DNA from: a virus
Length of the DNA stretch: 64,000 bases
Reading direction: 5' to 3' (one strand)
IMG/VR virus record: IMGVR_UViG_3300026290_000001
Shown: piece after piece, positions 1 through 64,000 of the stretch
Layout: each line of letters opens with the position of its first letter
Numbering within the stretch: position 1 is the stretch's first letter
Notes under the pieces: model-generated
Database searches by the model: none
What the model was told of the DNA's origin: nothing
The model's input: the letters and a program-made list of their open reading frames with translations, nothing else
Translations under genes and position numbers: made by a program

Positions 1-1
1 T

Positions 2-130
2 ATAGAACATGTAATTAACGAACAAGACTTATATGATAATTGGATTAAAATATCAAGAATTAATGAAAATTATATGCTTGATGATTTAGAAGGTTGTTCA
101 TATCAACCATCAATAAAACTATTAAAATAA
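2..130 (+). CDS. 3' end of a gene truncated by the window start (hypothetical protein)
   Basis: Open frame from position 2 ending at TAA 128-130 (…QPSIKLLK*); no recognisable motif. Confidence 0.35.
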   Translation: MEHVINEQDLYDNWIKISRINENYMLDDLEGCSYQPSIKLLK

Positions 131-173
131 AATCACAGATTGGTAATGAAATTTAGAAAGGAGTAGAAATACA

Positions 174-1475
174 ATATTAGAAGTAATTTATAAAACAGAA
201 AAAGGTAGACTTGTTCATGGTGATAATATTGAAGCAATGAGAAAAATTAAAGAAAATTCAGTTGATAGTTGTATATCAGATTTTCCTTATGATTTATCAT
301 TTATGGGTAAGAAATGGGATACTACAGGAAATTTTTATGAGTGGTGTAAAGATCGAGCAGAACCATTATATAGAATAATTAAGCCGGGAGGTTATGTTTG
401 TATCTTTGGGCATCCTAAAACTAATCACAGAATGAAGTCAGCTTTTGAAGATGTAGGGTTTAATATAGTTGAAGAAATTGATTGGGTTTATGGAACTGGT
501 TTTCCTAAGAATCAAGATATAGGAAAATTGTTTGATAAGAAAGCAGGAGCAGAAAGAGAAATTGTTGGATATTTAGATAGAAATGATAGAAAATTACCTA
601 GTGGCGAAGGTGGTACTCATGGTACGGCACATCAAGATTATTGTAATAATGGTAGAGAAACTATAAATTTATCAATTACTGCACCAGCTACAAATCAAGC
701 AAAGAAATGGGATGGATGGAAAACATCAGGATTAAAACCAGCACATGAACCAATTACTGTATTTCAAAAACCATTGGAAGGTACTTATATAAATAATATA
801 AATACATATGGTGTTGGTGGAATGAATATTAATGCTTGTAGGATAGAACATAATGAACCTATTAAAACAACAAATAGAAAACCAAGAAGTGCTACATGGA
901 ATATGGACACTTGTGGATTTGATAGCACAAACAATACTGTTGCTAGTGCTGATCCAAATGGCAGATTCCCTGCTAATATGATATTTGATTCTTCTATGGG
1001 AGAAGTATTAGATAATCAGAGTGGAATTAGTAAGTCAACGGGTGGAAGTGGAGATAAGAGCAAAGGTGCTTTAGGGGATAGTGTTTATGGAAAATATAAA
1101 AATGAAGAATTATCAGCTAATGCAGGAGGATTAGGAGATTCAAGTGGTGCTAGTAGATATTTCTTAAAGATAGATGCAGAAGATTTTGTACCATTTTTAT
1201 ATTGTCCTAAAGCATCTAAAAAAGAAAAAGGCGAAGGGAATACTCATGTAACTGTTAAACCTAAAGAATTAATAAAATGGCTCATTAAATTAGTTACACC
1301 TATAAATGGAAAAACAATTGATATTACTGCTGGTTCTGGTACACATGGTTTGGCTTGTGAAGAACTTAATAAGAATGAAGGTTATAATCTAAGATGGATT
1401 GATATTGAATTATTAAATACAGAGAAAGAACCTTATTGTGAAATTGCAATGAATAGAATTAAAAATGTAATATAA
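174..1475 (+). CDS. DNA methyltransferase, beta-class amino-MTase (N6A/N4C), motif IV variant DFPY; probable ATA start
   Basis: Track ORF 237..1475; motif IV-like SVDSCISDFPYD near N-terminus, motif I-like DITAGSGT near C-terminus; N-terminal homology (ILEVIYK…GDNIEAM) runs upstream of ATG 237 to in-frame ATA 174, 10 nt after AAAGGAG. Confidence 0.7.
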   Translation: MLEVIYKTEKGRLVHGDNIEAMRKIKENSVDSCISDFPYDLSFMGKKWDTTGNFYEWCKDRAEPLYRIIKPGGYVCIFGHPKTNHRMKSAFEDVGFNIVEEIDWVYGTGFPKNQDIGKLFDKKAGAEREIVGYLDRNDRKLPSGEGGTHGTAHQDYCNNGRETINLSITAPATNQAKKWDGWKTSGLKPAHEPITVFQKPLEGTYINNINTYGVGGMNINACRIEHNEPIKTTNRKPRSATWNMDTCGFDSTNNTVASADPNGRFPANMIFDSSMGEVLDNQSGISKSTGGSGDKSKGALGDSVYGKYKNEELSANAGGLGDSSGASRYFLKIDAEDFVPFLYCPKASKKEKGEGNTHVTVKPKELIKWLIKLVTPINGKTIDITAGSGTHGLACEELNKNEGYNLRWIDIELLNTEKEPYCEIAMNRIKNVI

Positions 1476-1606
1476 AAATATACAGAAAAATACAAATATA
1501 CATACTATATATAGTGGCATTAAGCAATTCATACCACAATATATAGAAAAATATTTGAATAAAATTCGGGTTTTGTCACAAAATTATTAAATAGAAAGGA
1601 GAATAT

Positions 1607-1867
1607 ATGAAAAAAATAAAATATTACTGTGACAAATGTAATAAAGAAATCCAAAAGGAAGATATTATTAAAAAAGAAATACCTACTATAGATAAAATTG
1701 AAGCAAGAGGTGGTAAGGGTAATCCTACCCCTGTATTATTAGTATTTGAAAACTTAGTTATGGATGAATATGAGTTATGCAAAAATTGTGCAGATTCATA
1801 TGAAATATTACATAATTATTTCTTAACTTTACTTGCAAAACAATGGTCTAAAGTAAATACCAAATAA
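1607..1867 (+). CDS. small zinc-ribbon protein (hypothetical)
   Basis: RBS AAAGGAG then ATG; two CxxC pairs (CDKC…CKNC). Confidence 0.5.
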   Translation: MKKIKYYCDKCNKEIQKEDIIKKEIPTIDKIEARGGKGNPTPVLLVFENLVMDEYELCKNCADSYEILHNYFLTLLAKQWSKVNTK

Positions 1868-1905
1868 TGCTTTCATAAAAACTAAAAAATAAGGAGAATA
1901 AATAT

Positions 1906-2340
1906 ATGAAAACTTTACTATTAATCTTAGGAATTATAATTCTAATTTCAAAGAAAAAGGCTATTCCAAATATTTTTAAATCTAAAGAAGTTAAGAGAAA
2001 AATGGCAGAAAAAATGTTTGATGAATTACCAGATAAGGCAAAGGAGTTACATATTGATCTTACCACATTAAAAGGCTTGTTAATTATATTTTTAGGTCTA
2101 TTTTGCTTGTTGTATATAATTTTTTATTTATTATCAGCAATATTTATTAATACCTTCGTATTCACTGTAATATCAATTCTATTAATGTTTCTTACAGTTA
2201 AAACTTTAAGTAATTTTCTAAAAGGTTTTGATAATACCGGAAATATAAAAGTAGAAAGTGTTGCATTTAGTATATTTAATATTATTGTTGATTTAGGATA
2301 CATAGGATATGTGTTTTTCAATATATATAAGATGTGGTAA
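1906..2340 (+). CDS. hypothetical membrane protein
   Basis: RBS AAGGAG; several strongly hydrophobic segments. Confidence 0.45.
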   Translation: MKTLLLILGIIILISKKKAIPNIFKSKEVKRKMAEKMFDELPDKAKELHIDLTTLKGLLIIFLGLFCLLYIIFYLLSAIFINTFVFTVISILLMFLTVKTLSNFLKGFDNTGNIKVESVAFSIFNIIVDLGYIGYVFFNIYKMW

Positions 2341-2387
2341 AACATCATAGAATAACGGTTTGGTGCAAAGTGAGGTGAAATTATTAA

Positions 2388-2552
2388 ATGACTTTTGGAT
2401 TTACTTATTTTATCTCTAAAAGGGATAAAAGCGCAGAAAGAATAATTAATATTGAAGCAGAGTCGGAAGAACAGGCATTTGATAAATACATAAAGTTTTT
2501 AAGTGAGCATCATATGGTTATGGGTGAATCACTTGGAGAAAAGTTAAAATAA
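2388..2552 (+). CDS. small hypothetical protein (54 aa), absent from the ORF track
   Basis: ATG 2388 after GTGAGGTGA RBS-like sequence; fills the gap between flanking genes. Confidence 0.3.
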   Translation: MTFGFTYFISKRDKSAERIINIEAESEEQAFDKYIKFLSEHHMVMGESLGEKLK

Positions 2553-2607
2553 AAACAACACAAAAAATCAATTTGGTTCAAACTTTTACAAAAAACACAA
2601 TATAAAA

Positions 2608-3378
2608 ATGAAAGGAGAATTAGTATATAAGTTGCAATTATACTATAAAGATGAATACATAAGATTATTTCAAGGTGATTGTTTAGAAGTAATGGATAGG
2701 TTAATTGAGAAAGGTGTTAAATTTGATGCAATAATTACTGATCCTCCTTACGGGACTACAGCTTGTAAATGGGATAGTATCATACCATTTGATAGTATGT
2801 GGGAAAGATTAAATAAGTTAATAAAGGATAATAGTGCAATAGTTTTATTTGGTAGTGAACCATTTAGTAGTCATTTAAGAGTAAGTAATATTAAAAATTT
2901 TAAATATGATTGGATATGGAATAAAAAGAAGGGAGGAAGTCCTTTACTTTCTAAAATACAACCAATAAAAATATTTGAAATTATATCTGTTTTTGGGAAA
3001 GGGAAAATAAATTATTATCCAGTAATGGTTGATAGAGATAAACCTAAATCAAGGGGTAAGAATAGAGGAACTATTAGTGATACAACAAATAATTGTTTTT
3101 CAGAAGATAAGATTTATACGCAATATTATCCTAAAGCAATTATAGAATTTTCAAATGCTAGTCAAAAAAATAAATTTCACCCAACTCAAAAACCAGTGGA
3201 GCTAATGGAATATCTTATTAACACATATACACAAGAGAATGAAATTATATTAGATTTTACTTGCGGTTCTGGTACAACATTATTAGCATCAAGAAATCTT
3301 AAAAGAAAATGTATCGGTATTGAATTGGAAGAAAAATATTGTGAAATAACTAAACAAAGATTAGAAAAAGCAAGTTAA
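2608..3378 (+). CDS. DNA methyltransferase, beta-class (DPPY)
   Basis: Motif IV AIITDPPYG, motif I DFTCGSGTT, TQKP motif; ATG 2608 overlaps the AAAGGAGAA RBS, so in-frame TTG 2632 may be the true start. Confidence 0.8.
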   Translation: MKGELVYKLQLYYKDEYIRLFQGDCLEVMDRLIEKGVKFDAIITDPPYGTTACKWDSIIPFDSMWERLNKLIKDNSAIVLFGSEPFSSHLRVSNIKNFKYDWIWNKKKGGSPLLSKIQPIKIFEIISVFGKGKINYYPVMVDRDKPKSRGKNRGTISDTTNNCFSEDKIYTQYYPKAIIEFSNASQKNKFHPTQKPVELMEYLINTYTQENEIILDFTCGSGTTLLASRNLKRKCIGIELEEKYCEITKQRLEKAS

Positions 3379-3505
3379 ATATAAAAACAGCATAAAATTC
3401 TAGTTTGGTTCAAAAATAGACGCCTAAAGATTGGGATTCTTAGAGTATGGATTTTTCAAAATAATTATTAAAATAAAAATATAAATATTGGAGGTAAATA
3501 TATAA

Positions 3506-4345
3506 TTGATAGAATTAAATAATTTTTATATAGGGGAATCTGTTAATTTTATGCGTAAAAATATTCCTGATAATTTTGTAGATTTAACAGTTACAAGTCC
3601 ACCTTATGATGATTTAAGAAAATATAATGGATTTATTTTTGATTATGAAACAATTTTTAAAGAACTTTTTAGAATAACTAAAAATGGTGGAATTGTTGTA
3701 TGGATAATAGGAGATAAGACAGAAAAAGGAACGGAAAGTCTAACAAGTTTTAAACATGCTTTAAGTGCTAAAAATATAGGATTTAATGTTCATGATACAA
3801 TGATATGGTTAAAACCTAATCCAACACCAACTGATCCTAAATGTTTAAGATATTATAATGCTTTTGAATACATGTTCGTTTTTTCTAAAGGAAAACCAAA
3901 AACATGTAATTATATAAAAGAAAAATCTAAAAATACAGGTAAAGAATTTGGTTCAGCTCCAATGAAAAGAGTAGATGGAACTAACAGAGATGACAGAACT
4001 GAAAAGTTAAAGGGTATAAAAATAAAAGACTATAAAATTAAAAGTAATGTATGGGAATGTGCTATAGGTTCAGGGGTATCTAAAGATAAAATTGCTTTTA
4101 AACATCCAGCAATTTTCCCTGAAAAATTAGTTGAAGATCACATAATTTCTTGGACTAATAAAAATGATATTGTACTAGACCCTATGTGTGGTTCGGGTAC
4201 AACGTGCAAAATGGCATGGTTAAACAAGCGTAATTTTATTGGAATTGATATGAGTGAAGAATACATAAATAACATTTGTATACCAAGATTAAATACATAT
4301 GGTTGGGAACAGAATAAAGAAAACGTATTTCAAGATTGCCTATAA
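3506..4345 (+). CDS. DNA methyltransferase, SPPY type (N4-cytosine-like or N6-adenine)
   Basis: TTG start 9 nt after GGAGG; TVTSPPYDDLRKYNG and DPMCGSGTT; paralog of 8521..9323. Confidence 0.8.
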   Translation: MIELNNFYIGESVNFMRKNIPDNFVDLTVTSPPYDDLRKYNGFIFDYETIFKELFRITKNGGIVVWIIGDKTEKGTESLTSFKHALSAKNIGFNVHDTMIWLKPNPTPTDPKCLRYYNAFEYMFVFSKGKPKTCNYIKEKSKNTGKEFGSAPMKRVDGTNRDDRTEKLKGIKIKDYKIKSNVWECAIGSGVSKDKIAFKHPAIFPEKLVEDHIISWTNKNDIVLDPMCGSGTTCKMAWLNKRNFIGIDMSEEYINNICIPRLNTYGWEQNKENVFQDCL

Positions 4346-4419
4346 ATTGGGCTTTATAATCTATAAAATCATTACCAAATTTGAGTTTGGTTCAAAGTTA
4401 TAGAAAGGAGAAATTATAA

Positions 4420-5256
4420 ATTATCAATACATATTATAAAAATAAATATGCAAGGATATATCAATGTGACAATTTAGAATTATTAAAACAATTACCAAAT
4501 GAATACATAGATTTAATTTATTGTGATATTTTATACAACACTGGTAAGAAATTTAAGGATTATGATGATCAATTAGGCACAACACAAGAAGCAATTAAAT
4601 GGTATAAACCAAGATTAATAGAAATGAAAAGAGTATTAAAGGAAACAGGATCAATTTATTTACATATGGATTTTAGATTAATACATTATTTAAAAGTAAA
4701 AATGGATGAAATATTTCAATTAAATAATTTTAGAAATGAGATTATATGGGATAAAGGATTTAGGGGTACGGAGCAAAAAGAGTTTTATCAACATTCGCAT
4801 GATTCAATATTATTTTATACAAAAACTAATAACTACATATGGAATAAAGTTTTTTGTGAATATGCTGATAAAAATATGAGTAGGTATAATAAAACTGATG
4901 AAGATGGAAATAAATATGCTTTAATTAAAAGAAAAAGAACAGACGGAAGTGTTTATTATGGCAAAACATATCCACAATCAGAAGGAAAGAAAGCAGACGA
5001 TGTATTTAGAGATATAAAAACTTTTTCATCAACAGCTAAAGAAAGAATTGGTTATGATACTCAAAAACCAAAGGCATTATTAGAACGTATTATTAAAGCA
5101 TCTTCTAATGAAGGAGATATAGTAGCAGACTTCTTTATGGGATCAGGCACTACTGGCGAAGTGGCATTAGAATTAGGTCGTAAATTTATTGGTTGTGATA
5201 TTGGGGAAAGGGCATGTGAGATTACTAAAAATAGATTAGATAAAATTATAATATAA
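4420..5256 (+). CDS. DNA methyltransferase homolog with degenerate motif IV (DILY); start uncertain (ATT 4420) or pseudogene
   Basis: Track ORF 4624..5256 has TQKP and DFFMGSGTT; upstream in-frame sequence ([31 protein letters not shown]) is clearly MTase N-terminus; no ATG/GTG/TTG between TAA 4417-4419 and 4624; ATT 4420 lies 9 nt after AAAGGAG. Confidence 0.55.
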
Positions 5257-5308
5257 AAACATGACAAAAACTATGTTTTATTTAGATTTTAAAAGAAAGG
5301 AGAAACAT

Positions 5309-5614
5309 ATGAAATTTATTAAAGATATTTCTAATATTATAATATTGCAAAATGATCATTGTAAATTTGAAATCAGAAGTGTACAAGGATTTAATGAAGA
5401 TGAAAATAAAATAATCTTAAAATGTGCCGAAGATATATCAGAGTTTAAAAAAGGTTATGTTTGTGATATGGAATGTCATTTTCCATTAGTTGAAAATGAT
5501 GGAGTTGAAGTTGGTGAAAGAATTGATACGATTCGAGACTTGGTATTGGTTTATATCAATAAAGATATTCAAATGGAATATGCCCCTAGTTTTGAATATG
5601 TATTTTATAAATAA
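5309..5614 (+). CDS. hypothetical protein
   Basis: Track ORF 5261..5614; ATG 5309 preceded by AAAGGAGAA is the likelier start. Confidence 0.5.
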   Translation: MKFIKDISNIIILQNDHCKFEIRSVQGFNEDENKIILKCAEDISEFKKGYVCDMECHFPLVENDGVEVGERIDTIRDLVLVYINKDIQMEYAPSFEYVFYK

Positions 5615-5659
5615 TAAAACAAAATTTCGATTTTATAACGATTTTAAAAGGAGGATATT

Positions 5660-5890
5660 ATGTTTAAAAAAATTAAAGTTAGAGAATTTTTAGAAGAAGT
5701 TTGCGGAGCAAAAGTTGATTGGATTTCTGGTAATGTAATTAAAGTAAATGAACATTATATTTATTTAGATAAAAAGAAATTTATTTTAAATTATGATTGG
5801 CATTTTTATGGAACAAAAAGAGATATATTAAAAACACTAAAAGAATATGGGTTTGTGATTAAAAAGAAATTACAGTTAAATTATTATTAG
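5660..5890 (+). CDS. hypothetical protein
   Basis: RBS AAAGGAGG then ATG. Confidence 0.5.
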   Translation: MFKKIKVREFLEEVCGAKVDWISGNVIKVNEHYIYLDKKKFILNYDWHFYGTKRDILKTLKEYGFVIKKKLQLNYY

Positions 5891-5906
5891 AAACGAAAGG
5901 AGAAAT

Positions 5907-6047
5907 ATGCATACTGAACTAACAGAGGATCAACTTAAACTAATAAAAAAGTATGGGGAAATTAATCCACCACATCATACTATTGAAGAAATTGAAGAAG
6001 CATTGAAAAAATCATCTGAAATTAAAATAAAATTACAAGAAAAATAA
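5907..6047 (+). CDS. small hypothetical protein (46 aa), absent from the ORF track
   Basis: AAAGGAGAAAT then ATG 5907, stop TAA 6045-6047. Confidence 0.3.
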   Translation: MHTELTEDQLKLIKKYGEINPPHHTIEEIEEALKKSSEIKIKLQEK

Positions 6048-6165
6048 ATATCGTGATAAAATCTCTATTTGGTGCAGAAATGGATGGCTATATATTGGGA
6101 TTTGTGGGGCTATAAATTTTGAAAATAAAAACAAAAAATAAAGATAGGAGGTAAATATATAAAAT

Positions 6166-7158
6166 TTGCTTGAATTGAATAAAATATATAATGAAGATTG
6201 TATAATCGGCATGAAAAAATTATTAAAAGATGGTTACAAAAATACTTTTGATTTTATAGAAATTGATCCACCTTATAATATAGGCAAAGATAAATGGGAT
6301 AAATTTAAAAACCATCAAACATATTTAAATTTTATTAATGAAGTTATAAGTTTATCTAATGAATTAATGAGCGATAATGGAACCTTATTTTTATGGCATA
6401 ATAATATCGAGGTGTTATCAGATTTTATTAAATTAATTAATACTACAGATTTAAAATTAATGCAATTATGTATATGGAATAAATATTATAAATATAATGA
6501 TGACGGTAATTTGAATAATCAATACGGATTTTTAAATGGATTTATTCAAAGTGATTTAAATAGGAATTATCAAAAAATGTGCGAATATATTTTATATTAC
6601 ACTAAACAAAACGAAGAATTAACTGAATATAATGAAAAAGACCCATTTAAATCACTAAAGGAATATTTTTTTAATGCCCAAAAATCTTCTGGTTTATCAA
6701 GAAATAAAATTAATCAAATATTGGGGCATAGACAATCTGAGCATACTTTTTATACTAAAACTCAATGGACTTTTCCAACAGAAGAAACATATTTAGAATT
6801 ACAAAATATAATGAATCTACCTATCCCTTATAATGATTTAAAAAATACATATGAAACAATGAGATATACATATAATTCAGAGAAAAACAATTATCGAAGT
6901 TGTATTTGGAATTACCCGATAAGTAAAGAATCAAAACACAAGACAGAGAAACCGTTACAATTGTATTATGATTTATATGAAATACATACAAAAAATAATA
7001 GTAAATGTTTATTCCCGTTTGTGGGTAGTGGTAATAATATTTTAAGTTTATTTAAAATAAATAATTTTGATGGAGGGAAACGAGAGTTTGTAGGTTTTGA
7101 AACTGACAAAACATGGTTTACTTATATAAATGAAAAAATAGATTTAAGAATCCCGTAA
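6166..7158 (+). CDS. DNA methyltransferase, beta-class (DPPY)
   Basis: TTG start after AGGAGG; FIEIDPPYNIGKDKWD and FPFVGSGNN. Confidence 0.8.
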   Translation: MLELNKIYNEDCIIGMKKLLKDGYKNTFDFIEIDPPYNIGKDKWDKFKNHQTYLNFINEVISLSNELMSDNGTLFLWHNNIEVLSDFIKLINTTDLKLMQLCIWNKYYKYNDDGNLNNQYGFLNGFIQSDLNRNYQKMCEYILYYTKQNEELTEYNEKDPFKSLKEYFFNAQKSSGLSRNKINQILGHRQSEHTFYTKTQWTFPTEETYLELQNIMNLPIPYNDLKNTYETMRYTYNSEKNNYRSCIWNYPISKESKHKTEKPLQLYYDLYEIHTKNNSKCLFPFVGSGNNILSLFKINNFDGGKREFVGFETDKTWFTYINEKIDLRIP

Positions 7159-7211
7159 TATTGGGATTCTTAAACCCAAAAATCAACACCAAACTTCGGT
7201 TTGGTTCAAAG
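7149..7211 (+). promoter_or_regulatory. copy of the repeated intergenic module (GC-stem hairpin, AAAATCA…AAAC box, TTTGGTTCAAA box)
   Basis: ATCCCGTAATATTGGGAT hairpin overlapping the upstream stop, then AAAAATCAACACCAAAC, then TTTGGTTCAAA ~10 nt before the RBS. Confidence 0.35.
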
Positions 7212-7232
7212 TTATAGGAAGGAGAAAATAAT

Positions 7233-7427
7233 ATGTTTGATTGTAGATTCGCTAAAAGTATTCTATTGGATAAAAATGAAGATGATACTTATCATATGAC
7301 AATAAAAGGAGATATTTATAATCTTGATCCTGAAGCGGAAATTGATTTTTCTAGAGTGAAAATTATTAATTTTGATATTGAGGCATTAGCAACAACTGGG
7401 ACAATATGTAAAATAAAAATAATATAA
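7233..7427 (+). CDS. hypothetical protein
   Basis: GGAAGGAGAA RBS then ATG. Confidence 0.4.
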   Translation: MFDCRFAKSILLDKNEDDTYHMTIKGDIYNLDPEAEIDFSRVKIINFDIEALATTGTICKIKII

Positions 7428-7521
7428 AATTTTTGTTTGGTTAAGAAATTTATAATTATTATAGGGATTGATTTTACCATAATTTTAATATATAATAAAA
7501 ATAAAAACGGAGGTTTTATAT

Positions 7522-7692
7522 ATGGCGATTAAATTAGAATGTGATAAAATCATTCCAAAGTGTAGTGATTGTAAATATAATAAGGATTATTCTTCTTGGC
7601 AACATAAAATTCCTTGTGGAAAACAATTCTGTGTATATGGTTGTAATGTATGTAAAAATCCATGTGATGCAAAGGAGAATATGTCTTGGTAA
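7522..7692 (+). CDS. small cysteine-rich protein (56 aa, 10 Cys), absent from the ORF track
   Basis: RBS ACGGAGG then ATG 7522; stop 7690-7692. Confidence 0.35.
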   Translation: MAIKLECDKIIPKCSDCKYNKDYSSWQHKIPCGKQFCVYGCNVCKNPCDAKENMSW

Positions 7693-7720
7693 AAATTAAT
7701 ATTAATAAAGGAGTTATAGT

Positions 7721-8461
7721 TTGTATAAATCGCCTCTTAGATATCCAGGAGGTAAAAGCAGGGCGATAAAAATAATTATCGAGTATTTTCCGAAAAGTAT
7801 AAAAGTTATGAGTTCTCATTTTGTAGGAGGAGGATCAATTGAACTTTATTTATCTGAAAATAATAAAATAATTGCGTATGATAATTTCGATCTGCTTATT
7901 AACTTTTGGAATCAATTAAAATATAAAAATAAAAATTTACATAATACAATATTAAAATATTACCCGTTAACAAAAGAACAATTTTTAGATATACAAAAAA
8001 ATATTTATAATTCAGATGATGAAGTTGAAATGGCCGCTAAATTTTATGTTTTAAATAGATGTAGTTTTTCAGGTAGTACATTAAGCGGTGGAATGTCACT
8101 AAATCATCCAAGATTTAATATTAATTTAATACATAAACTTCAGGAAGTAAATTTAAAAAATATTGAGTTTATTTGTATGGATTTCAAAGAATCAATATTA
8201 TTACATCAAAATAATTTTAAGTATTTAGACCCACCCTATTATATTGAAAATAATTTATATGGAGTAAAAGGAGGGTTACATAAAAATTTCGATCATATTG
8301 GTTTGAATGGTATTTTAAAACAATCATCTAATTGGGTATTAAGTTACAATGATTGTGAATACATAAGAAAACTTTATGAAGGATGCAAAATAATACAAGT
8401 TGATTGGAAATACGGAATGAGTAAAGATAAAAAATCTAATGAAATTCTTATAATAAATTAG
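7721..8461 (+). CDS. Dam-like N6-adenine DNA methyltransferase (D12 class)
   Basis: TTG start after AAAGGAG; N-terminal LRYPGGKSR and later FKYLDPPYY, the Dam-family motif order. Confidence 0.8.
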   Translation: MYKSPLRYPGGKSRAIKIIIEYFPKSIKVMSSHFVGGGSIELYLSENNKIIAYDNFDLLINFWNQLKYKNKNLHNTILKYYPLTKEQFLDIQKNIYNSDDEVEMAAKFYVLNRCSFSGSTLSGGMSLNHPRFNINLIHKLQEVNLKNIEFICMDFKESILLHQNNFKYLDPPYYIENNLYGVKGGLHKNFDHIGLNGILKQSSNWVLSYNDCEYIRKLYEGCKIIQVDWKYGMSKDKKSNEILIIN

Positions 8462-8520
8462 TAATATAAAAACAATATAAATATTTGGTTTGGTCATGAA
8501 ATATGAAAGGAGATTATATT

Positions 8521-9323
8521 TGATAGAATTAAATAATTTTTACATAGGCGAGTCTGTTAATTTTATGCGTTACAATATTCCAGACAACTACATTGATTTA
8601 ACTATTACTTCACCACCTTATGATGATTTAAGAAAATATAATGGATTTATATTTGATTATCAAAGTATGTTTAAGGAATTATATAGAGTTACTAAAGACG
8701 GTGGAATTGTAGTTTGGGTAGTAGGAGATAAAACTGAAAATGGTAGTGAAACATTAACAAGTTTTAAACATGCTTTATATGCTAAAGAAATCGGTTTTAA
8801 TGTTCACGATACACAAATTTATTATAAGAATAATCCTATACCAACAACAGGCAATAGATATCATCAACACTTTGAATATATGTTCGTATTTAGCAAGAAT
8901 AAACCAAGGGTATTTAATCCAATCAAGGAAGATTGTAAATATAGTGGTTTGGCTAATATGAAAAATAGAGGCAAGGATGGTTCATTAAATTATACTAAAA
9001 TTGAAAGAACTAAAGATAAAAAGGTAGGTAATGTTTTCTTTTATTCTATTGGAGGGGGTATTACTACTAAAGATAAAATTGCTTATAGTCATCCTGCGTT
9101 GTTTCCAGATAAATTAGCCGAAGATCAAATAATAACTTGGAGCAATAAAGAAGATATTATTTTTGACCCAATGTGCGGTAGTGGTACTACTTGTAAAATG
9201 GCATGGTTAAATAAAAGAAATTTTATTGGAATTGATATAAGTGAAGAATATATAAATGATATTTGTATACCTAGACTAAATATATATGGTTGGCAACAAA
9301 AGCAAAATATAAAAATATCATAA
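8521..9323 (+). CDS. DNA methyltransferase, SPPY type; paralog of 3506..4345
   Basis: Track ORF 8490..9323; the ATG lies upstream of the AAAGGAGA RBS, so TTG 8521 is the probable start; TITSPPYDDLRKYNG, DPMCGSGTTCKMAWLNKRNFIGID. Confidence 0.8.
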
Positions 9324-9428
9324 AATAAAAATCCCAATTTCTAGGGATTTACAAAACTCAAAAACATGATCAAAACTTCGTTTTGTTACATCAATAAAAC
9401 AATAAAATAAATTAAGGAGGGAAATAAA

Positions 9429-9884
9429 ATAGCGGATTTTGATAACAATAGATTTGCTTCAAAAAATCAAGAGTACGCAACACCTTGGGAATTATTTAAT
9501 AAGATAAATGAAGAATTTAATTTTACCTTAGATGTGTGTGCAGATGAAAATAATCATAAAGTTGATACATATTTTACGGAAGAACAAAATGCTCTTATCC
9601 AAAATTGGAAAGGAGTATGTTGGATGAATCCACCTTATAAGGATATGAAAAAATGGGTTATAAAAGCATACGAAGAATCAGTTAAAAATGATAGTATTGT
9701 GGTTTGTTTAATTCCAGCAAGAACTAATACCAAATGGTGGCATGAGTATTGCATGAAAGGTGAAATAAGATTTATTAAAGGTAGACCAAAATTTGAAGGA
9801 TGTATTCATGGTTTACCACAACCATTAGCAATTGTTGTTTTTGGAAAAGAATATAAAAATACATATGGTTCATTAGCAATTTAG
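9429..9884 (+). CDS. phage-type N6-adenine DNA methyltransferase (NPPY); probable ATA start
   Basis: Track ORF 9534..9884 (GTG) carries VCWMNPPYK; upstream in-frame ADFDNNRFASKNQEYATPWELFNKINEEFNFTLDVCAD is the family N-terminus; frame opens at 9411; ATA 9429 is 8 nt after AAGGAGG. Confidence 0.7.
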   Translation: MADFDNNRFASKNQEYATPWELFNKINEEFNFTLDVCADENNHKVDTYFTEEQNALIQNWKGVCWMNPPYKDMKKWVIKAYEESVKNDSIVVCLIPARTNTKWWHEYCMKGEIRFIKGRPKFEGCIHGLPQPLAIVVFGKEYKNTYGSLAI

Positions 9885-9910
9885 TAAAAATATCAAGCAA
9901 ACAATGATAT

Positions 9911-9955
9911 ATAGGCATTTTCAACTTATCACAAATGCCTATATATTGGGCTTTT
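9911..9955 (+). terminator. perfect 10-bp stem hairpin followed by a short T-run, candidate intrinsic terminator
   Basis: ATAGGCATTT (9911-9920), 12-nt loop, AAATGCCTAT (9933-9942), then ATATTGGGCTTTTAC. Confidence 0.35.
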
Positions 9956-10014
9956 ACAAAAATCATTACCAAAATATCATTTTATATTAATTAGAAAGGA
10001 GAAACAAAATATAA

Positions 10015-10584
10015 TTGAGTAAAAAATATAACATTATATATGCTGACCCACCTTGGAAACCTACTGAGAGTGGTACAGGAGTTAGAGGTACGGCAGATTT
10101 AAAAAAACGATATCAAGGTGTAATGAGTATAGAAGAAATATGTGCTTTACCAGTAAAAGATATATGTGAAGATACATGCATACTGTTTTTATGGGTTACA
10201 TTTCCAAGATTACAAGAAGGAATGAAAACTATTGAAGCGTGGGGATTTCAATATTATGGGTTGGGATTTGATTGGATTAAAACTAATCTTAAAAGTGGAA
10301 CTCCATTTTGGGGAATGGGTTATTATACTAGACAAAATTCAGAAATATGCTTAATAGGAGTAAAAAAGGATAAAAATAAAAGAATTAAACCACAAGTTAA
10401 AAATATTTTATCTGTAGTTCATTCACCAAGAAGAGAACATAGTCAAAAACCTGATGAAATAAGAGATTACATAGTTAAAATTTGTGGTGATTTACCTAGA
10501 ATAGAATTATTTGCTAGACAAAAAGTTGAAGGTTGGGACGCATGGGGCAATGAAATTGAAAATGATATTATATTAAATACATAA
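10015..10584 (+). CDS. MT-A70 family N6-adenine DNA methyltransferase (DPPW)
   Basis: TTG start after AAAGGAGAA; IIYADPPWKP motif and family-typical downstream blocks. Confidence 0.75.
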   Translation: MSKKYNIIYADPPWKPTESGTGVRGTADLKKRYQGVMSIEEICALPVKDICEDTCILFLWVTFPRLQEGMKTIEAWGFQYYGLGFDWIKTNLKSGTPFWGMGYYTRQNSEICLIGVKKDKNKRIKPQVKNILSVVHSPRREHSQKPDEIRDYIVKICGDLPRIELFARQKVEGWDAWGNEIENDIILNT

Positions 10585-10667
10585 AATAAAAATTATCATA
10601 AAAGTCTGAATTGGTTTAGAGTTAATAAAAATGAAAAATAAAAATAGGGAGGTATCTAATACATAAA

Positions 10668-11438
10668 TTGATTGAATTGAATACTATTTATAATGAAGAT
10701 TGTATTAACTTTATGAAGAAACTACCTAATGAATCTATTGATTTAATAATTGCCGATCCACCTTATTTTGAAATATGCGGAGAGTTTGATTTTATATGGA
10801 AATCATTAGATGACTATTTAAATTGGTCTAAAGAATGGATTTTACAATGTTATAATATTTTAAAACCATCAGGCAGTATTTATATATGGGGTAAAATTGG
10901 ATTTGGTAAGGGGTATTCTTTATTTAAAATTGCAGATTGGATAGAGAATGAAAAACTGTTTATTATAAAAAATTGGATTACTCAACGTAATACAAGAGGG
11001 AGAGGAACAAAGAAAGGGTATATAGAGGCAAGAGAAGAACTTCTGTTTTGCGTAAAGTCTAATCAATGTACTTGGAATATTGCTTATACCGAAGAAAAAT
11101 CTAATAGAAAAGATTTAGGATTTGATGGCAAACCTAGAAAAAATGAGTTTAAAAGATGCTCTGATGTATGGATTGATATAGCTGAAGCAAGTCAATCAAG
11201 TAATGAAAGATTTAAAACATTTAATGGTAAAACTTTTCCAACAGTTAAAGCACAAAAATTATGTAATAGAATTATTTTGGCAAGTTCTAATGAAAATGAT
11301 TTAGTTTATATTCCCTTTGCTGGTTCTGGAAGTGAAATTGAATCTTGTATAAAAAATAAAAGAAATTGGATTGCGACAGAAATTAATAATCAATACATAA
11401 ATGAAATCATTGAACCTAGAATTAAACGTATAATATAA
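10668..11438 (+). CDS. DNA methyltransferase, beta-class (DPPY)
   Basis: TTG start after GGGAGG; LIIADPPYFE and IPFAGSGSE. Confidence 0.8.
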   Translation: MIELNTIYNEDCINFMKKLPNESIDLIIADPPYFEICGEFDFIWKSLDDYLNWSKEWILQCYNILKPSGSIYIWGKIGFGKGYSLFKIADWIENEKLFIIKNWITQRNTRGRGTKKGYIEAREELLFCVKSNQCTWNIAYTEEKSNRKDLGFDGKPRKNEFKRCSDVWIDIAEASQSSNERFKTFNGKTFPTVKAQKLCNRIILASSNENDLVYIPFAGSGSEIESCIKNKRNWIATEINNQYINEIIEPRIKRII

Positions 11439-11665
11439 AAAATAAAAATCATGATAAAATAAGTGTTTTATCATAATATTGCAGAAATCAGTATTTTGGT
11501 AGGTTATCAACAAATACACACAACAAAGCCCTAAATGGTGGGAATGAAAAGGTATTTTAAGTGGATTAACTCTACCAAAGTAAAAAATATTTGAACCAAA
11601 TGCGTCTTTTATTCAAAGTTTATTAAAAACATAAAATAAATATAAAGAAAAGAGGATTATATATA

Positions 11666-12370
11666 TTGAAACATATTTTAAGTTTTAGTGGCGGCAAAGA
11701 TTCAACCGCAATGTTACTCATAATGTTAGAGAGAGAATATCCAATAGATGAAATTATATTTTGCGATACTGGTAAAGAATTTCCTGCTTTATATAGACAT
11801 ATTGATAAAGTTGAAGAATACATAAACCAACCTATAACTAGGCTTAAAGGAGAAAAAACTTTTGATTATTGGATGTTCGAACATGAAAAAACCAAAGGTA
11901 AACATTTAGGTAAAAAGGGTTATGGTTGGGCAGACACCAGAGCAAGATGGTGTACAGCATATTTTAAGCGTGAAATTATGAATAAATACATAAAAGAAAA
12001 ATATAATAATGAATATAAAGAGTATGTAGGTATTGCTTATGATGAGTTTAAAAGATATGAGAAAACACAAAATGGTCATAAAAAATATCCTTTAATTGAA
12101 TGGAAAATAACTGAAGGTATGGCTCTAAAATATTGCTATGATAAAGGATTTGATTGGGAAGGAGTATACACACATTTTGAACGGGTATCTTGCTGGTGCT
12201 GCCCTTTAAAAAATCAGAGAGAATTATATATGCTTTATTCTTTCTATCCTGAATTATGGGCAGAACTCAAAGATATGGATAGTAGAGCATGGAACCAGTT
12301 TAAAAGAGATTACAGTGTTCAGGATTTAGAAGATAAATTTAGGGGATGGCAAGACATAATAAAAATATAA
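11666..12370 (+). CDS. PAPS reductase family protein (PP-loop, with C-terminal CC cluster)
   Basis: TTG start after AAGAGGA; PP-loop SFSGGKDS; C-terminal SCWCCP. Confidence 0.7.
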   Translation: MKHILSFSGGKDSTAMLLIMLEREYPIDEIIFCDTGKEFPALYRHIDKVEEYINQPITRLKGEKTFDYWMFEHEKTKGKHLGKKGYGWADTRARWCTAYFKREIMNKYIKEKYNNEYKEYVGIAYDEFKRYEKTQNGHKKYPLIEWKITEGMALKYCYDKGFDWEGVYTHFERVSCWCCPLKNQRELYMLYSFYPELWAELKDMDSRAWNQFKRDYSVQDLEDKFRGWQDIIKI

Positions 12371-12434
12371 ATATTTACTTTCTTTATAGTATGGTGTATA
12401 ATAAATATATCATATCTATATAGGAGGTTAAATT

Positions 12435-12644
12435 ATGAAAACATATAAAACTGAATCAGGAGAAGAATGGTTATATTTTGATGAATGGTTAGTAGAAAAC
12501 AGTTATTATAAATGGAAAAAACAATATGATATTTTAGCAAGTACGGGGACAGATGAAGAAGAAATAGATAGGATTAAAGACGATTTATTAAAACAATTCT
12601 ATGATTTTTGTGAAGAATATGGGTATGTTGGTCAGGAAGTATAA
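12435..12644 (+). CDS. hypothetical protein
   Basis: RBS TAGGAGG then ATG. Confidence 0.45.
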   Translation: MKTYKTESGEEWLYFDEWLVENSYYKWKKQYDILASTGTDEEEIDRIKDDLLKQFYDFCEEYGYVGQEV

Positions 12645-12668
12645 TTTATAATTTTTGTGTTTTACGAA

Positions 12669-12728
12669 CCCCTAAATAATGGGGTTTGTGAAACCAAAAA
12701 TCATGATAAAACTCATCTTTTGTGTTGA
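12669..12728 (+). promoter_or_regulatory. copy of the repeated intergenic module
   Basis: CCCCTAAATAATGGGG hairpin, AAAAATCATGATAAAAC, TTTTGTGTTGA. Confidence 0.35.
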
Positions 12729-12764
12729 TATTAAAATTTAAATATAAGGAGGTAATATTATTAA

Positions 12765-13517
12765 TTGTTTGAATTAAATAAAATATATTGTGTTGATTGT
12801 TTAGAAGGGATTAAAAATATAGAAAGTGGCAGTATTGATATGGTATTTTTTGATCCTCCTTTCAATTTAAACAAAGATTATGGAATTAAAATTAATGATA
12901 ATTTAATAAAAGAAAAATATTTAAACTGGCAGTATGAAATATTAAAAGAATCTATTAGAGTGCTATGTGATAATGGGGCAATAATTTATCATACTATCCC
13001 AAAATGGGCATTTAAAATAGCTAATTATCTTGATGAACAAGGAATGGTTTTTCAAAATTGGATTTGTTGGAATGAATCAGGATCAACACCTACCCCTTCA
13101 AGATTATATCCTAAACATTATCCTATTCTTTGGTTTTCTAAGAATAAACTCAAAACTTTTAATAAACAATATATTCCCATAGAAAGATGCAGAAAGTGCA
13201 ATACTACTATAAAAGATTATGGTGGCAAATTTAAAGATTTAAAAGAAATAGATGGTGAAAAAGTAACTGTTTTAAGTGATGTATGGGACGATATACATAG
13301 AATAAGACATAATAAAAATAAAAATAGAAAATCAAATGAACTTCCCGAAATTTTAATGGAAAGAATAATTAACTTATATTCTAAAGAAAATGATATAATT
13401 TTAGACCCATTTTCAGGTAGTGGGACAACATGTAAAATAGCAAAGAAACTAAATAGACAATATATTGGATTTGAAATTAATCCTGAATACATAAAAATCT
13501 CAAAAGAACGTATTTAA
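12765..13517 (+). CDS. DNA methyltransferase, beta-class (DPPF)
   Basis: TTG start after AAGGAGG; VFFDPPFNLNKDYG and DPFSGSGTT. Confidence 0.8.
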   Translation: MFELNKIYCVDCLEGIKNIESGSIDMVFFDPPFNLNKDYGIKINDNLIKEKYLNWQYEILKESIRVLCDNGAIIYHTIPKWAFKIANYLDEQGMVFQNWICWNESGSTPTPSRLYPKHYPILWFSKNKLKTFNKQYIPIERCRKCNTTIKDYGGKFKDLKEIDGEKVTVLSDVWDDIHRIRHNKNKNRKSNELPEILMERIINLYSKENDIILDPFSGSGTTCKIAKKLNRQYIGFEINPEYIKISKERI

Positions 13518-13598
13518 AACAACAAAATAATATTATTGACGTTGTTGACTTTGTTTGTGAAAATTGATATAATTAATAAAAATGTAGGAGGTATATTT

Positions 13599-13859
13599 AT
13601 GGCAGTACGCAGACAAAGGGCAACAACTAGTGCAGAAATAATGGATAAAGATATTAAAATAGTAATTAAAAAATCAAAAGTTCGCTATAGAAGTGTAGAA
13701 TCAAAATCTCATGGTTTTGTTAATGAATTTTGGATTGAAAAAATTGATGATTTATTTTTTTCAGGAGGTAAAATAAGTGAAGAAAGAATTTATCAACATT
13801 GGAAATTCAACTTTGATAAAAATAAGTGGGAGTGTATAGAAGACAAATCTAAAAATTAA
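13599..13859 (+). CDS. hypothetical protein
   Basis: Track ORF 13536..13859; ATG 13599 after TAGGAGG is the likelier start. Confidence 0.45.
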   Translation: MAVRRQRATTSAEIMDKDIKIVIKKSKVRYRSVESKSHGFVNEFWIEKIDDLFFSGGKISEERIYQHWKFNFDKNKWECIEDKSKN

Positions 13860-13878
13860 TTTAATAAGAAAAATACAA

Positions 13879-13940
13879 ATCCCATTATATCGGACTTCAT
13901 TTTTATAAAAATCATGATAAAACTTGTCTTTTGTCATGAT
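13879..13940 (+). promoter_or_regulatory. copy of the repeated intergenic module
   Basis: ATCCCATTATATCGGA, AAAAATCATGATAAAAC, TTTTGTCATGA. Confidence 0.35.
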
Positions 13941-13972
13941 ATTAAAACAAAAATAAATATGGAGGTTAAAAT

Positions 13973-15394
13973 ATAATTAAATTAAATAAGTTTGCATTAG
14001 TACAATTAACTCCAAAAGATATGCGAAGCCAAGATAGTATAAATTTAGGATTAGAAATTATATCTGAAATAGTTAAAAAACAAGGTTGGCAATTAGATAC
14101 ATATAAATTCGGAGATAAAATTCAAGATGTTAATTCATATGATATTATAGGGTTTAGTTTATTCTATTTTACACAAATGTTAAATTTAGTTCCATTCCTA
14201 AAGAGTAATAATATTAAACCATTAAGTAGTAAAAGAAACAATCAACCACTATTATTAGCTGGCGGTCAAGGTATTCAAAATCCTAAACCAATTAGTAAAT
14301 TTATTGATGTATTTTGTATGGGTGAGGGTGAGGGGGTTTTGGAATATATCTTAGAAAATTATAAAAATAAAAATATTTTATCAAACCATAAGTCTTTGTA
14401 TATACCAAATATAAATGATAATTTTATATTCAACTCAATAAAAGATGTTGATTCTAAACCTATAATTTATGGTAAAAATAGCATGATAGAATTAACGAGG
14501 GGATGTAAAAATAGATGTAAGTTTTGTCAGTATGGATGGACAAATGGTAAATATCGAGAAAAAAACATCGAACTAGTAAAACAACAAATATTAGAGGTTA
14601 AAGATAAAGGCATTAAAAATATTAACTTGTTAAGTTGTAATTTGGGTGGTTATTCTAAGATAAATGAAGTTCTTGATTTTTGTATAGAAGAAAATATTAG
14701 ATTAATGAATACCGATATGAGAATTGACGAATATAGTGAAGAAATAGCTATAAAATTAGACCTACTAAAAGTGAGAACTCTAAAAGTTGGAGTAGAAAGC
14801 TTTTCTGATCAAACACGAATTGGTATTAATAAGAATATTTCAAAAATACAATTAGATACTTTTATTGACAGAGCTTTGAAGCATAATATATCAAATTTAC
14901 ATTTTTATTTAATATACGGACTTCCAAACGAAGAAAACTATAATGAATGGTTTAATTATATGGAATACATAAAAAATAGAATAAAATCTGTTGATAGAAA
15001 TATAAGAATTGAATTTAGTATTACTAATTTTGAACCAGCAATATATACACCCTTTGAAAAAAGTCCTTTAATTAATTTCCAAGACAAGCATAAATTTATG
15101 AGAGAATATTTAATAAAACAAGAAGAATTGGGTTATATAAAACAACCCGCACAAACAAAAGATTATAAAAATAGTCATGGAAGATTAGGCAGAAAAGAAC
15201 GAAGTTATAATATTGGAATGTGGTTACTACATGGGGACGAAACTGTAGGGGATGTGTTATATGAATTAAACATTAAAGGAATAGGTAGGAGTATAAATGA
15301 AAAGATTTATAATCAAATTTATAAAATATGCCAATCAAAAACTGATGTTTATCAAATAAGAAACATTCAAGATTTAAATGAAAATATATGGTGA
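13973..15394 (+). CDS. B12-binding-domain radical SAM protein; probable ATA start
   Basis: CX3CX2C radical SAM motif (GCKNRCKFCQ); upstream GEGEG-containing B12-binding-like segment; frame opens at 13970; ATA 13973 is 7 nt after GGAGG; track ATG 14021 has no RBS. Confidence 0.7.
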   Translation: MIKLNKFALVQLTPKDMRSQDSINLGLEIISEIVKKQGWQLDTYKFGDKIQDVNSYDIIGFSLFYFTQMLNLVPFLKSNNIKPLSSKRNNQPLLLAGGQGIQNPKPISKFIDVFCMGEGEGVLEYILENYKNKNILSNHKSLYIPNINDNFIFNSIKDVDSKPIIYGKNSMIELTRGCKNRCKFCQYGWTNGKYREKNIELVKQQILEVKDKGIKNINLLSCNLGGYSKINEVLDFCIEENIRLMNTDMRIDEYSEEIAIKLDLLKVRTLKVGVESFSDQTRIGINKNISKIQLDTFIDRALKHNISNLHFYLIYGLPNEENYNEWFNYMEYIKNRIKSVDRNIRIEFSITNFEPAIYTPFEKSPLINFQDKHKFMREYLIKQEELGYIKQPAQTKDYKNSHGRLGRKERSYNIGMWLLHGDETVGDVLYELNIKGIGRSINEKIYNQIYKICQSKTDVYQIRNIQDLNENIW

Positions 15395-15402
15395 TGTCCA
15401 TG

Positions 15403-15460
15403 CCTATAAATTGGGATTCTCAACACTCAAAAACATGATAAAACTAGTTTTTGGTCATGA
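15403..15460 (+). promoter_or_regulatory. copy of the repeated intergenic module
   Basis: CCTATAAATTGGGATTC, AAAAACATGATAAAAC, TTTTGGTCATGA. Confidence 0.35.
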
Positions 15461-15470
15461 AATTAAATGC

Positions 15471-15499
15471 TTGACAAATATTAATTAAAATAGTAATAT
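15471..15499 (+). promoter_or_regulatory. sigma-70/sigmaA-type promoter upstream of the ligase gene
   Basis: TTGACA (15471-15476), 17-nt spacer, TAATAT (15494-15499); RBS GGGAGGAAGG; ATG 15526. Confidence 0.5.
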
Positions 15500-15525
15500 A
15501 AAGATACTGCGAAGGGAGGAAGGTT

Positions 15526-17397
15526 ATGAGTGAAATAGAAAATCTCAAACAACAATTAGATTACCATGATGATTTGTATTACAATCAAGACGATCCTGAA
15601 TTATCTGATGTGGAATATGATGCTTTAAAACAAGAATATCTTAATTCAGTTAATCAACAAGAATACAACTATATACCTGGGCAAGCACAATTTAAAAAAT
15701 TCACACACACATTCCCTATTAAATCATTGGGGAAAATAAATACTATTGAACAAGCAAGAAAAGAAATTGAAAGGTTATATCCAGTAGTTATTGAACCTAA
15801 ATATGATGGATTAACCTTAGTGTTATATGGTGAAGGGAAAGTAGTAACTAGAGGTAGTGGTCAAATCGGAGAAGATGTTACTGCAAATGCTTCTAGATTT
15901 ATGCGTACTTATAATCCATATGGTTTACCTATTCGTGGCGAAGCAATTATGCCTATATCAGTGTTCCATGAAATTAACAAACAAAGGGATGTAGAAGGTA
16001 AGGAATTATTTAAAAATCCAAGAAATGCAATAGCAGGTATTCTTAGAAATAAAGATAATAGTAATATCCCTAAAGGGTTAAGATTTATTGCTTATGAAAT
16101 CGTAGGATCAGCAGAATCCCATATTCAACAATTATTAGAACTTAAAAAATACTATGATATACCTGAAGCAGATACTATTTGGAATTATAGTGAAATTGAT
16201 GATGCAGTAAAATTCATAGAAAACTTTGATCGTTCTAAATTAGATTATGAAATTGATGGATTAGTTATTAAATCTAATAAGACAAATGCATTAGATATTT
16301 TTGGTGAAACTGAACATCATCCGAACCATAGTGTTGCCTACAAGTTTCCTTCTCAGGGAGAATGGACTGTATTAAAATCTATAACTTGGCAAACTGGTCG
16401 CACGGGCAGAATTACCCCTGTGGCAGAATTGGAACCAGTAGATATTATGGGAAGTACAATCGAACGTGCTACATTGCATAATATAGGGTATATTAGTGGT
16501 TTAGATTTACAGCTATATGATAAGGTGTTTTTAGTGAAAAGTAATGATATTATTCCCGCTGTGATTAAATGTGAGCATACTAAAAATAGTAAACCTATTG
16601 AAATTATAAACAAGTGTCCTTCATGTGGAAGTGAATTAAAAATTATCAATGATCAATTATTCTGTATTAATGATGATTGTTTGGCAAAATTATTATATAG
16701 AACTTCTCATATGGTTAGTCGAGATGCCCTTAATATAGATGGTCTTAGTGAGCAAACCATTTTAAAAATGATTGAAGCAGGATATATTAATAAACCTTGG
16801 GATATATTTGATGTTACTGAAACAGAAATATTAAAATTAGATGGTTTTGCAAAGAAATCTGCCAAAAAAATATATGAAAATATTCAAAATGCAAGAAATT
16901 GTGATTTTGATAGAGCAATTTACGCTTGTGGAATTGAACTGATAGGCAGAAAGGTTAGTAAAGATATTGCAAAAGAATTTGAGACTATTGATAATTTGTT
17001 ATATTGTTTAAGACGTGATGATGCTAGAAGTATATTAGGTATGATTGATGGTATTGGTAATACCACTATAGATAGTTTATTGAATAACGTTAATATTTTA
17101 GAAAATATGGTGGATTATTTAAGTATTAGTAGTGTTGAAAAGAAAGAAACAACTTTTAAATCTCTTGAAAATATTACATTTGTAGTTACCGGAAATGTAG
17201 AAACATTTAAAAACCGTAAAGAGTTAGAAGAATTGATCACTTCTCTTGGTGGTAAGTTAAGTGGATCAGTTTCAAGTAAAACTAATTATTTAATCAACAA
17301 CGATATTACCTCCAATTCTGGTAAGAATAAAAAGGCAAACGAATTAGGGGTAGAAATTATTAGTGAAATACGATTTAATGAAATGATAGGTAGGTAA
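15526..17397 (+). CDS. ligA: NAD-dependent DNA ligase (LigA type)
   Basis: Adenylation motif KYDG (EPKYDGLTL); Cys4 zinc finger (CPSCGSEL…C…C); C-terminal BRCT-like region; 623 aa. Confidence 0.85.
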   Translation: MSEIENLKQQLDYHDDLYYNQDDPELSDVEYDALKQEYLNSVNQQEYNYIPGQAQFKKFTHTFPIKSLGKINTIEQARKEIERLYPVVIEPKYDGLTLVLYGEGKVVTRGSGQIGEDVTANASRFMRTYNPYGLPIRGEAIMPISVFHEINKQRDVEGKELFKNPRNAIAGILRNKDNSNIPKGLRFIAYEIVGSAESHIQQLLELKKYYDIPEADTIWNYSEIDDAVKFIENFDRSKLDYEIDGLVIKSNKTNALDIFGETEHHPNHSVAYKFPSQGEWTVLKSITWQTGRTGRITPVAELEPVDIMGSTIERATLHNIGYISGLDLQLYDKVFLVKSNDIIPAVIKCEHTKNSKPIEIINKCPSCGSELKIINDQLFCINDDCLAKLLYRTSHMVSRDALNIDGLSEQTILKMIEAGYINKPWDIFDVTETEILKLDGFAKKSAKKIYENIQNARNCDFDRAIYACGIELIGRKVSKDIAKEFETIDNLLYCLRRDDARSILGMIDGIGNTTIDSLLNNVNILENMVDYLSISSVEKKETTFKSLENITFVVTGNVETFKNRKELEELITSLGGKLSGSVSSKTNYLINNDITSNSGKNKKANELGVEIISEIRFNEMIGR

Positions 17398-17400
17398 AAT

Positions 17401-17640
17401 ATGAACGATAAAATCTATATTATACCTAGAGAAGATAAACCAATAAAATTCATTATTGAAGAATTACCATGTCCTATCTGTTCACAAATTGGATATGATT
17501 TTAGATGTGAACATGCCAAAAGTAGTTTTAAAGATTTAATATATACAATATCTTGTACTAATTTTAATCATTGTGAAAATGCAGAGAATATATCATTGAA
17601 ATTCAATGAGTTAATACAAGATGAGTTGTTAACCACTTGA
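17401..17640 (+). CDS. hypothetical Cys-rich protein
   Basis: ATG immediately after the ligase stop; CPICSQ…CEH…C. Confidence 0.45.
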   Translation: MNDKIYIIPREDKPIKFIIEELPCPICSQIGYDFRCEHAKSSFKDLIYTISCTNFNHCENAENISLKFNELIQDELLTT

Positions 17641-17950
17641 CAGATTAGTAAAATAAATATATAATAAAATTACAACAAAATATCAAAAATATCAATTTTA
17701 CAAATCCCAATATATAGCCATTCTTGAAGGTGAAAATCAACACCAAATCTGCGTTTTGTCACAACTTTTATGAATGCTAATATACAGGGCTTGAGAATTG
17801 CTATTTTAAGCGAAAATACGGTAAAATCAATGGTTTTAAGTAATTACTAAAATTAGCTTTACATAAAGTCCAATATATAGGCGTTTATAATTCTAAAAAT
17901 CGTGACAAAAGTGTCATTTTGTTTAGAAATTATAGAAAGGGGAATTAAAT

Positions 17951-18136
17951 ATGGATAAAAATTTTTTATTGCTTTGTTCATATGAGAATATGGAAGGAAT
18001 GCTAGAAAGAGATTTTGAATGGTATCAAACAGAAGAAAACATGAGAGAAAGCATTGAAGATAAAAAAGAATTTATAAAAGATTTTACGGTCAATAAAGCA
18101 ATAGAAATATTACAAGTTAGAAATATAGAAATATAA
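17951..18136 (+). CDS. hypothetical protein
   Basis: RBS AAAGGGGAA then ATG. Confidence 0.4.
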   Translation: MDKNFLLLCSYENMEGMLERDFEWYQTEENMRESIEDKKEFIKDFTVNKAIEILQVRNIEI

Positions 18137-18192
18137 TTTAAATAATAAACCTTAGTAATAAAAACATTAAAAGGAGATGAATTATACATAAT

Positions 18193-18951
18193 TTGATTGA
18201 ATTGAATAAAATTTATAATGAAGATTGTATAGGTGGAAGGGGTATGTGTTTAATCCCAAATGAATCAATCGATATGATTTTATGTGATCTTCCGTATGGA
18301 ACTACGATGGCGAAATGGGATAAGATTATCAACCAAGAAGAATTGTGGACGCAGTATAGAAGGATAATTAAACCCAGAGGGGCAATTGTACTAACTTCTA
18401 GTCAGCCATTTTCAAGTGCTTTAATATATAAAAACCTAGACATTTATAGGCATTCATGGGTTTGGGAAAAGAACAATTCTGCAGATTATGCCAATGCAAA
18501 TTGTAGACCAATGAAAATACATGAGGAAGTATTGGTATTTTCATTCGCACATGATGTTGCTCCTGCTAAAGTAAAGATGATTTATAATCCACAGGGGCTA
18601 ATACCAGTTAATAAGCCCAATCGGAGAGGTAGACATAGTGAAACAACAGGTCATTTTAGAGAGAATGAGTACATACAAAAATACACAAACTATCCTACTA
18701 CAATATTGAGGTTTGCTTCAGATAAAGATAAAATTCACTCTACACAAAAACCTGTGGCGTTGTTTGAATATCTTATAGAAACATATAGTAATGAAGGTGA
18801 TTTGGTTTTAGATAATTGTATAGGCTCAGGCACAACAGCGATTGCGTGTATAAACATCAAACGTAAATTTATAGGGTTTGAAAATGACAATACATATTTT
18901 GAGTTAGCAAACAAAAGAATAGAAGAACATAAATGTAAAATAAATATTTGA
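18193..18951 (+). CDS. DNA methyltransferase, beta-class, motif IV variant DLPY
   Basis: TTG start after AAAGGAGA; MILCDLPYGTT; TQKP; DNCIGSGTT. Confidence 0.75.
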   Translation: MIELNKIYNEDCIGGRGMCLIPNESIDMILCDLPYGTTMAKWDKIINQEELWTQYRRIIKPRGAIVLTSSQPFSSALIYKNLDIYRHSWVWEKNNSADYANANCRPMKIHEEVLVFSFAHDVAPAKVKMIYNPQGLIPVNKPNRRGRHSETTGHFRENEYIQKYTNYPTTILRFASDKDKIHSTQKPVALFEYLIETYSNEGDLVLDNCIGSGTTAIACINIKRKFIGFENDNTYFELANKRIEEHKCKINI

Positions 18952-19212
18952 CATTTAACCACAAACAGTATATAATAAAATTACCAGCAATATGCATCAA
19001 AAATATTAAAAATTTGCTTTTTACAAATTCCATTATATAGGTATTTATCAATACCCACAAAGCCCGATATATTGGGATTTTTACAAAAACATTACCAAAA
19101 ACAAATTTGGTCATGATTTTAAATTTGTCTTATATAAATTCAATATATAAGAATTTATTTTAAAATAAATTGCTGAGTTGAAATACGAAAGAAAGGAGGA
19201 AATACATAAAGT

Positions 19213-19473
19213 ATGATTAATGTTTTAGAAACACCCTATAAGTCAATTCAAGTAGAAACTAAAGAGAATGGTATTCAGACTATTTCCGAAGGTAATAAAA
19301 TAAGTTTTACTACCGAAAATGGTGAATTAAAAGAAGGTACTATTACTGGATTTGTAGGATCAAAACCTGAAAAAGTTGAAATTGAAATAATTCCTAGTGG
19401 CGAAAATCATAAAGAAATTTGGAAAGTTATTGATATGATCGAAGGAAGTTTAAAGTTGGTCGAAGATGAATAA
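19213..19473 (+). CDS. hypothetical protein
   Basis: RBS AAAGGAGG then ATG. Confidence 0.45.
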   Translation: MINVLETPYKSIQVETKENGIQTISEGNKISFTTENGELKEGTITGFVGSKPEKVEIEIIPSGENHKEIWKVIDMIEGSLKLVEDE

Positions 19474-19530
19474 ATTTTTATTTATTAATAAGTAAAATAG
19501 AAAAATAAAAATGGAGGTATAGTTATACAT

Positions 19531-20589
19531 ATGGCAAAAGAAACAAAGGGGAAAAACAAAGGACTAGAATTACCCCAAACTAGAGGAAATTTCCAGATTA
19601 AAGGTATTGTAACTGGCACACAAAAAGACAATTTTTATAAGGAAACTCAAACCAAGACGCAAAAACCTTGGAGAATTCTTAATTTTGGAGTAAAAAACAA
19701 TAAAGATTCTACTATTTATGTTACTCTTTCTGATGGTGAAAAAGATAAGGTATATTTTTATAAGAGCGAAACTGTTGATGGAAAAAGAAAAACTGATGTT
19801 CAAGATGTTTCTTGGAAGGATAGGTTTAAATTTAATAAAGAAGGTTATCGTCTTATAGGTGTTAATACTGGTGTTTCTAAAATTACAGACAGTAAGGGTA
19901 ATGAAGTTAATGATAAGAAAATGCTTACCGGATATGATGCTTGTAAGGAAATCAGCGATAATTTAGTTGATGATCAAAGTGTATTTATTCGTGGTGCTAT
20001 TGATTATAGTCATTATGAAGTTAATGGTGAAACAAGAAGAGTAGTTAAATTTGTTCCCAATCAAGTATCACTTTGTAAAGATGTGGATTTTGATGAAGAA
20101 GATTATGTACCTACTGCTGATTTTACACAGATTATAGTTTTTACTGGAATTGAACCTGAAGATGAAGAAAAGAAGCGTTTTGTAGTATCTGCAAAAATAG
20201 TTAATTACAATTCTATTGAAGATGCAGAATTTATTGTTGAGAAAAAGGATTTGGCAACTACCCTTAAAAAGAATCTTAAACCTTATACTGCTATTAAAGT
20301 GTGGGGAAATATTTCTGTTTTAAAAGATGTTGAAGAAGTAGAAGTTTCCGATGCATGGGGAGAAGAAAATAAAATGGATAAAATAAATTCTCCTACTAAA
20401 AGAGAATTGATTATTACTGGTGCAGACCCCAAAACGATTGATGAAGAAACTTATGCCGAAGAAGTTATAGAAAATGCTTTGGCAAAAATCAAGGCAAGCA
20501 AGGAAGCAGAAAATGAGTTTGGTGTATCTGACGAGTGGGGTAGTGTTAGTAGTGATAGTTCTTCTGATGAAGACGATGAAGCATGGTAG
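19531..20589 (+). CDS. hypothetical protein with acidic C-terminal tail, possible ssDNA-binding protein
   Basis: RBS GGAGG; C-terminus SSDSSSDEDDEAW resembles SSB acidic tails; sits at the head of the replication module; weak call. Confidence 0.35.
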   Translation: MAKETKGKNKGLELPQTRGNFQIKGIVTGTQKDNFYKETQTKTQKPWRILNFGVKNNKDSTIYVTLSDGEKDKVYFYKSETVDGKRKTDVQDVSWKDRFKFNKEGYRLIGVNTGVSKITDSKGNEVNDKKMLTGYDACKEISDNLVDDQSVFIRGAIDYSHYEVNGETRRVVKFVPNQVSLCKDVDFDEEDYVPTADFTQIIVFTGIEPEDEEKKRFVVSAKIVNYNSIEDAEFIVEKKDLATTLKKNLKPYTAIKVWGNISVLKDVEEVEVSDAWGEENKMDKINSPTKRELIITGADPKTIDEETYAEEVIENALAKIKASKEAENEFGVSDEWGSVSSDSSSDEDDEAW

Positions 20590-20663
20590 AATTTATAAGG
20601 GAGTATTAATTTACTCCCTGTAAATTACTATCAAAATAAAAATATAGGAGGAATAAAACACAT

Positions 20664-21827
20664 ATGGCTACTGGTCGTGGAGGTAGTAAAGTTAGAACAA
20701 ATTTAGCTTTTTTACTTTATGGAGAACAGGGAACTTGGAAATCTTCTTTGTGTTTAGAATTTATGAAATTTAAAAGAGAAGATGGAAAACCTTTTAGAGT
20801 TTTATATATTGATCCAGAGCAGGGAAGTATTGATAGTTATTTAGAAAACTATGAAAACGAAGGTTATGATTTAAGAAATATTTATATTATATACACTCAA
20901 TCTATTTCAGAAGTTAAAGAATATATTAAACGTGCAAAAGATAATGAAGATTTTTATGAATTTGATGAAGATGGCAATGAAACAGATCAAGTATATTTAG
21001 ATGCAGAAGGATTACCATTTAGACCTGATGCAATAGTAGTTGACGGTGTTACCTTGCTTTATGTAGCTAAACAACAGAGTATGTTGAATTTTAGTAAAAA
21101 GAGAGCAACCGTAAGGGCAAAGAAAAATGAATTAATTGGTATGGAAAAAGAAGTTGCAATTGATGGGGCTGGTATCGAAATAAAGGATTACCAGACACTA
21201 AGATTTGAAGGACAGGATTTAATTCTTGATTTACTTGCTTGTGGAAAGCATTTTGCTGTTACTTGTCGGGAAGAAGATGAAAAAGAATCATATAGAGACA
21301 AAGATGGTTCAATTAAGGCAATGGCAACAGGTAGAAAACAACCAAGTGGATTTAAAGACGTAAGATATAATGTTAAAACAGTCCTTCGTACTTTCAAAGA
21401 TGATGATGGAATAATTAAAGCAATGGTTGAAAATAAAGACAGAACTCGTGTGCATGAACAAGATGAAGTTCTTGTTGAACCTACTCTATTAGATTGGCAA
21501 GTAATTATTGATAAAAATAAAGGTAAGAAGGATTTTACTATTGCTAATAATTTAAACGAATCTGTTGATAAAGAAATGAAAACAATTGAAAAAGAAAATG
21601 CTAAGTTTGATGAAGAATGGGATAATTCCAAATCAAACAATTCTGAAACAGAATTAAAAACTGCCGAAGATTATCATGATGCAATTAAAACTACCATTAC
21701 TAAATTATCTGCCAAGGACAAATCTTTAAAACAAGCAAAAATTGCTGAAGCAGGACTTCCAAAGGCATATCAAAAACTCAAAGATATTGAACAACTTAAA
21801 ACATATCTTAATATTGTAAGTAACTAA
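20664..21827 (+). CDS. P-loop ATPase, phage AAA_24/Sak4-like
   Basis: Walker A LLYGEQGTWKSS; Walker B-like AIVVDGVT; coiled-coil C-terminus. Confidence 0.5.
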   Translation: MATGRGGSKVRTNLAFLLYGEQGTWKSSLCLEFMKFKREDGKPFRVLYIDPEQGSIDSYLENYENEGYDLRNIYIIYTQSISEVKEYIKRAKDNEDFYEFDEDGNETDQVYLDAEGLPFRPDAIVVDGVTLLYVAKQQSMLNFSKKRATVRAKKNELIGMEKEVAIDGAGIEIKDYQTLRFEGQDLILDLLACGKHFAVTCREEDEKESYRDKDGSIKAMATGRKQPSGFKDVRYNVKTVLRTFKDDDGIIKAMVENKDRTRVHEQDEVLVEPTLLDWQVIIDKNKGKKDFTIANNLNESVDKEMKTIEKENAKFDEEWDNSKSNNSETELKTAEDYHDAIKTTITKLSAKDKSLKQAKIAEAGLPKAYQKLKDIEQLKTYLNIVSN

Positions 21828-21892
21828 ATAATTGAATAATAAGGGAGGTTTTATAACTTCCCTTATTGTATAAAAAGTAGGTGATAAATTTA

Positions 21893-22543
21893 ATGAACAA
21901 TATAAATATCACTCGCAAATGTAAACATTGCAAAGAATATCTTAATATAGAAAAAGATAATTTTATTTATTATAAAAAAAGATATTATCATTTTGATTGT
22001 GCAGTAAATGAGCAACTAATTAGAAAAAACAATAAGTTATCTATAGAACAATGTATTGATAAATTTACACAACTACAAAATGAAACTCAAGAAGAAATTA
22101 ATAATATTATTAGTAAAGAAAGATTATACAAATGGTTGCAAATTACATACAATACAGTTGTTTTACCTAGTTATTTTTATATAAAAATGGATGAAATATT
22201 TTCTGGCATATATAAAGGGTTATCTAAGGAGATATCACCTGAAGATTTGCTTGATATGTGGACACGAAAGAAAAATGAATTAGATAGAATAAATGATTCA
22301 AATAGTAGGAAGGGTAAAAATTTAATTGGAGTTGCTAGAATAAATTATGATCTGGCAATATTGTTAAATAAATATGATAGTTATTTGAAATGGAAGGAAA
22401 AACAGAGAATTATTGAACAAGAACGCCAACAAGTTAAAGATGATTTTAAAAATAAAATAGAGTTTAATAAAATAAATATCACGAATAAACCAAATACCAA
22501 TTCAAATAATTTTAATATATCAGATATAATTGATGAAATATAG
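21893..22543 (+). CDS. hypothetical protein with N-terminal zinc-finger-like motif
   Basis: Track ORF 21881..22543; ATG 21893 after AGGTGA; CKHC…HFDC. Confidence 0.45.
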   Translation: MNNINITRKCKHCKEYLNIEKDNFIYYKKRYYHFDCAVNEQLIRKNNKLSIEQCIDKFTQLQNETQEEINNIISKERLYKWLQITYNTVVLPSYFYIKMDEIFSGIYKGLSKEISPEDLLDMWTRKKNELDRINDSNSRKGKNLIGVARINYDLAILLNKYDSYLKWKEKQRIIEQERQQVKDDFKNKIEFNKINITNKPNTNSNNFNISDIIDEI

Positions 22544-22546
22544 GAG

Positions 22547-24097
22547 TTGTTTATGGCAGAAAAAATAGATAAGTCAGAAATTGTTAATATCCAAAATGAA
22601 ATTATGTTAACAGGATGTATCTATAAGAAACCAGATATATTTGTAGAATATGGTCAACATATTAAAAGTAAATATGACTTTGCAGATGATGTTACTAAAT
22701 TCTTTTATGATAATGCTGAAATTATATATCAAAAAAGAACACAAACCTTTAATCAAAATGCTATAAATGCTTATATGACTGAAGATAAAGAACGATTAGC
22801 AATATATAAAAAATATGGAGGTTGGAAAACATTACAATCATGGATAGACCTTGCGGTAGTAGATGATTTTAAAAATTATTTTGACATATTAAAAAAATAT
22901 TCGTTGTTAAGAGAATATGATCGTAATGGATTTAATGTTCAAAAAATAATAAAACATCCCAAATTTGAATTATTTAATGCTGTTGATATATATAGATTAA
23001 TTAGAAGTAAAGCGGATAGAATACATACGGTTATTTTAACTAACAATGAGAGTGAAATTTTAAATGAAAAAATGTGCATGTTGATTGATACATGTTTAGA
23101 GAAACCAGATGTTGGATTATCCCTGCCATTCCCCATTATGAATGATTTATTTAGGGGAATAAGGACTGGTACTATGATGGCAAATGGTGCTTTATCTAAC
23201 AGTGGTAAATCAAGATATTTGTTTAAAATAGTTGCTTATATAGCACTTATTTTAAAACAAAAAGTGTGTGTATTGCTAAATGAAATGTCAATTGATGATA
23301 TGAGACTAGCATTATTAACTACAGTTATAAATAATCCAGAGTTTGCTCAATTGCATGGGTTTAAAATTACAAAAAATGAACGAGAAATAGCATTGGGATT
23401 ATATAAAGATAAAGATGGTAATTTTATTTATAGAAAAATAGATGATTCAGGAAATTATCTTGAAACACTAGACGAGTATAGGAATAAATTAATTGAACAA
23501 TCAGATGAATATAAAATAATTTATCAAATAGGCAATTGGATCGAAAGGGAAATGGACGGATTAATATATGCAAAAGATGTTAGTGATGGATATGATGACA
23601 AAAGTTTGTCATATGAAATAAGAAAACATAATTTAATTTATGGAGTTAAATATTATTTTTATGACACTTTAAAAAATGAACAAAGCACTATTGGAGATTG
23701 GTCGGCACTTAAAAGAACTGTAACAAAGTTATCCGAATTAACTACTCAATTAGATGTTTTTGTTTTTGGAAGCATACAACTTACTGATGATGTAAATCAC
23801 ATTGAACCATTAATGATGAGTTCAAGTAATATTGCAGAATGTAAGGCTGTTAAACATGTTTTAGATTCATTAACTATGTTCAAACATCTAAGAAAAGATG
23901 AATATAATAAATATTATTATATTACTACATCTGATTGGGGAGAACCAGAAGAAAGAGATTTGGATTTTAATAAACGATATTGTATTTTTGTTGTGGATAA
24001 AAACAGGACGGGAAGAAAAACTACCATGTTATTTGAAATTGATCTTGATAAAAACATATGGATAGAATGTGGGGAAGTTTTTAGAAAAGAAAAATAA
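22547..24097 (+). CDS. replicative DNA helicase, DnaB-like
   Basis: Walker A-like GALSNSGKSRY followed by LLNEMSIDDMRLALL, resembling the DnaB SLEMS block. Confidence 0.55.
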   Translation: MFMAEKIDKSEIVNIQNEIMLTGCIYKKPDIFVEYGQHIKSKYDFADDVTKFFYDNAEIIYQKRTQTFNQNAINAYMTEDKERLAIYKKYGGWKTLQSWIDLAVVDDFKNYFDILKKYSLLREYDRNGFNVQKIIKHPKFELFNAVDIYRLIRSKADRIHTVILTNNESEILNEKMCMLIDTCLEKPDVGLSLPFPIMNDLFRGIRTGTMMANGALSNSGKSRYLFKIVAYIALILKQKVCVLLNEMSIDDMRLALLTTVINNPEFAQLHGFKITKNEREIALGLYKDKDGNFIYRKIDDSGNYLETLDEYRNKLIEQSDEYKIIYQIGNWIEREMDGLIYAKDVSDGYDDKSLSYEIRKHNLIYGVKYYFYDTLKNEQSTIGDWSALKRTVTKLSELTTQLDVFVFGSIQLTDDVNHIEPLMMSSSNIAECKAVKHVLDSLTMFKHLRKDEYNKYYYITTSDWGEPEERDLDFNKRYCIFVVDKNRTGRKTTMLFEIDLDKNIWIECGEVFRKEK

Positions 24098-24112
24098 AGT
24101 GAGTGAATATCT

Positions 24113-25126
24113 TTGGATATTAAATTATTAAAAGAATACATATATGAAAACAATAGAATAGAAGATATTCTCCAACAAATAGGATGCCATTCAATAAAAT
24201 ATCATTCTTCAGGTTATTATACTTGTGGTAATATTGATGGTGACAATAAACAATCTGTTACTGTTTATAAAAATGAAAATTTAAATTGTATTAACTATAC
24301 AAGAGATATTGGCAATCCTTCTGATTTAATATCTTTAGTATGTTATAATACAAAATTATCTTTTTTTGATGCGTTAAAATATTTATGTAATCTATTAGGA
24401 ATTTCATATTACCATGATTTTGAAGAAGAAATACCAGAAAGTCTTCGTATTACCAAACTAATTTATGAAATGCAACAGGGAGAATATCAAAAAGAAGAAA
24501 GACCATTAAAACCAATTTCCGAAAAAATACTTTCATATTATAAACCATATTTAAACGATATGTTTTTAAATGATGGTATTTCTTATGAAACACAGCAAGA
24601 ATTCGAGATAGGATATGACGAACTGACCAATAGAATTACCATTCCTATAAGGTCAGAGATACATGATTTAATAGGGATAAAAGGTAGGTTATTTAAAGAA
24701 CATATAGACGAATGGGAACAAAAATATATCTATTTAGAACCTTGTGCCAGATCAAAAATATTATATGGACTACATAAAACATATCCATATATAAAACAAG
24801 AAGGTAAAGTTTTTATTACAGAATCAGAAAAAGGCTGTTTGCAACTTTGGTCTATGGGATATTGTAATTCTGTTGGAATAGGTGGTAAGAAAATATCATC
24901 TCAACAAATAGAAAAACTTACTCGTTTAGGAGTAGATTTAATTTTTTGCTTTGATAAAGATGTTACAAAGAAAGAAATAGAAAATATAGCAGATAGATTT
25001 GTTGATGGTGTAAATATTTTTTACTTATTTGACGATAAAGATATTTTGGAAGAAAAAGAATCACCGTCTGATAATCAAGAAAAATTTAAATACTTACTAA
25101 ACAACTGTTTATATAAAATAAAATAA
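24113..25126 (+). CDS. DNA primase, TOPRIM domain
   Basis: N-terminal Cys/His cluster (CHS…H…C); TOPRIM-like ITESEKG … FCFDKD. Confidence 0.55.
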   Translation: MDIKLLKEYIYENNRIEDILQQIGCHSIKYHSSGYYTCGNIDGDNKQSVTVYKNENLNCINYTRDIGNPSDLISLVCYNTKLSFFDALKYLCNLLGISYYHDFEEEIPESLRITKLIYEMQQGEYQKEERPLKPISEKILSYYKPYLNDMFLNDGISYETQQEFEIGYDELTNRITIPIRSEIHDLIGIKGRLFKEHIDEWEQKYIYLEPCARSKILYGLHKTYPYIKQEGKVFITESEKGCLQLWSMGYCNSVGIGGKKISSQQIEKLTRLGVDLIFCFDKDVTKKEIENIADRFVDGVNIFYLFDDKDILEEKESPSDNQEKFKYLLNNCLYKIK

Positions 25127-25146
25127 AGGAGAAACAATAAGATATA

Positions 25147-26880
25147 ATGCAGTATAAATTAATAAACAATAGTTTAAATGATATTTATAATCCTAAAGAA
25201 ACTGTTCTTAGAAATAGAGGGATTGAAGACGTAGACGCATATTTGAATTTAGATGATAGTGTGCTAATACATTATAGTGAGTTGGACAATATAGGTAAAG
25301 CAGTTCAATGTTTGTTAAAACATTTAGAGAATGATAGTGAAATACATATTTTAGTTGATCCAGATGCTGATGGTCAGACTTCATCTGCAATAATGTATAG
25401 ATATTTAAAATTAATAAAACCAGATGTAAAGTTAACATATTCTATACATACTGGCAAGCAACATGGATTATCTAGGGATGTTGAAATGCCTGAAAATATA
25501 GATTTGTTAATAATGCCCGATAGTGGAAGTAATGATATAGAAAAATGTCAAGAACTTAAAGAAAATGATATTGATATACTTATATTGGATCACCATGAAA
25601 TTAATAACCCTAATCCTTATGCAATAGTAGTTAATCCACAAAACTGCAATTATGCCAACAAAAGCATTTCAGGAGTAGCAGTAGTTTATAAATTCCTTCA
25701 AGCACTTGATGAAGAATTGTGGAATGATTATGCTGATAACTTTCTTGATTTAGTTGCGCTTGGGTTAATAGGTGATTCTATGGATATCAAACAATTAGAA
25801 ACTAAAAGACTTATAGATAAGGGTTTATCTAAAATAAGAAGTAAACTATTCAAGGCACTTATTGATAAACAATCATATTCTATGAATAATATTATAAATA
25901 TAAATAATGTCCAATTTTATATAGTACCATTAATCAATGGTTTAATACGTGCAGGTGACTATGACGAAAAAGATTTATTGTTTAGGGGATTTATTGAAAC
26001 GGATGAAGTGTTTAAATACAAACCTAGAAGAAAATCAAAAAATGATCCAGAACCAGAAGAAATTGACGAGGATATATATACTAGGGTAGCAAGGTTATGC
26101 AGTAATGCTAGACAAAGACAAAATAATTCTAAAGATAAAGATGTTGAAAAACTGCTTGAATATATAGATGAAAAAGAATATAATAATAATAAAATAATAT
26201 TTGTTAATGTTACAGATAAATTAAATGAAAATTTAACTGGACTTGTTGCAATGAATATTGCGACAAAATACAATAAACCCTGTTTGTTATTAAGGAAAGT
26301 TAAAAATAAACCAGATTATTATGCAGGAAGTGCTAGAAATATTAATAGATCACCACTTCCAAACTTAAAGGATTATTTGGAAGAAACAAATATGTTTGAA
26401 TACTGTCAAGGTCATCAAGGTGCATTTGGTGTGGAAATACATAAAGATAATATACCAAAAGCAATTGAATTAATTAATGAGCAATTGAAAAATGTTGATT
26501 TTGCTTCATACTATGAAGTTGATTTTATTATTGATATTGATGATTTAGACATTAGTTTTATTAAAACAATGGATGAATTAAAAGATTTTTATGGACAGGG
26601 TATTGGAGAAGCATTAGTTTATATTAGTAATATAAAAGTAAGTAGAAATGATATTAATTTTATGGGTAAAGATAATAGTACTATTAAATTTGTATATAAC
26701 GATGAAATAACTTTTATAAAGTTTAGAATTGGAGAGAATGATCCAATTTATAAATGGTTAAATGATTGGGAAAATGATGATGATTTTATTGTTATTAATG
26801 TGATAGGTAAAGTAGGACTGAATAATTACAAAGGCATTTTAACACCACAGGTGATAATTGAAGATTATCAGGTAATATAA
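25147..26880 (+). CDS. DHH-family phosphoesterase, RecJ-like ssDNA exonuclease
   Basis: DHH motifs DPDADG and LDHHE. Confidence 0.7.
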   Translation: MQYKLINNSLNDIYNPKETVLRNRGIEDVDAYLNLDDSVLIHYSELDNIGKAVQCLLKHLENDSEIHILVDPDADGQTSSAIMYRYLKLIKPDVKLTYSIHTGKQHGLSRDVEMPENIDLLIMPDSGSNDIEKCQELKENDIDILILDHHEINNPNPYAIVVNPQNCNYANKSISGVAVVYKFLQALDEELWNDYADNFLDLVALGLIGDSMDIKQLETKRLIDKGLSKIRSKLFKALIDKQSYSMNNIININNVQFYIVPLINGLIRAGDYDEKDLLFRGFIETDEVFKYKPRRKSKNDPEPEEIDEDIYTRVARLCSNARQRQNNSKDKDVEKLLEYIDEKEYNNNKIIFVNVTDKLNENLTGLVAMNIATKYNKPCLLLRKVKNKPDYYAGSARNINRSPLPNLKDYLEETNMFEYCQGHQGAFGVEIHKDNIPKAIELINEQLKNVDFASYYEVDFIIDIDDLDISFIKTMDELKDFYGQGIGEALVYISNIKVSRNDINFMGKDNSTIKFVYNDEITFIKFRIGENDPIYKWLNDWENDDDFIVINVIGKVGLNNYKGILTPQVIIEDYQVI

Positions 26881-26892
26881 AGGGGAATAGAT

Positions 26893-27732
26893 ATGAGTTA
26901 TATAATAGATTTATACACCCAAGGCAATTCTGCGTTAAAAATTTCTAAACAAGAAAATATTCCTGTTCATCAAATATACAAAATATTGGAAAAAAACAAT
27001 ATTCCAAGAAGAAGCAATCGAATAAATAATAAAAAATATAGTTGCAATGAAGATTATTTTGAGAATATAAATACGTCAGAAAAAGCATATTGGTTAGGTT
27101 TTTTATACGCTGATGGCTTTGTTTCAAAAAATGAAAAATTTTATAATAGAGGATCGTTAGGAATATCTTTGGCAATAGAAGACAAAGAACATTTAGAAAC
27201 ATTAAATAAAGATTTAAATTCAAATTATCCTATAAACATATATAGTGTAGTTAATGGTTATAAAATTGGTATTCAATATGCAAGAATAATTATTAAAAGT
27301 GAAAAAATATTTAATGATTTGATTGATAAGGGTTTAAGTGAAAGAAAATCAGAGATTAAAAAACGTCCAAAAAAAATACCAGAAGAATTAATTAAATATT
27401 TTATACTTGGATATTTTGATGGGAATGGTTGTATTTCAATACATAGAAGAAAAAATAATGATAAGTTGGATTTTAAATTTAGAATTACAAGTACAGATGA
27501 TGTATTATATTTTATTACAGATTATTTATATAACAATAAATTAATATACAATAAAAGAAAATTAGACAAACGACACATATACGATATTGTCTCTAATTTA
27601 GAATACGGAGGAAATAGGCAAGTATATAAAATTATGCACCATCTGTATCAAAATACACCCAGATTTTTAAAAAGAAAACATGAAAGATATTTAATATTAA
27701 AAAATCAACTTATGAAAGAAGGGGAAATATGA
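26893..27732 (+). CDS. free-standing LAGLIDADG homing endonuclease
   Basis: Two LAGLIDADG-type motifs (LGFLYADGF, LGYFDGNGC) about 100 aa apart. Confidence 0.7.
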   Translation: MSYIIDLYTQGNSALKISKQENIPVHQIYKILEKNNIPRRSNRINNKKYSCNEDYFENINTSEKAYWLGFLYADGFVSKNEKFYNRGSLGISLAIEDKEHLETLNKDLNSNYPINIYSVVNGYKIGIQYARIIIKSEKIFNDLIDKGLSERKSEIKKRPKKIPEELIKYFILGYFDGNGCISIHRRKNNDKLDFKFRITSTDDVLYFITDYLYNNKLIYNKRKLDKRHIYDIVSNLEYGGNRQVYKIMHHLYQNTPRFLKRKHERYLILKNQLMKEGEI

Positions 27733-30700
27733 TTAATTTACATGTTCATGATGCAAAAGGTTCATTGTTGGATTCTATTGCAACAGTTGATAAAATAGTT
27801 GAATTTGCAAAAAAAAATAATCAAACTGCGATAGCATTAACCAATCATGGACTTATGACTTCATTTGTTGATTTTGTGAAAGAATGTAATAAAAATGATA
27901 TTAAACCTATCATTGGATGTGAAATTTATGAAACTGATGACATGCATGAGAAGCAAGACACTAGAGATTATCAACAACCAAGATATCATTTAATATTATT
28001 GGCAAAAAATAAGATTGGTTTGCAAAACTTATTTAAAATAGTATCTATTTCCAATACAGAAGGTTTTTATAAAAAACCAAGAGTATCCTTAGATTGGATT
28101 GAAAAAAATAATTGTGGGAAAGGAATTATATGTTTAACTGCTTGTCAAGCAGGTAGATTAAGTAAGTATTTAATTAATGATAAAGAATTAGAAGCAATAC
28201 AATTTGTTAAACAATTGCAATCTATATTTGATTATGTGTCATGTGAGATACAATCCCATAAAACGATTGATCAGCACAATGCAAATAAAAAAATATATGA
28301 ATTTTCACAAAAATATAATTTGCCTTATGTTATTACCACTGATGCTCATATGATAAATAAAAATGAAATTGACACTCATACAATTTTTGTTGAAATCGGA
28401 GAAGGAAGAGAAGTAGGAGAGAGTTATGTTGATTGTTATTTACAAACAGATTCAGATGTTTACAATATTTTAGAAAAACAATTTTCAAAAGAAATTATAA
28501 AAGAGGGTATTAATGAAACTATTTTAATTTCAAATATGATTGAAAATATTGATATTGGTTTAAATAATGGTGTTATAATGCCTAAAATACCTGTGCAAGA
28601 AGGATTTAATTCAAATAAAGAATATTTGAGACATTTAGTTTTCAAAGATTTTGAAAAAAAGTTTTCTCATTTATTAGCAGAAGATCAACAAATAAGAAAA
28701 GATAGACTTGAAATGGAATTGCCTATTTTATATGAGTTAAATTATACAGATTATTTTATTATGTTATATATGTTGGTAGAAGAAGCAAAAAAGAGGGATA
28801 TCCCAAGAGGGTATTCTAGAGGTTCAGGAGCAAATTGTTTATGTCTTTATATGTTAGGTGTAACTCAAATAGACAGCATTAGATGGGACTTAGATTTTTC
28901 AAGATTTGCTAATTTGGGTAGAAAATCAATTGCTGATTTTGATTTTGATATTTCCAAAAATAGACGAAAAGAATTTATTGAAATATCGGAAGAACTTTTT
29001 GGGAAAGAGAATGTTGCACCAATTGCTACATTTAATACTTTAAGTACAAAAGTAGCAATAAGAGACGTTGGTAAAGTATTAGATGAAAAATCAGAAGAGT
29101 ATAAAGGTAAGATACCTTATAAATTACGTGATGAAGTGGCAAAGATGATACCTACTATTAATACTATAAATGATTTAGGTGAGGAAGAAGAAAAAGAAGT
29201 ATTATTAAGAGATGTGTTGTTTAAAAACGAAAGATTAAAAGAAATATATGAGCAATATCCCTTGTGGTTTAAGTATGTTATGGAATTAGAAGGTTTGCCT
29301 AAAAGCATGGGTAGACATGCAGCAGGAACTATAATAACTCCCAATCCAGTTGTTGAATATTGTCCTATTTGTTATGATTCTGAAGATAATATTATGATTC
29401 AATTAGAAATGCATTCAGCAATGGATGATTTAGGTTTAACTAAAATGGATTATCTTGGACTTGAAACAGTAGACATTGTAGATGACACATTAAGAATGGC
29501 AGGATTAACTTGGGATGATGTAAATATAGATCACTTAAACCTTGAGGATTCAGAAGTATATGAAAAAGTTTATAAAAGTGGCAATACCATTGGAATATTT
29601 CAAATGGAATCTGCTGAGGCAAGAAGAATGTGTATAGAGGCAGAAGTTGATAATGTAGAAGATATAATAGTCATTAATGCAGCAAACCGACCAGGAACAA
29701 AAGACAATTTCCCTGATTATTGTAAAAACAAAAAATATCCCAATGAAATTGAAGTGTTGCATGAGGATTTGAAGAAAATATTTAATAAAACTCAATATGT
29801 TTTACTTTATCAGGAGCAAGCATTACAGTTATTTAGATACGCTGGTTTTCCTGAAGAAGAGGTAGATTCTGCGAGAAGAGCAATTGGGAAAAAATTGAAA
29901 GATGAAATGGAAAAATTAGAGATTAAGTTTAAAGAGGGATTGTTAAACAAAAATTGGAATGAAGATCAGATTAATGAAATATGGGGACTAATGCTTAAGC
30001 AAGCCGATTATTCGTTTAATCGAGGGCATGCCGTAGCATATGGTTTACTTAGTTATCTTACAGCATATTTAAAAACGCATTATCCTTTAGAATTTATGAC
30101 AGCATGTTTAACCGCTAAGAGTGATAATATGTCAAAATTAAGTATCTTTATTAATGAATGTCACAGGTTAAATATTCAAGTTGCACCACCAAACATTAAT
30201 TTATCAGAACGAAATTTTACTGCAATAAAAAATAAAAATAAAATATTATTTGGATTATATGCAATTAAAGGCATAGGAGATGCAGTAGTAAATACAATCA
30301 TAGAAAATAGAAGATATGAAGGGTTTGATGACTTTTTATCTAAAACAAAGGAGTCTGGAAAGATAACCAAAGGAACAATTATCAAGTTGGCAAAAAGTGG
30401 TTGTTTTCCAACAAAAAATAAAAGAAATTTTTTGCTTAGATATGCAAATAAATTATTTGAAAATGATTATAAAAATGAAATTTTTGAAGAAAGAAAAACT
30501 TTTAAATCAGTTAAGGAATTAAAAGAAGTATGGGGAATTGATACTGATACAATCAAAAATAAGCAAGAGAGACTTAAATTATTCAATCAAAAAAGAAAAG
30601 AAAAATTTGACAATGAAGAAGTAGATAGAACATTCAAAAAAGAAGATGCCCGACAAAAATATATTAAAGAATTTTCGTCAAAATATTTACAAGAAGAATT

Positions 30701-31061
30701 TATGTGGGAGTTTGAAACTTTATCAATGTTTATTACATATAACCCATTAAAAGAAGCATATAAATATGTTACTCCTTGGGACGAAGTAGACGATGGAGAA
30801 AAAGCAGTTGCTATCTGTGTAGTTGTAGACATTAAAAGAAAAAAAGATAAAAACAACAATACTTTTGCCTATTTAGACTTATATACTCCTTATGGGATAA
30901 TTGAAGCTACTTGTTGGGCAAGGCAATATAAAAACTTTAATGATTTAATTAAAAAAGGGAATAGTCTTGCAATTTTAGGACGGAAAAGAGATGGACAGTT
31001 TTTTGTTGAGTCAATGAAAACCTATCAGCAATGGTTAAAAGATAGAAATATAAACAACTAG
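27729..31061 (+). CDS. dnaE: DNA polymerase III alpha subunit, DnaE type with N-terminal PHP domain
   Basis: N-terminal PHP motif INLHVHDAKGSLLDS; 1110 aa; polymerase core and C-terminal OB-like region. Confidence 0.8.
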   Translation: MINLHVHDAKGSLLDSIATVDKIVEFAKKNNQTAIALTNHGLMTSFVDFVKECNKNDIKPIIGCEIYETDDMHEKQDTRDYQQPRYHLILLAKNKIGLQNLFKIVSISNTEGFYKKPRVSLDWIEKNNCGKGIICLTACQAGRLSKYLINDKELEAIQFVKQLQSIFDYVSCEIQSHKTIDQHNANKKIYEFSQKYNLPYVITTDAHMINKNEIDTHTIFVEIGEGREVGESYVDCYLQTDSDVYNILEKQFSKEIIKEGINETILISNMIENIDIGLNNGVIMPKIPVQEGFNSNKEYLRHLVFKDFEKKFSHLLAEDQQIRKDRLEMELPILYELNYTDYFIMLYMLVEEAKKRDIPRGYSRGSGANCLCLYMLGVTQIDSIRWDLDFSRFANLGRKSIADFDFDISKNRRKEFIEISEELFGKENVAPIATFNTLSTKVAIRDVGKVLDEKSEEYKGKIPYKLRDEVAKMIPTINTINDLGEEEEKEVLLRDVLFKNERLKEIYEQYPLWFKYVMELEGLPKSMGRHAAGTIITPNPVVEYCPICYDSEDNIMIQLEMHSAMDDLGLTKMDYLGLETVDIVDDTLRMAGLTWDDVNIDHLNLEDSEVYEKVYKSGNTIGIFQMESAEARRMCIEAEVDNVEDIIVINAANRPGTKDNFPDYCKNKKYPNEIEVLHEDLKKIFNKTQYVLLYQEQALQLFRYAGFPEEEVDSARRAIGKKLKDEMEKLEIKFKEGLLNKNWNEDQINEIWGLMLKQADYSFNRGHAVAYGLLSYLTAYLKTHYPLEFMTACLTAKSDNMSKLSIFINECHRLNIQVAPPNINLSERNFTAIKNKNKILFGLYAIKGIGDAVVNTIIENRRYEGFDDFLSKTKESGKITKGTIIKLAKSGCFPTKNKRNFLLRYANKLFENDYKNEIFEERKTFKSVKELKEVWGIDTDTIKNKQERLKLFNQKRKEKFDNEEVDRTFKKEDARQKYIKEFSSKYLQEEFMWEFETLSMFITYNPLKEAYKYVTPWDEVDDGEKAVAICVVVDIKRKKDKNNNTFAYLDLYTPYGIIEATCWARQYKNFNDLIKKGNSLAILGRKRDGQFFVESMKTYQQWLKDRNINN

Positions 31062-31072
31062 GAGATAAACAA

Positions 31073-34000
31073 ATGAATCAAACCACTAACCAAATATATG
31101 AATTTAAAGCAACACCGATATTTGAAAGGTATTATAATGACGAAACAAATTGGGGAGTATATAACTTCACCACTACAGATGATATTCCCCATTGTAATGA
31201 TTATAATGATCCTTTTCAAGAAAACTATACTGATAATATTAAACAAAGTACTTTAGTGGGTAAGTGTCAACAACTTTTTCTTGGTTCTGAATACATAGTA
31301 AATGCTAAACTTGAATACAATTCAAAATATAAAAAACACCAGTATGTACCTATTAATGTTACTGCAATTGTTCCTAAATCCGAACAATCACAAAGAGCAT
31401 TTTTAGAAGCAATAATTACCAAAAAACAAGCAGATATATTACTTGAAGTATATCCTAATATTGTTGAAGATACTATCAATGGGAATACGGACAATATTGA
31501 TTTGTCAAAAACTAAAGGTATTAAAGATTATACTTGGAATTATATTAAGGAAAGAATTATTAATAATTATGTAATATCAGATATTATTACATTGCTTCAA
31601 CCTATTGGTGTTACTTATTCAATGATTAAAAAACTATTAATGCACTATGGCAATCCTACTTTACTTAAAAATGATTTGTTAGACAATCCATATATTTTAA
31701 CTAAGATTTATGGATTGGGTTTTAAAAGAGTAGATGGATTGGCATTAAAATTAAAACCAGAATTAAAAGTATCAAATAAAAGGACTTATGCTTTTTTAAA
31801 TTATTATCTAAGAGAAATAGGAGAATCAAACGGTCATACATGGGTTACTTTTGATTTTCTTGAGAATGCAGTTCGTGACAATATTATTGAATGTGAAGAA
31901 TTGTATTATAAAATTTTAGATGTTGAAAGAGATACACAAGCATTATTATATATTGATGATGAAAAAAATAGAATTGGGTTAAAATATTATAGAGATATTG
32001 AAATTGCTATTTATGATATTTTAAAAGAATTGGATAGTTATAAGTCTGATTGGGATTTAGATGTTGAGAAGGGGATACAGCAAGCAGAAAAAGAACAAGG
32101 ATTTGAATTTTCTGATGAGCAAAAAAATATTATTAAAGAATCAGTAAAACATAATGTTGTTAGTATTTCAGGCAAGGCAGGTTGTGTTGATTGTGATACT
32201 GAATATTTTAATGGAATTGAATGGATTAAAATATCAAAATATAAAAATAAAGATAAGGTATTACAATATAATAAAGATGGGAGTGCTGAATTAGTTACCC
32301 CCTTAGAATATCATAAGTATCCGGCAGAATATTTATGGCACTTTGAAACAAAGTATGGATTAGATCAATGTTTATCAGATGAACATAATGTATATTACAT
32401 AACTTCAAAAAATAATTTATATCACAAAACATTTAAGGAAGTTAGAGAAAATCATAATACAACTGGATTTAAAGGTAGATTTATTACTACTTTTAATTAT
32501 GAAGGTAAGGGATTACCTTATAATGAATGGGAAATAAGATTAAAAGTAGCAATAAAGGCAGATGGTAGTTTTTATAGTTCAAATCCTTATACTTGTTATA
32601 TTAATGTTAAAAAACAAAGAAAAAAAGATAGAATTGAATACTTGTTAGATAAAAATAATATAAATTATGAAATAATGAAAAGTGGGGAAGGATATAATAG
32701 ATATAAGTTTACATATTTAGATAACGAAAAAACATACACTAATGAATGGTATAATTGTAATAAGGAACAATTTAAAATCATTTTTGATGAAATATTTTAT
32801 TGGGATGGAAATTTTAATGATAGAGATCAATATTATACTTCATTAAAATCGGATGCAAATTTTATTCAATTTGTAGGAACAACATTAGGTTATAAATCAA
32901 CTATTCAAATTCAAAACAGATTAAATAGAAAATATAAAACTGCTGGAAAAGAATATACTAGAAAATCAATTGGTTATATAGTTGTTTTTACAAAAAGAAA
33001 TTTAATAGGTTTATGTTCAGACTCAAGAGAGGATCATACAAAAACCCCAATTATTCAATATAAAACATTAGATGGTTTTAAATATTGTTTTACCGTTCCT
33101 TCAGGTATGTTAGTTTTACGTAGAAATAATAAAATATTTATTACCGGGAATTCAGGTAAAACCACTATTTCTAGAGCATTACTAACAATATATAAAAATG
33201 CAAATAAAACAATAGGAACCTGTGCACTTTCTGCCAAAGCTGCACAACGTATCACTGAAGCAACTGGTTTTCAAGCATCTACTATTCACCGTTTATTAGG
33301 AGCAAAAGGATTAAATGAATTTACTTTTAATTATGAAAATCCATTACCTTATGATGTGATTTTAGCAGATGAATGTAGTATGAATAATGCAAGAATTTTT
33401 TATGATTTGATCTCAGCAATTAAACCAGGATCGAAATTAATCATGTCTGGTGATTGTCGGCAGTTACCTCCTATTGGTTTTGGGAACATTTTTAGTGACG
33501 TTCTTGAATTAAAAGAGCAATTTAATATTTATGAACTTACTAAAGTACATAGGCAAGCAGAAAAATCAGGAATATTAACCGATGCTAATCTAATTAGAGA
33601 GGGTATTAATCCTATTCAACAACCTGAATTTAAAATTGTTAGTGGTGAATTGCAAGACATGTACTACATGTTTAGAGATAATAAACAAGCATTAAATGAT
33701 ATTGCAATTAAAATGTATTTAAAATCAATTGAAGAAGATGGGTTGGATGATGTTATAATTATTACTCCAAGAAAAAAAGATTGTATTAATAGTACTATTG
33801 AAATTAATAGAATAATTCAAGATAAATTAATTAGTGACAATAAACCATTTTTAAAAAAGGGTAATTTAAAATTTAAACTTGGTGCAAAGGTAATTCAAAG
33901 AGTAAATAATTATGATAAGAATATTTTTAATGGTGAAATAGGATATATTGTTGATATTTTTAAGGCAAAACCTACAGATGAATATGACAATATGTTTACA

Positions 34001-34282
34001 GTACAATATCCTAGTAAAACCATTACCTATTCAAAGAACGAATTGGATCAGATTGATTTAGCATATGCCCTTACGATCCATCTCGCACAGGGTAGCGGAT
34101 ATAAAACTACAATAGTTATTATTGATAATTCTCATTATATTTTACTTGATAGTTGTTTACTTTATACAGGTATTACTAGAGCGAAACAAAGGTGCTTATT
34201 ATTGGCTGAACCTTCAGCATTTAAAAAATGTATTGTTAATAATAAAAGTATTGAAAGGCAAACATGGTTTAAAGAATTTTAA
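31073..34282 (+). CDS. RecD-like (superfamily 1) DNA helicase with an apparent intein in the P-loop
   Basis: C-terminal AYALTIHLAQGSGYKTT and LLYTGITRAK; Walker A split as ISGKAG / SGKTT by a 323-aa insert. Confidence 0.7.
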   Translation: MNQTTNQIYEFKATPIFERYYNDETNWGVYNFTTTDDIPHCNDYNDPFQENYTDNIKQSTLVGKCQQLFLGSEYIVNAKLEYNSKYKKHQYVPINVTAIVPKSEQSQRAFLEAIITKKQADILLEVYPNIVEDTINGNTDNIDLSKTKGIKDYTWNYIKERIINNYVISDIITLLQPIGVTYSMIKKLLMHYGNPTLLKNDLLDNPYILTKIYGLGFKRVDGLALKLKPELKVSNKRTYAFLNYYLREIGESNGHTWVTFDFLENAVRDNIIECEELYYKILDVERDTQALLYIDDEKNRIGLKYYRDIEIAIYDILKELDSYKSDWDLDVEKGIQQAEKEQGFEFSDEQKNIIKESVKHNVVSISGKAGCVDCDTEYFNGIEWIKISKYKNKDKVLQYNKDGSAELVTPLEYHKYPAEYLWHFETKYGLDQCLSDEHNVYYITSKNNLYHKTFKEVRENHNTTGFKGRFITTFNYEGKGLPYNEWEIRLKVAIKADGSFYSSNPYTCYINVKKQRKKDRIEYLLDKNNINYEIMKSGEGYNRYKFTYLDNEKTYTNEWYNCNKEQFKIIFDEIFYWDGNFNDRDQYYTSLKSDANFIQFVGTTLGYKSTIQIQNRLNRKYKTAGKEYTRKSIGYIVVFTKRNLIGLCSDSREDHTKTPIIQYKTLDGFKYCFTVPSGMLVLRRNNKIFITGNSGKTTISRALLTIYKNANKTIGTCALSAKAAQRITEATGFQASTIHRLLGAKGLNEFTFNYENPLPYDVILADECSMNNARIFYDLISAIKPGSKLIMSGDCRQLPPIGFGNIFSDVLELKEQFNIYELTKVHRQAEKSGILTDANLIREGINPIQQPEFKIVSGELQDMYYMFRDNKQALNDIAIKMYLKSIEEDGLDDVIIITPRKKDCINSTIEINRIIQDKLISDNKPFLKKGNLKFKLGAKVIQRVNNYDKNIFNGEIGYIVDIFKAKPTDEYDNMFTVQYPSKTITYSKNELDQIDLAYALTIHLAQGSGYKTTIVIIDNSHYILLDSCLLYTGITRAKQRCLLLAEPSAFKKCIVNNKSIERQTWFKEF
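32183..33151 (+). other. candidate intein (Hint plus LAGLIDADG-like endonuclease domain) in the helicase Walker A motif
   Basis: Starts CVDCDT (Cys1, DT at 5-6); ends ITGN with +1 Ser; internal IKADGSF and FYWDGNF about 100 aa apart; removal restores GKAGSGKTT. Confidence 0.5.
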
Positions 34283-34392
34283 TCAAAAACATAATATAAA
34301 TATATTGACAAACAACAACATAAATAATATACTATTACTAAGGAGCGAGGCACAGAAAAACAGAATTTTGGATTGATGAGACTATAAATATT

Positions 34393-34578
34393 TTGTCAAC
34401 TAGGGAATTATCTTTAAAAGATTTTGGTGGTATAGAAAGTGTTTGTATAGGAGATTCTGGATATCCACTTTGTACAATTACTTTTAAAAACGGTATAGAA
34501 ATATATGCGGAAAATCAATCTCCACTTTGGGCAGTAGAAGAGAATGATAAAATATTAGATAGTTTAAACCAAAGGTAA
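34393..34578 (+). CDS. hypothetical protein
   Basis: 61-aa ORF in a coding-dense region; weak RBS. Confidence 0.35.
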   Translation: MSTRELSLKDFGGIESVCIGDSGYPLCTITFKNGIEIYAENQSPLWAVEENDKILDSLNQR

Positions 34579-34619
34579 ATTTCGTTCAAACTTAAAAAGA
34601 AAGGAGGATAAATTTAAAA

Positions 34620-35219
34620 ATGCCAGCACAAATACCAGACACAGAATACATGCTAGACGATTCAAAGAGACAAATTCTAGAAAACAATATAGATTTTATT
34701 CACTATATAACTAACAAACTTTTAAATACCCACGATATATCCAGGGATCAATATGATGATATTTTTCAAGATTGTACTATTGACTTTATCAAATGTTTAA
34801 AAGAATTTGACAAATCTAAGTCTAAAATCACTACTTATACAGGTAAAAAAATGATATCCGAACACAATAGAAGAATGGATAGATACTACAAAAAGAAAAA
34901 TGTTTTAGGCGAATATTTCTTTGATGACATTATCAATAGTGATTCCGAAGATACATTAGAAGTACTTAATGTTTTATCTGCTACATATGATTTTGAAGAC
35001 AATATAATTCATAATATTTTTATTCAAGATATATTAAATCAGTTAGAAAATAAATTTTCATCAAGAAATTTAGAAATTTTTAATTTACATATGAACGGAA
35101 TAAAGCAAACCAAAATAGCAAAGATGTATAATATTACTAGTCAAAGAGTAGGGCAAATTATTAGTAAATTTAGAGAAGAGGCACAAAAGTTAATGATAGA
35201 AAATGGGATATATCAATAG
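34620..35219 (+). CDS. sigma-70 family RNA polymerase sigma factor
   Basis: Region-2-like FQDCTIDFIKCLKEFD…TTYTGKKMISEHNRRM and region-4 HTH NGIKQTKIAKMYNITSQRVGQIISKFREEA. Confidence 0.6.
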   Translation: MPAQIPDTEYMLDDSKRQILENNIDFIHYITNKLLNTHDISRDQYDDIFQDCTIDFIKCLKEFDKSKSKITTYTGKKMISEHNRRMDRYYKKKNVLGEYFFDDIINSDSEDTLEVLNVLSATYDFEDNIIHNIFIQDILNQLENKFSSRNLEIFNLHMNGIKQTKIAKMYNITSQRVGQIISKFREEAQKLMIENGIYQ

Positions 35220-35343
35220 GAGGCAATATAAATGATTTGTAGATTTAAAATATGGTTTAATACTAAAGTTTTAAAAAGAAATGGGAATAAAAATAAAGTA
35301 GTTAAAATCACTAATATTAAATATTATTAAGGAGAATTGAATT

Positions 35344-35688
35344 ATGAAAATTATAAACAATCCTTTTGATACTATAATTCAAGCAGTAGAAGAATTATAT
35401 CCTAATACACATGCACTTATTCAGTTTAATCCAGAATTAAGAGGCAGAGATTATGGAGAATGTGGATGCACCACCTTCCCTACTAACCCAGACGAAGAAA
35501 TATTAATAGACATATCTACTAACATCCCTTTTATTCACATGCCTGAGATTCTTGCACATGAATTAGCACATGTAGTAGTTGGCACAAATGAAGAAAATGA
35601 TCATGGTGATAAATGGCAGGAAGTGTTTGATGCTATTCATGTAAAATATGAAGAGTTAGTAGATTTTGCTGAGAAAGAATATTCGTAA
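35344..35688 (+). CDS. small HExxH metallopeptidase-like protein
   Basis: HELAH motif with downstream acidic residues. Confidence 0.4.
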   Translation: MKIINNPFDTIIQAVEELYPNTHALIQFNPELRGRDYGECGCTTFPTNPDEEILIDISTNIPFIHMPEILAHELAHVVVGTNEENDHGDKWQEVFDAIHVKYEELVDFAEKEYS

Positions 35689-35865
35689 AGGAGGTTAACC
35701 CCATCAAACACATACAAGATATTAGAAAGTTAATCCCAACGGGAAATACATTTTTAAAAACTTACACAAAGCATTATTTAATGTGTCAAATATTAAGTAG
35801 TTTATTATTAATAATTATTACAATTTGTATTGCGGTTTATATTATAAATATAAAAGGAGGGTAAA

Positions 35866-36153
35866 ATGAAAAAAATTTACCGTAATTTTGAATTAGATGC
35901 ACATAAAGAAAAATCTTTAGCAGGTTATCTATTATTATACTTTGCCATTTATGATAAAGACGGTTATGAATGGGTTTGTGGTTTTGAAGATTCTGTTGAA
36001 AAAGTAATTGATAAAATTGACGATCTTGAAGAATGGGTGGATGAATTTTATGAAAATATTAAAAACAAAATTTGCTCAGATTGTTATGAAGAATTAAATG
36101 ATATGTTGTATTGTAAGTTTTGTGATTTAGATTATAATAAATACATAAAATAA
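35866..36153 (+). CDS. hypothetical zinc-ribbon protein
   Basis: CSDC…CKFC. Confidence 0.45.
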   Translation: MKKIYRNFELDAHKEKSLAGYLLLYFAIYDKDGYEWVCGFEDSVEKVIDKIDDLEEWVDEFYENIKNKICSDCYEELNDMLYCKFCDLDYNKYIK

Positions 36154-36171
36154 AAATAGGAGGGAAACAAA

Positions 36172-36381
36172 ATGTATAAAAATACTCGTACTGCCGAAGT
36201 ATTAGTTAATGGAGAGTGGATTCATATTGAACCAATTAACATTAAAAAGGGTATGGGGTTTAGAATGTTTGAGGAAGATGGGACTCCTGTAACTACAAAT
36301 GGAATTAATTCTTTTATAGCATCTAGTGATGCATTTATCAATAAACATGGTGTAGTTTGCATTAATACATACTCAATATAA
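36172..36381 (+). CDS. hypothetical protein
   Basis: RBS AGGAGGG then ATG. Confidence 0.45.
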   Translation: MYKNTRTAEVLVNGEWIHIEPINIKKGMGFRMFEEDGTPVTTNGINSFIASSDAFINKHGVVCINTYSI

Positions 36382-36422
36382 AAGTAACATTTGGTATTAA
36401 ATTATAAAGATATGGAGGCAAA

Positions 36423-36758
36423 ATGAACACATCTTATTTTGCAAAATACAAAGGAGAAAACGCGGTTTCAATAGCAGGTAAATGTCCAGACTGGTTTAAG
36501 GGTAGACAATATAAAAAACTTGCCCCAAAATATAATTGGTGGAAGAAATGGCATGATGAAAAATTAAGTGAAGAATGGTATATAGAGCAATATTACAAAA
36601 CAATATTAAATAAACTAGATGCTAAAAAAGTTTATGAAGAACTAGGTAAAAATGCAGTTTTACTTTGTTGGGAAAAATCGGGAAAGTTTTGTCATCGTCA
36701 TTTAGTTGCCGAATGGTTTAAAAAAGAATTAGGAATTGAAGTTGATGAATTAAAATAA
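36423..36758 (+). CDS. hypothetical protein, DUF488-like
   Basis: LLCWEKSGKFCHRHLVAEW resembles the DUF488 CxE…CHR block; recalled from memory. Confidence 0.35.
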   Translation: MNTSYFAKYKGENAVSIAGKCPDWFKGRQYKKLAPKYNWWKKWHDEKLSEEWYIEQYYKTILNKLDAKKVYEELGKNAVLLCWEKSGKFCHRHLVAEWFKKELGIEVDELK

Positions 36759-36790
36759 TTTTAAACAATAAAGTTTTAAAAGGAGGAATA

Positions 36791-37069
36791 ATGACAAAAC
36801 AATACTTTAAAATCATATCATTAAATAATACCAGAGCAATAGAATTAGAAAGATACGGAGATTTCAACGAAGAATATCATCAGAAATATATTGGTCAAAT
36901 AGGCTATATGATAGGTCACTCTATATCAGATAAAAGTATATTTAAAGATTTTAAATGTTTGATCACTAAAACAGATAATATGGGTAGGCCATTAGATGGT
37001 GATTGGTTCCATAAAGACGATTTGGAAAAAGTGAAAAGAAAGGAGGAAATATTAATATGGCAGAAATAA
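36791..37069 (+). CDS. hypothetical protein
   Basis: RBS AAAGGAGG then ATG. Confidence 0.45.
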   Translation: MTKQYFKIISLNNTRAIELERYGDFNEEYHQKYIGQIGYMIGHSISDKSIFKDFKCLITKTDNMGRPLDGDWFHKDDLEKVKRKEEILIWQK

Positions 37070-37133
37070 TTGCCATAAACCATAAACATCTAATTAAAAC
37101 AATAAAATAAATATGGAGGTAATAAATTATTGA

Positions 37134-37373
37134 ATGGATGAAATAATAGAAATGCTAGAAGAAAGGCATACACCATTAGAAATAGTTGAAATTTTGTATG
37201 GTTTAGATAAGTTTGATATTGACAATTATGCTGTCGAGCATGATATATGCCCTGTATGTTTAGGAGAATTGGTTATGCGTAGGTATAAAGAACGTAGACC
37301 TGATTTTTGGGGATTCCCCGCTTATGAGGAAATGTGTGATTTAGTTTGTAGTAGATGTGGAGAGGTATTTTAA
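37134..37373 (+). CDS. hypothetical zinc-ribbon protein
   Basis: CPVC…CSRC. Confidence 0.45.
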   Translation: MDEIIEMLEERHTPLEIVEILYGLDKFDIDNYAVEHDICPVCLGELVMRRYKERRPDFWGFPAYEEMCDLVCSRCGEVF

Positions 37374-37391
37374 AGGAGGGATTATTACATA

Positions 37392-37592
37392 TTGAATATT
37401 ACATTGTATTCTACTGATTGCCCTAAATGTAAAATATTAAAACAAAGATTGGATGAAAAAAATATTAATTATGAAATATGTAAAGATGTAAATTTTATGT
37501 TATCTAAGGGGATTAAGTCTGTGCCAATGCTAGAAGTGAATGATGAAATGATGAATTTTGACAAAGCAATATTTTTTGTTAAGGAGATATAA
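37392..37592 (+). CDS. nrdH: glutaredoxin-like protein NrdH
   Basis: CPKC redox motif in a 66-aa thioredoxin-fold-sized protein immediately upstream of nrdD; TTG start. Confidence 0.6.
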   Translation: MNITLYSTDCPKCKILKQRLDEKNINYEICKDVNFMLSKGIKSVPMLEVNDEMMNFDKAIFFVKEI

Positions 37593-39347
37593 ATGGATAG
37601 TAAATCGATTATTGACGAATATATAAAGAAAACAGATTGGAGAGTAAATGAAAATTCAAATTCACCTTATAGTTTTGGTGGATTAAATAAACATATAATT
37701 GCTGAAATATCAAAAGATTATTGGCTAAGGAATGTTTATCCCAAAAGAATAACTAATACTTATCTTAATGGGAAAATGCATATTCATGATCTTGGAGGAA
37801 TGACGTTATATTGTTGCGGATATTCTCTTAAAGATATACTAATGATGGGTGTACAAGGAGTACCTAATATTCCTACTTCTGCCCCTGCTAAACATTTTGA
37901 TGCTGTACTTAATCAATTAAGTAATTTAGTTACTGTGTTTCAAAATGAAATTATGGGTGCAGTAGCTTTTAATTCTTTTGATACATTACTTGCACCATTT
38001 GTTAAAAAAGATAATTTAACTTTTAAAGAAGTTAAGCAAAGTATGCAAAATTTTATTTTTAGTATTAACTCTAATTCTAGAGGTGGTGCGGAACCTGCTT
38101 TTTCAAATATTACATTTGATCTCACACCACCAGATGATTTATTAAATGAAAATGCAATTATTGGTGGAGATTTTGTTGGTTTTACATATAAGGATTGTCA
38201 AAAAGAAATAGATATGATAAACAAAGCATTTTATGAATTAATGCTTAAAGGAGATGCTAAGAAACGTCCGTTTGCATACCCAATACCCACATATAATATC
38301 CATTCTCGTTTTGATTGGAATAATCCTAATAATGATTTGTTATGGGAAATGGCAGGTAAATATGGTTATCCATACTTTGCAAATTTTTTAAATAGTGATA
38401 TGAACCCAAGTGATATAAGAAGTATGTGTTGCAGACTTAGTATTAATTTAAAAGAATTATCAAGAAAAAATGGTGGGTTATTTGGTGCAGGAGATTCTAC
38501 TGGCTCTATTGGTGTAGTTACAATAAATCTGCCAAGAATAGCATATTTAAATAGTAGTAATAAAAAGAAGTTCTATAAAGATTTAGAACGCACTTTAAAT
38601 ATTGCCAAAGATAGTCTTGAAATTAAACGAAAATGGTTACAAGAAAATATTGTTGATAAAAATATGATTCCTGCCTTTTGTACATATGTAGGCACTTTAA
38701 AAAATCATTTTAGTACAATTGGTGTAGTTGGTATGAATGAAATGTGTGAAAATTTTTTTGGGAAAGATATTGATATATTAACTTCGCAAGGAAAAGAATT
38801 TGCAATTGAAGTTGGTAATTTTATTCGTAATAAACTTATACAATATCAAGAAGAAACTGGCAACCTTTATAATTTTGAGGCTACCCCTGCCGAGTCTACA
38901 TGTTATAGATTAGCAAAAAAAGATTGTGAAGAATTTGATGATATTATTATTAGAGGAACAAGAGAAGCACCTTATTATACAAATTCTTGTCATATGCCAG
39001 TTAATAAAGTTAAAAATATCCATCAAGTATTTGAACATCAAAATGATTTGCAAATTCTATTTACGGGTGGAACCGTAATTCATATATTTATGAATGGTGC
39101 TATTAGCGGACAACAAGCGAAAAGCATTATTAAAACAGTTTGCGAACAATATAAAGTTCCATATGTAAGTATTTCACCATTAAATAGATATTGTCCTAAT
39201 CATAATTATATCGAAGAAAAAGTTGATTATTGTCCTATATGTAATACGCCAGTTGAAATGTATCAAAGAATTACGGGTTATCTTAGGAGAGTTGAATTTT
39301 TTAATGATGGTAAAAAATCAGAATTCAGAGATAGAGTACAATTATAA
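37593..39347 (+). CDS. nrdD: anaerobic ribonucleoside-triphosphate reductase (class III)
   Basis: C-terminal glycyl-radical motif RITGYL; zinc ribbon CPNH…CPIC; 584 aa. Confidence 0.85.
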   Translation: MDSKSIIDEYIKKTDWRVNENSNSPYSFGGLNKHIIAEISKDYWLRNVYPKRITNTYLNGKMHIHDLGGMTLYCCGYSLKDILMMGVQGVPNIPTSAPAKHFDAVLNQLSNLVTVFQNEIMGAVAFNSFDTLLAPFVKKDNLTFKEVKQSMQNFIFSINSNSRGGAEPAFSNITFDLTPPDDLLNENAIIGGDFVGFTYKDCQKEIDMINKAFYELMLKGDAKKRPFAYPIPTYNIHSRFDWNNPNNDLLWEMAGKYGYPYFANFLNSDMNPSDIRSMCCRLSINLKELSRKNGGLFGAGDSTGSIGVVTINLPRIAYLNSSNKKKFYKDLERTLNIAKDSLEIKRKWLQENIVDKNMIPAFCTYVGTLKNHFSTIGVVGMNEMCENFFGKDIDILTSQGKEFAIEVGNFIRNKLIQYQEETGNLYNFEATPAESTCYRLAKKDCEEFDDIIIRGTREAPYYTNSCHMPVNKVKNIHQVFEHQNDLQILFTGGTVIHIFMNGAISGQQAKSIIKTVCEQYKVPYVSISPLNRYCPNHNYIEEKVDYCPICNTPVEMYQRITGYLRRVEFFNDGKKSEFRDRVQL

Positions 39348-39349
39348 AT

Positions 39350-39802
39350 ATGGAAATTCTTATTAAAGGTATTTTTCATGAACGCACAGAAGATGCTCCT
39401 TTTATTGGGGCATTAATCTGTGCAAATAATTGTAAATTTAATTGCCCTAATTGCTATAATAAAGAATTAAAATTTTCACCTAGTTATTATATAAATGATA
39501 ATGAAATAATTCAAGAGGTAAAATCCAATCTATTTAATAAAGGTATTATTCTTGCAGGATTAGAATGGACTTTACAAGCAGAAGAAATGTTTAGGTTAAT
39601 TGAATTAGCATTAAATAATCAATTAGAAATTATTTTGTATACTGGAATGGATTATGATGTATTAATTAAAAAGTTTCCTGAGTTATTGAATTATCATATT
39701 TATATAAAAACAGGCAAGTATATAAAGGAATTATCAACAGATGATAATATTCAATTTGGAGTTAAATTAGCAAGTTCAAATCAAAAAATATATAAAATAT
39801 AG
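39350..39802 (+). CDS. nrdG: anaerobic RNR activating protein-like (radical SAM)
   Basis: Cys cluster CANNCKFNCPNC directly downstream of nrdD. Confidence 0.55.
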   Translation: MEILIKGIFHERTEDAPFIGALICANNCKFNCPNCYNKELKFSPSYYINDNEIIQEVKSNLFNKGIILAGLEWTLQAEEMFRLIELALNNQLEIILYTGMDYDVLIKKFPELLNYHIYIKTGKYIKELSTDDNIQFGVKLASSNQKIYKI

Positions 39803-40002
39803 AAAGGAGGGAAATAACCATACCACAATTCATTCTCTGTAAAAAAACAACTTGTCCTAACCCGAACATGAAAATCATCCTTACAATGATTTTATAAATT
39901 TATGTGATGATAATGATGAGTATAGATATTTTGTGAAGATTCGTGAAACTGACAAAGTGATTAAATTAGATGTAAATAAAAAAGAAGATGAGGAGAAAAT
40001 TG

Positions 40003-40431
40003 ATGAATATTAAAATTAAATACTTTAATGACCAACTAGAAAAAATACAAAAAATATCTCAAGGAGATTGGATTGATTTACGTTCATCTATTAATTGTGA
40101 ATTAAAACAAGGAGAATTTAAATTAATACCACTAGGTGTTGCTATGGAATTACCAAAAAATCATGAAGCACATATTGTTCCTAGGTCAAGTACTTATAAA
40201 AATTTTGGAATTATTCAAACTAATCATAAAGGCGTAGTTGACGAATCTTATTCGGGCAATAACGATCAGTGGTTTATGCCTGTTATTGCCTTTAGAGATA
40301 CAAAGATAAATATGAATGACAGAATATGTCAATTCAGGATTGTAGAAAAAATGCCAGAAGTTAATTTTATTGAAGTTGAAGAATTAGGTAATAAAGATAG
40401 GGGAGGGCATGGAAGTACAGGTATTCAATAA
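40003..40431 (+). CDS. dut: dUTP diphosphatase
   Basis: dUTPase motifs VVDESYSGN and C-terminal RGGHGSTG; track ORF starts at 39988, ATG 40003 follows GAGGAG. Confidence 0.8.
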
Positions 40432-40496
40432 ATATAGCAGAGGTTATCCCTCTGCTATCCCTTCAATAAACAATTTAATTCAAAGGAGGCAATTAT

Positions 40497-40691
40497 ATGA
40501 AATGTACCGATCCTAAATTATGCATCCACTATTTTGAATTTGATATTTCACCAACAAAAATAAAATCAGTTTGTATAAAACATGAATTTGATATTAATTT
40601 TCACAACATAAATCAAATAGAAAAATGCCAAGATCATAAAACATACGAGCAAGCTAGGGAAGAACGGAAAAACTACTTGAAAATTAATTAG
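40497..40691 (+). CDS. hypothetical protein
   Basis: RBS AAAGGAGG then ATG. Confidence 0.4.
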   Translation: MKCTDPKLCIHYFEFDISPTKIKSVCIKHEFDINFHNINQIEKCQDHKTYEQAREERKNYLKIN

Positions 40692-40742
40692 TTATGTATT
40701 AAAATAGTAATATAAAAATACATTAATTATTGGGAGGTATTT

Positions 40743-40982
40743 ATGGAATATACGAGCGTAAATAATATCGCAGACGCTACCCATTGGATATCATTGCCTG
40801 ATGCTGATAGTCCAGTCAGAGATTCAATTATTCCCCACAAAACATATAAATTACACAAAATAAAAGATGATATTGATTTTGAAGAATATTATATAATTGA
40901 TGAAAATAATAATTATGCTATGACATATATTTGTCATAAAGGAATGTTTGTAAAAGAAAGGATAATTAATGAAAATCCCTAA
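40743..40982 (+). CDS. hypothetical protein
   Basis: RBS GGGAGG then ATG. Confidence 0.4.
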   Translation: MEYTSVNNIADATHWISLPDADSPVRDSIIPHKTYKLHKIKDDIDFEEYYIIDENNNYAMTYICHKGMFVKERIINENP

Positions 40983-41274
40983 AACTATAAAAATTGGCTG
41001 GAGAATTTATGAAGTAAAATTTATTGATGAAGAAATTAGAGATAAGAATGGTGATTTACTAGATGGGCAAATCGACTTCAATAATCATATTATCTATATC
41101 GATAATGGCATGATATATGAAGATGAAAGAATAGTTACATTTTTACATGAAGTTGTGCATGGAATATTCCATAGTTACTGCAATTCAAAGTGGAATGATG
41201 ATGAAGATTTAGTGGAGTGTGTTGCAGAAGGGATATTCCAATTGATTAAAGATAATCCTAATTTATTTAAATGA
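40969..41274 (+). CDS. small HExxH metallopeptidase-like protein
   Basis: HEVVH motif. Confidence 0.4.
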   Translation: MKIPKTIKIGWRIYEVKFIDEEIRDKNGDLLDGQIDFNNHIIYIDNGMIYEDERIVTFLHEVVHGIFHSYCNSKWNDDEDLVECVAEGIFQLIKDNPNLFK

Positions 41275-41290
41275 GAAAGGAAATATAAAT

Positions 41291-41554
41291 ATGGATAATA
41301 TAATTAAACAAATACGTAAAATTATTGGAAATAATGATTCTAGTCATATACAAGTTAATATTGGTATTAATGAGATATGGTTTAATATCTATGAATCGGA
41401 AGTATTGATAACTATTGATACAAAAAAGAAAGAAATTTACGTTGACTGTGAATTATCAAACCATCATTTAACTAGCAGTATGTTATACGAATTATATATG
41501 ATTACTGAATTATTAGAAACTAAATGGGATGTGTTTGAGGAATTATTAAAATAG
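41291..41554 (+). CDS. hypothetical protein
   Basis: RBS GAAAGGAAA then ATG. Confidence 0.4.
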   Translation: MDNIIKQIRKIIGNNDSSHIQVNIGINEIWFNIYESEVLITIDTKKKEIYVDCELSNHHLTSSMLYELYMITELLETKWDVFEELLK

Positions 41555-41568
41555 AAAGGAAAGGTAAA

Positions 41569-42240
41569 TTGATTAAAGTAGAAAATATAGAAGTGTTCAA
41601 TTTTCAAGGGGCTTTAAGGGGCATGCGGAATCCTTTAGAATCTTGGGATAAATCAGATAGTTATTGGAATGACACTACTATTGAAAGTGTCAAAGATTTC
41701 ATCATTGGTGAAAAAGATATGACACTTGCTTTAAAACTTATTAAAGCAGGAAATGAACATGCAAAATTCATGCGTCAAATTTTTGTCTCAATGGATATTA
41801 CTGCGCCTTTATATTGGTGGAAGGAAGCAGACACATATAAAATTTCTACAGTAGCAAACAGTACATCCACTATGCACAAAATGGGCAGCAGACCATTAAT
41901 TTATGAAGATTTTTCTTGGGATAAATTCTTTGAAACAAATTTAGGTAATATTACTGATGAATATATCTACAACTCAATTGAAAAATACCGACAGGATACT
42001 TTATCTCACTTAAACGAATTGATAGAAATATGGCAGGAACGAAGAGATAAGAAAATATGGCTGGCAATAATTCAAAACTTACCTTCTTCGTTTAATCAAA
42101 TGAGAACTTGGACTGGTAATTATCAAGTATTAAGAAATATGTATTTTCAGAGACGTAATCACAAGTTAAAGGAGTGGAAAGATTTTTGTAAGGTGATTGA
42201 GGAGTTACCTTATAGTGAATTGATTATAGTGGAAAAATAA
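41569..42240 (+). CDS. hypothetical protein in the nucleotide-metabolism cluster
   Basis: 223-aa ORF after AAAGGAAAGG; no motif I can name. Confidence 0.45.
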   Translation: MIKVENIEVFNFQGALRGMRNPLESWDKSDSYWNDTTIESVKDFIIGEKDMTLALKLIKAGNEHAKFMRQIFVSMDITAPLYWWKEADTYKISTVANSTSTMHKMGSRPLIYEDFSWDKFFETNLGNITDEYIYNSIEKYRQDTLSHLNELIEIWQERRDKKIWLAIIQNLPSSFNQMRTWTGNYQVLRNMYFQRRNHKLKEWKDFCKVIEELPYSELIIVEK

Positions 42241-42257
42241 AAAGAAAGGAAGAATAT

Positions 42258-42788
42258 ATGAAAATAATAAATATATCGGGCAAGGCGCAACACGGGAAGG
42301 ACACAACGGCATTAATTTTAAAAAAGAAATTAGAATCAAAAAATAAAAAAGTTATAATAACTCACTATGCAGACCTACTCAAATATGAAGCAAAACAATT
42401 TTTTAATTGGGACGGAAATAAAGATGAAAAAGGTAGACAAATACTTCAGTATATGGGTACTGATGTAATAAGAAAAATAAATCCTGATTATTGGGTTAAT
42501 TTCATTAAAGAATTTATGTCAATGTTTGAAAATGAATGGGATTATGTAATAATTCCTGATTGCAGGTTCCCCAATGAGATTGAAGTGTGGGGCATTGATA
42601 ATTGGCCTAATGTATCGGTTAGAATTATTAGAGATAATTTTATTAGTAATCTCACTCCTGAACAATTAAATCATCCATCTGAAACTGCTTTAGATGATTA
42701 TGAATTTGATTATTACATATTTAATTCTGATGATATAAATTATTTAAATAAAGAAGTAGATTATTTAGTTGAATGGCTGGAGGTATAA
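42258..42788 (+). CDS. deoxynucleoside monophosphate kinase-like P-loop protein
   Basis: P-loop ISGKAQHGKDT. Confidence 0.55.
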   Translation: MKIINISGKAQHGKDTTALILKKKLESKNKKVIITHYADLLKYEAKQFFNWDGNKDEKGRQILQYMGTDVIRKINPDYWVNFIKEFMSMFENEWDYVIIPDCRFPNEIEVWGIDNWPNVSVRIIRDNFISNLTPEQLNHPSETALDDYEFDYYIFNSDDINYLNKEVDYLVEWLEV

Positions 42789-43346
42789 ATGAAAAGAAAG
42801 TTTTTTATTGATTTTGATAATACAATTATAGATACAACCAACGCTTTCTGCGCAGTTTATAATGAGCTTTATTGCGATCATCCTAATTTTAAAACAGCAG
42901 AACCAGATCAAGTTAAGGTTTACAATTTTTCTGACGAATGTCCTTTAGTTACAAATGTAGAAGAAATTTTTACTCATCCATTATTCTTTCAATTTGCAGA
43001 ATTTATAAATCACAATACATATGAAACTCTAGAAAAATTAAACAATAAATATCAACTTATAGTATGTTCAATAGGTTGGCCTAAAAACTTAGCATACAAG
43101 GCACGTTGGTTGGAAGAAAAACTACCTTTTATTAAAGACTATGTTCTAATCAGTAATCCTACATGCAAAATGAATAAGAGCATTGTAAATATGGAAGGTG
43201 CAATATTTTTGGACGATATACCGTCAAACTTATATAGTTCAAATGCTGAAAGAAAGATATTATTTGGTAAGAGATATATTTGGAATAAAGAATGGGATGG
43301 AGAATGGGTAAGAAGTTGGAGTGAAGTTGAAGGAAGGTTTTTGTAG
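42789..43346 (+). CDS. HAD-family 5'(3')-deoxyribonucleotidase-like protein
   Basis: N-terminal DxDxT motif FFIDFDNTIID. Confidence 0.55.
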   Translation: MKRKFFIDFDNTIIDTTNAFCAVYNELYCDHPNFKTAEPDQVKVYNFSDECPLVTNVEEIFTHPLFFQFAEFINHNTYETLEKLNNKYQLIVCSIGWPKNLAYKARWLEEKLPFIKDYVLISNPTCKMNKSIVNMEGAIFLDDIPSNLYSSNAERKILFGKRYIWNKEWDGEWVRSWSEVEGRFL

Positions 43347-43398
43347 AAGAATTAAAATAGTAATATAAATATATGTTTATATAATAAACATTATTTAA

Positions 43399-43734
43399 GA
43401 TTTAGTTAAATTTAGTTATAGGACAATCATAGGTGTTCATAAGTTTATATGGGAAAATGGTGAACCATATAGACCAAATTATTTAAGTGATTTATTTAAA
43501 AAGACAGTTACTGATAATAATTTACCACCAATAAGACTGCATGATTTAAGACATACATTCGCAAGTGTAGCAAATGAATTAGGAGTTGGATTATATGATA
43601 TTAGCAAAGCATTAGGTCATAGTCAAATAGGTACTACTAGCGAAATATACACACATATGTTTGATAAGACCCATAAGAAAACCATTAGTAAAGTTGCCGA
43701 TGCCTTTAAAGAAACAGAAAAAAATAAGGAATGA
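43399..43734 (+). pseudogene. C-terminal remnant of a tyrosine recombinase (integrase) lacking a start codon
   Basis: In-frame RLHDLRHTFAS … LGHSQIGTTSEIYTH (HxxR … Y catalytic region); frame opens after TAA at 43396 with no ATG/GTG/TTG for a full-length product. Confidence 0.55.
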
Positions 43735-43792
43735 TATTTCTACCATTCCTTACATTCTTTATACATTTTTTAAAGTTATCCACAGGCTACAA

Positions 43793-43853
43793 ATCCCAAT
43801 ATATAGGCATTTGTTTTTCTGAAAATCATGATAAAAACCTTATTTGGTTCAAA
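43793..43853 (+). promoter_or_regulatory. copy of the repeated module in plus orientation with no plus-strand gene downstream
   Basis: ATCCCAATATATAGG, AAAATCATGATAAAAAC, TTTGGTTCAAA; abuts the stop of minus-strand ORF 43857..44216. Confidence 0.3.
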
Positions 43854-43856
43854 TTA

Positions 43857-44216
43857 TTATCTAACTTGTTCTTTCCATGCATTTCCAAATTGCTTTTTCA
43901 ATGTTTTTAAAGACGATTCAATTAAAATTTGAATTTCACTTTCAGTTAAAGCAATACCTTTTTTATTCAACATTTCCGATAAAGCAATAAATGCTTCTCT
44001 ATATTTAGTTTGACCATCAACATCTTTAAAACTCTTTTGAACATATAAAACTGCAAGTCTAGCTAATTCTTGATTAGTCTGAATTTCATGATCAATCTTT
44101 TTAAGATTCTCTATACCTAATTTTTTCTTTAAAAGTGCAATTATAAAATATGAAAAAATCAATCCTATGATATACATAATATTTAAAAATAATTCACTAA
44201 TGATTTGATTATCCAT
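43857..44216 (-). CDS. membrane-anchored protein at the end of the lysis cassette (holin-like)
   Basis: Single N-terminal TM segment then charged domain; directly downstream of the endolysin. Confidence 0.4.
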   Translation of the reverse strand: MDNQIISELFLNIMYIIGLIFSYFIIALLKKKLGIENLKKIDHEIQTNQELARLAVLYVQKSFKDVDGQTKYREAFIALSEMLNKKGIALTESEIQILIESSLKTLKKQFGNAWKEQVR

Positions 44217-44236
44217 ATGTAACCTCCCTCTACCCT

Positions 44237-44953
44237 CTACTTCTTCAATTCTTTAAGTAAATATTCAACGGCATTATCAATTAAAACAGCACATTCTATT
44301 CGTGTAATACTACTATTAGGATCTAAAATCCCATCGCCTTTACCAGAAAGTATTTTCTTCTCATATAATCTATCTGCACTTTTTGCTCCCCAATGATCTT
44401 TAGGCAAGTCTTTAAAATACTTTGACATTTCTTCAATCACCTTACCTTTCAACAATTCCTTCTGAACTTCATTTTTAAATTTATCCCATGTCCAACCTAA
44501 ATGACCTGCTCTTATTAAACGTGGACAATTTTTTCCATTCCAATCCCAATGCTGTCTTAATGATTCTACATTTTTATTTTTAGATTTTAATAATTCTGCC
44601 ACAAGTAAAACTGCATTTTCTAATGTTTTTTGGTAATTCCCACTTTCACATATTTCAATTCCTATACTACGTCTATTACCAGCACCACTTCCTCCATCTC
44701 CTGCGTGCCAAGCATTTTCAAATAAAGGAATACATTCAATTGCTTGTTTTTCATCAATGGCAATATGATAACCTGTAGAAGATGTATTTGAAGGATTGGT
44801 TAAATAATCTCTTTCATTTCTTGCAGTAGATTTTGAATTCCCTGTGTTGTGAATAGTAATATATTCCCAATCCATTTTATATTTTGGACGTTTATTAGAA
44901 TTCATAGGAATGTGATCTATTACATAAGGAAAAGGTAAATTAAATTTACTCAT
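44237..44953 (-). CDS. endolysin: N-acetylmuramoyl-L-alanine amidase (Amidase_2/PGRP) with C-terminal SLH-like domain
   Basis: ITIHNTGN … HIAIDE … AWHAGDG … CPRL; C-terminal GKGDGILDPNSSITRIECAVL. Confidence 0.8.
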   Translation of the reverse strand: MSKFNLPFPYVIDHIPMNSNKRPKYKMDWEYITIHNTGNSKSTARNERDYLTNPSNTSSTGYHIAIDEKQAIECIPLFENAWHAGDGGSGAGNRRSIGIEICESGNYQKTLENAVLLVAELLKSKNKNVESLRQHWDWNGKNCPRLIRAGHLGWTWDKFKNEVQKELLKGKVIEEMSKYFKDLPKDHWGAKSADRLYEKKILSGKGDGILDPNSSITRIECAVLIDNAVEYLLKELKK

Positions 44954-45217
44954 TTATTTTTCACCACCTTTAACTAATCTCTCAATAAAGTCCGTTCCAG
45001 CATATCCAACGGTAATAAAAACTATCATTATCAACTTGCTTGTTTCAACACCTAGTAAGGCAATAGCAGTTATAGTCCCAATAGCACAACTTACCAATAA
45101 ACTTATAAATATTTGAGGTAAACTTTTATTGTTATTTACAACCATTCGTAAGACTTGACCTGCCATTCCTAAGATTGCACCTAGCAAAATAAATGATTGA
45201 ACTTCAAAAATATTCAA
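44954..45217 (-). CDS. holin
   Basis: 87 aa, two to three TM segments, charged C-terminus, immediately upstream of the endolysin. Confidence 0.55.
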   Translation of the reverse strand: MNIFEVQSFILLGAILGMAGQVLRMVVNNNKSLPQIFISLLVSCAIGTITAIALLGVETSKLIMIVFITVGYAGTDFIERLVKGGEK

Positions 45218-45239
45218 TTTACCACCTCAGAATTAAAAA

Positions 45240-45536
45240 TTAAATACTAGGAATATTGTCATTATCATCCAAAGTATTTATATCATTTATATTATTACTA
45301 TAATCAGGTTTATCAGGCCAAGTATTATGTTTACTTAAATTTTCAAATAATGATTTTACACAATAAATTAATGTCACTCCGATTATTTGAATGACGATTT
45401 TTTCTGAAAGATTTTCAGCAATTTGTTCTCTTCCTAGAAAGGCCAATAAATAAGAAAGATAAACCCAAATTACGCTGTTAATCATTAATAAATAAACTAT
45501 TCTTTTGCTAAATTCATCTATGTTAAATATTTTCAT
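45240..45536 (-). CDS. hypothetical membrane protein
   Basis: Hydrophobic segments. Confidence 0.4.
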   Translation of the reverse strand: MKIFNIDEFSKRIVYLLMINSVIWVYLSYLLAFLGREQIAENLSEKIVIQIIGVTLIYCVKSLFENLSKHNTWPDKPDYSNNINDINTLDDNDNIPSI

Positions 45537-45547
45537 AACTCACCTTC

Positions 45548-45772
45548 TCACAAACGTATTTGTTGATGACAACTTGGACAATGTTCAATAGGTGAAGCAG
45601 GATAAGTTATTATATAATAAATAACCCATAAAATTACTAATAACCAAAACAATGGAGAACGAATAATAGTTGATAATATATTCCAAACTAAAAACAAGAT
45701 ACCTTGAATAAAAGATGTAGTTATATCTGTTATGTTATTAAAAAATATATCTACTTTGTTTTTATATTTCAT
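45548..45772 (-). CDS. hypothetical membrane protein
   Basis: Two TM segments; C-terminal CPSCH. Confidence 0.4.
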   Translation of the reverse strand: MKYKNKVDIFFNNITDITTSFIQGILFLVWNILSTIIRSPLFWLLVILWVIYYIITYPASPIEHCPSCHQQIRL

Positions 45773-45779
45773 AATCTAC

Positions 45780-46361
45780 CTACTTTAAAACCATACTTAT
45801 CACTGCACCAAATCCCATAGACATTGCAATTATAAATAAATTCTTTAAAATATCTGATAATTTTATTTTATTATCACCACTTACTTCATCAATCTTCTTG
45901 CTTAATTTCTCCACACTAACTTCTGTACTGTTCATTCTATTGCTTAGTACGTCTAATGAATTACTGATCTTCGCTTGATTTTCACTAATTTCAGCAATCA
46001 ATTTATCTCTTTTAATTCCGTCTTCTCTCTGTAATTTTGTGAGCAATTGGAGTTCGGACAAAACACTTGTAATATCATATATTTTGTTTGTTTGGCTTTC
46101 CAAATCATCTATACGGTGATTTGCCACCTTTATTTTTTCATCAACATTCTTAAATACTTCGGCACAAATTTTTGGTTGTTCACATTCTTGATTTATGACC
46201 AATTCACAACACCATCCAATCTTTGTATTCATTCCTCCTTTGCGGTATAATGGGTACAAGGTAATTAATTTGACCGCAAAATTAATTACCATAACGAATA
46301 AGGCAGGATACCTATTTTTATCCTGCCTTATTTTTATTTTATTAAATTTAAAAAATCTCAA
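45780..46361 (-). CDS. coiled-coil protein with C-terminal membrane anchor
   Basis: Heptad-rich middle; C-terminal hydrophobic IIAMSMGFGAVISMVL. Confidence 0.45.
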   Translation of the reverse strand: MRFFKFNKIKIRQDKNRYPALFVMVINFAVKLITLYPLYRKGGMNTKIGWCCELVINQECEQPKICAEVFKNVDEKIKVANHRIDDLESQTNKIYDITSVLSELQLLTKLQREDGIKRDKLIAEISENQAKISNSLDVLSNRMNSTEVSVEKLSKKIDEVSGDNKIKLSDILKNLFIIAMSMGFGAVISMVLK

Positions 46362-46377
46362 AAAATCATTTTTAAGA

Positions 46378-46442
46378 ATCCCAATATATAGGGATTTCTA
46401 AACCCGAAAATTTGAACCAAATTAAAGATTTGTTATGATACA
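46378..46442 (-). promoter_or_regulatory. copy of the repeated module in minus orientation upstream of 45780..46361
   Basis: ATCCCAATATATAGGGAT hairpin and TTTGAACCAAA (reverse complement of TTTGGTTCAAA). Confidence 0.3.
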
Positions 46443-46456
46443 AAATAAAAACATAA

Positions 46457-47461
46457 TTATTGATAGAAATATTGAGTATAACTTTGTTGCTTGTGTTCAA
46501 ACGTTTGTTTTGCGTAAATGCCCGTAGTTTGAATATCATCATGACCTAAAAGTTCTTGTAATACCGACATTGGACAACCGTTATTTAGCATCAAGGTTGC
46601 GAAAGTATGTCTGAGCATATGGGGATGAGTTCTCTTGTCAAGCCCTGCACGTTTACCTATTGCTGCTATTTCTCGTTGAATACCTCGATTGCTTAATCTT
46701 CTATATTCCTGCCGTTCTGTTACAAATAATGCTTCACAGTCATCCTTACGACTTTCAAGATATTTTTTAAGGTAAATTGCAGCTCTAGCAGAATAGAATA
46801 CAATTCGCTCTTTGTTTCCTTTGCCTAATACCTTAATCGTCCGATTTGATTGTCCTATATCATCTTTATTTAGTGCCGATATTTCAGATAATCGACAACC
46901 TGTTGAATACATAATTTCAGTTAATGCTTTTTCTCGCAAAGTGAAACAACTTTCACGGAATAGTTCCAATTCTTCAATTGTTAATGCCTTTGCCATTGCT
47001 TTTCCCACTTTATAAGGTTTAATTCTAATCATCGGATTTTCTTCAATAATCTGTTCCTCACAAAGCCATTCAAAGAAACTGCGAAGTACTGAGCGAATTG
47101 TCTCAACAGTACTTTTAGCATTTACTGTTGGGTCGCTTTCCCGATCATCCAGATAGTTAATTATGTCCTGCTTGGTTATTTCATTTACTGGTTTTTCTTC
47201 GGTTCTATCGGTAAATATTTTAAGATGAAGTCGATAATTATCAATAGTTATTGGACTTAATCCTTGCCGTTTTTTATCCTTCAAAAACAGTTTTATGTTT
47301 TTCCGCAAATTATAATATTCTGGATCGCTGTTTTGTTTTATAACTCTGTATTCATCAAGAATGGAGGCTAATTGATTTTTAGCCTCCATCTTATTCATGC
47401 CTTTTTCTATGATTCCATCTACAATTTTAGCATATAGCTCATAATTGAGATTAGGGTGCAT
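46457..47461 (-). CDS. tyrosine site-specific recombinase (integrase), XerC/D-like
   Basis: Catalytic signature RLSE … HPHMLRHTFAT … LGHDDIQTTGIYA; 334 aa. Confidence 0.85.
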   Translation of the reverse strand: MHPNLNYELYAKIVDGIIEKGMNKMEAKNQLASILDEYRVIKQNSDPEYYNLRKNIKLFLKDKKRQGLSPITIDNYRLHLKIFTDRTEEKPVNEITKQDIINYLDDRESDPTVNAKSTVETIRSVLRSFFEWLCEEQIIEENPMIRIKPYKVGKAMAKALTIEELELFRESCFTLREKALTEIMYSTGCRLSEISALNKDDIGQSNRTIKVLGKGNKERIVFYSARAAIYLKKYLESRKDDCEALFVTERQEYRRLSNRGIQREIAAIGKRAGLDKRTHPHMLRHTFATLMLNNGCPMSVLQELLGHDDIQTTGIYAKQTFEHKQQSYTQYFYQ

Positions 47462-47729
47462 AGAATACCTCCTTTTATTTAGTTGTTACTGAAGGTTCAT
47501 AGTCTACTGCGAAGTAACTTCTTAATACACATTTGCGAAGTCAGAAAACTTTTTAACCAATATCAAACAACCCCGACAATTTCTCTAACTTTTTCCCTAT
47601 ACATATTAGGCACAAAATCAATTATAATTCGCCCACTTTCTACTGCATATACCCACATTCCTAATATAGCTTCACTCATATCATTCATCTCCTTTTAGAT
47701 TAAACAATTCGGTTCTTAACATATCGATT

Positions 47730-47962
47730 TCAGCCATCATCAAAGTGAGTAGAAGTGCTATTCCTTCTGCATCTTCGTTGAAAGCCAACTTCGATATAGT
47801 CATTCTTGTTGAACACTTGCTCATCATATTCCCAACCACTAAACCCCTTCATGGCGTCAATATCTTCTTCCTCAATTCGCACTATATTCGTCCGAACATA
47901 GACTGTATCAGCATTCACTTCAATGGGCTTAACTGTTTCCTGTGTCCCTCTTATTCTCACGC
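47730..47962 (-). CDS. small hypothetical protein
   Basis: GTG 47960 after AAAGAGGTGA; composition differs from the flanking AT-rich DNA. Confidence 0.3.
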
Positions 47963-48035
47963 TTTATCACCTCTTTATAGTATTTTCCTTGATAGGCTTC
48001 TATTCGACCCATTCGACCAATTACCACTGTTATTA

Positions 48036-49187
48036 TTAAAAATACACGAGGCGAGCGCCGATAACCGAATACTTTTCAGACTCCGAATAACCCACATGCA
48101 GCCGAAACGCCCCCGCCTTATCCGCAGCCGACCAATCACCACCGAAACGCGGCAAGCGCGAAACATTCAGAACCGCGGAATCGGGATAATGCGTGCTTTC
48201 GCTTCCGTTTGCTGTTTTGACGATAAAACCCGTTTCCGTACCACCTTGTATGTCGTCTATGTAACCGACTATATTCGTTGTCGCACCCTGTCCGTAATTT
48301 GTATATCCAGAACCAATATCGTTAAAACTTTCATTGCCGATTAGGATGTTTCGGTCTGCATCACTAAATAATCCGTCAATCCAATAGTAAATATTACCCC
48401 AAAAATCTTCTATGCCACAAAATTTTAATTGTTGTTTTCCTGTAGTTTCACCATAGAACATACCTTTAGCATTTGTAGCACCCGTATTAACTTTGGCACT
48501 ATTCCCATCGACATAACCTCTGCCTAAAGCAGTTTGCCAATCCCTACTCTTAAACATCACCGTACCTAAGACTTGCAACATTAAAAGTTGAAAATAAGCC
48601 ATTTGGTCATAACCACTGCCATTCGCCTGTGCAATAGTTCTAAATGCACCGATAGTTTCATAAGCGGTTGTTATTTTTCCGCTTAAACTTCTTAATTTAG
48701 AACCGTCAGAATATCCTAAATAAGCTGAAATGTAACACTTGGCTTTTTCGGTTGTACCCCTCATATGTGCTAAACATTTATACCCACTATCTACCTTTGC
48801 ATTAGCATATCTTACATACAAGTCAGTCCCAATGGTTTCAAATTTCCACCAAATCTTAGGAAATTCAATCATTACGTCACCATCTGCACCACTTGTAATG
48901 TCTGCATTTGTCCCGTCAATTTTTTTAGTATAATCGTTTGGATTTAGATAGTATTGCACCACTCCATTTTTAAGTAAACATGGTTTAATCTGATTAAATG
49001 GAAACTTGTCTTGCCAACTACCATAAGAAAAATTGCCATTATTTCCTTGGGCTGGAGTAAAACCTATTGCATTATCTGTATAGGCTAAAGCAGTTTCGGG
49101 GTTGCTATTTGTAGTATCAATTTTGATGCCATATATTTTAGGTGGTGATTTTACTGGTTTTCTTTTCCTAATTAATGCCTCACCCAT
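48036..49187 (-). CDS. tail fibre / receptor-binding protein with compositionally distinct (GC-rich) C-terminal domain
   Basis: 383 aa, Gly/Ser/Thr/Asn-rich; last ~100 codons (48040-48330) are 50-60% GC. Confidence 0.5.
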   Translation of the reverse strand: MGEALIRKRKPVKSPPKIYGIKIDTTNSNPETALAYTDNAIGFTPAQGNNGNFSYGSWQDKFPFNQIKPCLLKNGVVQYYLNPNDYTKKIDGTNADITSGADGDVMIEFPKIWWKFETIGTDLYVRYANAKVDSGYKCLAHMRGTTEKAKCYISAYLGYSDGSKLRSLSGKITTAYETIGAFRTIAQANGSGYDQMAYFQLLMLQVLGTVMFKSRDWQTALGRGYVDGNSAKVNTGATNAKGMFYGETTGKQQLKFCGIEDFWGNIYYWIDGLFSDADRNILIGNESFNDIGSGYTNYGQGATTNIVGYIDDIQGGTETGFIVKTANGSESTHYPDSAVLNVSRLPRFGGDWSAADKAGAFRLHVGYSESEKYSVIGARLVYF

Positions 49188-50030
49188 TTACCTCACCACC
49201 TTTAGCTGAATTGGCAAACTAACTTCAGGTTTATCCATCGCATATAATGTTATAGAATTATTAGCAGTTGTTACACGATAAATTTTACCCCACTCATTTA
49301 CTCGTTCTTTATCTGTAGCAAATGTGCCACTCATTACTACGTCAACTATAGGATTGTCATTTGACGATATTCCAGTTACCGTTTGCGTTTTCGTATATGG
49401 GGCTTCTGTACCTGTCCAAGTAGTATCAAGTGTTGTCGTAAGCGTAGCGTGATATACGTGTCCTAATTTACTTATTGTCGCACCATCTGCCAGATGGTTA
49501 GCAAACTTTTTCCCAACCCCACTAACCAAAGGTCTTTTATCGACAATTATATTTACAGTTTTATCCGCATTTGTACTAATAGTACCAATTAATAGACTTC
49601 CATCTGTAATTGTTCCATCTATACTACTAGCAAAATTTCCATCATTTTTAAGATATATAGTATAGGTTATACTGGCCGATACTGGATTAATAGTAAAAGT
49701 TGTATCAGATGTTTTAGTTATAGTATTTATTGTATTTCCACTAAATGTTTCACCAGTACCACTAGCAATAACTATACTTAATGTATCTGTACCACTCGTA
49801 TAAAATGCAGATTTTATTCTAAATGGACTATCCAATTCTAATGAATTTAATAAAAATCTCGCATCTTTCCATGTTGCTCCTAAATCTCTAGGATCAGTAC
49901 CACCTAAAGTAACATTTGCATCATCAGCAACATGGATAATATCTAAACCACTATATTTATTTCTAATTTCTGCTACTTGCTCATCTGTATGTATAGCAAA
50001 TACTTTGCTATTTTTAATTACACAAATCAT
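49188..50030 (-). CDS. tail fibre protein sharing a module with the upstream tailspike
   Basis: Thr/Ser/Asn-rich; ~110-aa segment (TLSIVIASGTGETF…ISTNADK…DKRPLVS) paralogous to 50050..51813. Confidence 0.5.
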   Translation of the reverse strand: MICVIKNSKVFAIHTDEQVAEIRNKYSGLDIIHVADDANVTLGGTDPRDLGATWKDARFLLNSLELDSPFRIKSAFYTSGTDTLSIVIASGTGETFSGNTINTITKTSDTTFTINPVSASITYTIYLKNDGNFASSIDGTITDGSLLIGTISTNADKTVNIIVDKRPLVSGVGKKFANHLADGATISKLGHVYHATLTTTLDTTWTGTEAPYTKTQTVTGISSNDNPIVDVVMSGTFATDKERVNEWGKIYRVTTANNSITLYAMDKPEVSLPIQLKVVR

Positions 50031-50049
50031 AAATTTATATCTCCCTCCT

Positions 50050-51813
50050 TTACACTATTATCCATGAACCTTTATTTCCCTCAGAATTAGGTTCAGGAGA
50101 GAAAATAGGACTGCCACTATAATTAGAACAACGTACATATCCATTGTTATATGCAAATATATCAATTAAACCTGCATCACCAACATTAGAATTTGAAGCA
50201 AATAAAGAACCTTCTTCACAACAATCTATATTGTATTCCACATTGTTTTTTGCAATAATTCCCGAACTAAATCCTTTTCCACCATTATTAACTGTTAATC
50301 CTGATTTATTTCCACAAACACATATATTTTCTGCCATCATACCCCCACCAGTAGAATCATAAGCACCTTTTTCAGAATTACCATTTGCTATACAATTATT
50401 TATATAAATCCCTGCGAAATTGGAACATTCATAACCATTTTCATTATTGGAAGATGCTGTATATGGTGCAGTAATACCTGCTCTGTTAGTTACAAAAAAA
50501 CCAGATTTAAAACCAGATACTCCAACATTTGTACCACAAGTTATGCTTGCGCCTGTTGTTGATAATATTCCATAATTAGTACTAGCATTAGAACCAATAA
50601 TTGCAACATTATTTAATAATCCTAATTCAGAACGGTCAGCAACAATACCATTACAATTTGTAAATTTTAACGTTGTAGTTAAAACAACAAAATCTCCACC
50701 CGTTAATGCAACAGCAGGGAATGGAGTACCTTGAAAAGTATTTTTAACCGTTACTACGTTTCCATTTATATTTATAATTTCATACATTCCACGTAAAACT
50801 TCATGATTACCTGTGCCTGTAGTATTTTTTATAATAGCATATTGTCCTACTTGCATACCTACTGCACTAGCAACTGTTATAGGTACAGACCAATTTCCAG
50901 CAGTATCAGAAACACTACCTACGTTTGAAACGGTTGTGGCAATAGGAGTAGCACCAATTATTCTTATATTAGAACCATTAACATGATTTATTTTAAGTTG
51001 AGAAGTATGTTCATACATTTCTGTTAATAAAGAAATAGTTACAGTAGTTGAACTAGTTATACTAGCAGTTTTTATACTATCTAAAGCATTTGGTATTGTA
51101 GTAAAATCACATCCAGTAGAGCCAACAGTTATAGTTTTATTGGCATCTATAATAGTATCTGTTAAATGTTTAATAAATTCACTACCTACAGCACTAACTA
51201 AAGGTCTTTTATCAGTAATTGTATTTATAGATTTATCTGCATTGGTACTAATTGTTCCTATTAAAATACTTCCATTTGGAATACTACCATTTGTACTTTT
51301 ATCAAAATTACCATCATTCTTTAAATAAATATTATAGGTCACGCTAGCACTTACTGGATTAATATTAAAAGTAGTATCAGATGTTTTTGTAATAGTGTTT
51401 AAAGTAGTACTATTAAAACTTTCACCTGAACCCGAAGTAATTATTATTGATAAAGTATCTGTTACTGAATTATATTCAGCAGATTTTATCTGAAACGGAT
51501 ACCCATATACATCTTCTACATTACTTTTTAAACTATCATGATCATATGCTGTAAATAATCTTCCTATTATCGTTCCATTACTCCATGTCTGTGCTGTCCC
51601 TTGAAATCCCCTAGTTACACCAACCAAACTACTACCACTTTTATCTGTATATAAAATAGTTTCTGCATTATTACCAGTTCCTATAGTAGCAAGATTAGGT
51701 GCATTGGGAAAAACTGAAATATCAGTTACGGGGATGGTAGTTGCAATACTATTTATATCAGAAGAAAGTGTTGTAAGAGGGGAGTTAATTTTAGCATTAT
51801 ACATTGTTTCCAT
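50050..51813 (-). CDS. tailspike/tail fibre with beta-helix-like Gly/Asn-rich repeats (possible depolymerase)
   Basis: 587 aa; C-terminal half rich in short N/G/S/V repeats typical of right-handed beta-helix. Confidence 0.5.
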   Translation of the reverse strand: METMYNAKINSPLTTLSSDINSIATTIPVTDISVFPNAPNLATIGTGNNAETILYTDKSGSSLVGVTRGFQGTAQTWSNGTIIGRLFTAYDHDSLKSNVEDVYGYPFQIKSAEYNSVTDTLSIIITSGSGESFNSTTLNTITKTSDTTFNINPVSASVTYNIYLKNDGNFDKSTNGSIPNGSILIGTISTNADKSINTITDKRPLVSAVGSEFIKHLTDTIIDANKTITVGSTGCDFTTIPNALDSIKTASITSSTTVTISLLTEMYEHTSQLKINHVNGSNIRIIGATPIATTVSNVGSVSDTAGNWSVPITVASAVGMQVGQYAIIKNTTGTGNHEVLRGMYEIININGNVVTVKNTFQGTPFPAVALTGGDFVVLTTTLKFTNCNGIVADRSELGLLNNVAIIGSNASTNYGILSTTGASITCGTNVGVSGFKSGFFVTNRAGITAPYTASSNNENGYECSNFAGIYINNCIANGNSEKGAYDSTGGGMMAENICVCGNKSGLTVNNGGKGFSSGIIAKNNVEYNIDCCEEGSLFASNSNVGDAGLIDIFAYNNGYVRCSNYSGSPIFSPEPNSEGNKGSWIIV

Positions 51814-53031
51814 TTACTCTATCACCCCTTCATAATTAACCTTCCAAACATCATTAACTTTGCCATAGATGCCAATGATAGGTTTCCATTTTCCATTAAT
51901 TTTTACATAAACATTATTAATATTTTTCCAATTACCATTTACTTTATAAATCAGCGCAGTATTGTAAACTGAAATATCATTAATATTTAATAATAAATTA
52001 TCATTAGCATTGGTTTCTACAAATACATTTGTAGTTTCATGTATATTTATATTTAAACTATCATTAGAATTAATATCAACATTTTTGTGAATATAACTTT
52101 CATTAATAGACAATCTAATTGAATCAGTTATATTATTAGATGCAGTTAAATTATTTACATTATCCGTTGAAGAAATATTTAATGTATCACTAACATTTGG
52201 CAAGGCAGTAACATTTGCATTGTCAGCACAATAAATATTAATAGCATCATTTTTATTAAACTCATTAATAGTTAAATCTATGCCATTAATATCTAAATTT
52301 TCAGATGTGCTAATATCTACCAATATATTTTTGGTTTCATTTACACCTATATTTAAATTATCACCAGTATTTATATTAGTAATTAATTGACTTTCTTCGG
52401 TAATATCTAAATATAAATTGTTTTCAATATCCTTGGATAATACTAATAAAGAATCTTCTTGTAGATTGATATCTAAAGAATCTTCTAGGTTTAAAGAAAT
52501 ATATGATGATTCATCTATTGTTAAATTAATATCATCTTCTACTTCAATGTTTTTATCTAAATTATTAGTTTCACTTAATGATAAATCAAGATCGTCATAA
52601 GTTTTTATATTGTAAGCATCAGGAGAATCCCATATAGATAATTCTTGTATATTTATAGACAAAGAATCATTAACATTTATATTTACATTTAATGATTGCG
52701 AATCACTTACAGTTAAGTTAAGTGCATCTTGAAGTGTATTAGTTACTTCTAAATCCGAAACATCATTTAGTGTAATTATAGGCGGGTCAGTACCTGAAGC
52801 ATTTACAAGCCTTTCACTTTCCTCTACAGATGTAATAATTAAATTGTCAGAAACACTAAAAGTCCAAATTTTATTACTTTCTTCAGTTATAGTTATTGTT
52901 AATTCATCATGTACATTTATTTCTATAACTGCTGATTCTGTAATATTTAGTGTTAATTCATCCGAAGAGGAAGATGATATATCGTTTAATGTGTTGAAAG
53001 ATGTTTGGTTAAAACGTCCTTGATTAAACAA
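51814..53031 (-). CDS. repeat-rich fibrous structural protein
   Basis: Degenerate ~12-aa repeats (e.g. DSLSINIQE, DSLDINLQE, DNLNIGVNE); acidic, Asn/Leu/Ile-rich. Confidence 0.45.
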   Translation of the reverse strand: MFNQGRFNQTSFNTLNDISSSSSDELTLNITESAVIEINVHDELTITITEESNKIWTFSVSDNLIITSVEESERLVNASGTDPPIITLNDVSDLEVTNTLQDALNLTVSDSQSLNVNINVNDSLSINIQELSIWDSPDAYNIKTYDDLDLSLSETNNLDKNIEVEDDINLTIDESSYISLNLEDSLDINLQEDSLLVLSKDIENNLYLDITEESQLITNINTGDNLNIGVNETKNILVDISTSENLDINGIDLTINEFNKNDAINIYCADNANVTALPNVSDTLNISSTDNVNNLTASNNITDSIRLSINESYIHKNVDINSNDSLNINIHETTNVFVETNANDNLLLNINDISVYNTALIYKVNGNWKNINNVYVKINGKWKPIIGIYGKVNDVWKVNYEGVIE

Positions 53032-53091
53032 TAAATATCACCTCCTCATTAATTAAAAATAGGACTATATATAATTTTTATATTAATAATA

Positions 53092-53472
53092 TTAACTAAT
53101 ATTAATTGTAAGTGTTACGGTAAGAAGCCAGTTTCCACCGGATTTTGTGCCTAAATTTTCCACCTTCCTATTCAACATAACTCCTCCACTAGAAGCATTA
53201 AAAACTCCCCATTCCTGCCATGCAAAATTAGCATCAGTAGTTCCAAAACTAGATTTAAATACTAACTGATTATTAGTTCTTGTAGGGAAAGTGGCTTCCA
53301 TGCCCTTTCTTACTTTGTTAGAACTTGCTTGTAAATCAATCTGTGAAGCTGCAAAAGCAGTAGTAGAATCACCGACTCCGATATGCGAATTTGTCGAATT
53401 AAAGAATACGGGTGAATCATCATTAATTATACAAGCTGCTATAAAATCTCTACCACTATTTGTTAATGCCAT
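53092..53472 (-). CDS. hypothetical structural protein
   Basis: 126-aa ORF collinear with the tail genes. Confidence 0.4.
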   Translation of the reverse strand: MALTNSGRDFIAACIINDDSPVFFNSTNSHIGVGDSTTAFAASQIDLQASSNKVRKGMEATFPTRTNNQLVFKSSFGTTDANFAWQEWGVFNASSGGVMLNRKVENLGTKSGGNWLLTVTLTINIS

Positions 53473-53536
53473 TTTTATAATTCCTCCTTAAATTTATATT
53501 TGTAAAATAATAAATAATTTAATAAATATTTAAATA

Positions 53537-53716
53537 TTAAATATTAAAACCCATATCTTTTAAATTATCTTCTGATGCCATAAAATCATCTTCAGATATA
53601 ATAACTTCAATGGGTTTTACCAAACCTTTATCAATTTGTTCCTGTGTTGCCCAATCAGGATATTTTTCTAATCTGAGCGTTGCTTTCATGCTAATTCCCA
53701 TTTTTTCATTATTCAT
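53537..53716 (-). CDS. small hypothetical protein (59 aa), absent from the ORF track
   Basis: Minus-strand ATG 9 nt after AAGGAGG; fills the gap between structural genes. Confidence 0.3.
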   Translation of the reverse strand: MNNEKMGISMKATLRLEKYPDWATQEQIDKGLVKPIEVIISEDDFMASEDNLKDMGFNI

Positions 53717-53779
53717 AAAATCTAATAATTACCTCCTTATTTTTCTAGTATATTTATATTAATAAAATAATTAATATCT

Positions 53780-54286
53780 TTATTCTTGATAGACGAACCA
53801 AATGTCCCCATCCTCACCGTCTTCATTACTAGGTTGTACAGTAGAAAATATAAAATGGTGTGCAGAAGTTTGTATTATATCTTCAAGTGTTTCTTTAATA
53901 TCATAAGAACCACTACCATTAGATTGAAAACTACTATAAATCCTACTTGCGGGTATATAAACTCCACCACTACCATAAAAAGAAAATTGTAATATACTTC
54001 CACTTACATCAGGATGAAAATAAACGTATCCATATACATAATCTACTTTATATGTACCAATTTTACTTTCTGTGTCTAATGTAGGAAAACCATCAACAAT
54101 TTCATACCACTGGTAAGTTTCCAATCCAAAATTACCCATGACCTGAACTTTATTTTGCCTATGCGGAATTTCTGATAATATTACTAATCCATTTATTATT
54201 TTTTTATATTCACTTAATGAAACTAAAGGTTGCTCATTATTACCTCTTCGTATTGAAATAAAAGGATCATAAAAAATTTGATTCAA
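53780..54286 (-). CDS. hypothetical structural protein
   Basis: 168-aa ORF with GGAGGTGA RBS. Confidence 0.45.
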   Translation of the reverse strand: MNQIFYDPFISIRRGNNEQPLVSLSEYKKIINGLVILSEIPHRQNKVQVMGNFGLETYQWYEIVDGFPTLDTESKIGTYKVDYVYGYVYFHPDVSGSILQFSFYGSGGVYIPASRIYSSFQSNGSGSYDIKETLEDIIQTSAHHFIFSTVQPSNEDGEDGDIWFVYQE

Positions 54287-54448
54287 AATTTATCACCTCC
54301 AACCTAATTTTTCAAAAAATAGAAAAATCAAAAATGTTCAAAAATTTATCTTCTGTTTTCTCTTGTTTTCTTCCATTTACTCTGTTTTTCAAGCACAAAA
54401 TTTGAATAAAAGGAATATTTTATTGTTGAGCCAAGAACACTCGTGACT

Positions 54449-55741
54449 TCAGTCATGAGATGAATTGGCTCTGTTCTGTTCATATATAATCCATGATTTT
54501 CTTGCATTAATTCTTTGCATGTTAGATATTTTCGGTGTCTTCATACCTCTGGGTGCATTACTAAAATCTATTTTTTCACCATCTATACCCATAAGAATGG
54601 CATAACCCGTAGACATTCTACCTTTAATAAAATATTCATTACCTATATACCTTACTTTATCAAACTTCCTAAATCCTTCTATTTTACCTGTAGGTATCTT
54701 CTGATGACTTCTTACTCCTTTTGCCTGTTGGTAATCGCCTTTAGGGATACACTTTTTTAATACAGCTTTTTCAGTTTTAAAGCTTACATCAATTAACCCT
54801 ATATCTTCAATATTATTTAAACAGGCAATAGCTACAGCATCGTAGTAATGCTCTTTTGGTAATCCCATTAGCTGTCTATGTTCTTTGGTAATAAATCCAA
54901 AGGTTTCTTTTGCATTTGGTAGCTGTCTTAATAATTGTTGTCTTATACTATTCATCTGTGTTGTGTGTTTTAATTGTCCTTTAATTTTACCATTCTTCTT
55001 TAATTTAATTCCTCCTTTGTGCAAACTATTATGACAAGTTTTACAAAGTGTAATTAAATTTTCTGCATCATCTGAGCCACCATTTTTTCTAAAAACTATA
55101 TGATGTACCTCTAATCTGCTGTCTTTACTTTTTCCTTTGCAATACTGGCAAATATATTTATCTCTACTTAATACATAAGCTTTAGTATTAGCAAATCCAT
55201 AATTAGTTCCTTTTTGATAAAGCCATTTATTACTTAATACTGCTGGATTTTTTAAAGCATGTGGGTCAAATGTTGCTGTTTCTATTATTATATTTGTAAT
55301 GGGCATTATTGATTTTGCAAAATCAATTTCTTTTAAGTGTGAATTAATTTTACTTGTCATTGTAGGAGAAAATCTATCTTTTTTAATGCTGTTTTTCCTA
55401 TTATTAAATCTAGGTTCCCTATATCTAGTTTTCCTATTCCTTCTAGTTCTCCTATATTTAGCTCTTTTGTCCATTTTGTCAGATATATCATTTCTAATTT
55501 CTACTTCTGATATATAATACACTTCATTTTCGTCATTTGCTACTGCACTTCCTATTTTACTACTACCAGTATCAATTCCTAAAGTTAAATCTTGTGTATA
55601 GTCTGTAGCATGATATAGTAATTTAATTGTAAATGGAGTTCTTCTTATGCATTTTGCTTTACCATCTTTTAACAATAATCTTGCTATTGCTGGTTTACAA
55701 GGCATTAAAGGACTCCCATCTTCATTAATTACATAAACCAT
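54449..55741 (-). CDS. iscB: IscB, OMEGA-family RNA-guided endonuclease (PLMP domain, split RuvC, HNH)
   Basis: PLMP (EDGSPLMPCKPAIARLLLKDGKAK); RuvC-I LGIDTGSSKIGSAV; RuvC-II IIIETATFD; HNH CQYCKG…HHIVFRKNGGSDDAENLITLCKTCH; RuvC-III PKEHYYDAVAIAC; 430 aa; RBS AAAGGA. Confidence 0.8.
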   Translation of the reverse strand: MVYVINEDGSPLMPCKPAIARLLLKDGKAKCIRRTPFTIKLLYHATDYTQDLTLGIDTGSSKIGSAVANDENEVYYISEVEIRNDISDKMDKRAKYRRTRRNRKTRYREPRFNNRKNSIKKDRFSPTMTSKINSHLKEIDFAKSIMPITNIIIETATFDPHALKNPAVLSNKWLYQKGTNYGFANTKAYVLSRDKYICQYCKGKSKDSRLEVHHIVFRKNGGSDDAENLITLCKTCHNSLHKGGIKLKKNGKIKGQLKHTTQMNSIRQQLLRQLPNAKETFGFITKEHRQLMGLPKEHYYDAVAIACLNNIEDIGLIDVSFKTEKAVLKKCIPKGDYQQAKGVRSHQKIPTGKIEGFRKFDKVRYIGNEYFIKGRMSTGYAILMGIDGEKIDFSNAPRGMKTPKISNMQRINARKSWIIYEQNRANSSHD

Positions 55742-56025
55742 AAAATCAAATCCTTTCGGATAAATACTCTGCTTAAAAGCAGGTTATGCGTATCTATATA
55801 CTATTACCATATATAGAATTCGTCCTCATCTCGACAATGATAAAATAGCTTATATGTATATCACACCGAGCCTTACCCTCCAACTCTACTTAGTGATATA
55901 CGATAGAGCAATGGTCTGATGCGTCAACCAAAGGTATCATAACTATTCTATCGTAGTATAAATTTCTCTATACTAAGTCTGGTGAACTTAGACTTTAGAA
56001 GCCTCCGACTTTAGTCGGGGGTAGT
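55742..56025 (-). ncRNA. candidate omegaRNA of the IscB locus
   Basis: ~280-nt non-coding stretch directly 5' of iscB; GC well above surroundings; nested inverted repeats (GTGAACT…CCGACTTTAGTCGG…AGTTCAC at 55982-56030; GTATATCAC/GTGATATAC; CTGCTTAAAAGCAG). Confidence 0.4.
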
Positions 56026-56271
56026 TCACTCTATTTCAGGATTGATAGATAAATCATCTTTGCTTGTACTATTTACATTAGATAAATTATCTTCATTGGA
56101 CAAATCATCATTAATAATTTGACTTAATTCGTCTATTTTAGAACTTAATTTGATAATCTCTATCTGATACATATTATTTTGTAAACATAAAGTGACTACA
56201 TCTAAGGGCAAATTACTATTGTTTATTAACTCTGCCAGTTTAATATTAAAATCACTTATAATAAAAATCAC
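56026..56271 (-). CDS. hypothetical protein
   Basis: 81-aa ORF; overlapping plus-strand ORF 56192..56539 is hydrophobic low-complexity and less plausible. Confidence 0.35.
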   Translation of the reverse strand: MIFIISDFNIKLAELINNSNLPLDVVTLCLQNNMYQIEIIKLSSKIDELSQIINDDLSNEDNLSNVNSTSKDDLSINPEIE

Positions 56272-56328
56272 TTCCTTTATATTATTTTTTTATCTTATTA
56301 TATTGTTATTTTTTATCTTACTATCTTG

Positions 56329-56649
56329 CTATATTGTTATCTGCGCTTTTATTTCAATCCTACAAGTGTTATTAAAAATATCTTTGTTAATATTTATTAC
56401 TTTTCCATCTAATAATCTATTTATCTCATTTTCGTATTTATCAATAAAAACCACATCGATTTTATTATCTAGATTTAATTCTAAAAAACTACAAACATCT
56501 GAACTTTTATTTGTTGGGATTTGCCCTATAAATCTGTGATAATAAATATTTTCCATTTCATGATAATAAACATCTAAAGTTCCTTGTTGAAAATCGTCTG
56601 AATAGATATGGTTGTCTAGGCAATTAAATTTTATTTTTAATTTCATCAC
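56329..56649 (-). CDS. hypothetical protein
   Basis: 106-aa ORF with balanced composition. Confidence 0.45.
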   Translation of the reverse strand: MMKLKIKFNCLDNHIYSDDFQQGTLDVYYHEMENIYYHRFIGQIPTNKSSDVCSFLELNLDNKIDVVFIDKYENEINRLLDGKVININKDIFNNTCRIEIKAQITI

Positions 56650-56679
56650 CTTCTTTCAAGTTTATTTATTTTTATATTG

Positions 56680-57606
56680 TTATTGAACTCCGTTTAATTT
56701 ATCTTCAAGTGTTATAAAATATGAACCATACACTATATCACCTGGAATCCTATCTGTAATCCCTGTTGAATTCATATTTCCTATTGCTGTTCTTGCAATA
56801 TTAAATTTCAAAGCAGTTAATGTTTTATTGCTAGATGAAACTTTTGCATTAGTTATATGATAAGATGTTCCACCTACTGTTACATATTCAGTTAAACCTT
56901 TGTAATTCCTAAACTCTACTATTTTATCAACAAACGAATTCCATCGATCCCATGTCAAAGTTGTTACTGCACCATGATTATTGAAAGCATTTCTTTCTGC
57001 TGTAGTCCAAGACCAATTAGTAGGACGAGATTTTGAAGTAGTTAAATAAGTATAACCAGACCAATCCGAAACCTCATAATTATAATTACGATCCCTTGCT
57101 CTACATCTAAATCCATATTGTGTATTTGGTTGTAAATTATTAAATGTGTCTGAAGGAGAATATGGTGAAGCAGTAATTCCATTAGTGCATTGAATATCAT
57201 AAACATTAGCATTAGATACATTAGAATAGTTTATAGTAATTGAATTAGAAGATATTGATGAACTAATATAATATGGTGTAGACAATTTTGATCTTGCTGT
57301 AGTTACATATATTGTATCTATTAAATACCAAGTTCCGTTCCATTTTCCAGATACTGAAACTTTATATTCAGTATTAGGTGTTAATTTTTGATATAAAGGA
57401 GGACTAGGCATTGAATTATAAATATCGTGCCATGTATTATAAGTAGAATTGGTTGATGTCCAATTATTCCAATATACATACTCTTGTGTACTTGACTTTA
57501 CAAGCACAATCTCAAATCCACCATAATCTTTTGCAGGATATGTTAATTCAGTAACATTGATTCGCATAGAATTGGAAGTTACATTATTGGCATATATTCT
57601 AGCCAT
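56680..57606 (-). CDS. structural protein with fibronectin type III-like repeats
   Basis: Repeated FN3-like blocks (PNTEYKVSVSG, PNTQYGFRCRARD), Trp/Tyr/Ser/Thr-rich. Confidence 0.5.
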   Translation of the reverse strand: MARIYANNVTSNSMRINVTELTYPAKDYGGFEIVLVKSSTQEYVYWNNWTSTNSTYNTWHDIYNSMPSPPLYQKLTPNTEYKVSVSGKWNGTWYLIDTIYVTTARSKLSTPYYISSSISSNSITINYSNVSNANVYDIQCTNGITASPYSPSDTFNNLQPNTQYGFRCRARDRNYNYEVSDWSGYTYLTTSKSRPTNWSWTTAERNAFNNHGAVTTLTWDRWNSFVDKIVEFRNYKGLTEYVTVGGTSYHITNAKVSSSNKTLTALKFNIARTAIGNMNSTGITDRIPGDIVYGSYFITLEDKLNGVQ

Positions 57607-57735
57607 AAAATCACCTAAATTTCTTTATAATTGAATAAATTATTTAAAAAAGAATAATAATAATTAATAAGCAAAATAGTTAAATAGTATTGTAAAAAAT
57701 TAGATAATATGATAGTATAAATATATATTATTAAA

Positions 57736-58335
57736 ATGAAAGGATGTATAATAATGAAAATTAAAAACTTATCTTATCTGTTTATTGGTTTGCTAGTTGG
57801 GTGTTTATTTCCCATTCAATCTTTATTTGCCGAACAACCTATTACATTAATTATCAATGGTAAAACAATTACTAATGCTTCACCACAAATAGTTTCAGAT
57901 AGAACGTATGTACCTTTGAGGGTAATATCCGAAGAATTAGGTGCAACAGTTGAATGGGACGGAGTAAATAGGGTAGTTAGGGTTAATAGTGGGGATGGAC
58001 AAAAAATTGAAAAGATTAATCAAAATCAAACTCAAAACAATAATGATAATAGTAATGTGGAGAGCAACCCTAGAGATAATATCAATTATATTAGTAGTGA
58101 TGATATGGAAAAATATTACGAAAGAGATACAAATAAAGGTTTTGTAAAAAATCGTTGGGTAGATGGTAAATATTTTATTGACTATGATAGAAAAATTACA
58201 CGTTTTGAAGATTATGAATATTATTATGATAGAGAAAGAGATATATTTTATTGGGCAGATTATAAGGCAATTTTAATCTTTGGAGAAACAATAAAAGATT
58301 ATCCTAAATATAAATTTAACCAAATACAGCAGTAG
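57736..58335 (+). CDS. secreted/lipoprotein with copper-amine-oxidase-N-terminal-like domain, opposite strand to the tail module (moron-like)
   Basis: Signal peptide with lipobox-like LLVGC; domain NGKTITNASPQIVSDRTYVPLRVISEELGATVEWDGVNRVVRV. Confidence 0.55.
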   Translation: MKGCIIMKIKNLSYLFIGLLVGCLFPIQSLFAEQPITLIINGKTITNASPQIVSDRTYVPLRVISEELGATVEWDGVNRVVRVNSGDGQKIEKINQNQTQNNNDNSNVESNPRDNINYISSDDMEKYYERDTNKGFVKNRWVDGKYFIDYDRKITRFEDYEYYYDRERDIFYWADYKAILIFGETIKDYPKYKFNQIQQ

Positions 58336-61189
58336 AAGAAATAGCATCTCCTTCAACTAAAACTCTTTTTGCTCCATACCAACTACTACCAACATAAACT
58401 TCATCACCTAATAAAACTTGATTAGCACTTATTTGTAAATGTGGATAAGTAGAACCACCTGCTGAAATAATAACATTATGACCAGAAGTAGTGTACATTA
58501 AAATTTCTTTATTACTACTATTTTTTCCACCTATTTGCAAAGAATTAAATGCAGTAAAATCTCCAGCAGTTATTTGATTAGCATATATTTTACCAGTAAT
58601 AACATAATCTTTTCCTAATTGTGTAGTTAAGGCAGTATTAGTAACATAGTTTGCTAAATCACCAGAATATACTAAATCTGTTGGTTTATCTATCACTTTG
58701 CCCCATGCTATATAAGCATTCGGACCCATTTGAATATTGTCACCAACAATTAACTCATTAACTTTTAGTTTATTTGCACCAACACTACCATTGGACAAAT
58801 AATTACCATTGATTTTATTTAAAGAATCCAATACATTAGTACCTGCAATTTTTAAACTCGAACAATCTATATTACCTTGAATATCTGCTGATGTTGCCAC
58901 TAAGTGACCTGAAAGGGAAACCCTGAAGGGTGCATAATTATAGTTACTACTACCTAAATATATTCCATTCGTGTCGGCTTTAAATATGGCATTACCCGAT
59001 CCTATCTGCATATGTCCTTTTAATATTAAATTACCATCAATGTCAGCATATAATTTTTTGTTCCATTGAGAACCTTCATATTTTTCAATAGTGAATCCAT
59101 CTGTTGCGTTAGATATGGAACGTACTTTATTGTCTGAACGGGTAATTGTTAGTCCATCTGTTATATCTATTTTTACACCATTATAGAGTTTATTTTCTAA
59201 GAGTACTCCTTCTGCTAATTCTGAAACTGGTAATCCACCATCCGTTATTTGTAGGGAAAGACCTGAAATTTTTACTCCCGTTTCATTGACGGTGAAGAAT
59301 TTTTTACCTTCGTTGTTTGATGCGTCTATTATGAGGTTTTGACCAATTAATAAAGTACCTAAAATTCTTTCTGCTACAATCCGATCTGGCAAAATCGCAG
59401 TATGAAATGTATTACCTCCATCTTGGGTAAGAGTAATTACACCATGCATCATACGAATAAATTTATCAGAATCGTTCGGATCTATAATACTGATGCCTCT
59501 TCTATCAGTAATTACCGTCTCATTACCACAAGCAATTACTGCTTGTTTAGTAGCATCCCATGCATTATTTATAATTTTCTGTACTTCATTATTAGCATTT
59601 TCACCCAATGACCATTTATATTTTTCCATATCAACAGTAGTAGATGTGCTCACTGCTTGATTTATTCTCTTTAAAAACAAATCATAATCACGATTAATAT
59701 TTTCAATATTACTAATTACAAGATTGACACTATTTTCTTCAAAATCAAAATCCATTTCAATAATTTTTGCCATAATGCTAATATCAAAAGTTTCATGGTC
59801 AATTCTAACCAAATCACCTAAAATCAATTTACCTTTATCTAATTGACAATCTTCATCTAAATATTGATCAATATTTATCGAATCTATCTCTATTAATATT
59901 TGTGGTGTATTTATTTTTACAAACTGTTCTTTACCCCAAGATAATAATTCTTTAGCATCAAAGATGTATTGATTTTCAACAGTTTTTACAACTATATAAT
60001 CAGTAAGTTCAAATAATTCAGATTGAGTAAAATTACTTTCCATACGCAATGTGTCACCAAGAGAAATTATATTAGATTGTACAGAATTTATTTGTGATTG
60101 TTTATTACTAATTTCAGTGTTTTTATTATTTATTTCATTTTGTTTGGCAGATTGTTGTGCTAATAAATCATAAGCACTTTGACCCTTAGATTGTGCCAAA
60201 TCTATATTGTCTTGAATTATTATTAATTCAGATTGTAGTGTAATTAATTGACTATTTAAAATTATTAGTTCTGCTTCATATGTTTCTAATTGAGATAAAT
60301 AACCTTGATATATACCATCATTATCTTGTAATTTTTTATTATAAGCCAATAAAGCATGACATAATTCATTGGACATATAATGACTACTTTGAATTACATT
60401 GCCTTGCTCATCTTCTGTATATGGATAAAGAAAATATCCAAAGTTATCTAAATAGTCAGTACCAGTTATATTGTATTCATTTATACTTAATCCCGATTTG
60501 CCATAAATTTTTAAACGAGTGCAAAAATCTGAATCATCCAAAGATTGATTTAGTGATTTCAAATAGATACCATAATTAAAATTTAAACCAGTGTAGTTTC
60601 CGATTTGGTCTAATTTATAAAAACTTATCTTTTTATTTTCAGTATCCCATTTAATAATTGCACTAAATGTTTCTGAAACTGTAAATATTGCATCTAGTAC
60701 CGTAGCAGAAGTAATTTCTAACATGCGAAATTTAGTGTCGAACTCTGAATTCACGTACCCCAAAGACCATGTAGTTTCCTTTAACAAATCGGTCATTATT
60801 TGTGATAATGTTTTGGATTCAACTTTATATCCTCTAATTAAATTATCTTTTAATTTAAAGGGGAGAGAAAAACATTCCACTTGAAACGAATCTATATCTT
60901 CACCCATATTTTGAATTGGTTTTTGTATAATAAACCATTCAATTTTATTATTATATTCAAATTTTATTAGGTATTTATAACGAATCATATTAAGATGTTT
61001 GTTATAAACTAATTCGTTCTCTATTTCAATATATAAAGGAAGATCAAACGATAATTCTGAAATATTACCAAGTTTACAGTTATATTGTATATTAAATGCC
61101 TGATTAGATAAATCTGCAATAATATTTCTATCAGGTTTTGTAAGATATAGTTTTGGTTTTTGTAGTAAGTCTATTATAAATATCACCAC
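58316..61189 (-). CDS. large tail protein (tail-associated lysin/baseplate hub-like) with coiled-coil and C-terminal fibre region
   Basis: 957 aa; central coiled-coil; Gly-rich C-terminal region; position between distal tail gene and fibre genes. Confidence 0.5.
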   Translation of the reverse strand: MVIFIIDLLQKPKLYLTKPDRNIIADLSNQAFNIQYNCKLGNISELSFDLPLYIEIENELVYNKHLNMIRYKYLIKFEYNNKIEWFIIQKPIQNMGEDIDSFQVECFSLPFKLKDNLIRGYKVESKTLSQIMTDLLKETTWSLGYVNSEFDTKFRMLEITSATVLDAIFTVSETFSAIIKWDTENKKISFYKLDQIGNYTGLNFNYGIYLKSLNQSLDDSDFCTRLKIYGKSGLSINEYNITGTDYLDNFGYFLYPYTEDEQGNVIQSSHYMSNELCHALLAYNKKLQDNDGIYQGYLSQLETYEAELIILNSQLITLQSELIIIQDNIDLAQSKGQSAYDLLAQQSAKQNEINNKNTEISNKQSQINSVQSNIISLGDTLRMESNFTQSELFELTDYIVVKTVENQYIFDAKELLSWGKEQFVKINTPQILIEIDSINIDQYLDEDCQLDKGKLILGDLVRIDHETFDISIMAKIIEMDFDFEENSVNLVISNIENINRDYDLFLKRINQAVSTSTTVDMEKYKWSLGENANNEVQKIINNAWDATKQAVIACGNETVITDRRGISIIDPNDSDKFIRMMHGVITLTQDGGNTFHTAILPDRIVAERILGTLLIGQNLIIDASNNEGKKFFTVNETGVKISGLSLQITDGGLPVSELAEGVLLENKLYNGVKIDITDGLTITRSDNKVRSISNATDGFTIEKYEGSQWNKKLYADIDGNLILKGHMQIGSGNAIFKADTNGIYLGSSNYNYAPFRVSLSGHLVATSADIQGNIDCSSLKIAGTNVLDSLNKINGNYLSNGSVGANKLKVNELIVGDNIQMGPNAYIAWGKVIDKPTDLVYSGDLANYVTNTALTTQLGKDYVITGKIYANQITAGDFTAFNSLQIGGKNSSNKEILMYTTSGHNVIISAGGSTYPHLQISANQVLLGDEVYVGSSWYGAKRVLVEGDAISSTAVFG

Positions 61190-61208
61190 CTTTCTAAATA
61201 ATTAAATA

Positions 61209-61982
61209 CTAATAAAATCTGAATTCATATTTCATGTCCAAAAAACACTTGCCATCAACCTTTAGTCTATTTTTACCATAAGGCAAACTCATATAATAAT
61301 TATTTATAAGTTTGTCATATCTATAAATAGGTGGAGGTGTGCTTTCTAACGAACTTTCTATATTTCTTCTCTTACAATCGATTTGTACAATTTCATTATC
61401 TTCTAATTCTGAAAATCCAAATTCTTTACCGTTAGATAAATTTAAAATAGATACTTTACCTTTTTCTAGTTTTTTAATTGTTATTATAGGTAAAACATCC
61501 ACATCTCCTAAATTATTAAATACAAAATGATTAGTACTTTCTTTGCTAAAATCATAAGATTCTAAATAGATATGCGAATGTGCATAAGAACTCTTACATC
61601 TAAATTGACAAGTTATATAACCTTGATTTATACCATTATGAGATATTTGTGGATCAGAAATTAAAATACAATAATAAATTTTATCAGGATTTTCCGAAAA
61701 ACGCATTTTAGCATAATATGGTTTTCTTAACCATCGTTTAACCCTTTGTAAAGATTCTTCCGTCCATCCCTTTTTAAAAGCAAAAACTAAATCCAGTATT
61801 AAAGGTTTTGGTTTAACTTCTTGAAAATAAGGTTCATTTCTACCACGTATTTCAGTTTCAATTATTTCTACTTCTGCTACAAAAGGTTCTTCTGTCATTC
61901 CAGAAGAAAGATTACAATTTATAATATCGTAATCATATGAATATTCATTATCAAATTCAAAATACGCAGAATCTTTTATCAT
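61209..61982 (-). CDS. tail component (distal tail protein-like)
   Basis: 257-aa ORF between the large coiled-coil protein and the large tail protein; assignment by synteny. Confidence 0.4.
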   Translation of the reverse strand: MIKDSAYFEFDNEYSYDYDIINCNLSSGMTEEPFVAEVEIIETEIRGRNEPYFQEVKPKPLILDLVFAFKKGWTEESLQRVKRWLRKPYYAKMRFSENPDKIYYCILISDPQISHNGINQGYITCQFRCKSSYAHSHIYLESYDFSKESTNHFVFNNLGDVDVLPIITIKKLEKGKVSILNLSNGKEFGFSELEDNEIVQIDCKRRNIESSLESTPPPIYRYDKLINNYYMSLPYGKNRLKVDGKCFLDMKYEFRFY

Positions 61983-62030
61983 TGCTGTTCACCACCTTAA
62001 AACAAAACAGAAGGGGAGTAGATACCCCTT

Positions 62031-64000
62031 CTATTTACCAAGTTTACTCATTCCATTATTTATCCGTTTAAAGAAACCATCAACACCTTTTTCTGTGTTT
62101 TCTACTTTATCTATATGAACATTCATATTATAAGTTACGTTACCTCCACCAGCAAACTGTAATTGTGGAGTTGCATTGGCAATTAATTTTTGCATATTAG
62201 GAATTAGATATCTTTCAATATTTTTTGGTGGAATTAAAATTTCATTTGTTAGTGCTTTGATTATATGTTCATTGGCACTGGTATTGAAAAATTTATTAAA
62301 TTTATCAACAAAACCAAATGATTTATCTCCGACTATACCACCTTCATGATATATCCTAATTTGTCTTTTCTTTTCATCCCATTCTACTTGATGACCTAAT
62401 GCTTCTGCAACTTCCCTGATAGAAAGATATGTTGTTCCGTCAACATTTTTAGCTGGTTTAAATCTCTTTCCACCAATTATAATTGTCTGGTTTTGTCCAT
62501 AACCTTCCCAATCAGCAGATGCTCCTAAAAGTGATGCAAGAAGTCTAGATTGCATAATTGCTCTATTATTGACAAGTTCAAAAGAACCAGAATCCAATAC
62601 TGCCATAGGTTGTCTACCAGATGTGTTAGAACTAGGATTAGTACTTTCCAAAGAGGGAATAGACATATTCGCACTATTTGCACTTTCTAATAATGCTAAT
62701 GCCTGTTCCATTTTTGTAATTAAATTAGCACTAATACTATTACCAATAAACTCTAAATTGCCATTTACAAAAGTTTTAAATTCTGCAAAAGCTGATTTAA
62801 CTTTATCAATATTACCATTTATAATATCAGAACGAATTTGGGCAAACTTTTGTTCGTCATTAATTAAATCGTCATAGTGTTTTTCGGTTTCTCTTTTAAT
62901 TCTATCCAACCTATCTTTTTCTAAGTTAAGTTTAGTATCTTCTGCTTTTTTCTTTGCATCAATATCTTTTTTATAAGCATCTAATTGGTCTTTAAGATTT
63001 TCTTTACGTAAATCAATTGAATGGTCATGTTGATATTCATTAATTTCATCCTCTTGTTCTGCCAATTGTTTTATTAATTCTGCTTTTTTTGCTTTTGCTT
63101 CAAAAGAATCATCTAATGATAAAACGTCAATATTTTTTTGAGTTTCTAATATTGCTTTTTGTTTCTTTTCCAATTCACGATTATAATCATGCTCATTTTC
63201 TTCTCTATCTAGTGCTTTGATTCGTGCATTGATGTAATCTTCAAATTGTTTTAATTCATCATCAAGATTATCAGTTGCTTGTTTATGACGTTTTTCTTCT
63301 GCTTTCATTTGTTCATCTATGGCATCTAATGCAACTTGTTTTTGTTTTTCATAGATATTTTTATAGATAGAGATGATTTCGTCTGCTATGGATGCTAGTT
63401 GTTGTTTGATAGAGAATTGGAGATTGATATATTCTTGCTTTAGTTGTTTTAAAGTATTTATCAATTCTTGTTTTTGGTCAGCATTGTATCTATCACTTGC
63501 TAATTCCTGTTGAACTAATGCTATTTTATTTCTTAAAATATTAACACTTTCAATATTAATTTGATTTTCTCGTTCTAATAATGCAATATATTCAGCAGAC
63601 CCTTTTTCTAATAAAGACATTTCATTTCTAAGGTTTTCTTTTTCTTGAGTTAAATCAGATAGTTTAATATCTTCAATTGATAAATTAATTTTAAATTCAG
63701 CAAAACTCAAATCTCTTATTTCATCATCTATACCTTGAATTTCTTTTTTAAGACCTTCTGCACTATCTTTGAGTTTTTTAAAATCTTCAATCGCTTTTGC
63801 AATTTTTTCATTCTTTATATCAACTTCAATTGTATCTGTTGAACCAGACATTATTTTGTTAAAGTCAGATTCAGACAACCCTTTTCCAATATAAGACCGT
63901 AGATTCTGTTCTGCTTGTTTTAGACTTGAATCAAAAGTGTTATTTATATCTAAAAGCAGGTTTTGTTTTTTTTGTAATAAAAGTATCATTTGGTCATATA
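62031..64000 (-). CDS. coiled-coil structural protein, probable tape measure protein; 5' end beyond the window
   Basis: Open to the window edge; extended coiled-coil; C-terminal copper-amine-oxidase-N-like domain (TYLSIREVAEALGHQVEWDEKKRQIRI). Confidence 0.45.
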   Translation of the reverse strand, partial: YDQMILLLQKKQNLLLDINNTFDSSLKQAEQNLRSYIGKGLSESDFNKIMSGSTDTIEVDIKNEKIAKAIEDFKKLKDSAEGLKKEIQGIDDEIRDLSFAEFKINLSIEDIKLSDLTQEKENLRNEMSLLEKGSAEYIALLERENQINIESVNILRNKIALVQQELASDRYNADQKQELINTLKQLKQEYINLQFSIKQQLASIADEIISIYKNIYEKQKQVALDAIDEQMKAEEKRHKQATDNLDDELKQFEDYINARIKALDREENEHDYNRELEKKQKAILETQKNIDVLSLDDSFEAKAKKAELIKQLAEQEDEINEYQHDHSIDLRKENLKDQLDAYKKDIDAKKKAEDTKLNLEKDRLDRIKRETEKHYDDLINDEQKFAQIRSDIINGNIDKVKSAFAEFKTFVNGNLEFIGNSISANLITKMEQALALLESANSANMSIPSLESTNPSSNTSGRQPMAVLDSGSFELVNNRAIMQSRLLASLLGASADWEGYGQNQTIIIGGKRFKPAKNVDGTTYLSIREVAEALGHQVEWDEKKRQIRIYHEGGIVGDKSFGFVDKFNKFFNTSANEHIIKALTNEILIPPKNIERYLIPNMQKLIANATPQLQFAGGGNVTYNMNVHIDKVENTEKGVDGFFKRINNGMSKLGK

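Follow-up and report, generated by a model that had tools for sequence, protein, structure and literature searches.

In the tail region of a phage, within the 64-kb stretch of DNA that was analysed (the window), an open reading frame for a protein of 430 amino acids stands on the minus strand between genes of the phage itself. Which kind of nuclease does it encode, and by what means is it maintained there? The first-pass annotation, made from the letters alone, had read the product as the RNA-guided nuclease IscB, located in the tail module and representing either a non-autonomous IS200/IS605-type passenger or a domesticated nuclease. The setting was confirmed with PHROGs: upstream are genes for the tape measure protein, Dit, and a minor tail protein of 957 aa, and downstream is a gene for a 168-aa protein with a YomF_N domain (53,780–54,286, minus strand, phrog_11315). 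The carrier is an SPbeta-like phage of approximately 135 to 138 kb, and its host is low-GC and S-layer-bearing, probably one of the Bacillota.

IscB, the compact ancestor of Cas9, is being actively developed for genome editing; what it does in nature has been established for bacterial chromosomes, but not for viruses. IscB/HEARO systems in viral genomes were reported in 2022 (PMC9755519). The present locus also shows that such units are routinely mislabeled as HNH endonucleases in phage databases.

Identification of the phage-borne protein as IscB

The iscB coding sequence (54,449–55,741, minus strand) begins with ATG and gives the 430-aa product as first described, with each motif quoted at that time found in the translation. 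The domain order of IscB was recovered with Pfam, where RRXRR matched amino acids 2 to 178 (184 bits) and HNH amino acids 198 to 242 (53 bits). The HMM search proposed in the first pass was run with the equivalog model NF040563 of NCBIfam ("RNA-guided endonuclease IscB"), which scored 351.4 bits versus a cutoff of 175 and spanned amino acids 2 to 305. Solved IscBs (7utn, 7xht, and others) were matched by the single sequence at E values of 1e-42 to 1e-43 (phmmer), and by a family profile, with OgeuIscB included, at 1e-53. In the phmmer alignment, the motifs LGIDTGS, IIIETATF, VHHIVFRKNGGS, and PKEHYYDAVAIAC fell on the corresponding motifs of OgeuIscB.

The region matched by RRXRR (PF14239; 55,208–55,738, minus strand) comprises the PLMP domain, RuvC-I (D57), the Arg-rich bridge helix, and RuvC-II (E154), as assigned with the help of the OgeuIscB alignment. 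The PLMP motif occupies amino acids 11 to 14, of which L12, M13, and P14 are invariant in a family alignment of 41 sequences. Equally invariant are D57, E154, H298, and D301, which align to RuvC-I, -II, and -III of OgeuIscB, and the HNH residues H213/H214, N228, and C198/C201/C233/C236; the latter form the pattern CxxC...HH...N...CxxC H of the HNH nuclease domain (55,016–55,150, minus strand). The first pass had named the absence of catalytic residues at RuvC-I/II/III as an argument against its own reading; none of the RuvC or HNH catalytic residues is missing. The dN/dS ratio of iscB versus phage-borne relatives was 0.07 to 0.20, with 0.2 for a 95% identical relative and approximately 0.1 for the others.

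The view that the protein is not an ordinary phage HNH endonuclease thus stood, the equivalog HMM, the homologues of solved structure, the catalytic residues, and a HEARO omegaRNA upstream of the gene being in agreement. The protein is a genuine IscB whose catalytic residues in RuvC and HNH are intact, and is predicted to cleave DNA. With regard to a Type II CRISPR-Cas9 or a CRISPR-associated IscB, no repeat array was found in the segment from 44 to 64 kb. The Cas9d model NF049971 scored 36 bits versus a cutoff of 375, and a protein of 430 amino acids is too short to contain a REC lobe.

Length and C-terminal region of the protein

A C-terminus shorter than that of typical IscBs had been suggested, affecting the region that interacts with the target-adjacent motif (TAM). 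The protein indeed has 66 amino acids fewer than OgeuIscB, but only about 25 of these are missing after RuvC-III, whereas about 40 are missing from the stretch that separates the Arg-rich helix from RuvC-II. All of the 120 family clusters nearest to it have lengths of 410 to 462 amino acids, mostly 417 to 430, a range that is normal for the clade of this IscB; the idea of a short C-terminus is not supported. The C-terminal domain (amino acids 309–430; 54,452–54,817, minus strand), which is presumed to interact with the TAM and directly follows RuvC-III (H298, D301), is conserved in the clade, and dN/dS values of 0.09 to 0.16 for these 122 amino acids (informative pairs) indicate purifying selection. 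Similarity to OgeuIscB ends at around residue 310, and a profile of the C-terminal domain gave no match to PDB chains at E ≤ 10. AF2 models, built from alignments in which every sequence was at least 62% identical to the window IscB, were unusable (pLDDT of 45 for the full-length protein with 41 sequences, and of 44 for the isolated C-terminal domain with 13).

The omegaRNA and its guide

The Rfam model HEARO (RF02033) was matched over its full length (model positions 1–211) at 55,819–56,029 on the minus strand with 121.7 bits versus a gathering score of 83 (E = 1e-24), and a HEARO RNA also precedes each related iscB. RF02033 does not include the structural elements located downstream (Meers et al. 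2023, bioRxiv 10.1101/2023.03.14.532601). At the present locus, the segment 55,742–55,818 (minus strand) comprises a 3' extension of the scaffold with two further conserved hairpins and, after it, the ribosome-binding site of iscB. From eight loci, RNAalifold predicted 80 base pairs, 43 of them with compensatory changes, and both 3' hairpins were among the predicted structures. The last hairpin (55,769–55,782) is followed by a T-rich run, giving a terminator-like site at 55,782–55,769. A promoter scan returned 19 sites versus 18.3 expected, which is no better than chance.

The predicted guide, TCAATCCTGAAATAGA (56,030–56,045, minus strand), lies directly 5' of the HEARO scaffold and consists of the last 16 nt of flanking DNA, which are at the same time the 3' end of the coding sequence of the upstream gene ORF81; the length of 16 nt was adopted from published IscB work. 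Its sole match inside the window is itself, and the guide is different at each of the related loci. A search of IMG/VR with the 16 nt gave 44 matches, which were discarded as chance 16-mers apart from those in the same phage.

Element boundaries and target-adjacent motif

Comparison with relatives and empty sites delimited a complete mobile element of 1,606 bp (54,424–56,029, minus strand) made up of the omegaRNA scaffold, iscB, and a short tail at the far end; its boundary is ambiguous by a single nucleotide (an A), and the window contains one copy. Among relatives with 72 to 95% identity, conservation begins exactly at GTGAACTACC, and the 5' flanks are unrelated (L006, L007, L010, L011, L082, L083). 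A second occurrence of GTGAACTACC in L007 was rejected as it is not part of an omegaRNA. The TAM-side transposon end (LE in the convention of Meers et al.; 54,424–54,471, plus strand) overlaps the iscB stop codon and folds as DNA into a subterminal imperfect hairpin, CTCGTGACT..AGTCATGAG, with −11.5 kcal/mol (z = −4.06, none of 200 shuffled sequences folding as well). At the opposite end, a hairpin with an 8-bp stem was found, and a GACT-NAAG-TC core is common to both. The element thus shows the discrete ends, subterminal hairpins, lack of terminal inverted repeats, and lack of a target-site duplication expected of IS200/IS605 (ISC) elements.

The sequence ATAAAA abuts the far end at 54,418–54,423 (minus strand). 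It belongs to the flanking DNA outside the element and is already found in empty alleles. In 9 of 9 related copies with a placeable far end, this end abuts ATAAA followed by A, G, or T. From these data we infer that ATAAAA serves as target-adjacent/transposon-adjacent motif. For OgeuIscB, NWRRNA has been published as the TAM (PMC12660989), and ATAAAA as deduced from the empty sites fits it; the altered TAM recognition that had been considered as a consequence of a short C-terminus is not apparent in this motif. TnpA and the nuclease share one TAM in the systems studied by Meers et al. (2023, bioRxiv 10.1101/2023.03.14.532601).

Empty sites and silent insertion into ORF81

Natural empty sites were obtained from a large protein collection via the flanking proteins, with the downstream YomF_N-domain protein as a query, and from JGI metagenomes with a degenerate junction pattern; a search of IMG/VR with the two flanking proteins gave the same phage only. 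In the four empty-site contigs (L080, L081, L155, L156), which represent three kinds, ...GAAATAGA or ...GAAGCAGT is joined directly to ATAAAATATTCC, the flanks meeting without duplication or footprint. The phages with empty alleles are approximately 91% identical to the occupied phage. The allele in L155 matches the guide in 16 of 16 positions with ATAAAA directly 3' of it, and those in L156 and L080 show five and six mismatches, respectively.

The last codon and the stop codon of ORF81 (56,026–56,271, minus strand, from the ORF list) are completed by the element terminus, with GA contributed by the phage and G TGA by the element. The gene ends with ...ATA GAA TAA in the empty L155 and with ...ATA GAG TGA in the occupied phage, and both encode ...PEIE*. 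Thus, the ORF81 protein is unchanged and the insertion is silent.

All 13 occupied contigs derive from a single clonal lineage with at least 99.97% identity over 16 kb. As these are clonal and the empty alleles stem from relatives of approximately 91% identity, the data do not show that the element has spread into diverged backgrounds by homing. The persistence of the perfectly matching L155 allele in nature indicates that homing is incomplete, absent, or without opportunity. When the occupied allele was compared with L080, 17 mismatches were counted within 61 nt on the 5' side of the junction versus three in the 150 nt before these. Escape of the target from IscB cutting was considered and found unsupported, given two classes of ORF81 C-terminus alleles in a tiny sample and the existence of the perfect match in L155.

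Related copies and mobility

Close copies of the element (L082, 95%; L006 and L008, 90% each; L083, 84% identity) occupy unrelated flanks. The 95% identical copy resides at another site with another guide, which points to recent mobility. In relatives with 74 to 80% identity, a Y1_Tnp gene is found beside iscB: a TnpA (Pfam Y1_Tnp, 119 bits) adjoins iscB in L011, and TnpA fragments are present in L007 and L157. The iscB gene in L011 is frameshifted, marking a relic-type copy. No TnpA was detected in the 64-kb window by tblastn with the TnpA of a relative, in line with the first-pass annotation. Its assignment as a non-autonomous passenger of the IS200/IS605 type is borne out by the sharp hairpin ends, the natural empty sites, and the relatives with TnpA.

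All 11 contexts inspected in the 72 to 95% clade are phage-like, a proportion that is biased because six of the 11 come from IMG/VR, a database of viruses. Of nine copies, three or four are located exactly on the stop codon of the upstream gene, compared with 11.5% expected among tolerated ATAAA sites in the window (P = 0.075 for three, 0.014 for four); a preference for landing on stop codons is suggestive only.

Proposed mode of maintenance and alternative explanations

Taken together, the likely explanation is that the segment 54,424–56,029 is a non-autonomous insertion sequence of the IS200/IS605 family (ISC-type) that carries an omegaRNA gene and iscB and would be maintained by homing. The element inserted directly 5' of ATAAAA at the ORF81 stop codon, the ORF81 protein being kept. 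The following steps are modeled on published IscB and TnpB work. Read-through from the co-oriented late tail operon would yield the omegaRNA, and IscB with its omegaRNA would recognize TCAATCCTGAAATAGA followed by ATAAAA in copies of the phage genome without the element. Such a target could be the product of excision by a TnpA acting in trans, or could belong to a relative that resides in or infects the same cell. Both strands would then be cleaved by HNH and RuvC, and the element would be copied back by recombination with a genome that carries it, amounting to restorative or non-restorative homing. The occupied site itself would be spared because GTGAAC takes the place of the TAM. Movement to a new site would require a TnpA provided in trans by the host or by another element.

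A further-reaching version, which we regard as possible but rather doubtful, is that a lineage of IscB-omegaRNA elements has become adapted to phage genomes and homes under RNA guidance, or acts as a gene drive, among phages that replicate together or infect the same cell ("non-restorative homing"). The combination of the G-TGA-AC terminus with an A-TAA-AA target would then allow landing on stop codons, converting TAA to TGA, leaving the protein intact, and permitting read-through transcription.

It is unlikely that the nuclease has been domesticated, with a fixed guide that serves the phage, for example by cutting competing phages or prophages with an unoccupied ORF81 end (interference competition), and with transposon maintenance not being its main role. 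The lack of TnpA in the window, the fixation of an identical element in 13 of 13 contigs of the phage lineage, the purifying selection on iscB, and the perfectly matching target in a related phage (L155) would all suit such a role, and phage homing endonucleases are known to mediate competition between co-infecting phages (PMC11620839). However, the guide is simply flanking sequence, as in any IscB element of the IS605 family, and it fits the empty site of the element itself, which related phages of approximately 91% identity carry unoccupied. The two transposon ends have kept their hairpins intact, and close copies, including L082 with its sign of recent mobility, are located elsewhere with other guides. 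In any genome, tnpA is found near only approximately 1.5% of iscB genes (Meers et al. 2023). The alternative of the first-pass annotation was thus disfavored; it overlaps with the homing model and is compatible with it.

We consider it improbable, too, that a single transposition from a host chromosome into a prophage left a stranded relic, persisting neutrally without TnpA and with a nuclease that has no current role. This explanation is in accord with the silent insertion into ORF81, the clonality of the occupied lineage, the coexistence of a cleavable empty allele in metagenomes, and the failure to find TnpA in the window, but not with the intact open reading frame in which all catalytic residues are kept, nor with an omegaRNA that scores over its full length. 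The dN/dS values of 0.2 (95% relative) and approximately 0.1 (others) argue that the clade was kept functional while moving among phage genomes, and true relic copies look different, as exemplified by the frameshifted iscB of L011.

That the gene encodes an ordinary protein-guided HNH homing or packaging endonuclease, as phrog_119 and phrog_2214 ("HNH endonuclease") and the labels of homologues in phage records ("HNH endonuclease" or hypothetical) have it, has a negligible chance of being correct: HNH accounts for just amino acids 198 to 242 and lies inside a split RuvC domain, the protein also having a PLMP N-terminus and an Arg-rich helix; the cutoff of the IscB equivalog HMM is exceeded twofold; and a HEARO RNA precedes the gene both here and in the case of the "HNH endonuclease" of phage c-st. 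These labels are an annotation lag.

Comparison with known systems

The locus is a clear example of the known IscB system, not a new system, and leaves the knowledge of how IscB works unchanged. It is unusually complete, as public metagenomes yield the element, guide, TAM, a perfectly matching empty target, and two empty alleles that have diverged, which makes RNA-guided homing between phages directly testable; in addition, the locus provides an IscB of 430 amino acids whose TAM, ATAAAN, was deduced genetically. With the structurally solved OgeuIscB-omegaRNA (7utn, 7xht, 8csz), it shares the succession of PLMP, RuvC-I, bridge helix, RuvC-II, HNH, RuvC-III, and C-terminal domain with aligned catalytic residues, a HEARO-type omegaRNA with a 5' guide, and a TAM located 3' of the target (the deduced ATAAAA fitting NWRRNA). 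It differs in being 66 amino acids shorter and phage-borne, and its activity is predicted.

The ISGst-type elements, which are non-autonomous IscB elements of the IS605 family found in Geobacillus stearothermophilus (Meers et al. 2023), likewise lack tnpA and have the omegaRNA, bounded by RE, upstream of iscB, an AT-rich TAM at the other end, a guide that targets the donor joint (empty site), and an orientation shared with the upstream gene. Those elements are chromosomal and high-copy with an identified cognate TnpA, whereas the window element is present as a single copy in a phage with TnpA absent from 64 kb.

As to the predicted mode of action, TnpB drives the inheritance of insertion sequences in multicopy plasmids (PMC11870625); there, an OMEGA nuclease biases inheritance of the insertion sequence among the many copies of a replicon present in one cell, and replicating phage genomes are comparable to such plasmids. 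However, that drive involves TnpB, a 3' guide, a 5' TAM, and plasmids, in contrast to IscB in a phage, for which a drive would be a prediction. Free-standing homing endonucleases of the T4 Seg/Mob type (PMC13565253) behave as predicted here in that they cut the element-free allele in a co-resident genome and spread by recombinational repair, but they recognize DNA by protein contacts and contain neither RuvC nor a guide RNA; the likeness is one of working, not of family.

Among deposited large phages of low-GC Clostridia, Clostridium phage c-st (CST143, "HNH endonuclease") and Clostridioides phage pCD1602_4 each have an IscB homologue located after a HEARO RNA (140 and 124 bits). These proteins show approximately 40 to 42% identity at a query coverage of 74 to 76%, their C-terminal regions are not alignable with that of the window IscB, and their genomic neighborhoods are different. 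In c-st, the IscB homologue is followed by a truncated TnpA.

Identification of the IscB protein

The ORF at 54449..55741 on the minus strand starts with ATG and encodes 430 amino acids. In the first-pass annotation it was assigned to the IscB nucleases by its motif order, and each of the motifs quoted there was present in the translation, far beyond chance expectation. Pfam searches identified RRXRR (amino acids 2-178, 184 bits) and HNH (amino acids 198-242, 53 bits), and the NCBIfam equivalog NF040563, 'RNA-guided endonuclease IscB', was matched with 351 bits at a cutoff of 175. A phmmer search against solved structures retrieved OgeuIscB, the reference IscB, and other IscBs (E = 1e-42 to 1e-43); LGIDTGS, IIIETATF, VHHIVFRKNGGS, and PKEHYYDAVAIAC lined up with the corresponding motifs. 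In a 41-member family alignment, D57, E154, H213/H214, N228, H298, D301, and four zinc-knuckle cysteines were invariant. Counted on the phmmer alignment, the OgeuIscB counterparts are D61, E193, H247, H340, and D343, residues to which catalytic roles are assigned. With the equivalog match and the invariant RuvC and HNH residues, the protein thus neither falls among non-RuvC phage HNH endonucleases nor lacks catalytic positions; it belongs to the IscB family. A CRISPR-associated nuclease was ruled out, as no array was found in 44-64 kb and the Cas9d score was far below its cutoff.

The protein is 66 amino acids shorter than OgeuIscB (496 amino acids). About 40 residues are missing between the Arg-rich helix and RuvC-II (query residue 104 corresponds to chain residue 144) and about 25 beyond RuvC-III. 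The 120 closest clusters are 410-462 amino acids long, mostly 417-430, indicating that the size is a clade trait and not the result of truncation. The initial description of a protein shortened at its C-terminus therefore holds for some 25 residues, but the larger loss lies elsewhere and the length is normal for the clade. The last 120 amino acids aligned to no solved chain with either a full-length or a domain-only profile; dN/dS of the C-terminal domain was 0.09-0.16 (informative pairs among seven phage-borne copies).

The guide RNA and the ends of the element

An Rfam search of the whole window yielded a single family, HEARO (RF02033), as a full-length match at 55819-56029 on the minus strand (121.7 bits, gathering score 83). 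HEARO is the omegaRNA of IscB (Meers et al.; PMC13565253), and it was found 5' of each related iscB retrieved. The consensus fold of eight loci comprised 80 base pairs, showed compensatory changes at 43 of these, and included two hairpins within the 77 nt separating the Rfam model end from the iscB start codon. These extra 3' hairpins at the window locus recall the remark by Meers et al. that RF02033 lacks downstream structural elements.

The element ends were located with iscB genes 72-95% identical to the window copy, collected from IMG/VR and the protein collection and residing on phage-like contigs. In their aligned upstream regions similarity started exactly at GTGAACTACC (window position 56029), and sequences further 5' were unrelated. 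At the far end, relatives of 90-95% identity were alike for approximately 25 nt beyond the iscB stop codon and then split at a common ATAAA[A/G]; ATAAAN adjoined the far end in all nine related copies in which this end could be placed. Hairpins of both ends share a GACT-NAAG-TC core, and the one overlapping the iscB stop codon had a folding energy of -11.5 kcal/mol (z = -4.1). By the convention of Meers et al., in which the omegaRNA side is RE and the TAM side flanks LE, the omegaRNA end is RE and ATAAAA flanks LE. The element belongs to the non-autonomous IS200/IS605 (ISC) elements, and the earlier reading of a passenger of this type was upheld apart from its C-terminal claim. On L007, a contig with a related iscB, a second GTGAACTACC occurs at 648-657, 430 nt 5' of the true element end; it does not represent an omegaRNA, and the 10-mer probably occurs there by chance.

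Unoccupied sites, guide match, and putative TAM

Four contigs carried the insertion site without the element. The short contigs L080 and L081 were reached via homologues of the downstream YomF-like protein, and both flanks were directly joined in them; L155 and L156 were found in JGI metagenomes with a degenerate junction pattern. The empty-site contigs were ~91% identical to the element-free window over 1.4-2.2 kb. The occupied junction reads ...ATCAATCCTGAAATAGA[GTGAAC...CTCAACA]ATAAAATATTCC..., the empty one in L155 ...ATCAATCCTGAAATAGA/ATAAAATATTCC..., the slash marking the insertion point. Hence, the element spans 54424-56029 (1,606 bp), inserted without duplication and with a boundary ambiguity of 1 nt.

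The 16-nt segment directly preceding the omegaRNA scaffold matched L155 at 16/16 positions, with five mismatches in L156 and six in L080. ATAAAA follows directly 3' of the guide match, at the TAM position of IscB, and fits the NWRRNA published for OgeuIscB (PMC12660989). The altered target-adjacent-motif recognition proposed in the first-pass annotation finds no counterpart in this inferred TAM, which gives no hint of unusual recognition.

Within the 61 nt beside the junction (56030-56090), 17 of the mismatches between the window and L080 were clustered. Candidate causes of this cluster are target escape, co-conversion, and allelic mosaicism; the division of ORF81, the upstream phage gene, into two allele classes accounts for it as well as selection does. 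The ORF81 product ends in ...SINPEIE in the window and L155, and in ...STSPEAV or ...STSPETV in L080 and L156.

Insertion at a stop codon

ORF81 ends with ATA GAA TAA in L155 and with ATA GA/G TGA in the window, so that the insertion is silent and the product terminates in ...PEIE in both. At 56026-56031 (minus strand), the element terminus G-TGA-AC takes the place of the target's A-TAA-AA and keeps the frame. The element terminus likewise supplies the upstream stop codon of a 384-amino-acid gene (L082, 2010-2015) and of a 782-amino-acid ribonucleotide reductase (L158, 7715-7720), both next to related copies; a further copy, on L006, probably shows the same swap. Such sites terminate 21 of the 75 genes in the window and account for 11.5% of its tolerated ATAAA sites. 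Landing on a stop codon in three of nine copies corresponds to P = 0.075, and in four of nine to P = 0.014, which is suggestive of a modest enrichment over chance but does not prove it. If true, such landing would fit omegaRNA expression by read-through and the tendency of IscB elements to be oriented as the upstream gene (Meers et al.).

Mobility, selection, and proposed mechanism

As the first-pass annotation had stated for the neighborhood of iscB, no TnpA was found, here across the 64-kb window. This is normal, since only ~1.5% of iscB genes lie near a tnpA (Meers et al.). In relatives of 74-80% identity an IS200-type Y1 transposase directly follows iscB; L011 has it complete (Pfam Y1_Tnp, 119 bits), L007 in truncated form, and L157 as a fragment, so autonomous elements belong to the family. 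In L011 (5917-7273 and 7234-7635) a frameshift divides the iscB (75% identical) into two ORFs, an intact 133-amino-acid Y1 TnpA follows, and a phage tape-measure gene lies immediately downstream; the arrangement resembles an autonomous element whose nuclease is decaying. A 95% identical copy in another contig adjoins primase-like genes and carries a different guide, suggesting that the element moved recently. Among seven phage-borne copies, iscB gave pairwise dN/dS values of 0.07-0.20; the gene is intact in the window, and decayed copies occur elsewhere in the family.

The data establish what the protein and the RNA are, where the element ends and where it inserted, how guide, target, and TAM relate, and that the family is mobile. 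By analogy with published work, the IscB-omegaRNA complex would cleave unoccupied copies of the site, and recombination with an occupied genome would restore or spread the element. The occupied site would be spared, having GTGAAC where the TAM would stand, and transposition to new sites would require TnpA in trans. Because phage DNA is multicopy during replication and readily recombines, there is a parallel with the gene drive that TnpB exerts on plasmids (PMC11870625) and with 'non-restorative homing', put forward in a 2026 review (PMC13565253). We found no published demonstration of this in phages; the homing reading is limited by the clonality of the occupied lineage and by a putatively cleavable empty allele still present in nature.

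Viral IscBs and phage context

IscB was already known from viruses: of the fragments encoding HEARO, more than 16% were reported as viral or prophage-derived (Goltsman et al. 2022; PMC9755519), and HEARO in Staphylococcus Silviavirus phages was noted in 2025 (PMC13346280). The locus adds a complete natural set of alleles (occupied, naive, and diverged) and the geometry of the stop-codon swap. Homologues of the window IscB were present in 30 of 50,697 deposited phage records. In Clostridium phage c-st (NC_007581, region 131514-137494), CST143 is annotated as 'HNH endonuclease' but encodes an IscB, with a HEARO RNA (140 bits) before it and a truncated TnpA (CST142) after it. A RAGATH-18 RNA (64 bits) lies just after the annotated c-st transposase gene CST146, adjacent to ISCbt4-a; RNAs of this kind guide IS607-type TnpB nucleases. 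The unannotated Clostridioides phage pCD1602_4 likewise has an IscB match with a HEARO RNA before it. Two PHROG families labeled 'HNH endonuclease' aligned to the window IscB, phrog_119 over amino acids 1-307 and phrog_2214 over 2-377; both match its N-terminal and core regions, beyond HNH alone.

The window (~27% GC) represents about half of a large phage, which has no close DNA relative in the deposited-phage collection. Thirteen public contigs, the longest of 135 and 138 kb, carry the identical IscB in the same context each time; at ≥99.97% identity across 16 kb they constitute a single clonal lineage. Genes for a tape-measure protein, Dit, and a 957-amino-acid minor tail protein (PHROGs) lie upstream on the same strand as iscB, and a gene with a YomF_N domain lies downstream. 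Other genes encode PolIII-alpha, RecD2, an NAD-dependent ligase, RecJ, NrdD, a tyrosine recombinase (46457-47461, minus strand), and an endolysin with Amidase_2 and SLH domains (44237-44953, minus strand). The latter two suggest a temperate or plasmid-prophage lifestyle in an S-layer host (Bacillota).

Near 44 kb, coding changes to the other strand. The segment 48001-49000 has a GC content of 0.40 versus ~0.27 overall, overlaps a 383-amino-acid minus-strand ORF without Pfam match and a 199-amino-acid plus-strand ORF, and may have been acquired recently. Downstream of the tail genes, a 405-amino-acid ORF (51814-53031, minus strand) without PHROG match contains many degenerate 'D/N-x-L-x-I-N-I-x-E' repeats and may encode a repeat-rich fibre or decoration protein. 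A 199-amino-acid protein with a Cu_amine_oxidN1 domain and, judged by eye, a hydrophobic signal-peptide-like N-terminus is encoded at 57736-58335 on the plus strand amid the otherwise minus-strand tail module, and is moron-like. Just 5' of ORF81, the intergenic stretch separating it from a 106-amino-acid ORF contains 2.9 copies of a 23-nt repeat (56277-56342), which could be regulatory or operator-like.

Follow-up and report, generated by a model that had tools for sequence, protein, structure and literature searches.

Genes and features of the locus

The window, by which we mean the whole 64,000-nt stretch of viral DNA analysed here, carries on its minus strand a gene for an IscB nuclease and, directly 5' of it and on the same strand, a structured region (56029-55769) that very probably encodes the omegaRNA of this nuclease. 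Further upstream, and again in the same orientation, follows an 81-aa phage ORF. The RNA and the nuclease gene together fill an element of the IS200/IS605 type, whose top strand corresponds to the plus strand of the window. The coordinates of all features are collected in Table 1.

The first-pass annotation, made from the letters alone, had described the stretch between iscB and the upstream ORF (55742-56025) as non-coding, enriched in G+C and structured, and had proposed it as a candidate omegaRNA. Its composition agrees with this description. There are no ORFs of at least 40 aa inside the stretch on either strand, and only the stop codon of the 81-aa ORF (56026-56028) adjoins it. The G+C content is 0.363-0.365, depending on whether the stretch is closed at 56025 or at 56029, as compared with a window mean of 0.279 (sd 0.041, 288-nt windows), 0.224 in the left flank and 0.299 in iscB. 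Only 2.7% of the 288-nt windows are as rich in G+C.

Table 1. Coordinates of the element, its guide RNA, its nuclease gene and the adjoining phage sequence. Positions are those of the window.
Feature	Positions	Strand	Remarks
Upstream co-oriented 81-aa phage ORF	56026..56271	-	Last Glu and stop completed by the transposon
Presumed 16-nt guide, 5'-UCAAUCCUGAAAUAGA-3'	56030..56045	-	Directly precedes HEARO model position 1
Non-autonomous IS200/IS605-type element, 1606 bp	54424..56029	+	LE 54424, RE 56029
omegaRNA scaffold core (guide-adaptor hairpin, nexus and central stems, internal hairpins)	55819..56029	-	HEARO match
Helix 1, GTGAACT/AGTTCAC	56029-56023 with 55988-55982	-	Covariation-supported
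RE subterminal imperfect hairpin, CCTCCGAC-TTTA-GTCGGGGG	56002..56021	+	8 nt from RE end
Helix 2, CCGAC-TTTA-GTCGG		-	Covariation-supported
Helix 9, GTATATCAC/GTGATATAC		-	Covariation-supported
Pseudoknot 5' strand, CAUC	55918..55921	-	In the loop of the GGUUGACGCAUCAGACC hairpin
Pseudoknot 3' strand, GAUG	55827..55830	-	Just 3' of the nexus stem
Terminal hairpin 1 (UAUAUGGUAAUAGUAUA), helix 12	55797..55813	-	Outside the Rfam model
Terminal hairpin 2 (CUGCUUUUAAGCAG), then conserved AGAGUAUUUAU	55769..55782	-	Outside the Rfam model
Helix 13, CTGCTTTTAAGCAG	55782-55769	-	Covariation-supported
iscB 5' leader, Shine-Dalgarno AAAGGA in a small weak hairpin AUCC-GAAA-GGAU	55742..55768	-	Predicted
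iscB, 430 aa	54449..55741	-	Pfam RRXRR and HNH
LE subterminal imperfect hairpin, CTCGTGAC-TTCA-GTCATGAG	54440..54459	+	16 nt from the LE boundary
Transposon-adjacent motif (TAM) TTTAT	54419..54423	+	In iscB orientation ATAAA, 3' of the target

A HEARO RNA upstream of iscB

A covariance-model scan (cmscan) with 4227 Rfam families gave a single match above the gathering threshold across the whole window, namely HEARO (RF02033). The model was matched over its full length (positions 1-211 of 211) by 55819-56029 on the minus strand, with a score of 121.7 bits (E = 7e-26), the gathering score being 83. The score lies within the range found for the relatives of this RNA (107-126 bits). Later work identified HEARO as the omegaRNA of IscB (Meers et al., bioRxiv 10.1101/2023.03.14.532601; review PMC13565253). 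With a full-length match and an IscB ORF directly downstream, the omegaRNA reading of the first-pass annotation is borne out, and we hold with high confidence that the stretch upstream of iscB is an IscB omegaRNA (HEARO), encoded at 56045-55769 on the minus strand, within an IS200/IS605-type element. The ends had been placed less exactly. The region as such was the right one, but the scaffold starts at 56029, which is HEARO model position 1 (GTGAAC...), four bases beyond the end originally drawn at 56025. Similarly, a 5' guide of about 16 nt had been rightly expected on the minus strand, but its position is 56030-56045 and not 56010-56040. The HEARO RNA family, the IscB nuclease and the logic of their transposons are already established, and the locus adds one further case.

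Consensus fold and covariation

As a minus-strand transcript, 56050-55742 folds with -84.4 kcal/mol, versus -65.8 ± 4.7 kcal/mol for dinucleotide shuffles (z = -3.96), and none of 100 shuffles folded equally well. For the consensus fold, 13 distinct homologous RNAs, all from viral contigs, were aligned and folded with RNAalifold. More than half of the resulting 67 pairs (36) show compensatory double changes among the 13 homologues. Standard pairs occupy 96.8% of the cells, compared with 84.0% in column shuffles, none of which (0 of 500) reached the observed value, while sliding the partners by 1-3 columns left 29-43% paired. Helices 1-11 are paired in 88-100% of the cells of the 13 homologues, with compensatory changes at many pairs.

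All five inverted repeats pointed out in the first-pass annotation are present, and four of them are covariation-supported helices. The fifth pairing, CGATAGA...TCTATCG, was rejected. Its inner pairs are kept in only 4-5 of the 13 relatives, with no compensatory changes, and its bases take other partners in the supported fold.

Two hairpins are found 3' of the Rfam model, in agreement with the remark that RF02033 is without downstream structural elements (Meers et al., bioRxiv 10.1101/2023.03.14.532601). In helix 12, compensatory changes occur in four of the five pairs and 100% of the cells are paired. Helix 13 also has compensatory changes in four of five pairs, and was flagged as terminator-like. 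Terminal hairpin 2, together with the conserved AGAGUAUUUAU behind it, likely forms the 3' end of the omegaRNA. In addition, a 4-bp pseudoknot (CAUC/GAUG) is paired in 13 of 13 sequences, with slid controls at 13-65%. One of its pairs switches between A-U in seven sequences and U-A in six, which may reflect a single evolutionary event, and we consider the support from covariation as moderate. The omegaRNA of OgeuIscB has a nexus pseudoknot stem at the matching position (PMC9640706).

Between the omegaRNA and iscB, a hairpin around the ribosome-binding site is predicted at the same offset, though with different stems, in eight of nine homologues. These hairpins are each weak (-3 to -6.6 kcal/mol, z = -0.7 to -1.7), and we only tentatively regard the hairpin as a real feature of the leader.

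The IscB protein

The 430-aa iscB ORF is uninterrupted, and every catalytic and zinc-binding motif is present. Pfam RRXRR covers residues 2-178 (2e-54), HNH covers residues 198-242 (4e-14), the PLMP motif is found at residues 11-14, and an Arg-rich bridge helix (RRXRR) is present. Against the solved OgeuIscB chains, phmmer matched residues 1-308 (E ~1e-43); the matches to solved IscB end at residue 308, and residues 309-430, where C-terminal WED and TAM-interacting domains would be expected, are conserved among close relatives. The RuvC residues are D57 (GIDTG) in RuvC-I, E154 (IIIETATF) in RuvC-II and H298/D301 (EHYYDA) in RuvC-III. The HNH domain has H213/H214 (HHIV), N228 and H237, with CxxC at 198 and 233. 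In the motif alignment there is thus a counterpart for each catalytic residue of OgeuIscB (D61, E193, H247, H340 and D343; PMC9640706).

IscBs from phages are already included in PHROGs (phrog_119 and phrog_2214, labelled 'HNH endonuclease') and are also present in GenBank phages. Exactly the same IscB as in the window was found in 13 contigs, all of the same phage and with the element at the same place. Their identical site and protein are a sign of stability, not of activity.

Transposon ends and mobility

When compared with related loci by blastn, the element is similar to the other copies from about 56030 down to about 54415-54419, roughly 30 nt beyond the iscB stop, and the flanks further out are unrelated in every locus. 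According to Meers et al. (bioRxiv 10.1101/2023.03.14.532601), the transposon RE delimits the HEARO that precedes iscB, and the TAM is located at the LE; following them, we took the omegaRNA end as RE and the motif-side end, downstream of iscB, as LE. Exactly 54424-56029 is missing from L066, a contig from a related phage that is described below, with a 1-nt ambiguity at the boundary (A at both joints). TTTAT precedes the LE in all of the 13 insertions examined that show left-flank sequence. The same pentanucleotide is the TAM of the Geobacillus element ISGst2, and TTCAT is that of ISGst5 (Meers et al., bioRxiv 10.1101/2023.03.14.532601). From the insertion sites only, we infer that the IscB of the window would recognise ATAAA.

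Both ends carry a subterminal hairpin, and the two are alike, each an 8-bp stem that has one G-T mismatch and GAC/GTC next to a TTYA loop of 4 nt. The LE hairpin overlaps the iscB stop codon. The RE end reads ..TAGTTCAC|, and the bases of its hairpin double as omegaRNA helix 2 on the opposite strand.

Neither the element nor the 64-kb window yielded a tnpA (tblastn best E = 0.49). We therefore regard the element as non-autonomous, a state that Meers et al. (bioRxiv 10.1101/2023.03.14.532601) give for about 98% of iscB elements. Three related loci (L007, L009 and L011) have an IS200-type Y1 tnpA with a HUH motif directly after iscB. In other viral contigs, further copies with 75-92% nucleotide identity are found, and the sequence around them is unrelated.

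The guide and an empty site in a related phage

The presumed guide, for which a length of 16 nt was borrowed from OgeuIscB (PMC9640706), does not belong to the transposon but is part of the phage DNA beside it, where it supplies the final codons of the 81-aa ORF. In every independent copy of the element, the 16 nt 5' of the scaffold are different. The guide flank, TTTAT and the element ends together predict a donor joint, TCAATCCTGAAATAGA|ATAAA. The first-pass annotation had suggested looking for targets of the guide in competing phages, and this search succeeded. Using the 21-mer of guide and TAM against metagenome contigs, we retrieved L066 (Ga0255344_1057225), which belongs to a related phage with an empty site. 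Here, the guide match is perfect and is followed by ATAAAA, and the site reads TCAATCCTGAAATAGA|ATAAA as predicted. The contig is collinear with the window on both sides, has the same gene order, and is without exactly the predicted 1606 bp. The empty site consists of the left flank, ATAAA and the right flank, with no duplicated bases, and a target-site duplication is hence absent. The empty site fixes both boundaries of the element, and it means that the target of the guide exists in nature.

Identity of the flanks to L066 is uneven, being 88.3% on the guide side (57307-56022) and 97.6% on the TAM side (54424-53767); on the guide side, the 19 nt beside the junction are identical between the two phages. 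L066 was the one empty-site contig found. An anchor pattern of 16 + 17 nt with a gap had no match in viral or metagenome contigs, and missed L066, which differs from the right anchor by a single SNP.

Elsewhere in the window, with up to three mismatches allowed, the guide has no match with fewer than three, and the two sites with three are at chance level. Other matches to the 21-mer (L048/L049/L065, L063/L067 and L064) have unrelated flanks; we rejected them as targets and treated them as chance. Roughly 0.1-0.3 such chance matches are expected in IMG/VR, according to our own estimate from base composition. L048, L049 and L065 represent one viral contig of 136.9 kb (IMGVR_UViG_3300027852_000032), with an exact 21-nt match to guide and TAM (TCAATCCTGAAATAGAATAAA, 3157-3177 in L049) that sits in unrelated, more G+C-rich phage sequence. 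This match is probably a chance one. If the nuclease is active, the site would be a cleavable off-site target.

The empty site also bears on the question whether the stretch upstream of iscB is a guide RNA at all. It could instead be an element acting in cis, either at the end of the 81-aa gene, as its 3' UTR or terminator, an alternative that the first-pass annotation had itself raised, or as a 5' leader regulating the translation of iscB. The last hairpin is terminator-like and a weak hairpin encloses the iscB ribosome-binding site, so that the 3'-most 30-60 nt may act in cis as well. However, HEARO is matched over its full length and with a score well above the threshold. Moreover, the whole stretch is missing from the empty-site phage, whose 81-aa gene has a normal end, and it travels with iscB into unrelated contexts; these two observations exclude it as the 3' UTR or terminator of the upstream gene. 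Taken as a whole, a purely cis-acting element is extremely improbable.

The upstream ORF and the phage

The insertion is silent for the product of the 81-aa ORF. The first four bases of the transposon complete the codons GAG TGA at the end of the ORF, where L066 has GAA TAA, and the protein ends with ...PEIE in both phages. The stop codon falls inside the first stem of the omegaRNA. Insertion at the stop codons of ORFs in the same orientation was also considered as a general rule and was rejected. It fits the copy of the window (with 87 open codons) and perhaps that of L006, but not the seven other copies; the test took in nine copies and left out L054, L055, L057, L059 and L061.

The neighbouring genes form a tail module, with Dit, a minor tail protein, and YomG_N- and YomF_N-type proteins. 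All the genes upstream of the omegaRNA share its orientation, and the same locus was found on contigs of 135-138 kb, including Ga0123327_1000018 and ERZ27268616 k141_863810. Beyond the tail module, on its downstream side, the minus strand encodes a tyrosine integrase with Phage_integrase domains (46457-47461) and a lysin with Amidase_2 and SLH domains (44237-44953). The integrase and the lysin suggest a temperate phage, whose host may have an S-layer or a cell wall that anchors SLH domains. As part of our best explanation, we are confident that the element sits in the tail-gene cluster of a temperate phage of about 135 kb, with a low-G+C, Firmicutes-like host.

The tail cluster is interrupted by a gene on the opposite strand (57736-58335, plus), which encodes 199 aa with a signal-peptide-like N-terminus and a Cu_amine_oxidN1-type domain, and which overlaps the 3' end of the gene for a 957-aa tail protein. 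A megablast search of 53500-58000 against 50,697 phage records gave no match, and a search of IMG/VR for relatives of the YomF_N-like neighbour returned only the same phage. A scan for sigma-70 promoters was uninformative, with 25 sites versus 25.1 expected.

Homing or retention as the likely function

The most likely interpretation is that the element acts as an RNA-guided homing or retention nuclease against its empty allele. Its RNA would be made by read-through from the co-oriented late/tail operon. Read-through is proposed because the guide is not part of the element and falls within the 3' end of the 81-aa ORF. A bias of IscB elements towards the orientation of the gene upstream of them has been reported (Meers et al., bioRxiv 10.1101/2023.03.14.532601), and the orientation of the upstream genes in the window fits this bias, which makes read-through the simplest source of a guide. 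The transcript would be trimmed to a guide of about 16 nt and a scaffold of about 260 nt. IscB would bind the scaffold and scan for 5'-TCAATCCTGAAATAGA-3' followed by ATAAA, and its RuvC and HNH domains would cut both strands of the target. The occupied locus would be immune, since the target there runs into GTGAAC and not into ATAAA. In an empty allele, the break would be repaired by recombination with an occupied copy, and the element would thereby be restored or spread. Such an empty allele could be provided by a sister genome after TnpA-mediated excision, or by a co-infecting related phage like that of L066. Transposition to new TTTAT sites would require a Y1 TnpA in trans. A retention/homing mechanism has been shown for IscB and TnpB of Geobacillus, where donor joints were cleaved (Meers et al., bioRxiv 10.1101/2023.03.14.532601).

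Homing into co-infecting phages has already been discussed in the literature (PMC13565253). In a more far-reaching form, the element could be an RNA-guided gene drive between phages, in which late read-through expression is followed by the cutting of co-infecting phages with an empty site and by their conversion or exclusion, and in which copies without iscB, of the type seen in L038, borrow IscB. We see this as a possible, though rather doubtful, extension. If true, it would provide a natural instance, and one that can be documented, of non-restorative homing of a transposon among viruses.

Some of the same observations could be read the other way, namely that a genuine IscB-omegaRNA element has become an immobile relic, now silent or inactive, and is kept because its insertion is neutral. 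Tn­pA was sought across the window without a match, the insertion does not alter the product of the upstream ORF, and all contigs with the same protein carry the element at the same site. Decay also occurs in the family, with a frameshifted iscB in L011 and a lost one in L038. On the other hand, the 430-aa ORF is intact with all its catalytic and zinc-binding motifs, and the HEARO score is as high as those of the relatives. Furthermore, guide and TAM still match the empty allele perfectly, despite a left flank that has diverged to 88%. A relic is therefore unlikely in our view.

Less probable still is a weapon or a defence, co-opted by the phage mainly for the exclusion of competing phages or for targeting host or plasmid DNA, and less for the benefit of the transposon. 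The residence of the element in a phage and the natural target, which is the allele of a related phage (L066), would suit such a role. Killing and homing are also compatible, and reviews treat both for phage homing endonucleases and OMEGA systems (PMC13565253). Yet the guide is plain flanking sequence, as in every IS-borne omegaRNA, with neither an array nor any sign of retargeting. The other 21-nt matches to guide and TAM are in unrelated contexts and about as many as expected by chance, and there is no target elsewhere in the window. Homing or retention remains our preferred reading, and the occupied and empty alleles in related phages offer a test pair for OMEGA homing versus competitor exclusion.

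Relation to known systems

The closest described counterpart of the RNA is the omegaRNA of OgeuIscB (RF02033; PDB 7UTN, 7XHT). Both match the model over its full length and lie upstream of, and co-oriented with, a gene for an RRXRR and HNH protein. They also share a 5' guide-adaptor hairpin that begins at the transposon end, nexus and central stems, a 4-bp pseudoknot and two terminal hairpins. Primary sequence, in contrast, is similar at the family level only. The protein of the window is shorter (430 versus 496 aa), and its gene lies in a phage. The motif beside the element is ATAAA, and that published for OgeuIscB is NWRRNA. This compact IscB of 430 aa, for which the AT-rich TAM ATAAA is predicted, could be mined for editing tools together with a dozen or so related omegaRNAs.

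In its transposon biology, the element resembles ISGst5 (IscB) and ISGst2 (TnpB) of Geobacillus stearothermophilus. Also in these, the omegaRNA is bounded by the RE, the guide is RE-flanking DNA, and a pentanucleotide TAM 5' of the LE is common to transposase and nuclease (TTCAT in ISGst5, TTTAT in ISGst2 and in the window). They are likewise non-autonomous and co-oriented with the upstream gene, and their donor joint equals guide target plus TAM. Activity, excision and retention of the Geobacillus elements were shown experimentally, whereas in the window element they are predictions from the sequence. It further differs in residing in a cluster of phage structural genes, and its empty site comes from a different phage strain and not from excision. 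With ends fixed within one base, a motif derived from 13 insertions and a silent insertion, the locus provides a clean natural example.

The omegaRNA or reRNA of TnpB (ISDra2, IS608) belongs to the same superfamily, and there too an RNA across the RE guides a RuvC nuclease to a TAM-adjacent empty site. With TnpB, the RNA and the 3' end of its gene overlap, the guide is at the 3' end of the RNA, and the TAM is 5' of the target. In contrast, the RNA of the window is 5' of its gene and has the guide at its 5' end, the TAM is 3' of the target, and the nuclease adds an HNH domain. Cas9 with its crRNA:tracrRNA has a homologous core of RuvC, bridge helix and HNH, a 5' guide and a motif 3' of the target. 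The window system differs from Cas9 by being without a CRISPR array, adaptation genes and a REC lobe, the latter being replaced by one large RNA, and by a guide that is fixed by the insertion site. Finally, the free-standing HNH and GIY-YIG homing endonucleases of phages (T4 Seg, Mob) are likewise encoded by genes wedged between conserved phage genes, and are expected to target the allele of a related phage without the nuclease. Recognition in the window is by RNA guide and TAM instead of by protein, and the transposon ends make mobility through TnpA possible.

Related elements and their cargo

A 36-nt core around the LE hairpin is identical in 14 loci, five viral and nine genomic (Firmicutes). 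The genomic loci include Holdemanella, Eubacterium, Clostridia MAGs, Tetragenococcus and Oceanobacillus. It appears from these sequences that one TnpA-recognised end is common to several cargo types across the Firmicutes. In the group L039-L047, the core occurs in Holdemanella biformis and H. porci, Eubacterium sp., Clostridia MAGs, a Firmicutes MAG and Oceanobacillus jeddahense, as well as in a Tetragenococcus MAG (L042), which has a partial iscB copy of the window's element itself. In all the others of this group, the core is joined to different interior sequences. TTTAT precedes all of these loci, and those scanned gave no HEARO match.

L054, when compared with L055, L061 and L062, has an identical or near-identical scaffold, and yet the guide flanks are different (GAACAATACATATAGA versus AAAAAGCGAACTTATA) and the viral contigs are not the same. 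This indicates recent transposition in a sister clade of the window's element.

In L011 (2917-4635), omegaRNA, iscB and tnpA follow each other in this order on a single strand. The iscB is split by a frameshift into two ORFs (2917-4035 and 4004-4273), and is overlapped by an IS200-type tnpA of 133 aa (4234-4635, motif DKDHIHLL). A miniature element without iscB is found in L038 (968 to ~1324), on a viral contig of 83 kb (IMGVR_UViG_3300027711_000254). Its scaffold scores 117.6 bits with HEARO and is 92% identical to 56029-55751 of the window. At the iscB ATG, it is fused to the last ~70 nt of the element, including the LE hairpin, and then to ATAAA, which reduces the ORF to ATG TGA. With its own guide flank, AAAACAAATTGAATAT, this copy looks like a stand-alone omegaRNA or a PATE-like element that would require IscB in trans.

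Follow-up and report, generated by a model that had tools for sequence, protein, structure and literature searches.

A large phage known from metagenomes carries one small gene that runs against the whole of its tail block, directly after the gene for the tail-tip protein (Tal), which raises the question of what this gene encodes and what it might do for the phage. The window analyzed here is a stretch of 64,000 nucleotides from the virus record IMGVR_UViG_3300026290_000001. In a sequence-only reading of this DNA, the open-reading frame at 57736..58335 had been described as a moron-like lipoprotein gene whose product shares a very similar domain with the tape measure protein (TMP).

The plus-strand gene and its genomic address

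Judged from its predicted proteins, the window phage is a large SPbeta-like siphophage, a placement based on YomF/YomG-type domains and on the best cultured relatives, the closest of which by Tal comparison (31-35% identity) are Alicyclobacillus phage KKP_3916, Brevibacillus phage Sundance and 160 kb Bacillus siphophages. The phage genome is ~135-138 kb in size, with matching sequence on metagenome contigs of 135,317 and 138,134 bp as well as on a 99.6 kb IMG/VR contig, and the GC content of the window is 27.9%. Genes in the first 43 kb lie on the plus strand and include an unusual run of DNA methyltransferases together with genes for a radical-SAM protein, an NAD-ligase, Pol III alpha, RecD2-like and RecJ-like proteins and NrdD. 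The minus-strand block from 43.8 to 64 kb encodes a holin, an Amidase_2+SLH endolysin, a tyrosine integrase, tail proteins, an RRXRR+HNH protein of the IscB type, Tal, the distal tail protein (Dit) and the TMP. The integrase in this block makes a temperate lifestyle plausible, and the phage is probably temperate. Its host is probably an AT-rich, clostridial-type Gram-positive anaerobe; in GTDB genomes, only distant PF07833 domains were found, at no more than 59% identity (Syntrophomonas, Oscillospiraceae, Tissierellaceae and others).

The claim that this is the only plus-strand gene between 43 and 64 kb was upheld, as every other supported gene from 43.8 to 64 kb lies on the minus strand, and support was looked for, and not found, for a 71-aa TTG-initiated frame at 47483-47698. 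The GC skew turns positive precisely across 57.7-58.3 kb. The frame at 57736..58335 is present as described, but its start is probably at 57754 (M7 of the frame), giving a protein of 193 aa, because a ribosome-binding site lies within the first six codons of the longer frame and all homologues begin at the position equivalent to MKIKN. In homologues, AGGAG or AGGGAG is found at an equal distance from the start codon, and an identical 193-aa product starting at M7 (P0001, 100% identity) is encoded on 17 metagenome contigs. The gene is a real coding sequence with both of its halves under purifying selection, as indicated by dN/dS ratios of 0.03-0.25 in the N-terminal domain, where dS is informative, and of 0.19-0.40 within C-terminal types. 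The features of the locus are collected in Table 1.

Table 1. Coordinates of the plus-strand gene, its parts and the neighboring tail genes in the 64,000-nucleotide window
Feature	Position	Strand	Remarks
fn3-like tail-associated protein	56680..57606	-	Next operon gene beyond the plus-strand gene
Putative sigma-A-type promoter	57690..57718	+	TTGTAA, 17 nt, TGaTAGTAT (extended -10); consensus match only
Ribosome-binding site AAAGGA	57739..57744	+	9 nt ahead of ATG 57754
Gene for predicted exported protein, 193 aa	57754..58335	+	Likeliest start; ORF 57736..58335 adds 6 codons
Predicted signal peptide, aa 1-27	57754..57834	+	MKIK, NLSYLFIGLLVGCLFPI, QSLFA/E; includes LVGC lipobox-like pattern
Half-size Cu_amine_oxidN1 domain (PF07833), aa 28-79	57835..57990	+	~90% conserved in close homologues
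Q/N-rich low-complexity linker, aa 80-105	57991..58068	+	Recombination breakpoint near 57995
Orphan beta-rich C-terminal domain, type A, aa 106-193 (~88 aa)	58069..58332	+
Tal, tail-tip protein (YOMG_N + Prophage_tail)	58316..61189	-	Variable C-terminus, conserved end ..AVFG
Dit, distal tail protein	61209..61982	-	
TMP, C-terminal 652 aa of 2014	62031..63989	-	phrog_4211, E=9e-85; PhageMin_Tail in full-length copy
Two tandem PF07833 half-domains in TMP	62352..62636	-	Fragment aa 452-546, ~aa 1814-1911 of full TMP

Several features of the locus support a separate transcription unit: the gene lies on the opposite strand, it is preceded by a 147-bp spacer (GC 12%) with a putative sigma-A-like promoter, and three alternative 5′ regions occur among its relatives, each having a promoter-like site. 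Two other 5′ classes of close homologues contain TTGTAT-17-TGgTATATT and TTGGCA-17-TATAAT, and the 38% GC group described below contains TTGAAT-17-TGcAATAAT followed by AGGGAG, all as consensus matches, so that such sites occur in four differing 5′ contexts, each upstream class with its own. A generic promoter and terminator scan was uninformative in such AT-rich DNA, as it was not enriched over shuffled sequence, with 15 sites against 18.9 expected. At its 3′ end, the gene is overlapped by the last 20 nt of the Tal gene, and a scan of the window found no terminator between the two; a plus-strand transcript would therefore run antisense into Tal. Conversely, the fn3-like gene can be reached by a late transcript only across the plus-strand gene, in antisense, so that expression of this gene and of the late operon may well exclude each other.

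The position directly after Tal recurs in three lineages, comprising eight loci of a 28% GC group, six loci from IMG/VR that form a 38% GC group, and the single locus L065. Throughout the eight 28% GC loci, Tal and the gene converge, and the gene stops either 0-20 nt away from the Tal stop codon or within it. The 38% GC group, in which the N-domain is only ~45% identical, also has the order TMP, Dit and Tal on one strand, then the gene on the other and then an fn3-containing neighbor on the strand of the tail genes, here a Peptidase_S8+fn3 protein. On the 137 kb contig L065, whose Tal is 24% identical, a protein with a signal peptide and PF07833 (E=1.5e-8) follows Tal. The described opposite-strand placement thus held in two of the three lineages but not in L065, where the homologue lies on the same strand as Tal, 77 nt after it. 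Being co-directional with Tal, this homologue could be a late gene.

Presence of the gene is polymorphic. The cultured relatives KKP_3916 and Sundance lack such a gene at the post-Tal position, and in L066, a 144-aa C-terminal fragment of Tal is directly followed by a 115-aa gene with the post-Tal gene absent. L007 and L057 carry the gene at the junction where L066 lacks it. A second insertion site was considered for L007 and L057 and rejected, as both are deleted or defective elements in which the gene lies at the usual junction after Tal. In the defective prophage L007, which lies next to IS66 and bacterial oxidoreductase genes, the intact gene is followed by the final 13 codons of Tal (ending TVTATAVFG and stop) and then by a bidirectional terminator. 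The description of the gene as moron-like therefore fits in part: it is an extra gene, present or absent among relatives, but its base composition (GC 0.24-0.31 against 0.28 for the window) is like that of its surroundings, without anomaly, and a terminator of its own was not found in the window.

An exported protein with a conserved half-domain and exchangeable C-termini

Export was supported as a property of the family by an n-h-c signal peptide that is conserved in all homologues, with conserved -3/-1 sites of the forms SLFA/E, FALA/D, FAMA/A and VIA/S (the slash marks the predicted cut). The LVGC in MKIKNLSYLFIGLLVGC fits the G+LPP-type regular expression for Gram-positive lipoboxes, so that a lipobox match does exist in the window protein, but the Cys17 position is occupied by S in 4 and by T in 1 of 16 close homologues and by S in the distant type-A relative P0033, and none of the six 38% GC homologues has the Cys; theirs is a textbook A-x-A site (ATATFALA/D, FAMA/A). 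The residues P20, I21, Q22, S23 and A26, near a signal peptidase I-type site 10 residues downstream of the lipobox Cys, are nearly invariant in close homologues. The combination of a variable Cys with a conserved signal peptidase I-type site suggests that the family is secreted and not necessarily lipidated, with cleavage by signal peptidase I after SLFA most likely. Lipoprotein, as the defining property given to the protein in the sequence-only reading, is accordingly not supported, although the window protein itself might be lipidated.

The copper-amine-oxidase-N-like domain was confirmed as PF07833 (Cu_amine_oxidN1, E=1.4e-14, 54.4 bits against a cutoff of 24.2) and is matched by 16 of 17 homologues; the profile spans 108 positions, about half of which are covered by the conserved sequence. 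The frame at 62031.. was likewise correctly assigned as the TMP, being the C-terminal part of a 2014-aa protein, and it also matches PF07833 (E=1.8e-9). The similarity between the two proteins had been overstated, however. The identity between them is 40% over 50 aa (E=2e-7) and falls to 25% for the second half-repeat of the TMP, a level that indicates common family membership and not a near copy. The half-domain of the gene is nearer to bacterial PF07833 domains (50-59%; Syntrophomonas, Tissierellaceae and others). In addition, the TMP domain is not at the C-terminus, as had been thought, but ~100 aa short of it. A special link between the gene and the TMP domain was not borne out: PF07833 is also found in the TMP of the close relative L010, but two other lineages with the gene after Tal have TMPs without it in the available part. 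Specifically, it was not detected in the available stretches, C-terminus included, of the L067 and L065 lineage TMPs; for the 38% GC group, this stretch is the C-terminal 1591 aa. In the literature, the half-size PF07833 unit of the secreted superoxide dismutase PaSOD is a homodimerization module (PMC10432803), and the PF07833 family is regarded as a module accompanying cell-wall hydrolases or binding the wall (PMC4137172; bioRxiv 10.64898/2026.09.23.753664). By analogy with these relatives, which dimerize proteins and accompany wall hydrolases, the half-domain is probably a module for envelope retention and/or dimerization.

The remainder of the protein is highly polymorphic. Among 17 close homologues, the signal peptide and half-domain (aa 1 to ~85) are ~90% identical, followed by complete divergence into C-terminal parts of at least six unrelated types (BLAST clustering, six clusters among 18 proteins). 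The C-terminal domains are 60-130 aa long, in proteins of 145-235 aa across the family, and none of the types contains a detectable Pfam, toxin or catalytic domain. When the C-terminal 94 aa of the window protein were compared to 1.84 billion representative proteins in a full HMMER scan, one real relative was found, P0033, which is built in the same way and shares 44% identity. By these searches, the C-terminal domains are orphans confined to the post-Tal gene family. Structure models were of low confidence, both for the full protein with 17 homologues (pLDDT 39.6) and for the mature protein with four type-A sequences (pLDDT 37.3), and a sequence search of solved structures gave insignificant matches only, to a WW-like segment of KIBRA (E=0.69) and to PaSOD (E=0.71). 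A reading of WVDGKYFIDYD as WW-like or as a choline-binding-type repeat was dropped, the Choline_bind_2 match having an E value of 0.04 in one member only.

In DNA comparisons with relatives, identity reaches 92-99% over 57761-57995, collapses at ~57995 and returns only within Tal at ~58510-58800. This gap, reaching from the gene into Tal, indicates that the two variable stretches, in the 3′ half of the gene and at the 3′ end of Tal, form one contiguous tract. Two variants of the N-domain, containing TITNASPQIVSDRTYVPLRVISEELG and TIQCDVPPQNVNGRVLVPARYVAENLN, are each paired with type A and with type B C-termini, and between the window and L057, dS is 0.19 in the C-terminal part and 0.93 in the N-domain. 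From these patterns of sequence divergence, the two halves of the gene are seen to recombine independently, by intragenic recombination. A role for the 5′ half as a DNA-level recombination anchor was also considered and rejected, as its identity is not consistently above that of the flanks.

No co-variation was seen between the C-terminal type and the neighbor on the fn3 side, and the correlation between C-terminal type and the Tal C-terminus was low (Spearman 0.19, p = 0.34) in a small sample of 28 pairs from the close group on short contigs. L010 and L058 are both of type E and have similar Tal ends. The window and L041, on the other hand, have related Tal ends and unrelated C-termini of the plus-strand protein, the Tal ends of L055 and L059 are 59% identical with C-terminal types D and B, and L056 and L059 are both of type B with unrelated Tal ends. 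A single host-range or immunity cassette made up of this C-terminus and that of Tal is thus unsupported, as types A, B and D do not go with particular Tal ends. A strict Llp-like masking of the receptor is weakened as well, because a masking partner of Tal should co-vary with the Tal C-terminus.

Searches for known relatives were largely negative. Neither the DNA nor the protein (by tblastn) of the gene had a match in 50,697 cultured phage genomes, no homology to known exclusion proteins or defense systems was found with PADLOC or NCBIfam, the only Pfam match was PF07833, and the sole PHROG match was to a family of unknown function. The gene does not have the marks of a tail virion protein, as a predicted cleavable export signal is present in all homologues and, in two of the three lineages, the gene runs against the tail genes.

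Possible functions of the exported protein

We favor, with a probability of about 40%, an envelope-located phage accessory factor that acts in exclusion or in the masking of receptors or debris. This reading is preferred on account of the predicted export, the fixed post-Tal position, the modular polymorphism, the selection on the gene and its retention in a prophage, taken together with the literature on PF07833, llp and CwpV. The sequence-only reading had put forward a possible lysogenic-conversion or superinfection-exclusion factor displayed on the host surface, and as a conjecture this is still our best guess. The protein would be made from its own promoter while the late tail operon is silent, either in the prophage or in early infection, and would be exported by the Sec pathway and retained in the cell wall or on the membrane surface. 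There, its variable domain might occupy or alter a surface component, or else a tail-tip or TMP component of incoming phages, with the outcome that superinfection would be blocked and/or that progeny would not be lost on cell debris.

The same observations bear on several other explanations. It is conceivable, though doubtful, that the protein is lysogenic-conversion cargo with no role in exclusion, a wall-associated protein that alters the host surface for adhesion, aggregation or contact with syntrophic partners or substrates. A handle joined to at least six unrelated cargo domains, the missing co-variation with tail genes and the retention of the gene in a decaying prophage would all suit such cargo, as would the many bacterial secreted proteins that combine PF07833 with diverse partner domains; PF07833 would here be a generic secretion-and-anchor handle for recombined cargo domains. 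Cargo unrelated to the tail or to adsorption is hard to reconcile, however, with a post-Tal position that three lineages keep strictly although their tails are very divergent, and the cargo domains are orphans, with one real match in 1.84 billion representatives. We consider it unlikely that the protein is a true lipoprotein, with a signal peptidase II cut at Cys17 and a lipid anchor, that acts in the manner of Ltp, Llp or Cor or as a PF07833-based decoy for the TMP. The lipobox match to MKIKNLSYLFIGLLVGC is accompanied by a similar IIGC in the L065 homologue, PF07833 occurs in the TMPs of the window phage and L010, half-domains can pair, as in PaSOD, and Ltp of Streptococcus thermophilus phage TP-J34 is reportedly a surface lipoprotein that excludes phages by targeting the TMP. 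Set against this are the S or T at the Cys position in 5 of 16 close homologues, the loss of the Cys from P0033 and the 38% GC group beside a nearly invariant PIQSLFA/E, and the hydrophobic residues that follow the Cys, which are untypical of mature lipoproteins. For the decoy in particular, the 40% identity between gene and TMP domains is below that between the gene and bacterial wall proteins, and the L067 and L065 lineages have the gene but no PF07833 in the available stretches of their TMPs.

Another candidate is a helper of the lytic cycle, which would be exported during infection and not expressed from the prophage, and which would act on the wall or S-layer, where it might mask receptors on debris, aid release or modulate wall hydrolases. 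We consider such a helper improbable. It would agree with the same-strand arrangement in L065, 77 nt after Tal, with the lack of a terminator between gene and Tal in the window, with the association of PF07833 with wall hydrolases and with the expression of T5 llp during infection, beside a receptor-binding gene. Two lineages, though, have the gene in antisense orientation to the late operon, where read-through to the fn3-like gene would be expected to interfere, and no catalytic domain is detectable. Very improbable indeed is a secreted polymorphic toxin or bacteriocin against competing bacteria: the conserved N-terminus with unrelated C-termini recalls such proteins, but at each locus the gene ends next to the Tal stop codon or runs over it, which leaves no space for an immunity gene, no type has a toxin domain, and the C-terminal domains are only 60-130 aa long.

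A bolder extension of the favored accessory factor, which we regard as speculative and rather unlikely in its full form, is a plug-and-play surface-display locus fixed to the tail-tip gene at its 3′ end in SPbeta-like phages of clostridial-type anaerobes, in which a conserved handle for export and PF07833-based pairing or anchoring and recombining orphan effectors would give variant-specific exclusion at the envelope. Such a locus would be a phage-encoded, polymorphic counterpart of CwpV, and in the window lineage the handle might also pair, as a decoy, with PF07833 half-domains of an incoming TMP.

A moron-like envelope protein beside a host-range gene is a kind of protein already known; what has not been described is the present family, with a handle made of a PF07833 half-domain, a set of orphan C-termini that can be swapped and a conserved address after Tal. 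If the proposed role is true, these proteins would be a new family of phage-encoded envelope proteins in Gram-positive anaerobes with a two-module design and a fixed address beside a host-range determinant. They would provide an entry to phage-phage competition and host-surface remodeling in anaerobic digesters, and a first phage-related role for the widespread but little-understood PF07833 half-domain. Should the role prove wrong, there remains a well-defined, strongly polymorphic accessory gene that can serve as a recombination marker for the tail-tip region of uncultured phages.

Comparison with known exclusion and envelope proteins

Compared to the lambdoid morons lom, bor and HK97 gp15, the present gene is similar as an extra gene in a late block with a promoter-like site, a presence/absence polymorphism and an envelope protein as its predicted product. 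It differs in that no terminator was found in the window, in that its composition is not anomalous and in that its position is conserved in three lineages and not sporadic. Ltp resembles the present protein as a prophage-encoded surface protein (a predicted one here) of a Gram-positive host, and the TMP of the window phage has the same domain family as the gene. Ltp is, however, said to be a true lipoprotein of the lysogeny module with HTH-like repeat domains, has no homology to the present protein, and has the TMP as its reported target, whereas the TMP link of the present gene fails in two of three lineages.

The likeness to T5 Llp and to Cor of the T1/phi80 type lies in a small exported protein of the envelope (a predicted location here) whose gene is beside a tail-tip or receptor-binding gene. 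In T5, the exclusion gene llp adjoins the pb5 receptor-binding gene on its downstream side and is expressed during infection (PMC9586334). There is no sequence similarity to these proteins, the present host is Gram-positive, and the lipobox Cys is not conserved; furthermore, an Llp-type protein corresponds to the receptor that its own receptor-binding protein uses, whereas the variable domain here does not co-vary with the Tal C-terminus.

In its architecture, the protein is comparable to PaSOD of Paenibacillus (PDB 8IMD, N-terminal domain), in which a Sec/SPI signal peptide and a half-size PF07833 unit, made of beta strands, a helix and two strands, are likewise joined to another C-terminal domain. 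Direct similarity between the two is weak (E=0.7), and the C-terminal partner in PaSOD is an enzyme, as opposed to the orphan domains found here.

A parallel to this design of constant and variable parts may be drawn with CwpV of C. difficile, in which a conserved wall anchor carries a variable C-terminal domain that blocks phage DNA entry, the anti-phage activity residing in the variable C-terminal part (PMC4737114). Both families combine a conserved module for envelope retention, which is predicted for the present protein, with antigenically unrelated C-terminal domains, of which there are five types in CwpV, and both belong to clostridial-type Gram-positive hosts. CwpV is host-encoded, phase-variable and large, with CWB2 repeats and repeat-type C-termini, while the present protein is phage-encoded and 145-235 aa long, with a PF07833 half-domain and non-repetitive orphan C-termini.

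Gene order and variation around the PF07833 gene

The placement of the PF07833 gene was compared with that in related loci. In a third SPbeta-like lineage, represented by a 137-kb IMG/VR contig (L065), a signal-peptide and PF07833 gene (8814-9449, plus strand) lies 77 nt downstream of the gene for the tail-tip protein Tal and on the same strand, so opposite-strand placement does not hold throughout the family. At L067, a locus of the 38% GC group, the tail-module gene flanking the PF07833 gene on the side away from Tal (5975-7885, minus strand) encodes a 636-aa protein with Peptidase_S8 (subtilase) and fn3 domains, which may be a virion-associated protease. The last ~60-160 residues of Tal (58316-58700, minus strand, in the window) are highly variable among the window, L010, L012, L041, L055, L056, L058, L059 and L066-L073, and all of these proteins terminate in a common motif, ..(T/A)(A/V)AVFG*.

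A 109-aa variant found on three contigs (P0006) consists of the type-A C-terminal domain alone, the type present in the window, after a short differing N-terminus (MEGFYSRVNQNQ..), with neither a signal peptide nor a PF07833 domain in its 109-aa sequence. Truncation or disruption of the gene, or an error in gene calling, may account for this form.

A defective prophage, L007 (Logan SRR29552643, 1727-2250), adjoins IS66 and molybdopterin-oxidoreductase genes. Its PF07833 gene is complete. Only the last 13 codons of Tal remain, and a perfect bidirectional terminator, aaaaaagtaccctttgaaggtacttttttt, follows this remnant.

Lifestyle and host envelope

The tyrosine integrase gene in the minus-strand block, taken together with the integrated, defective relative L007, suggests that the phage of the window is temperate. 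The single SLH domain of the endolysin implies a predicted host envelope architecture of the SLH/secondary-cell-wall-polymer type.

Other features of the window
Feature	Position	Strand	Remarks
DNA methyltransferase genes (~11, in a run)	237-18951	+	N6_N4_Mtase x9, D12 class, MT-A70
LAGLIDADG homing-endonuclease-like ORF, free-standing	26893-27732	+	flanked by RecJ-like and Pol III alpha genes
Holin	43857-44216	-	adjoins endolysin gene
Endolysin, Amidase_2 and one SLH domain	44237-44953	-	adjoins holin gene
Tyrosine integrase	46457-47461	-	mid minus-strand block, lysis genes on one side, tail genes on the other
IscB-type OMEGA element	54449-56029	-	within tail module

OMEGA element and methyltransferase genes

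The OMEGA element comprises a 430-aa RRXRR and HNH protein (54449-55741, minus strand) and, directly upstream, an omega RNA, with 55819-56029 matching the HEARO/omega RNA family (Rfam RF02033) at 121.7 bits (E=1.2e-24). The element is not present at the equivalent junction in the relatives L010, L012 and L055, which marks it as a recent insertion. The run of methyltransferase genes also includes genes for a PAPS_reduct-domain protein, a radical-SAM protein and an NAD-dependent ligase. The methyltransferase set is a putative anti-restriction or epigenetic arsenal, unusually large for a single phage.
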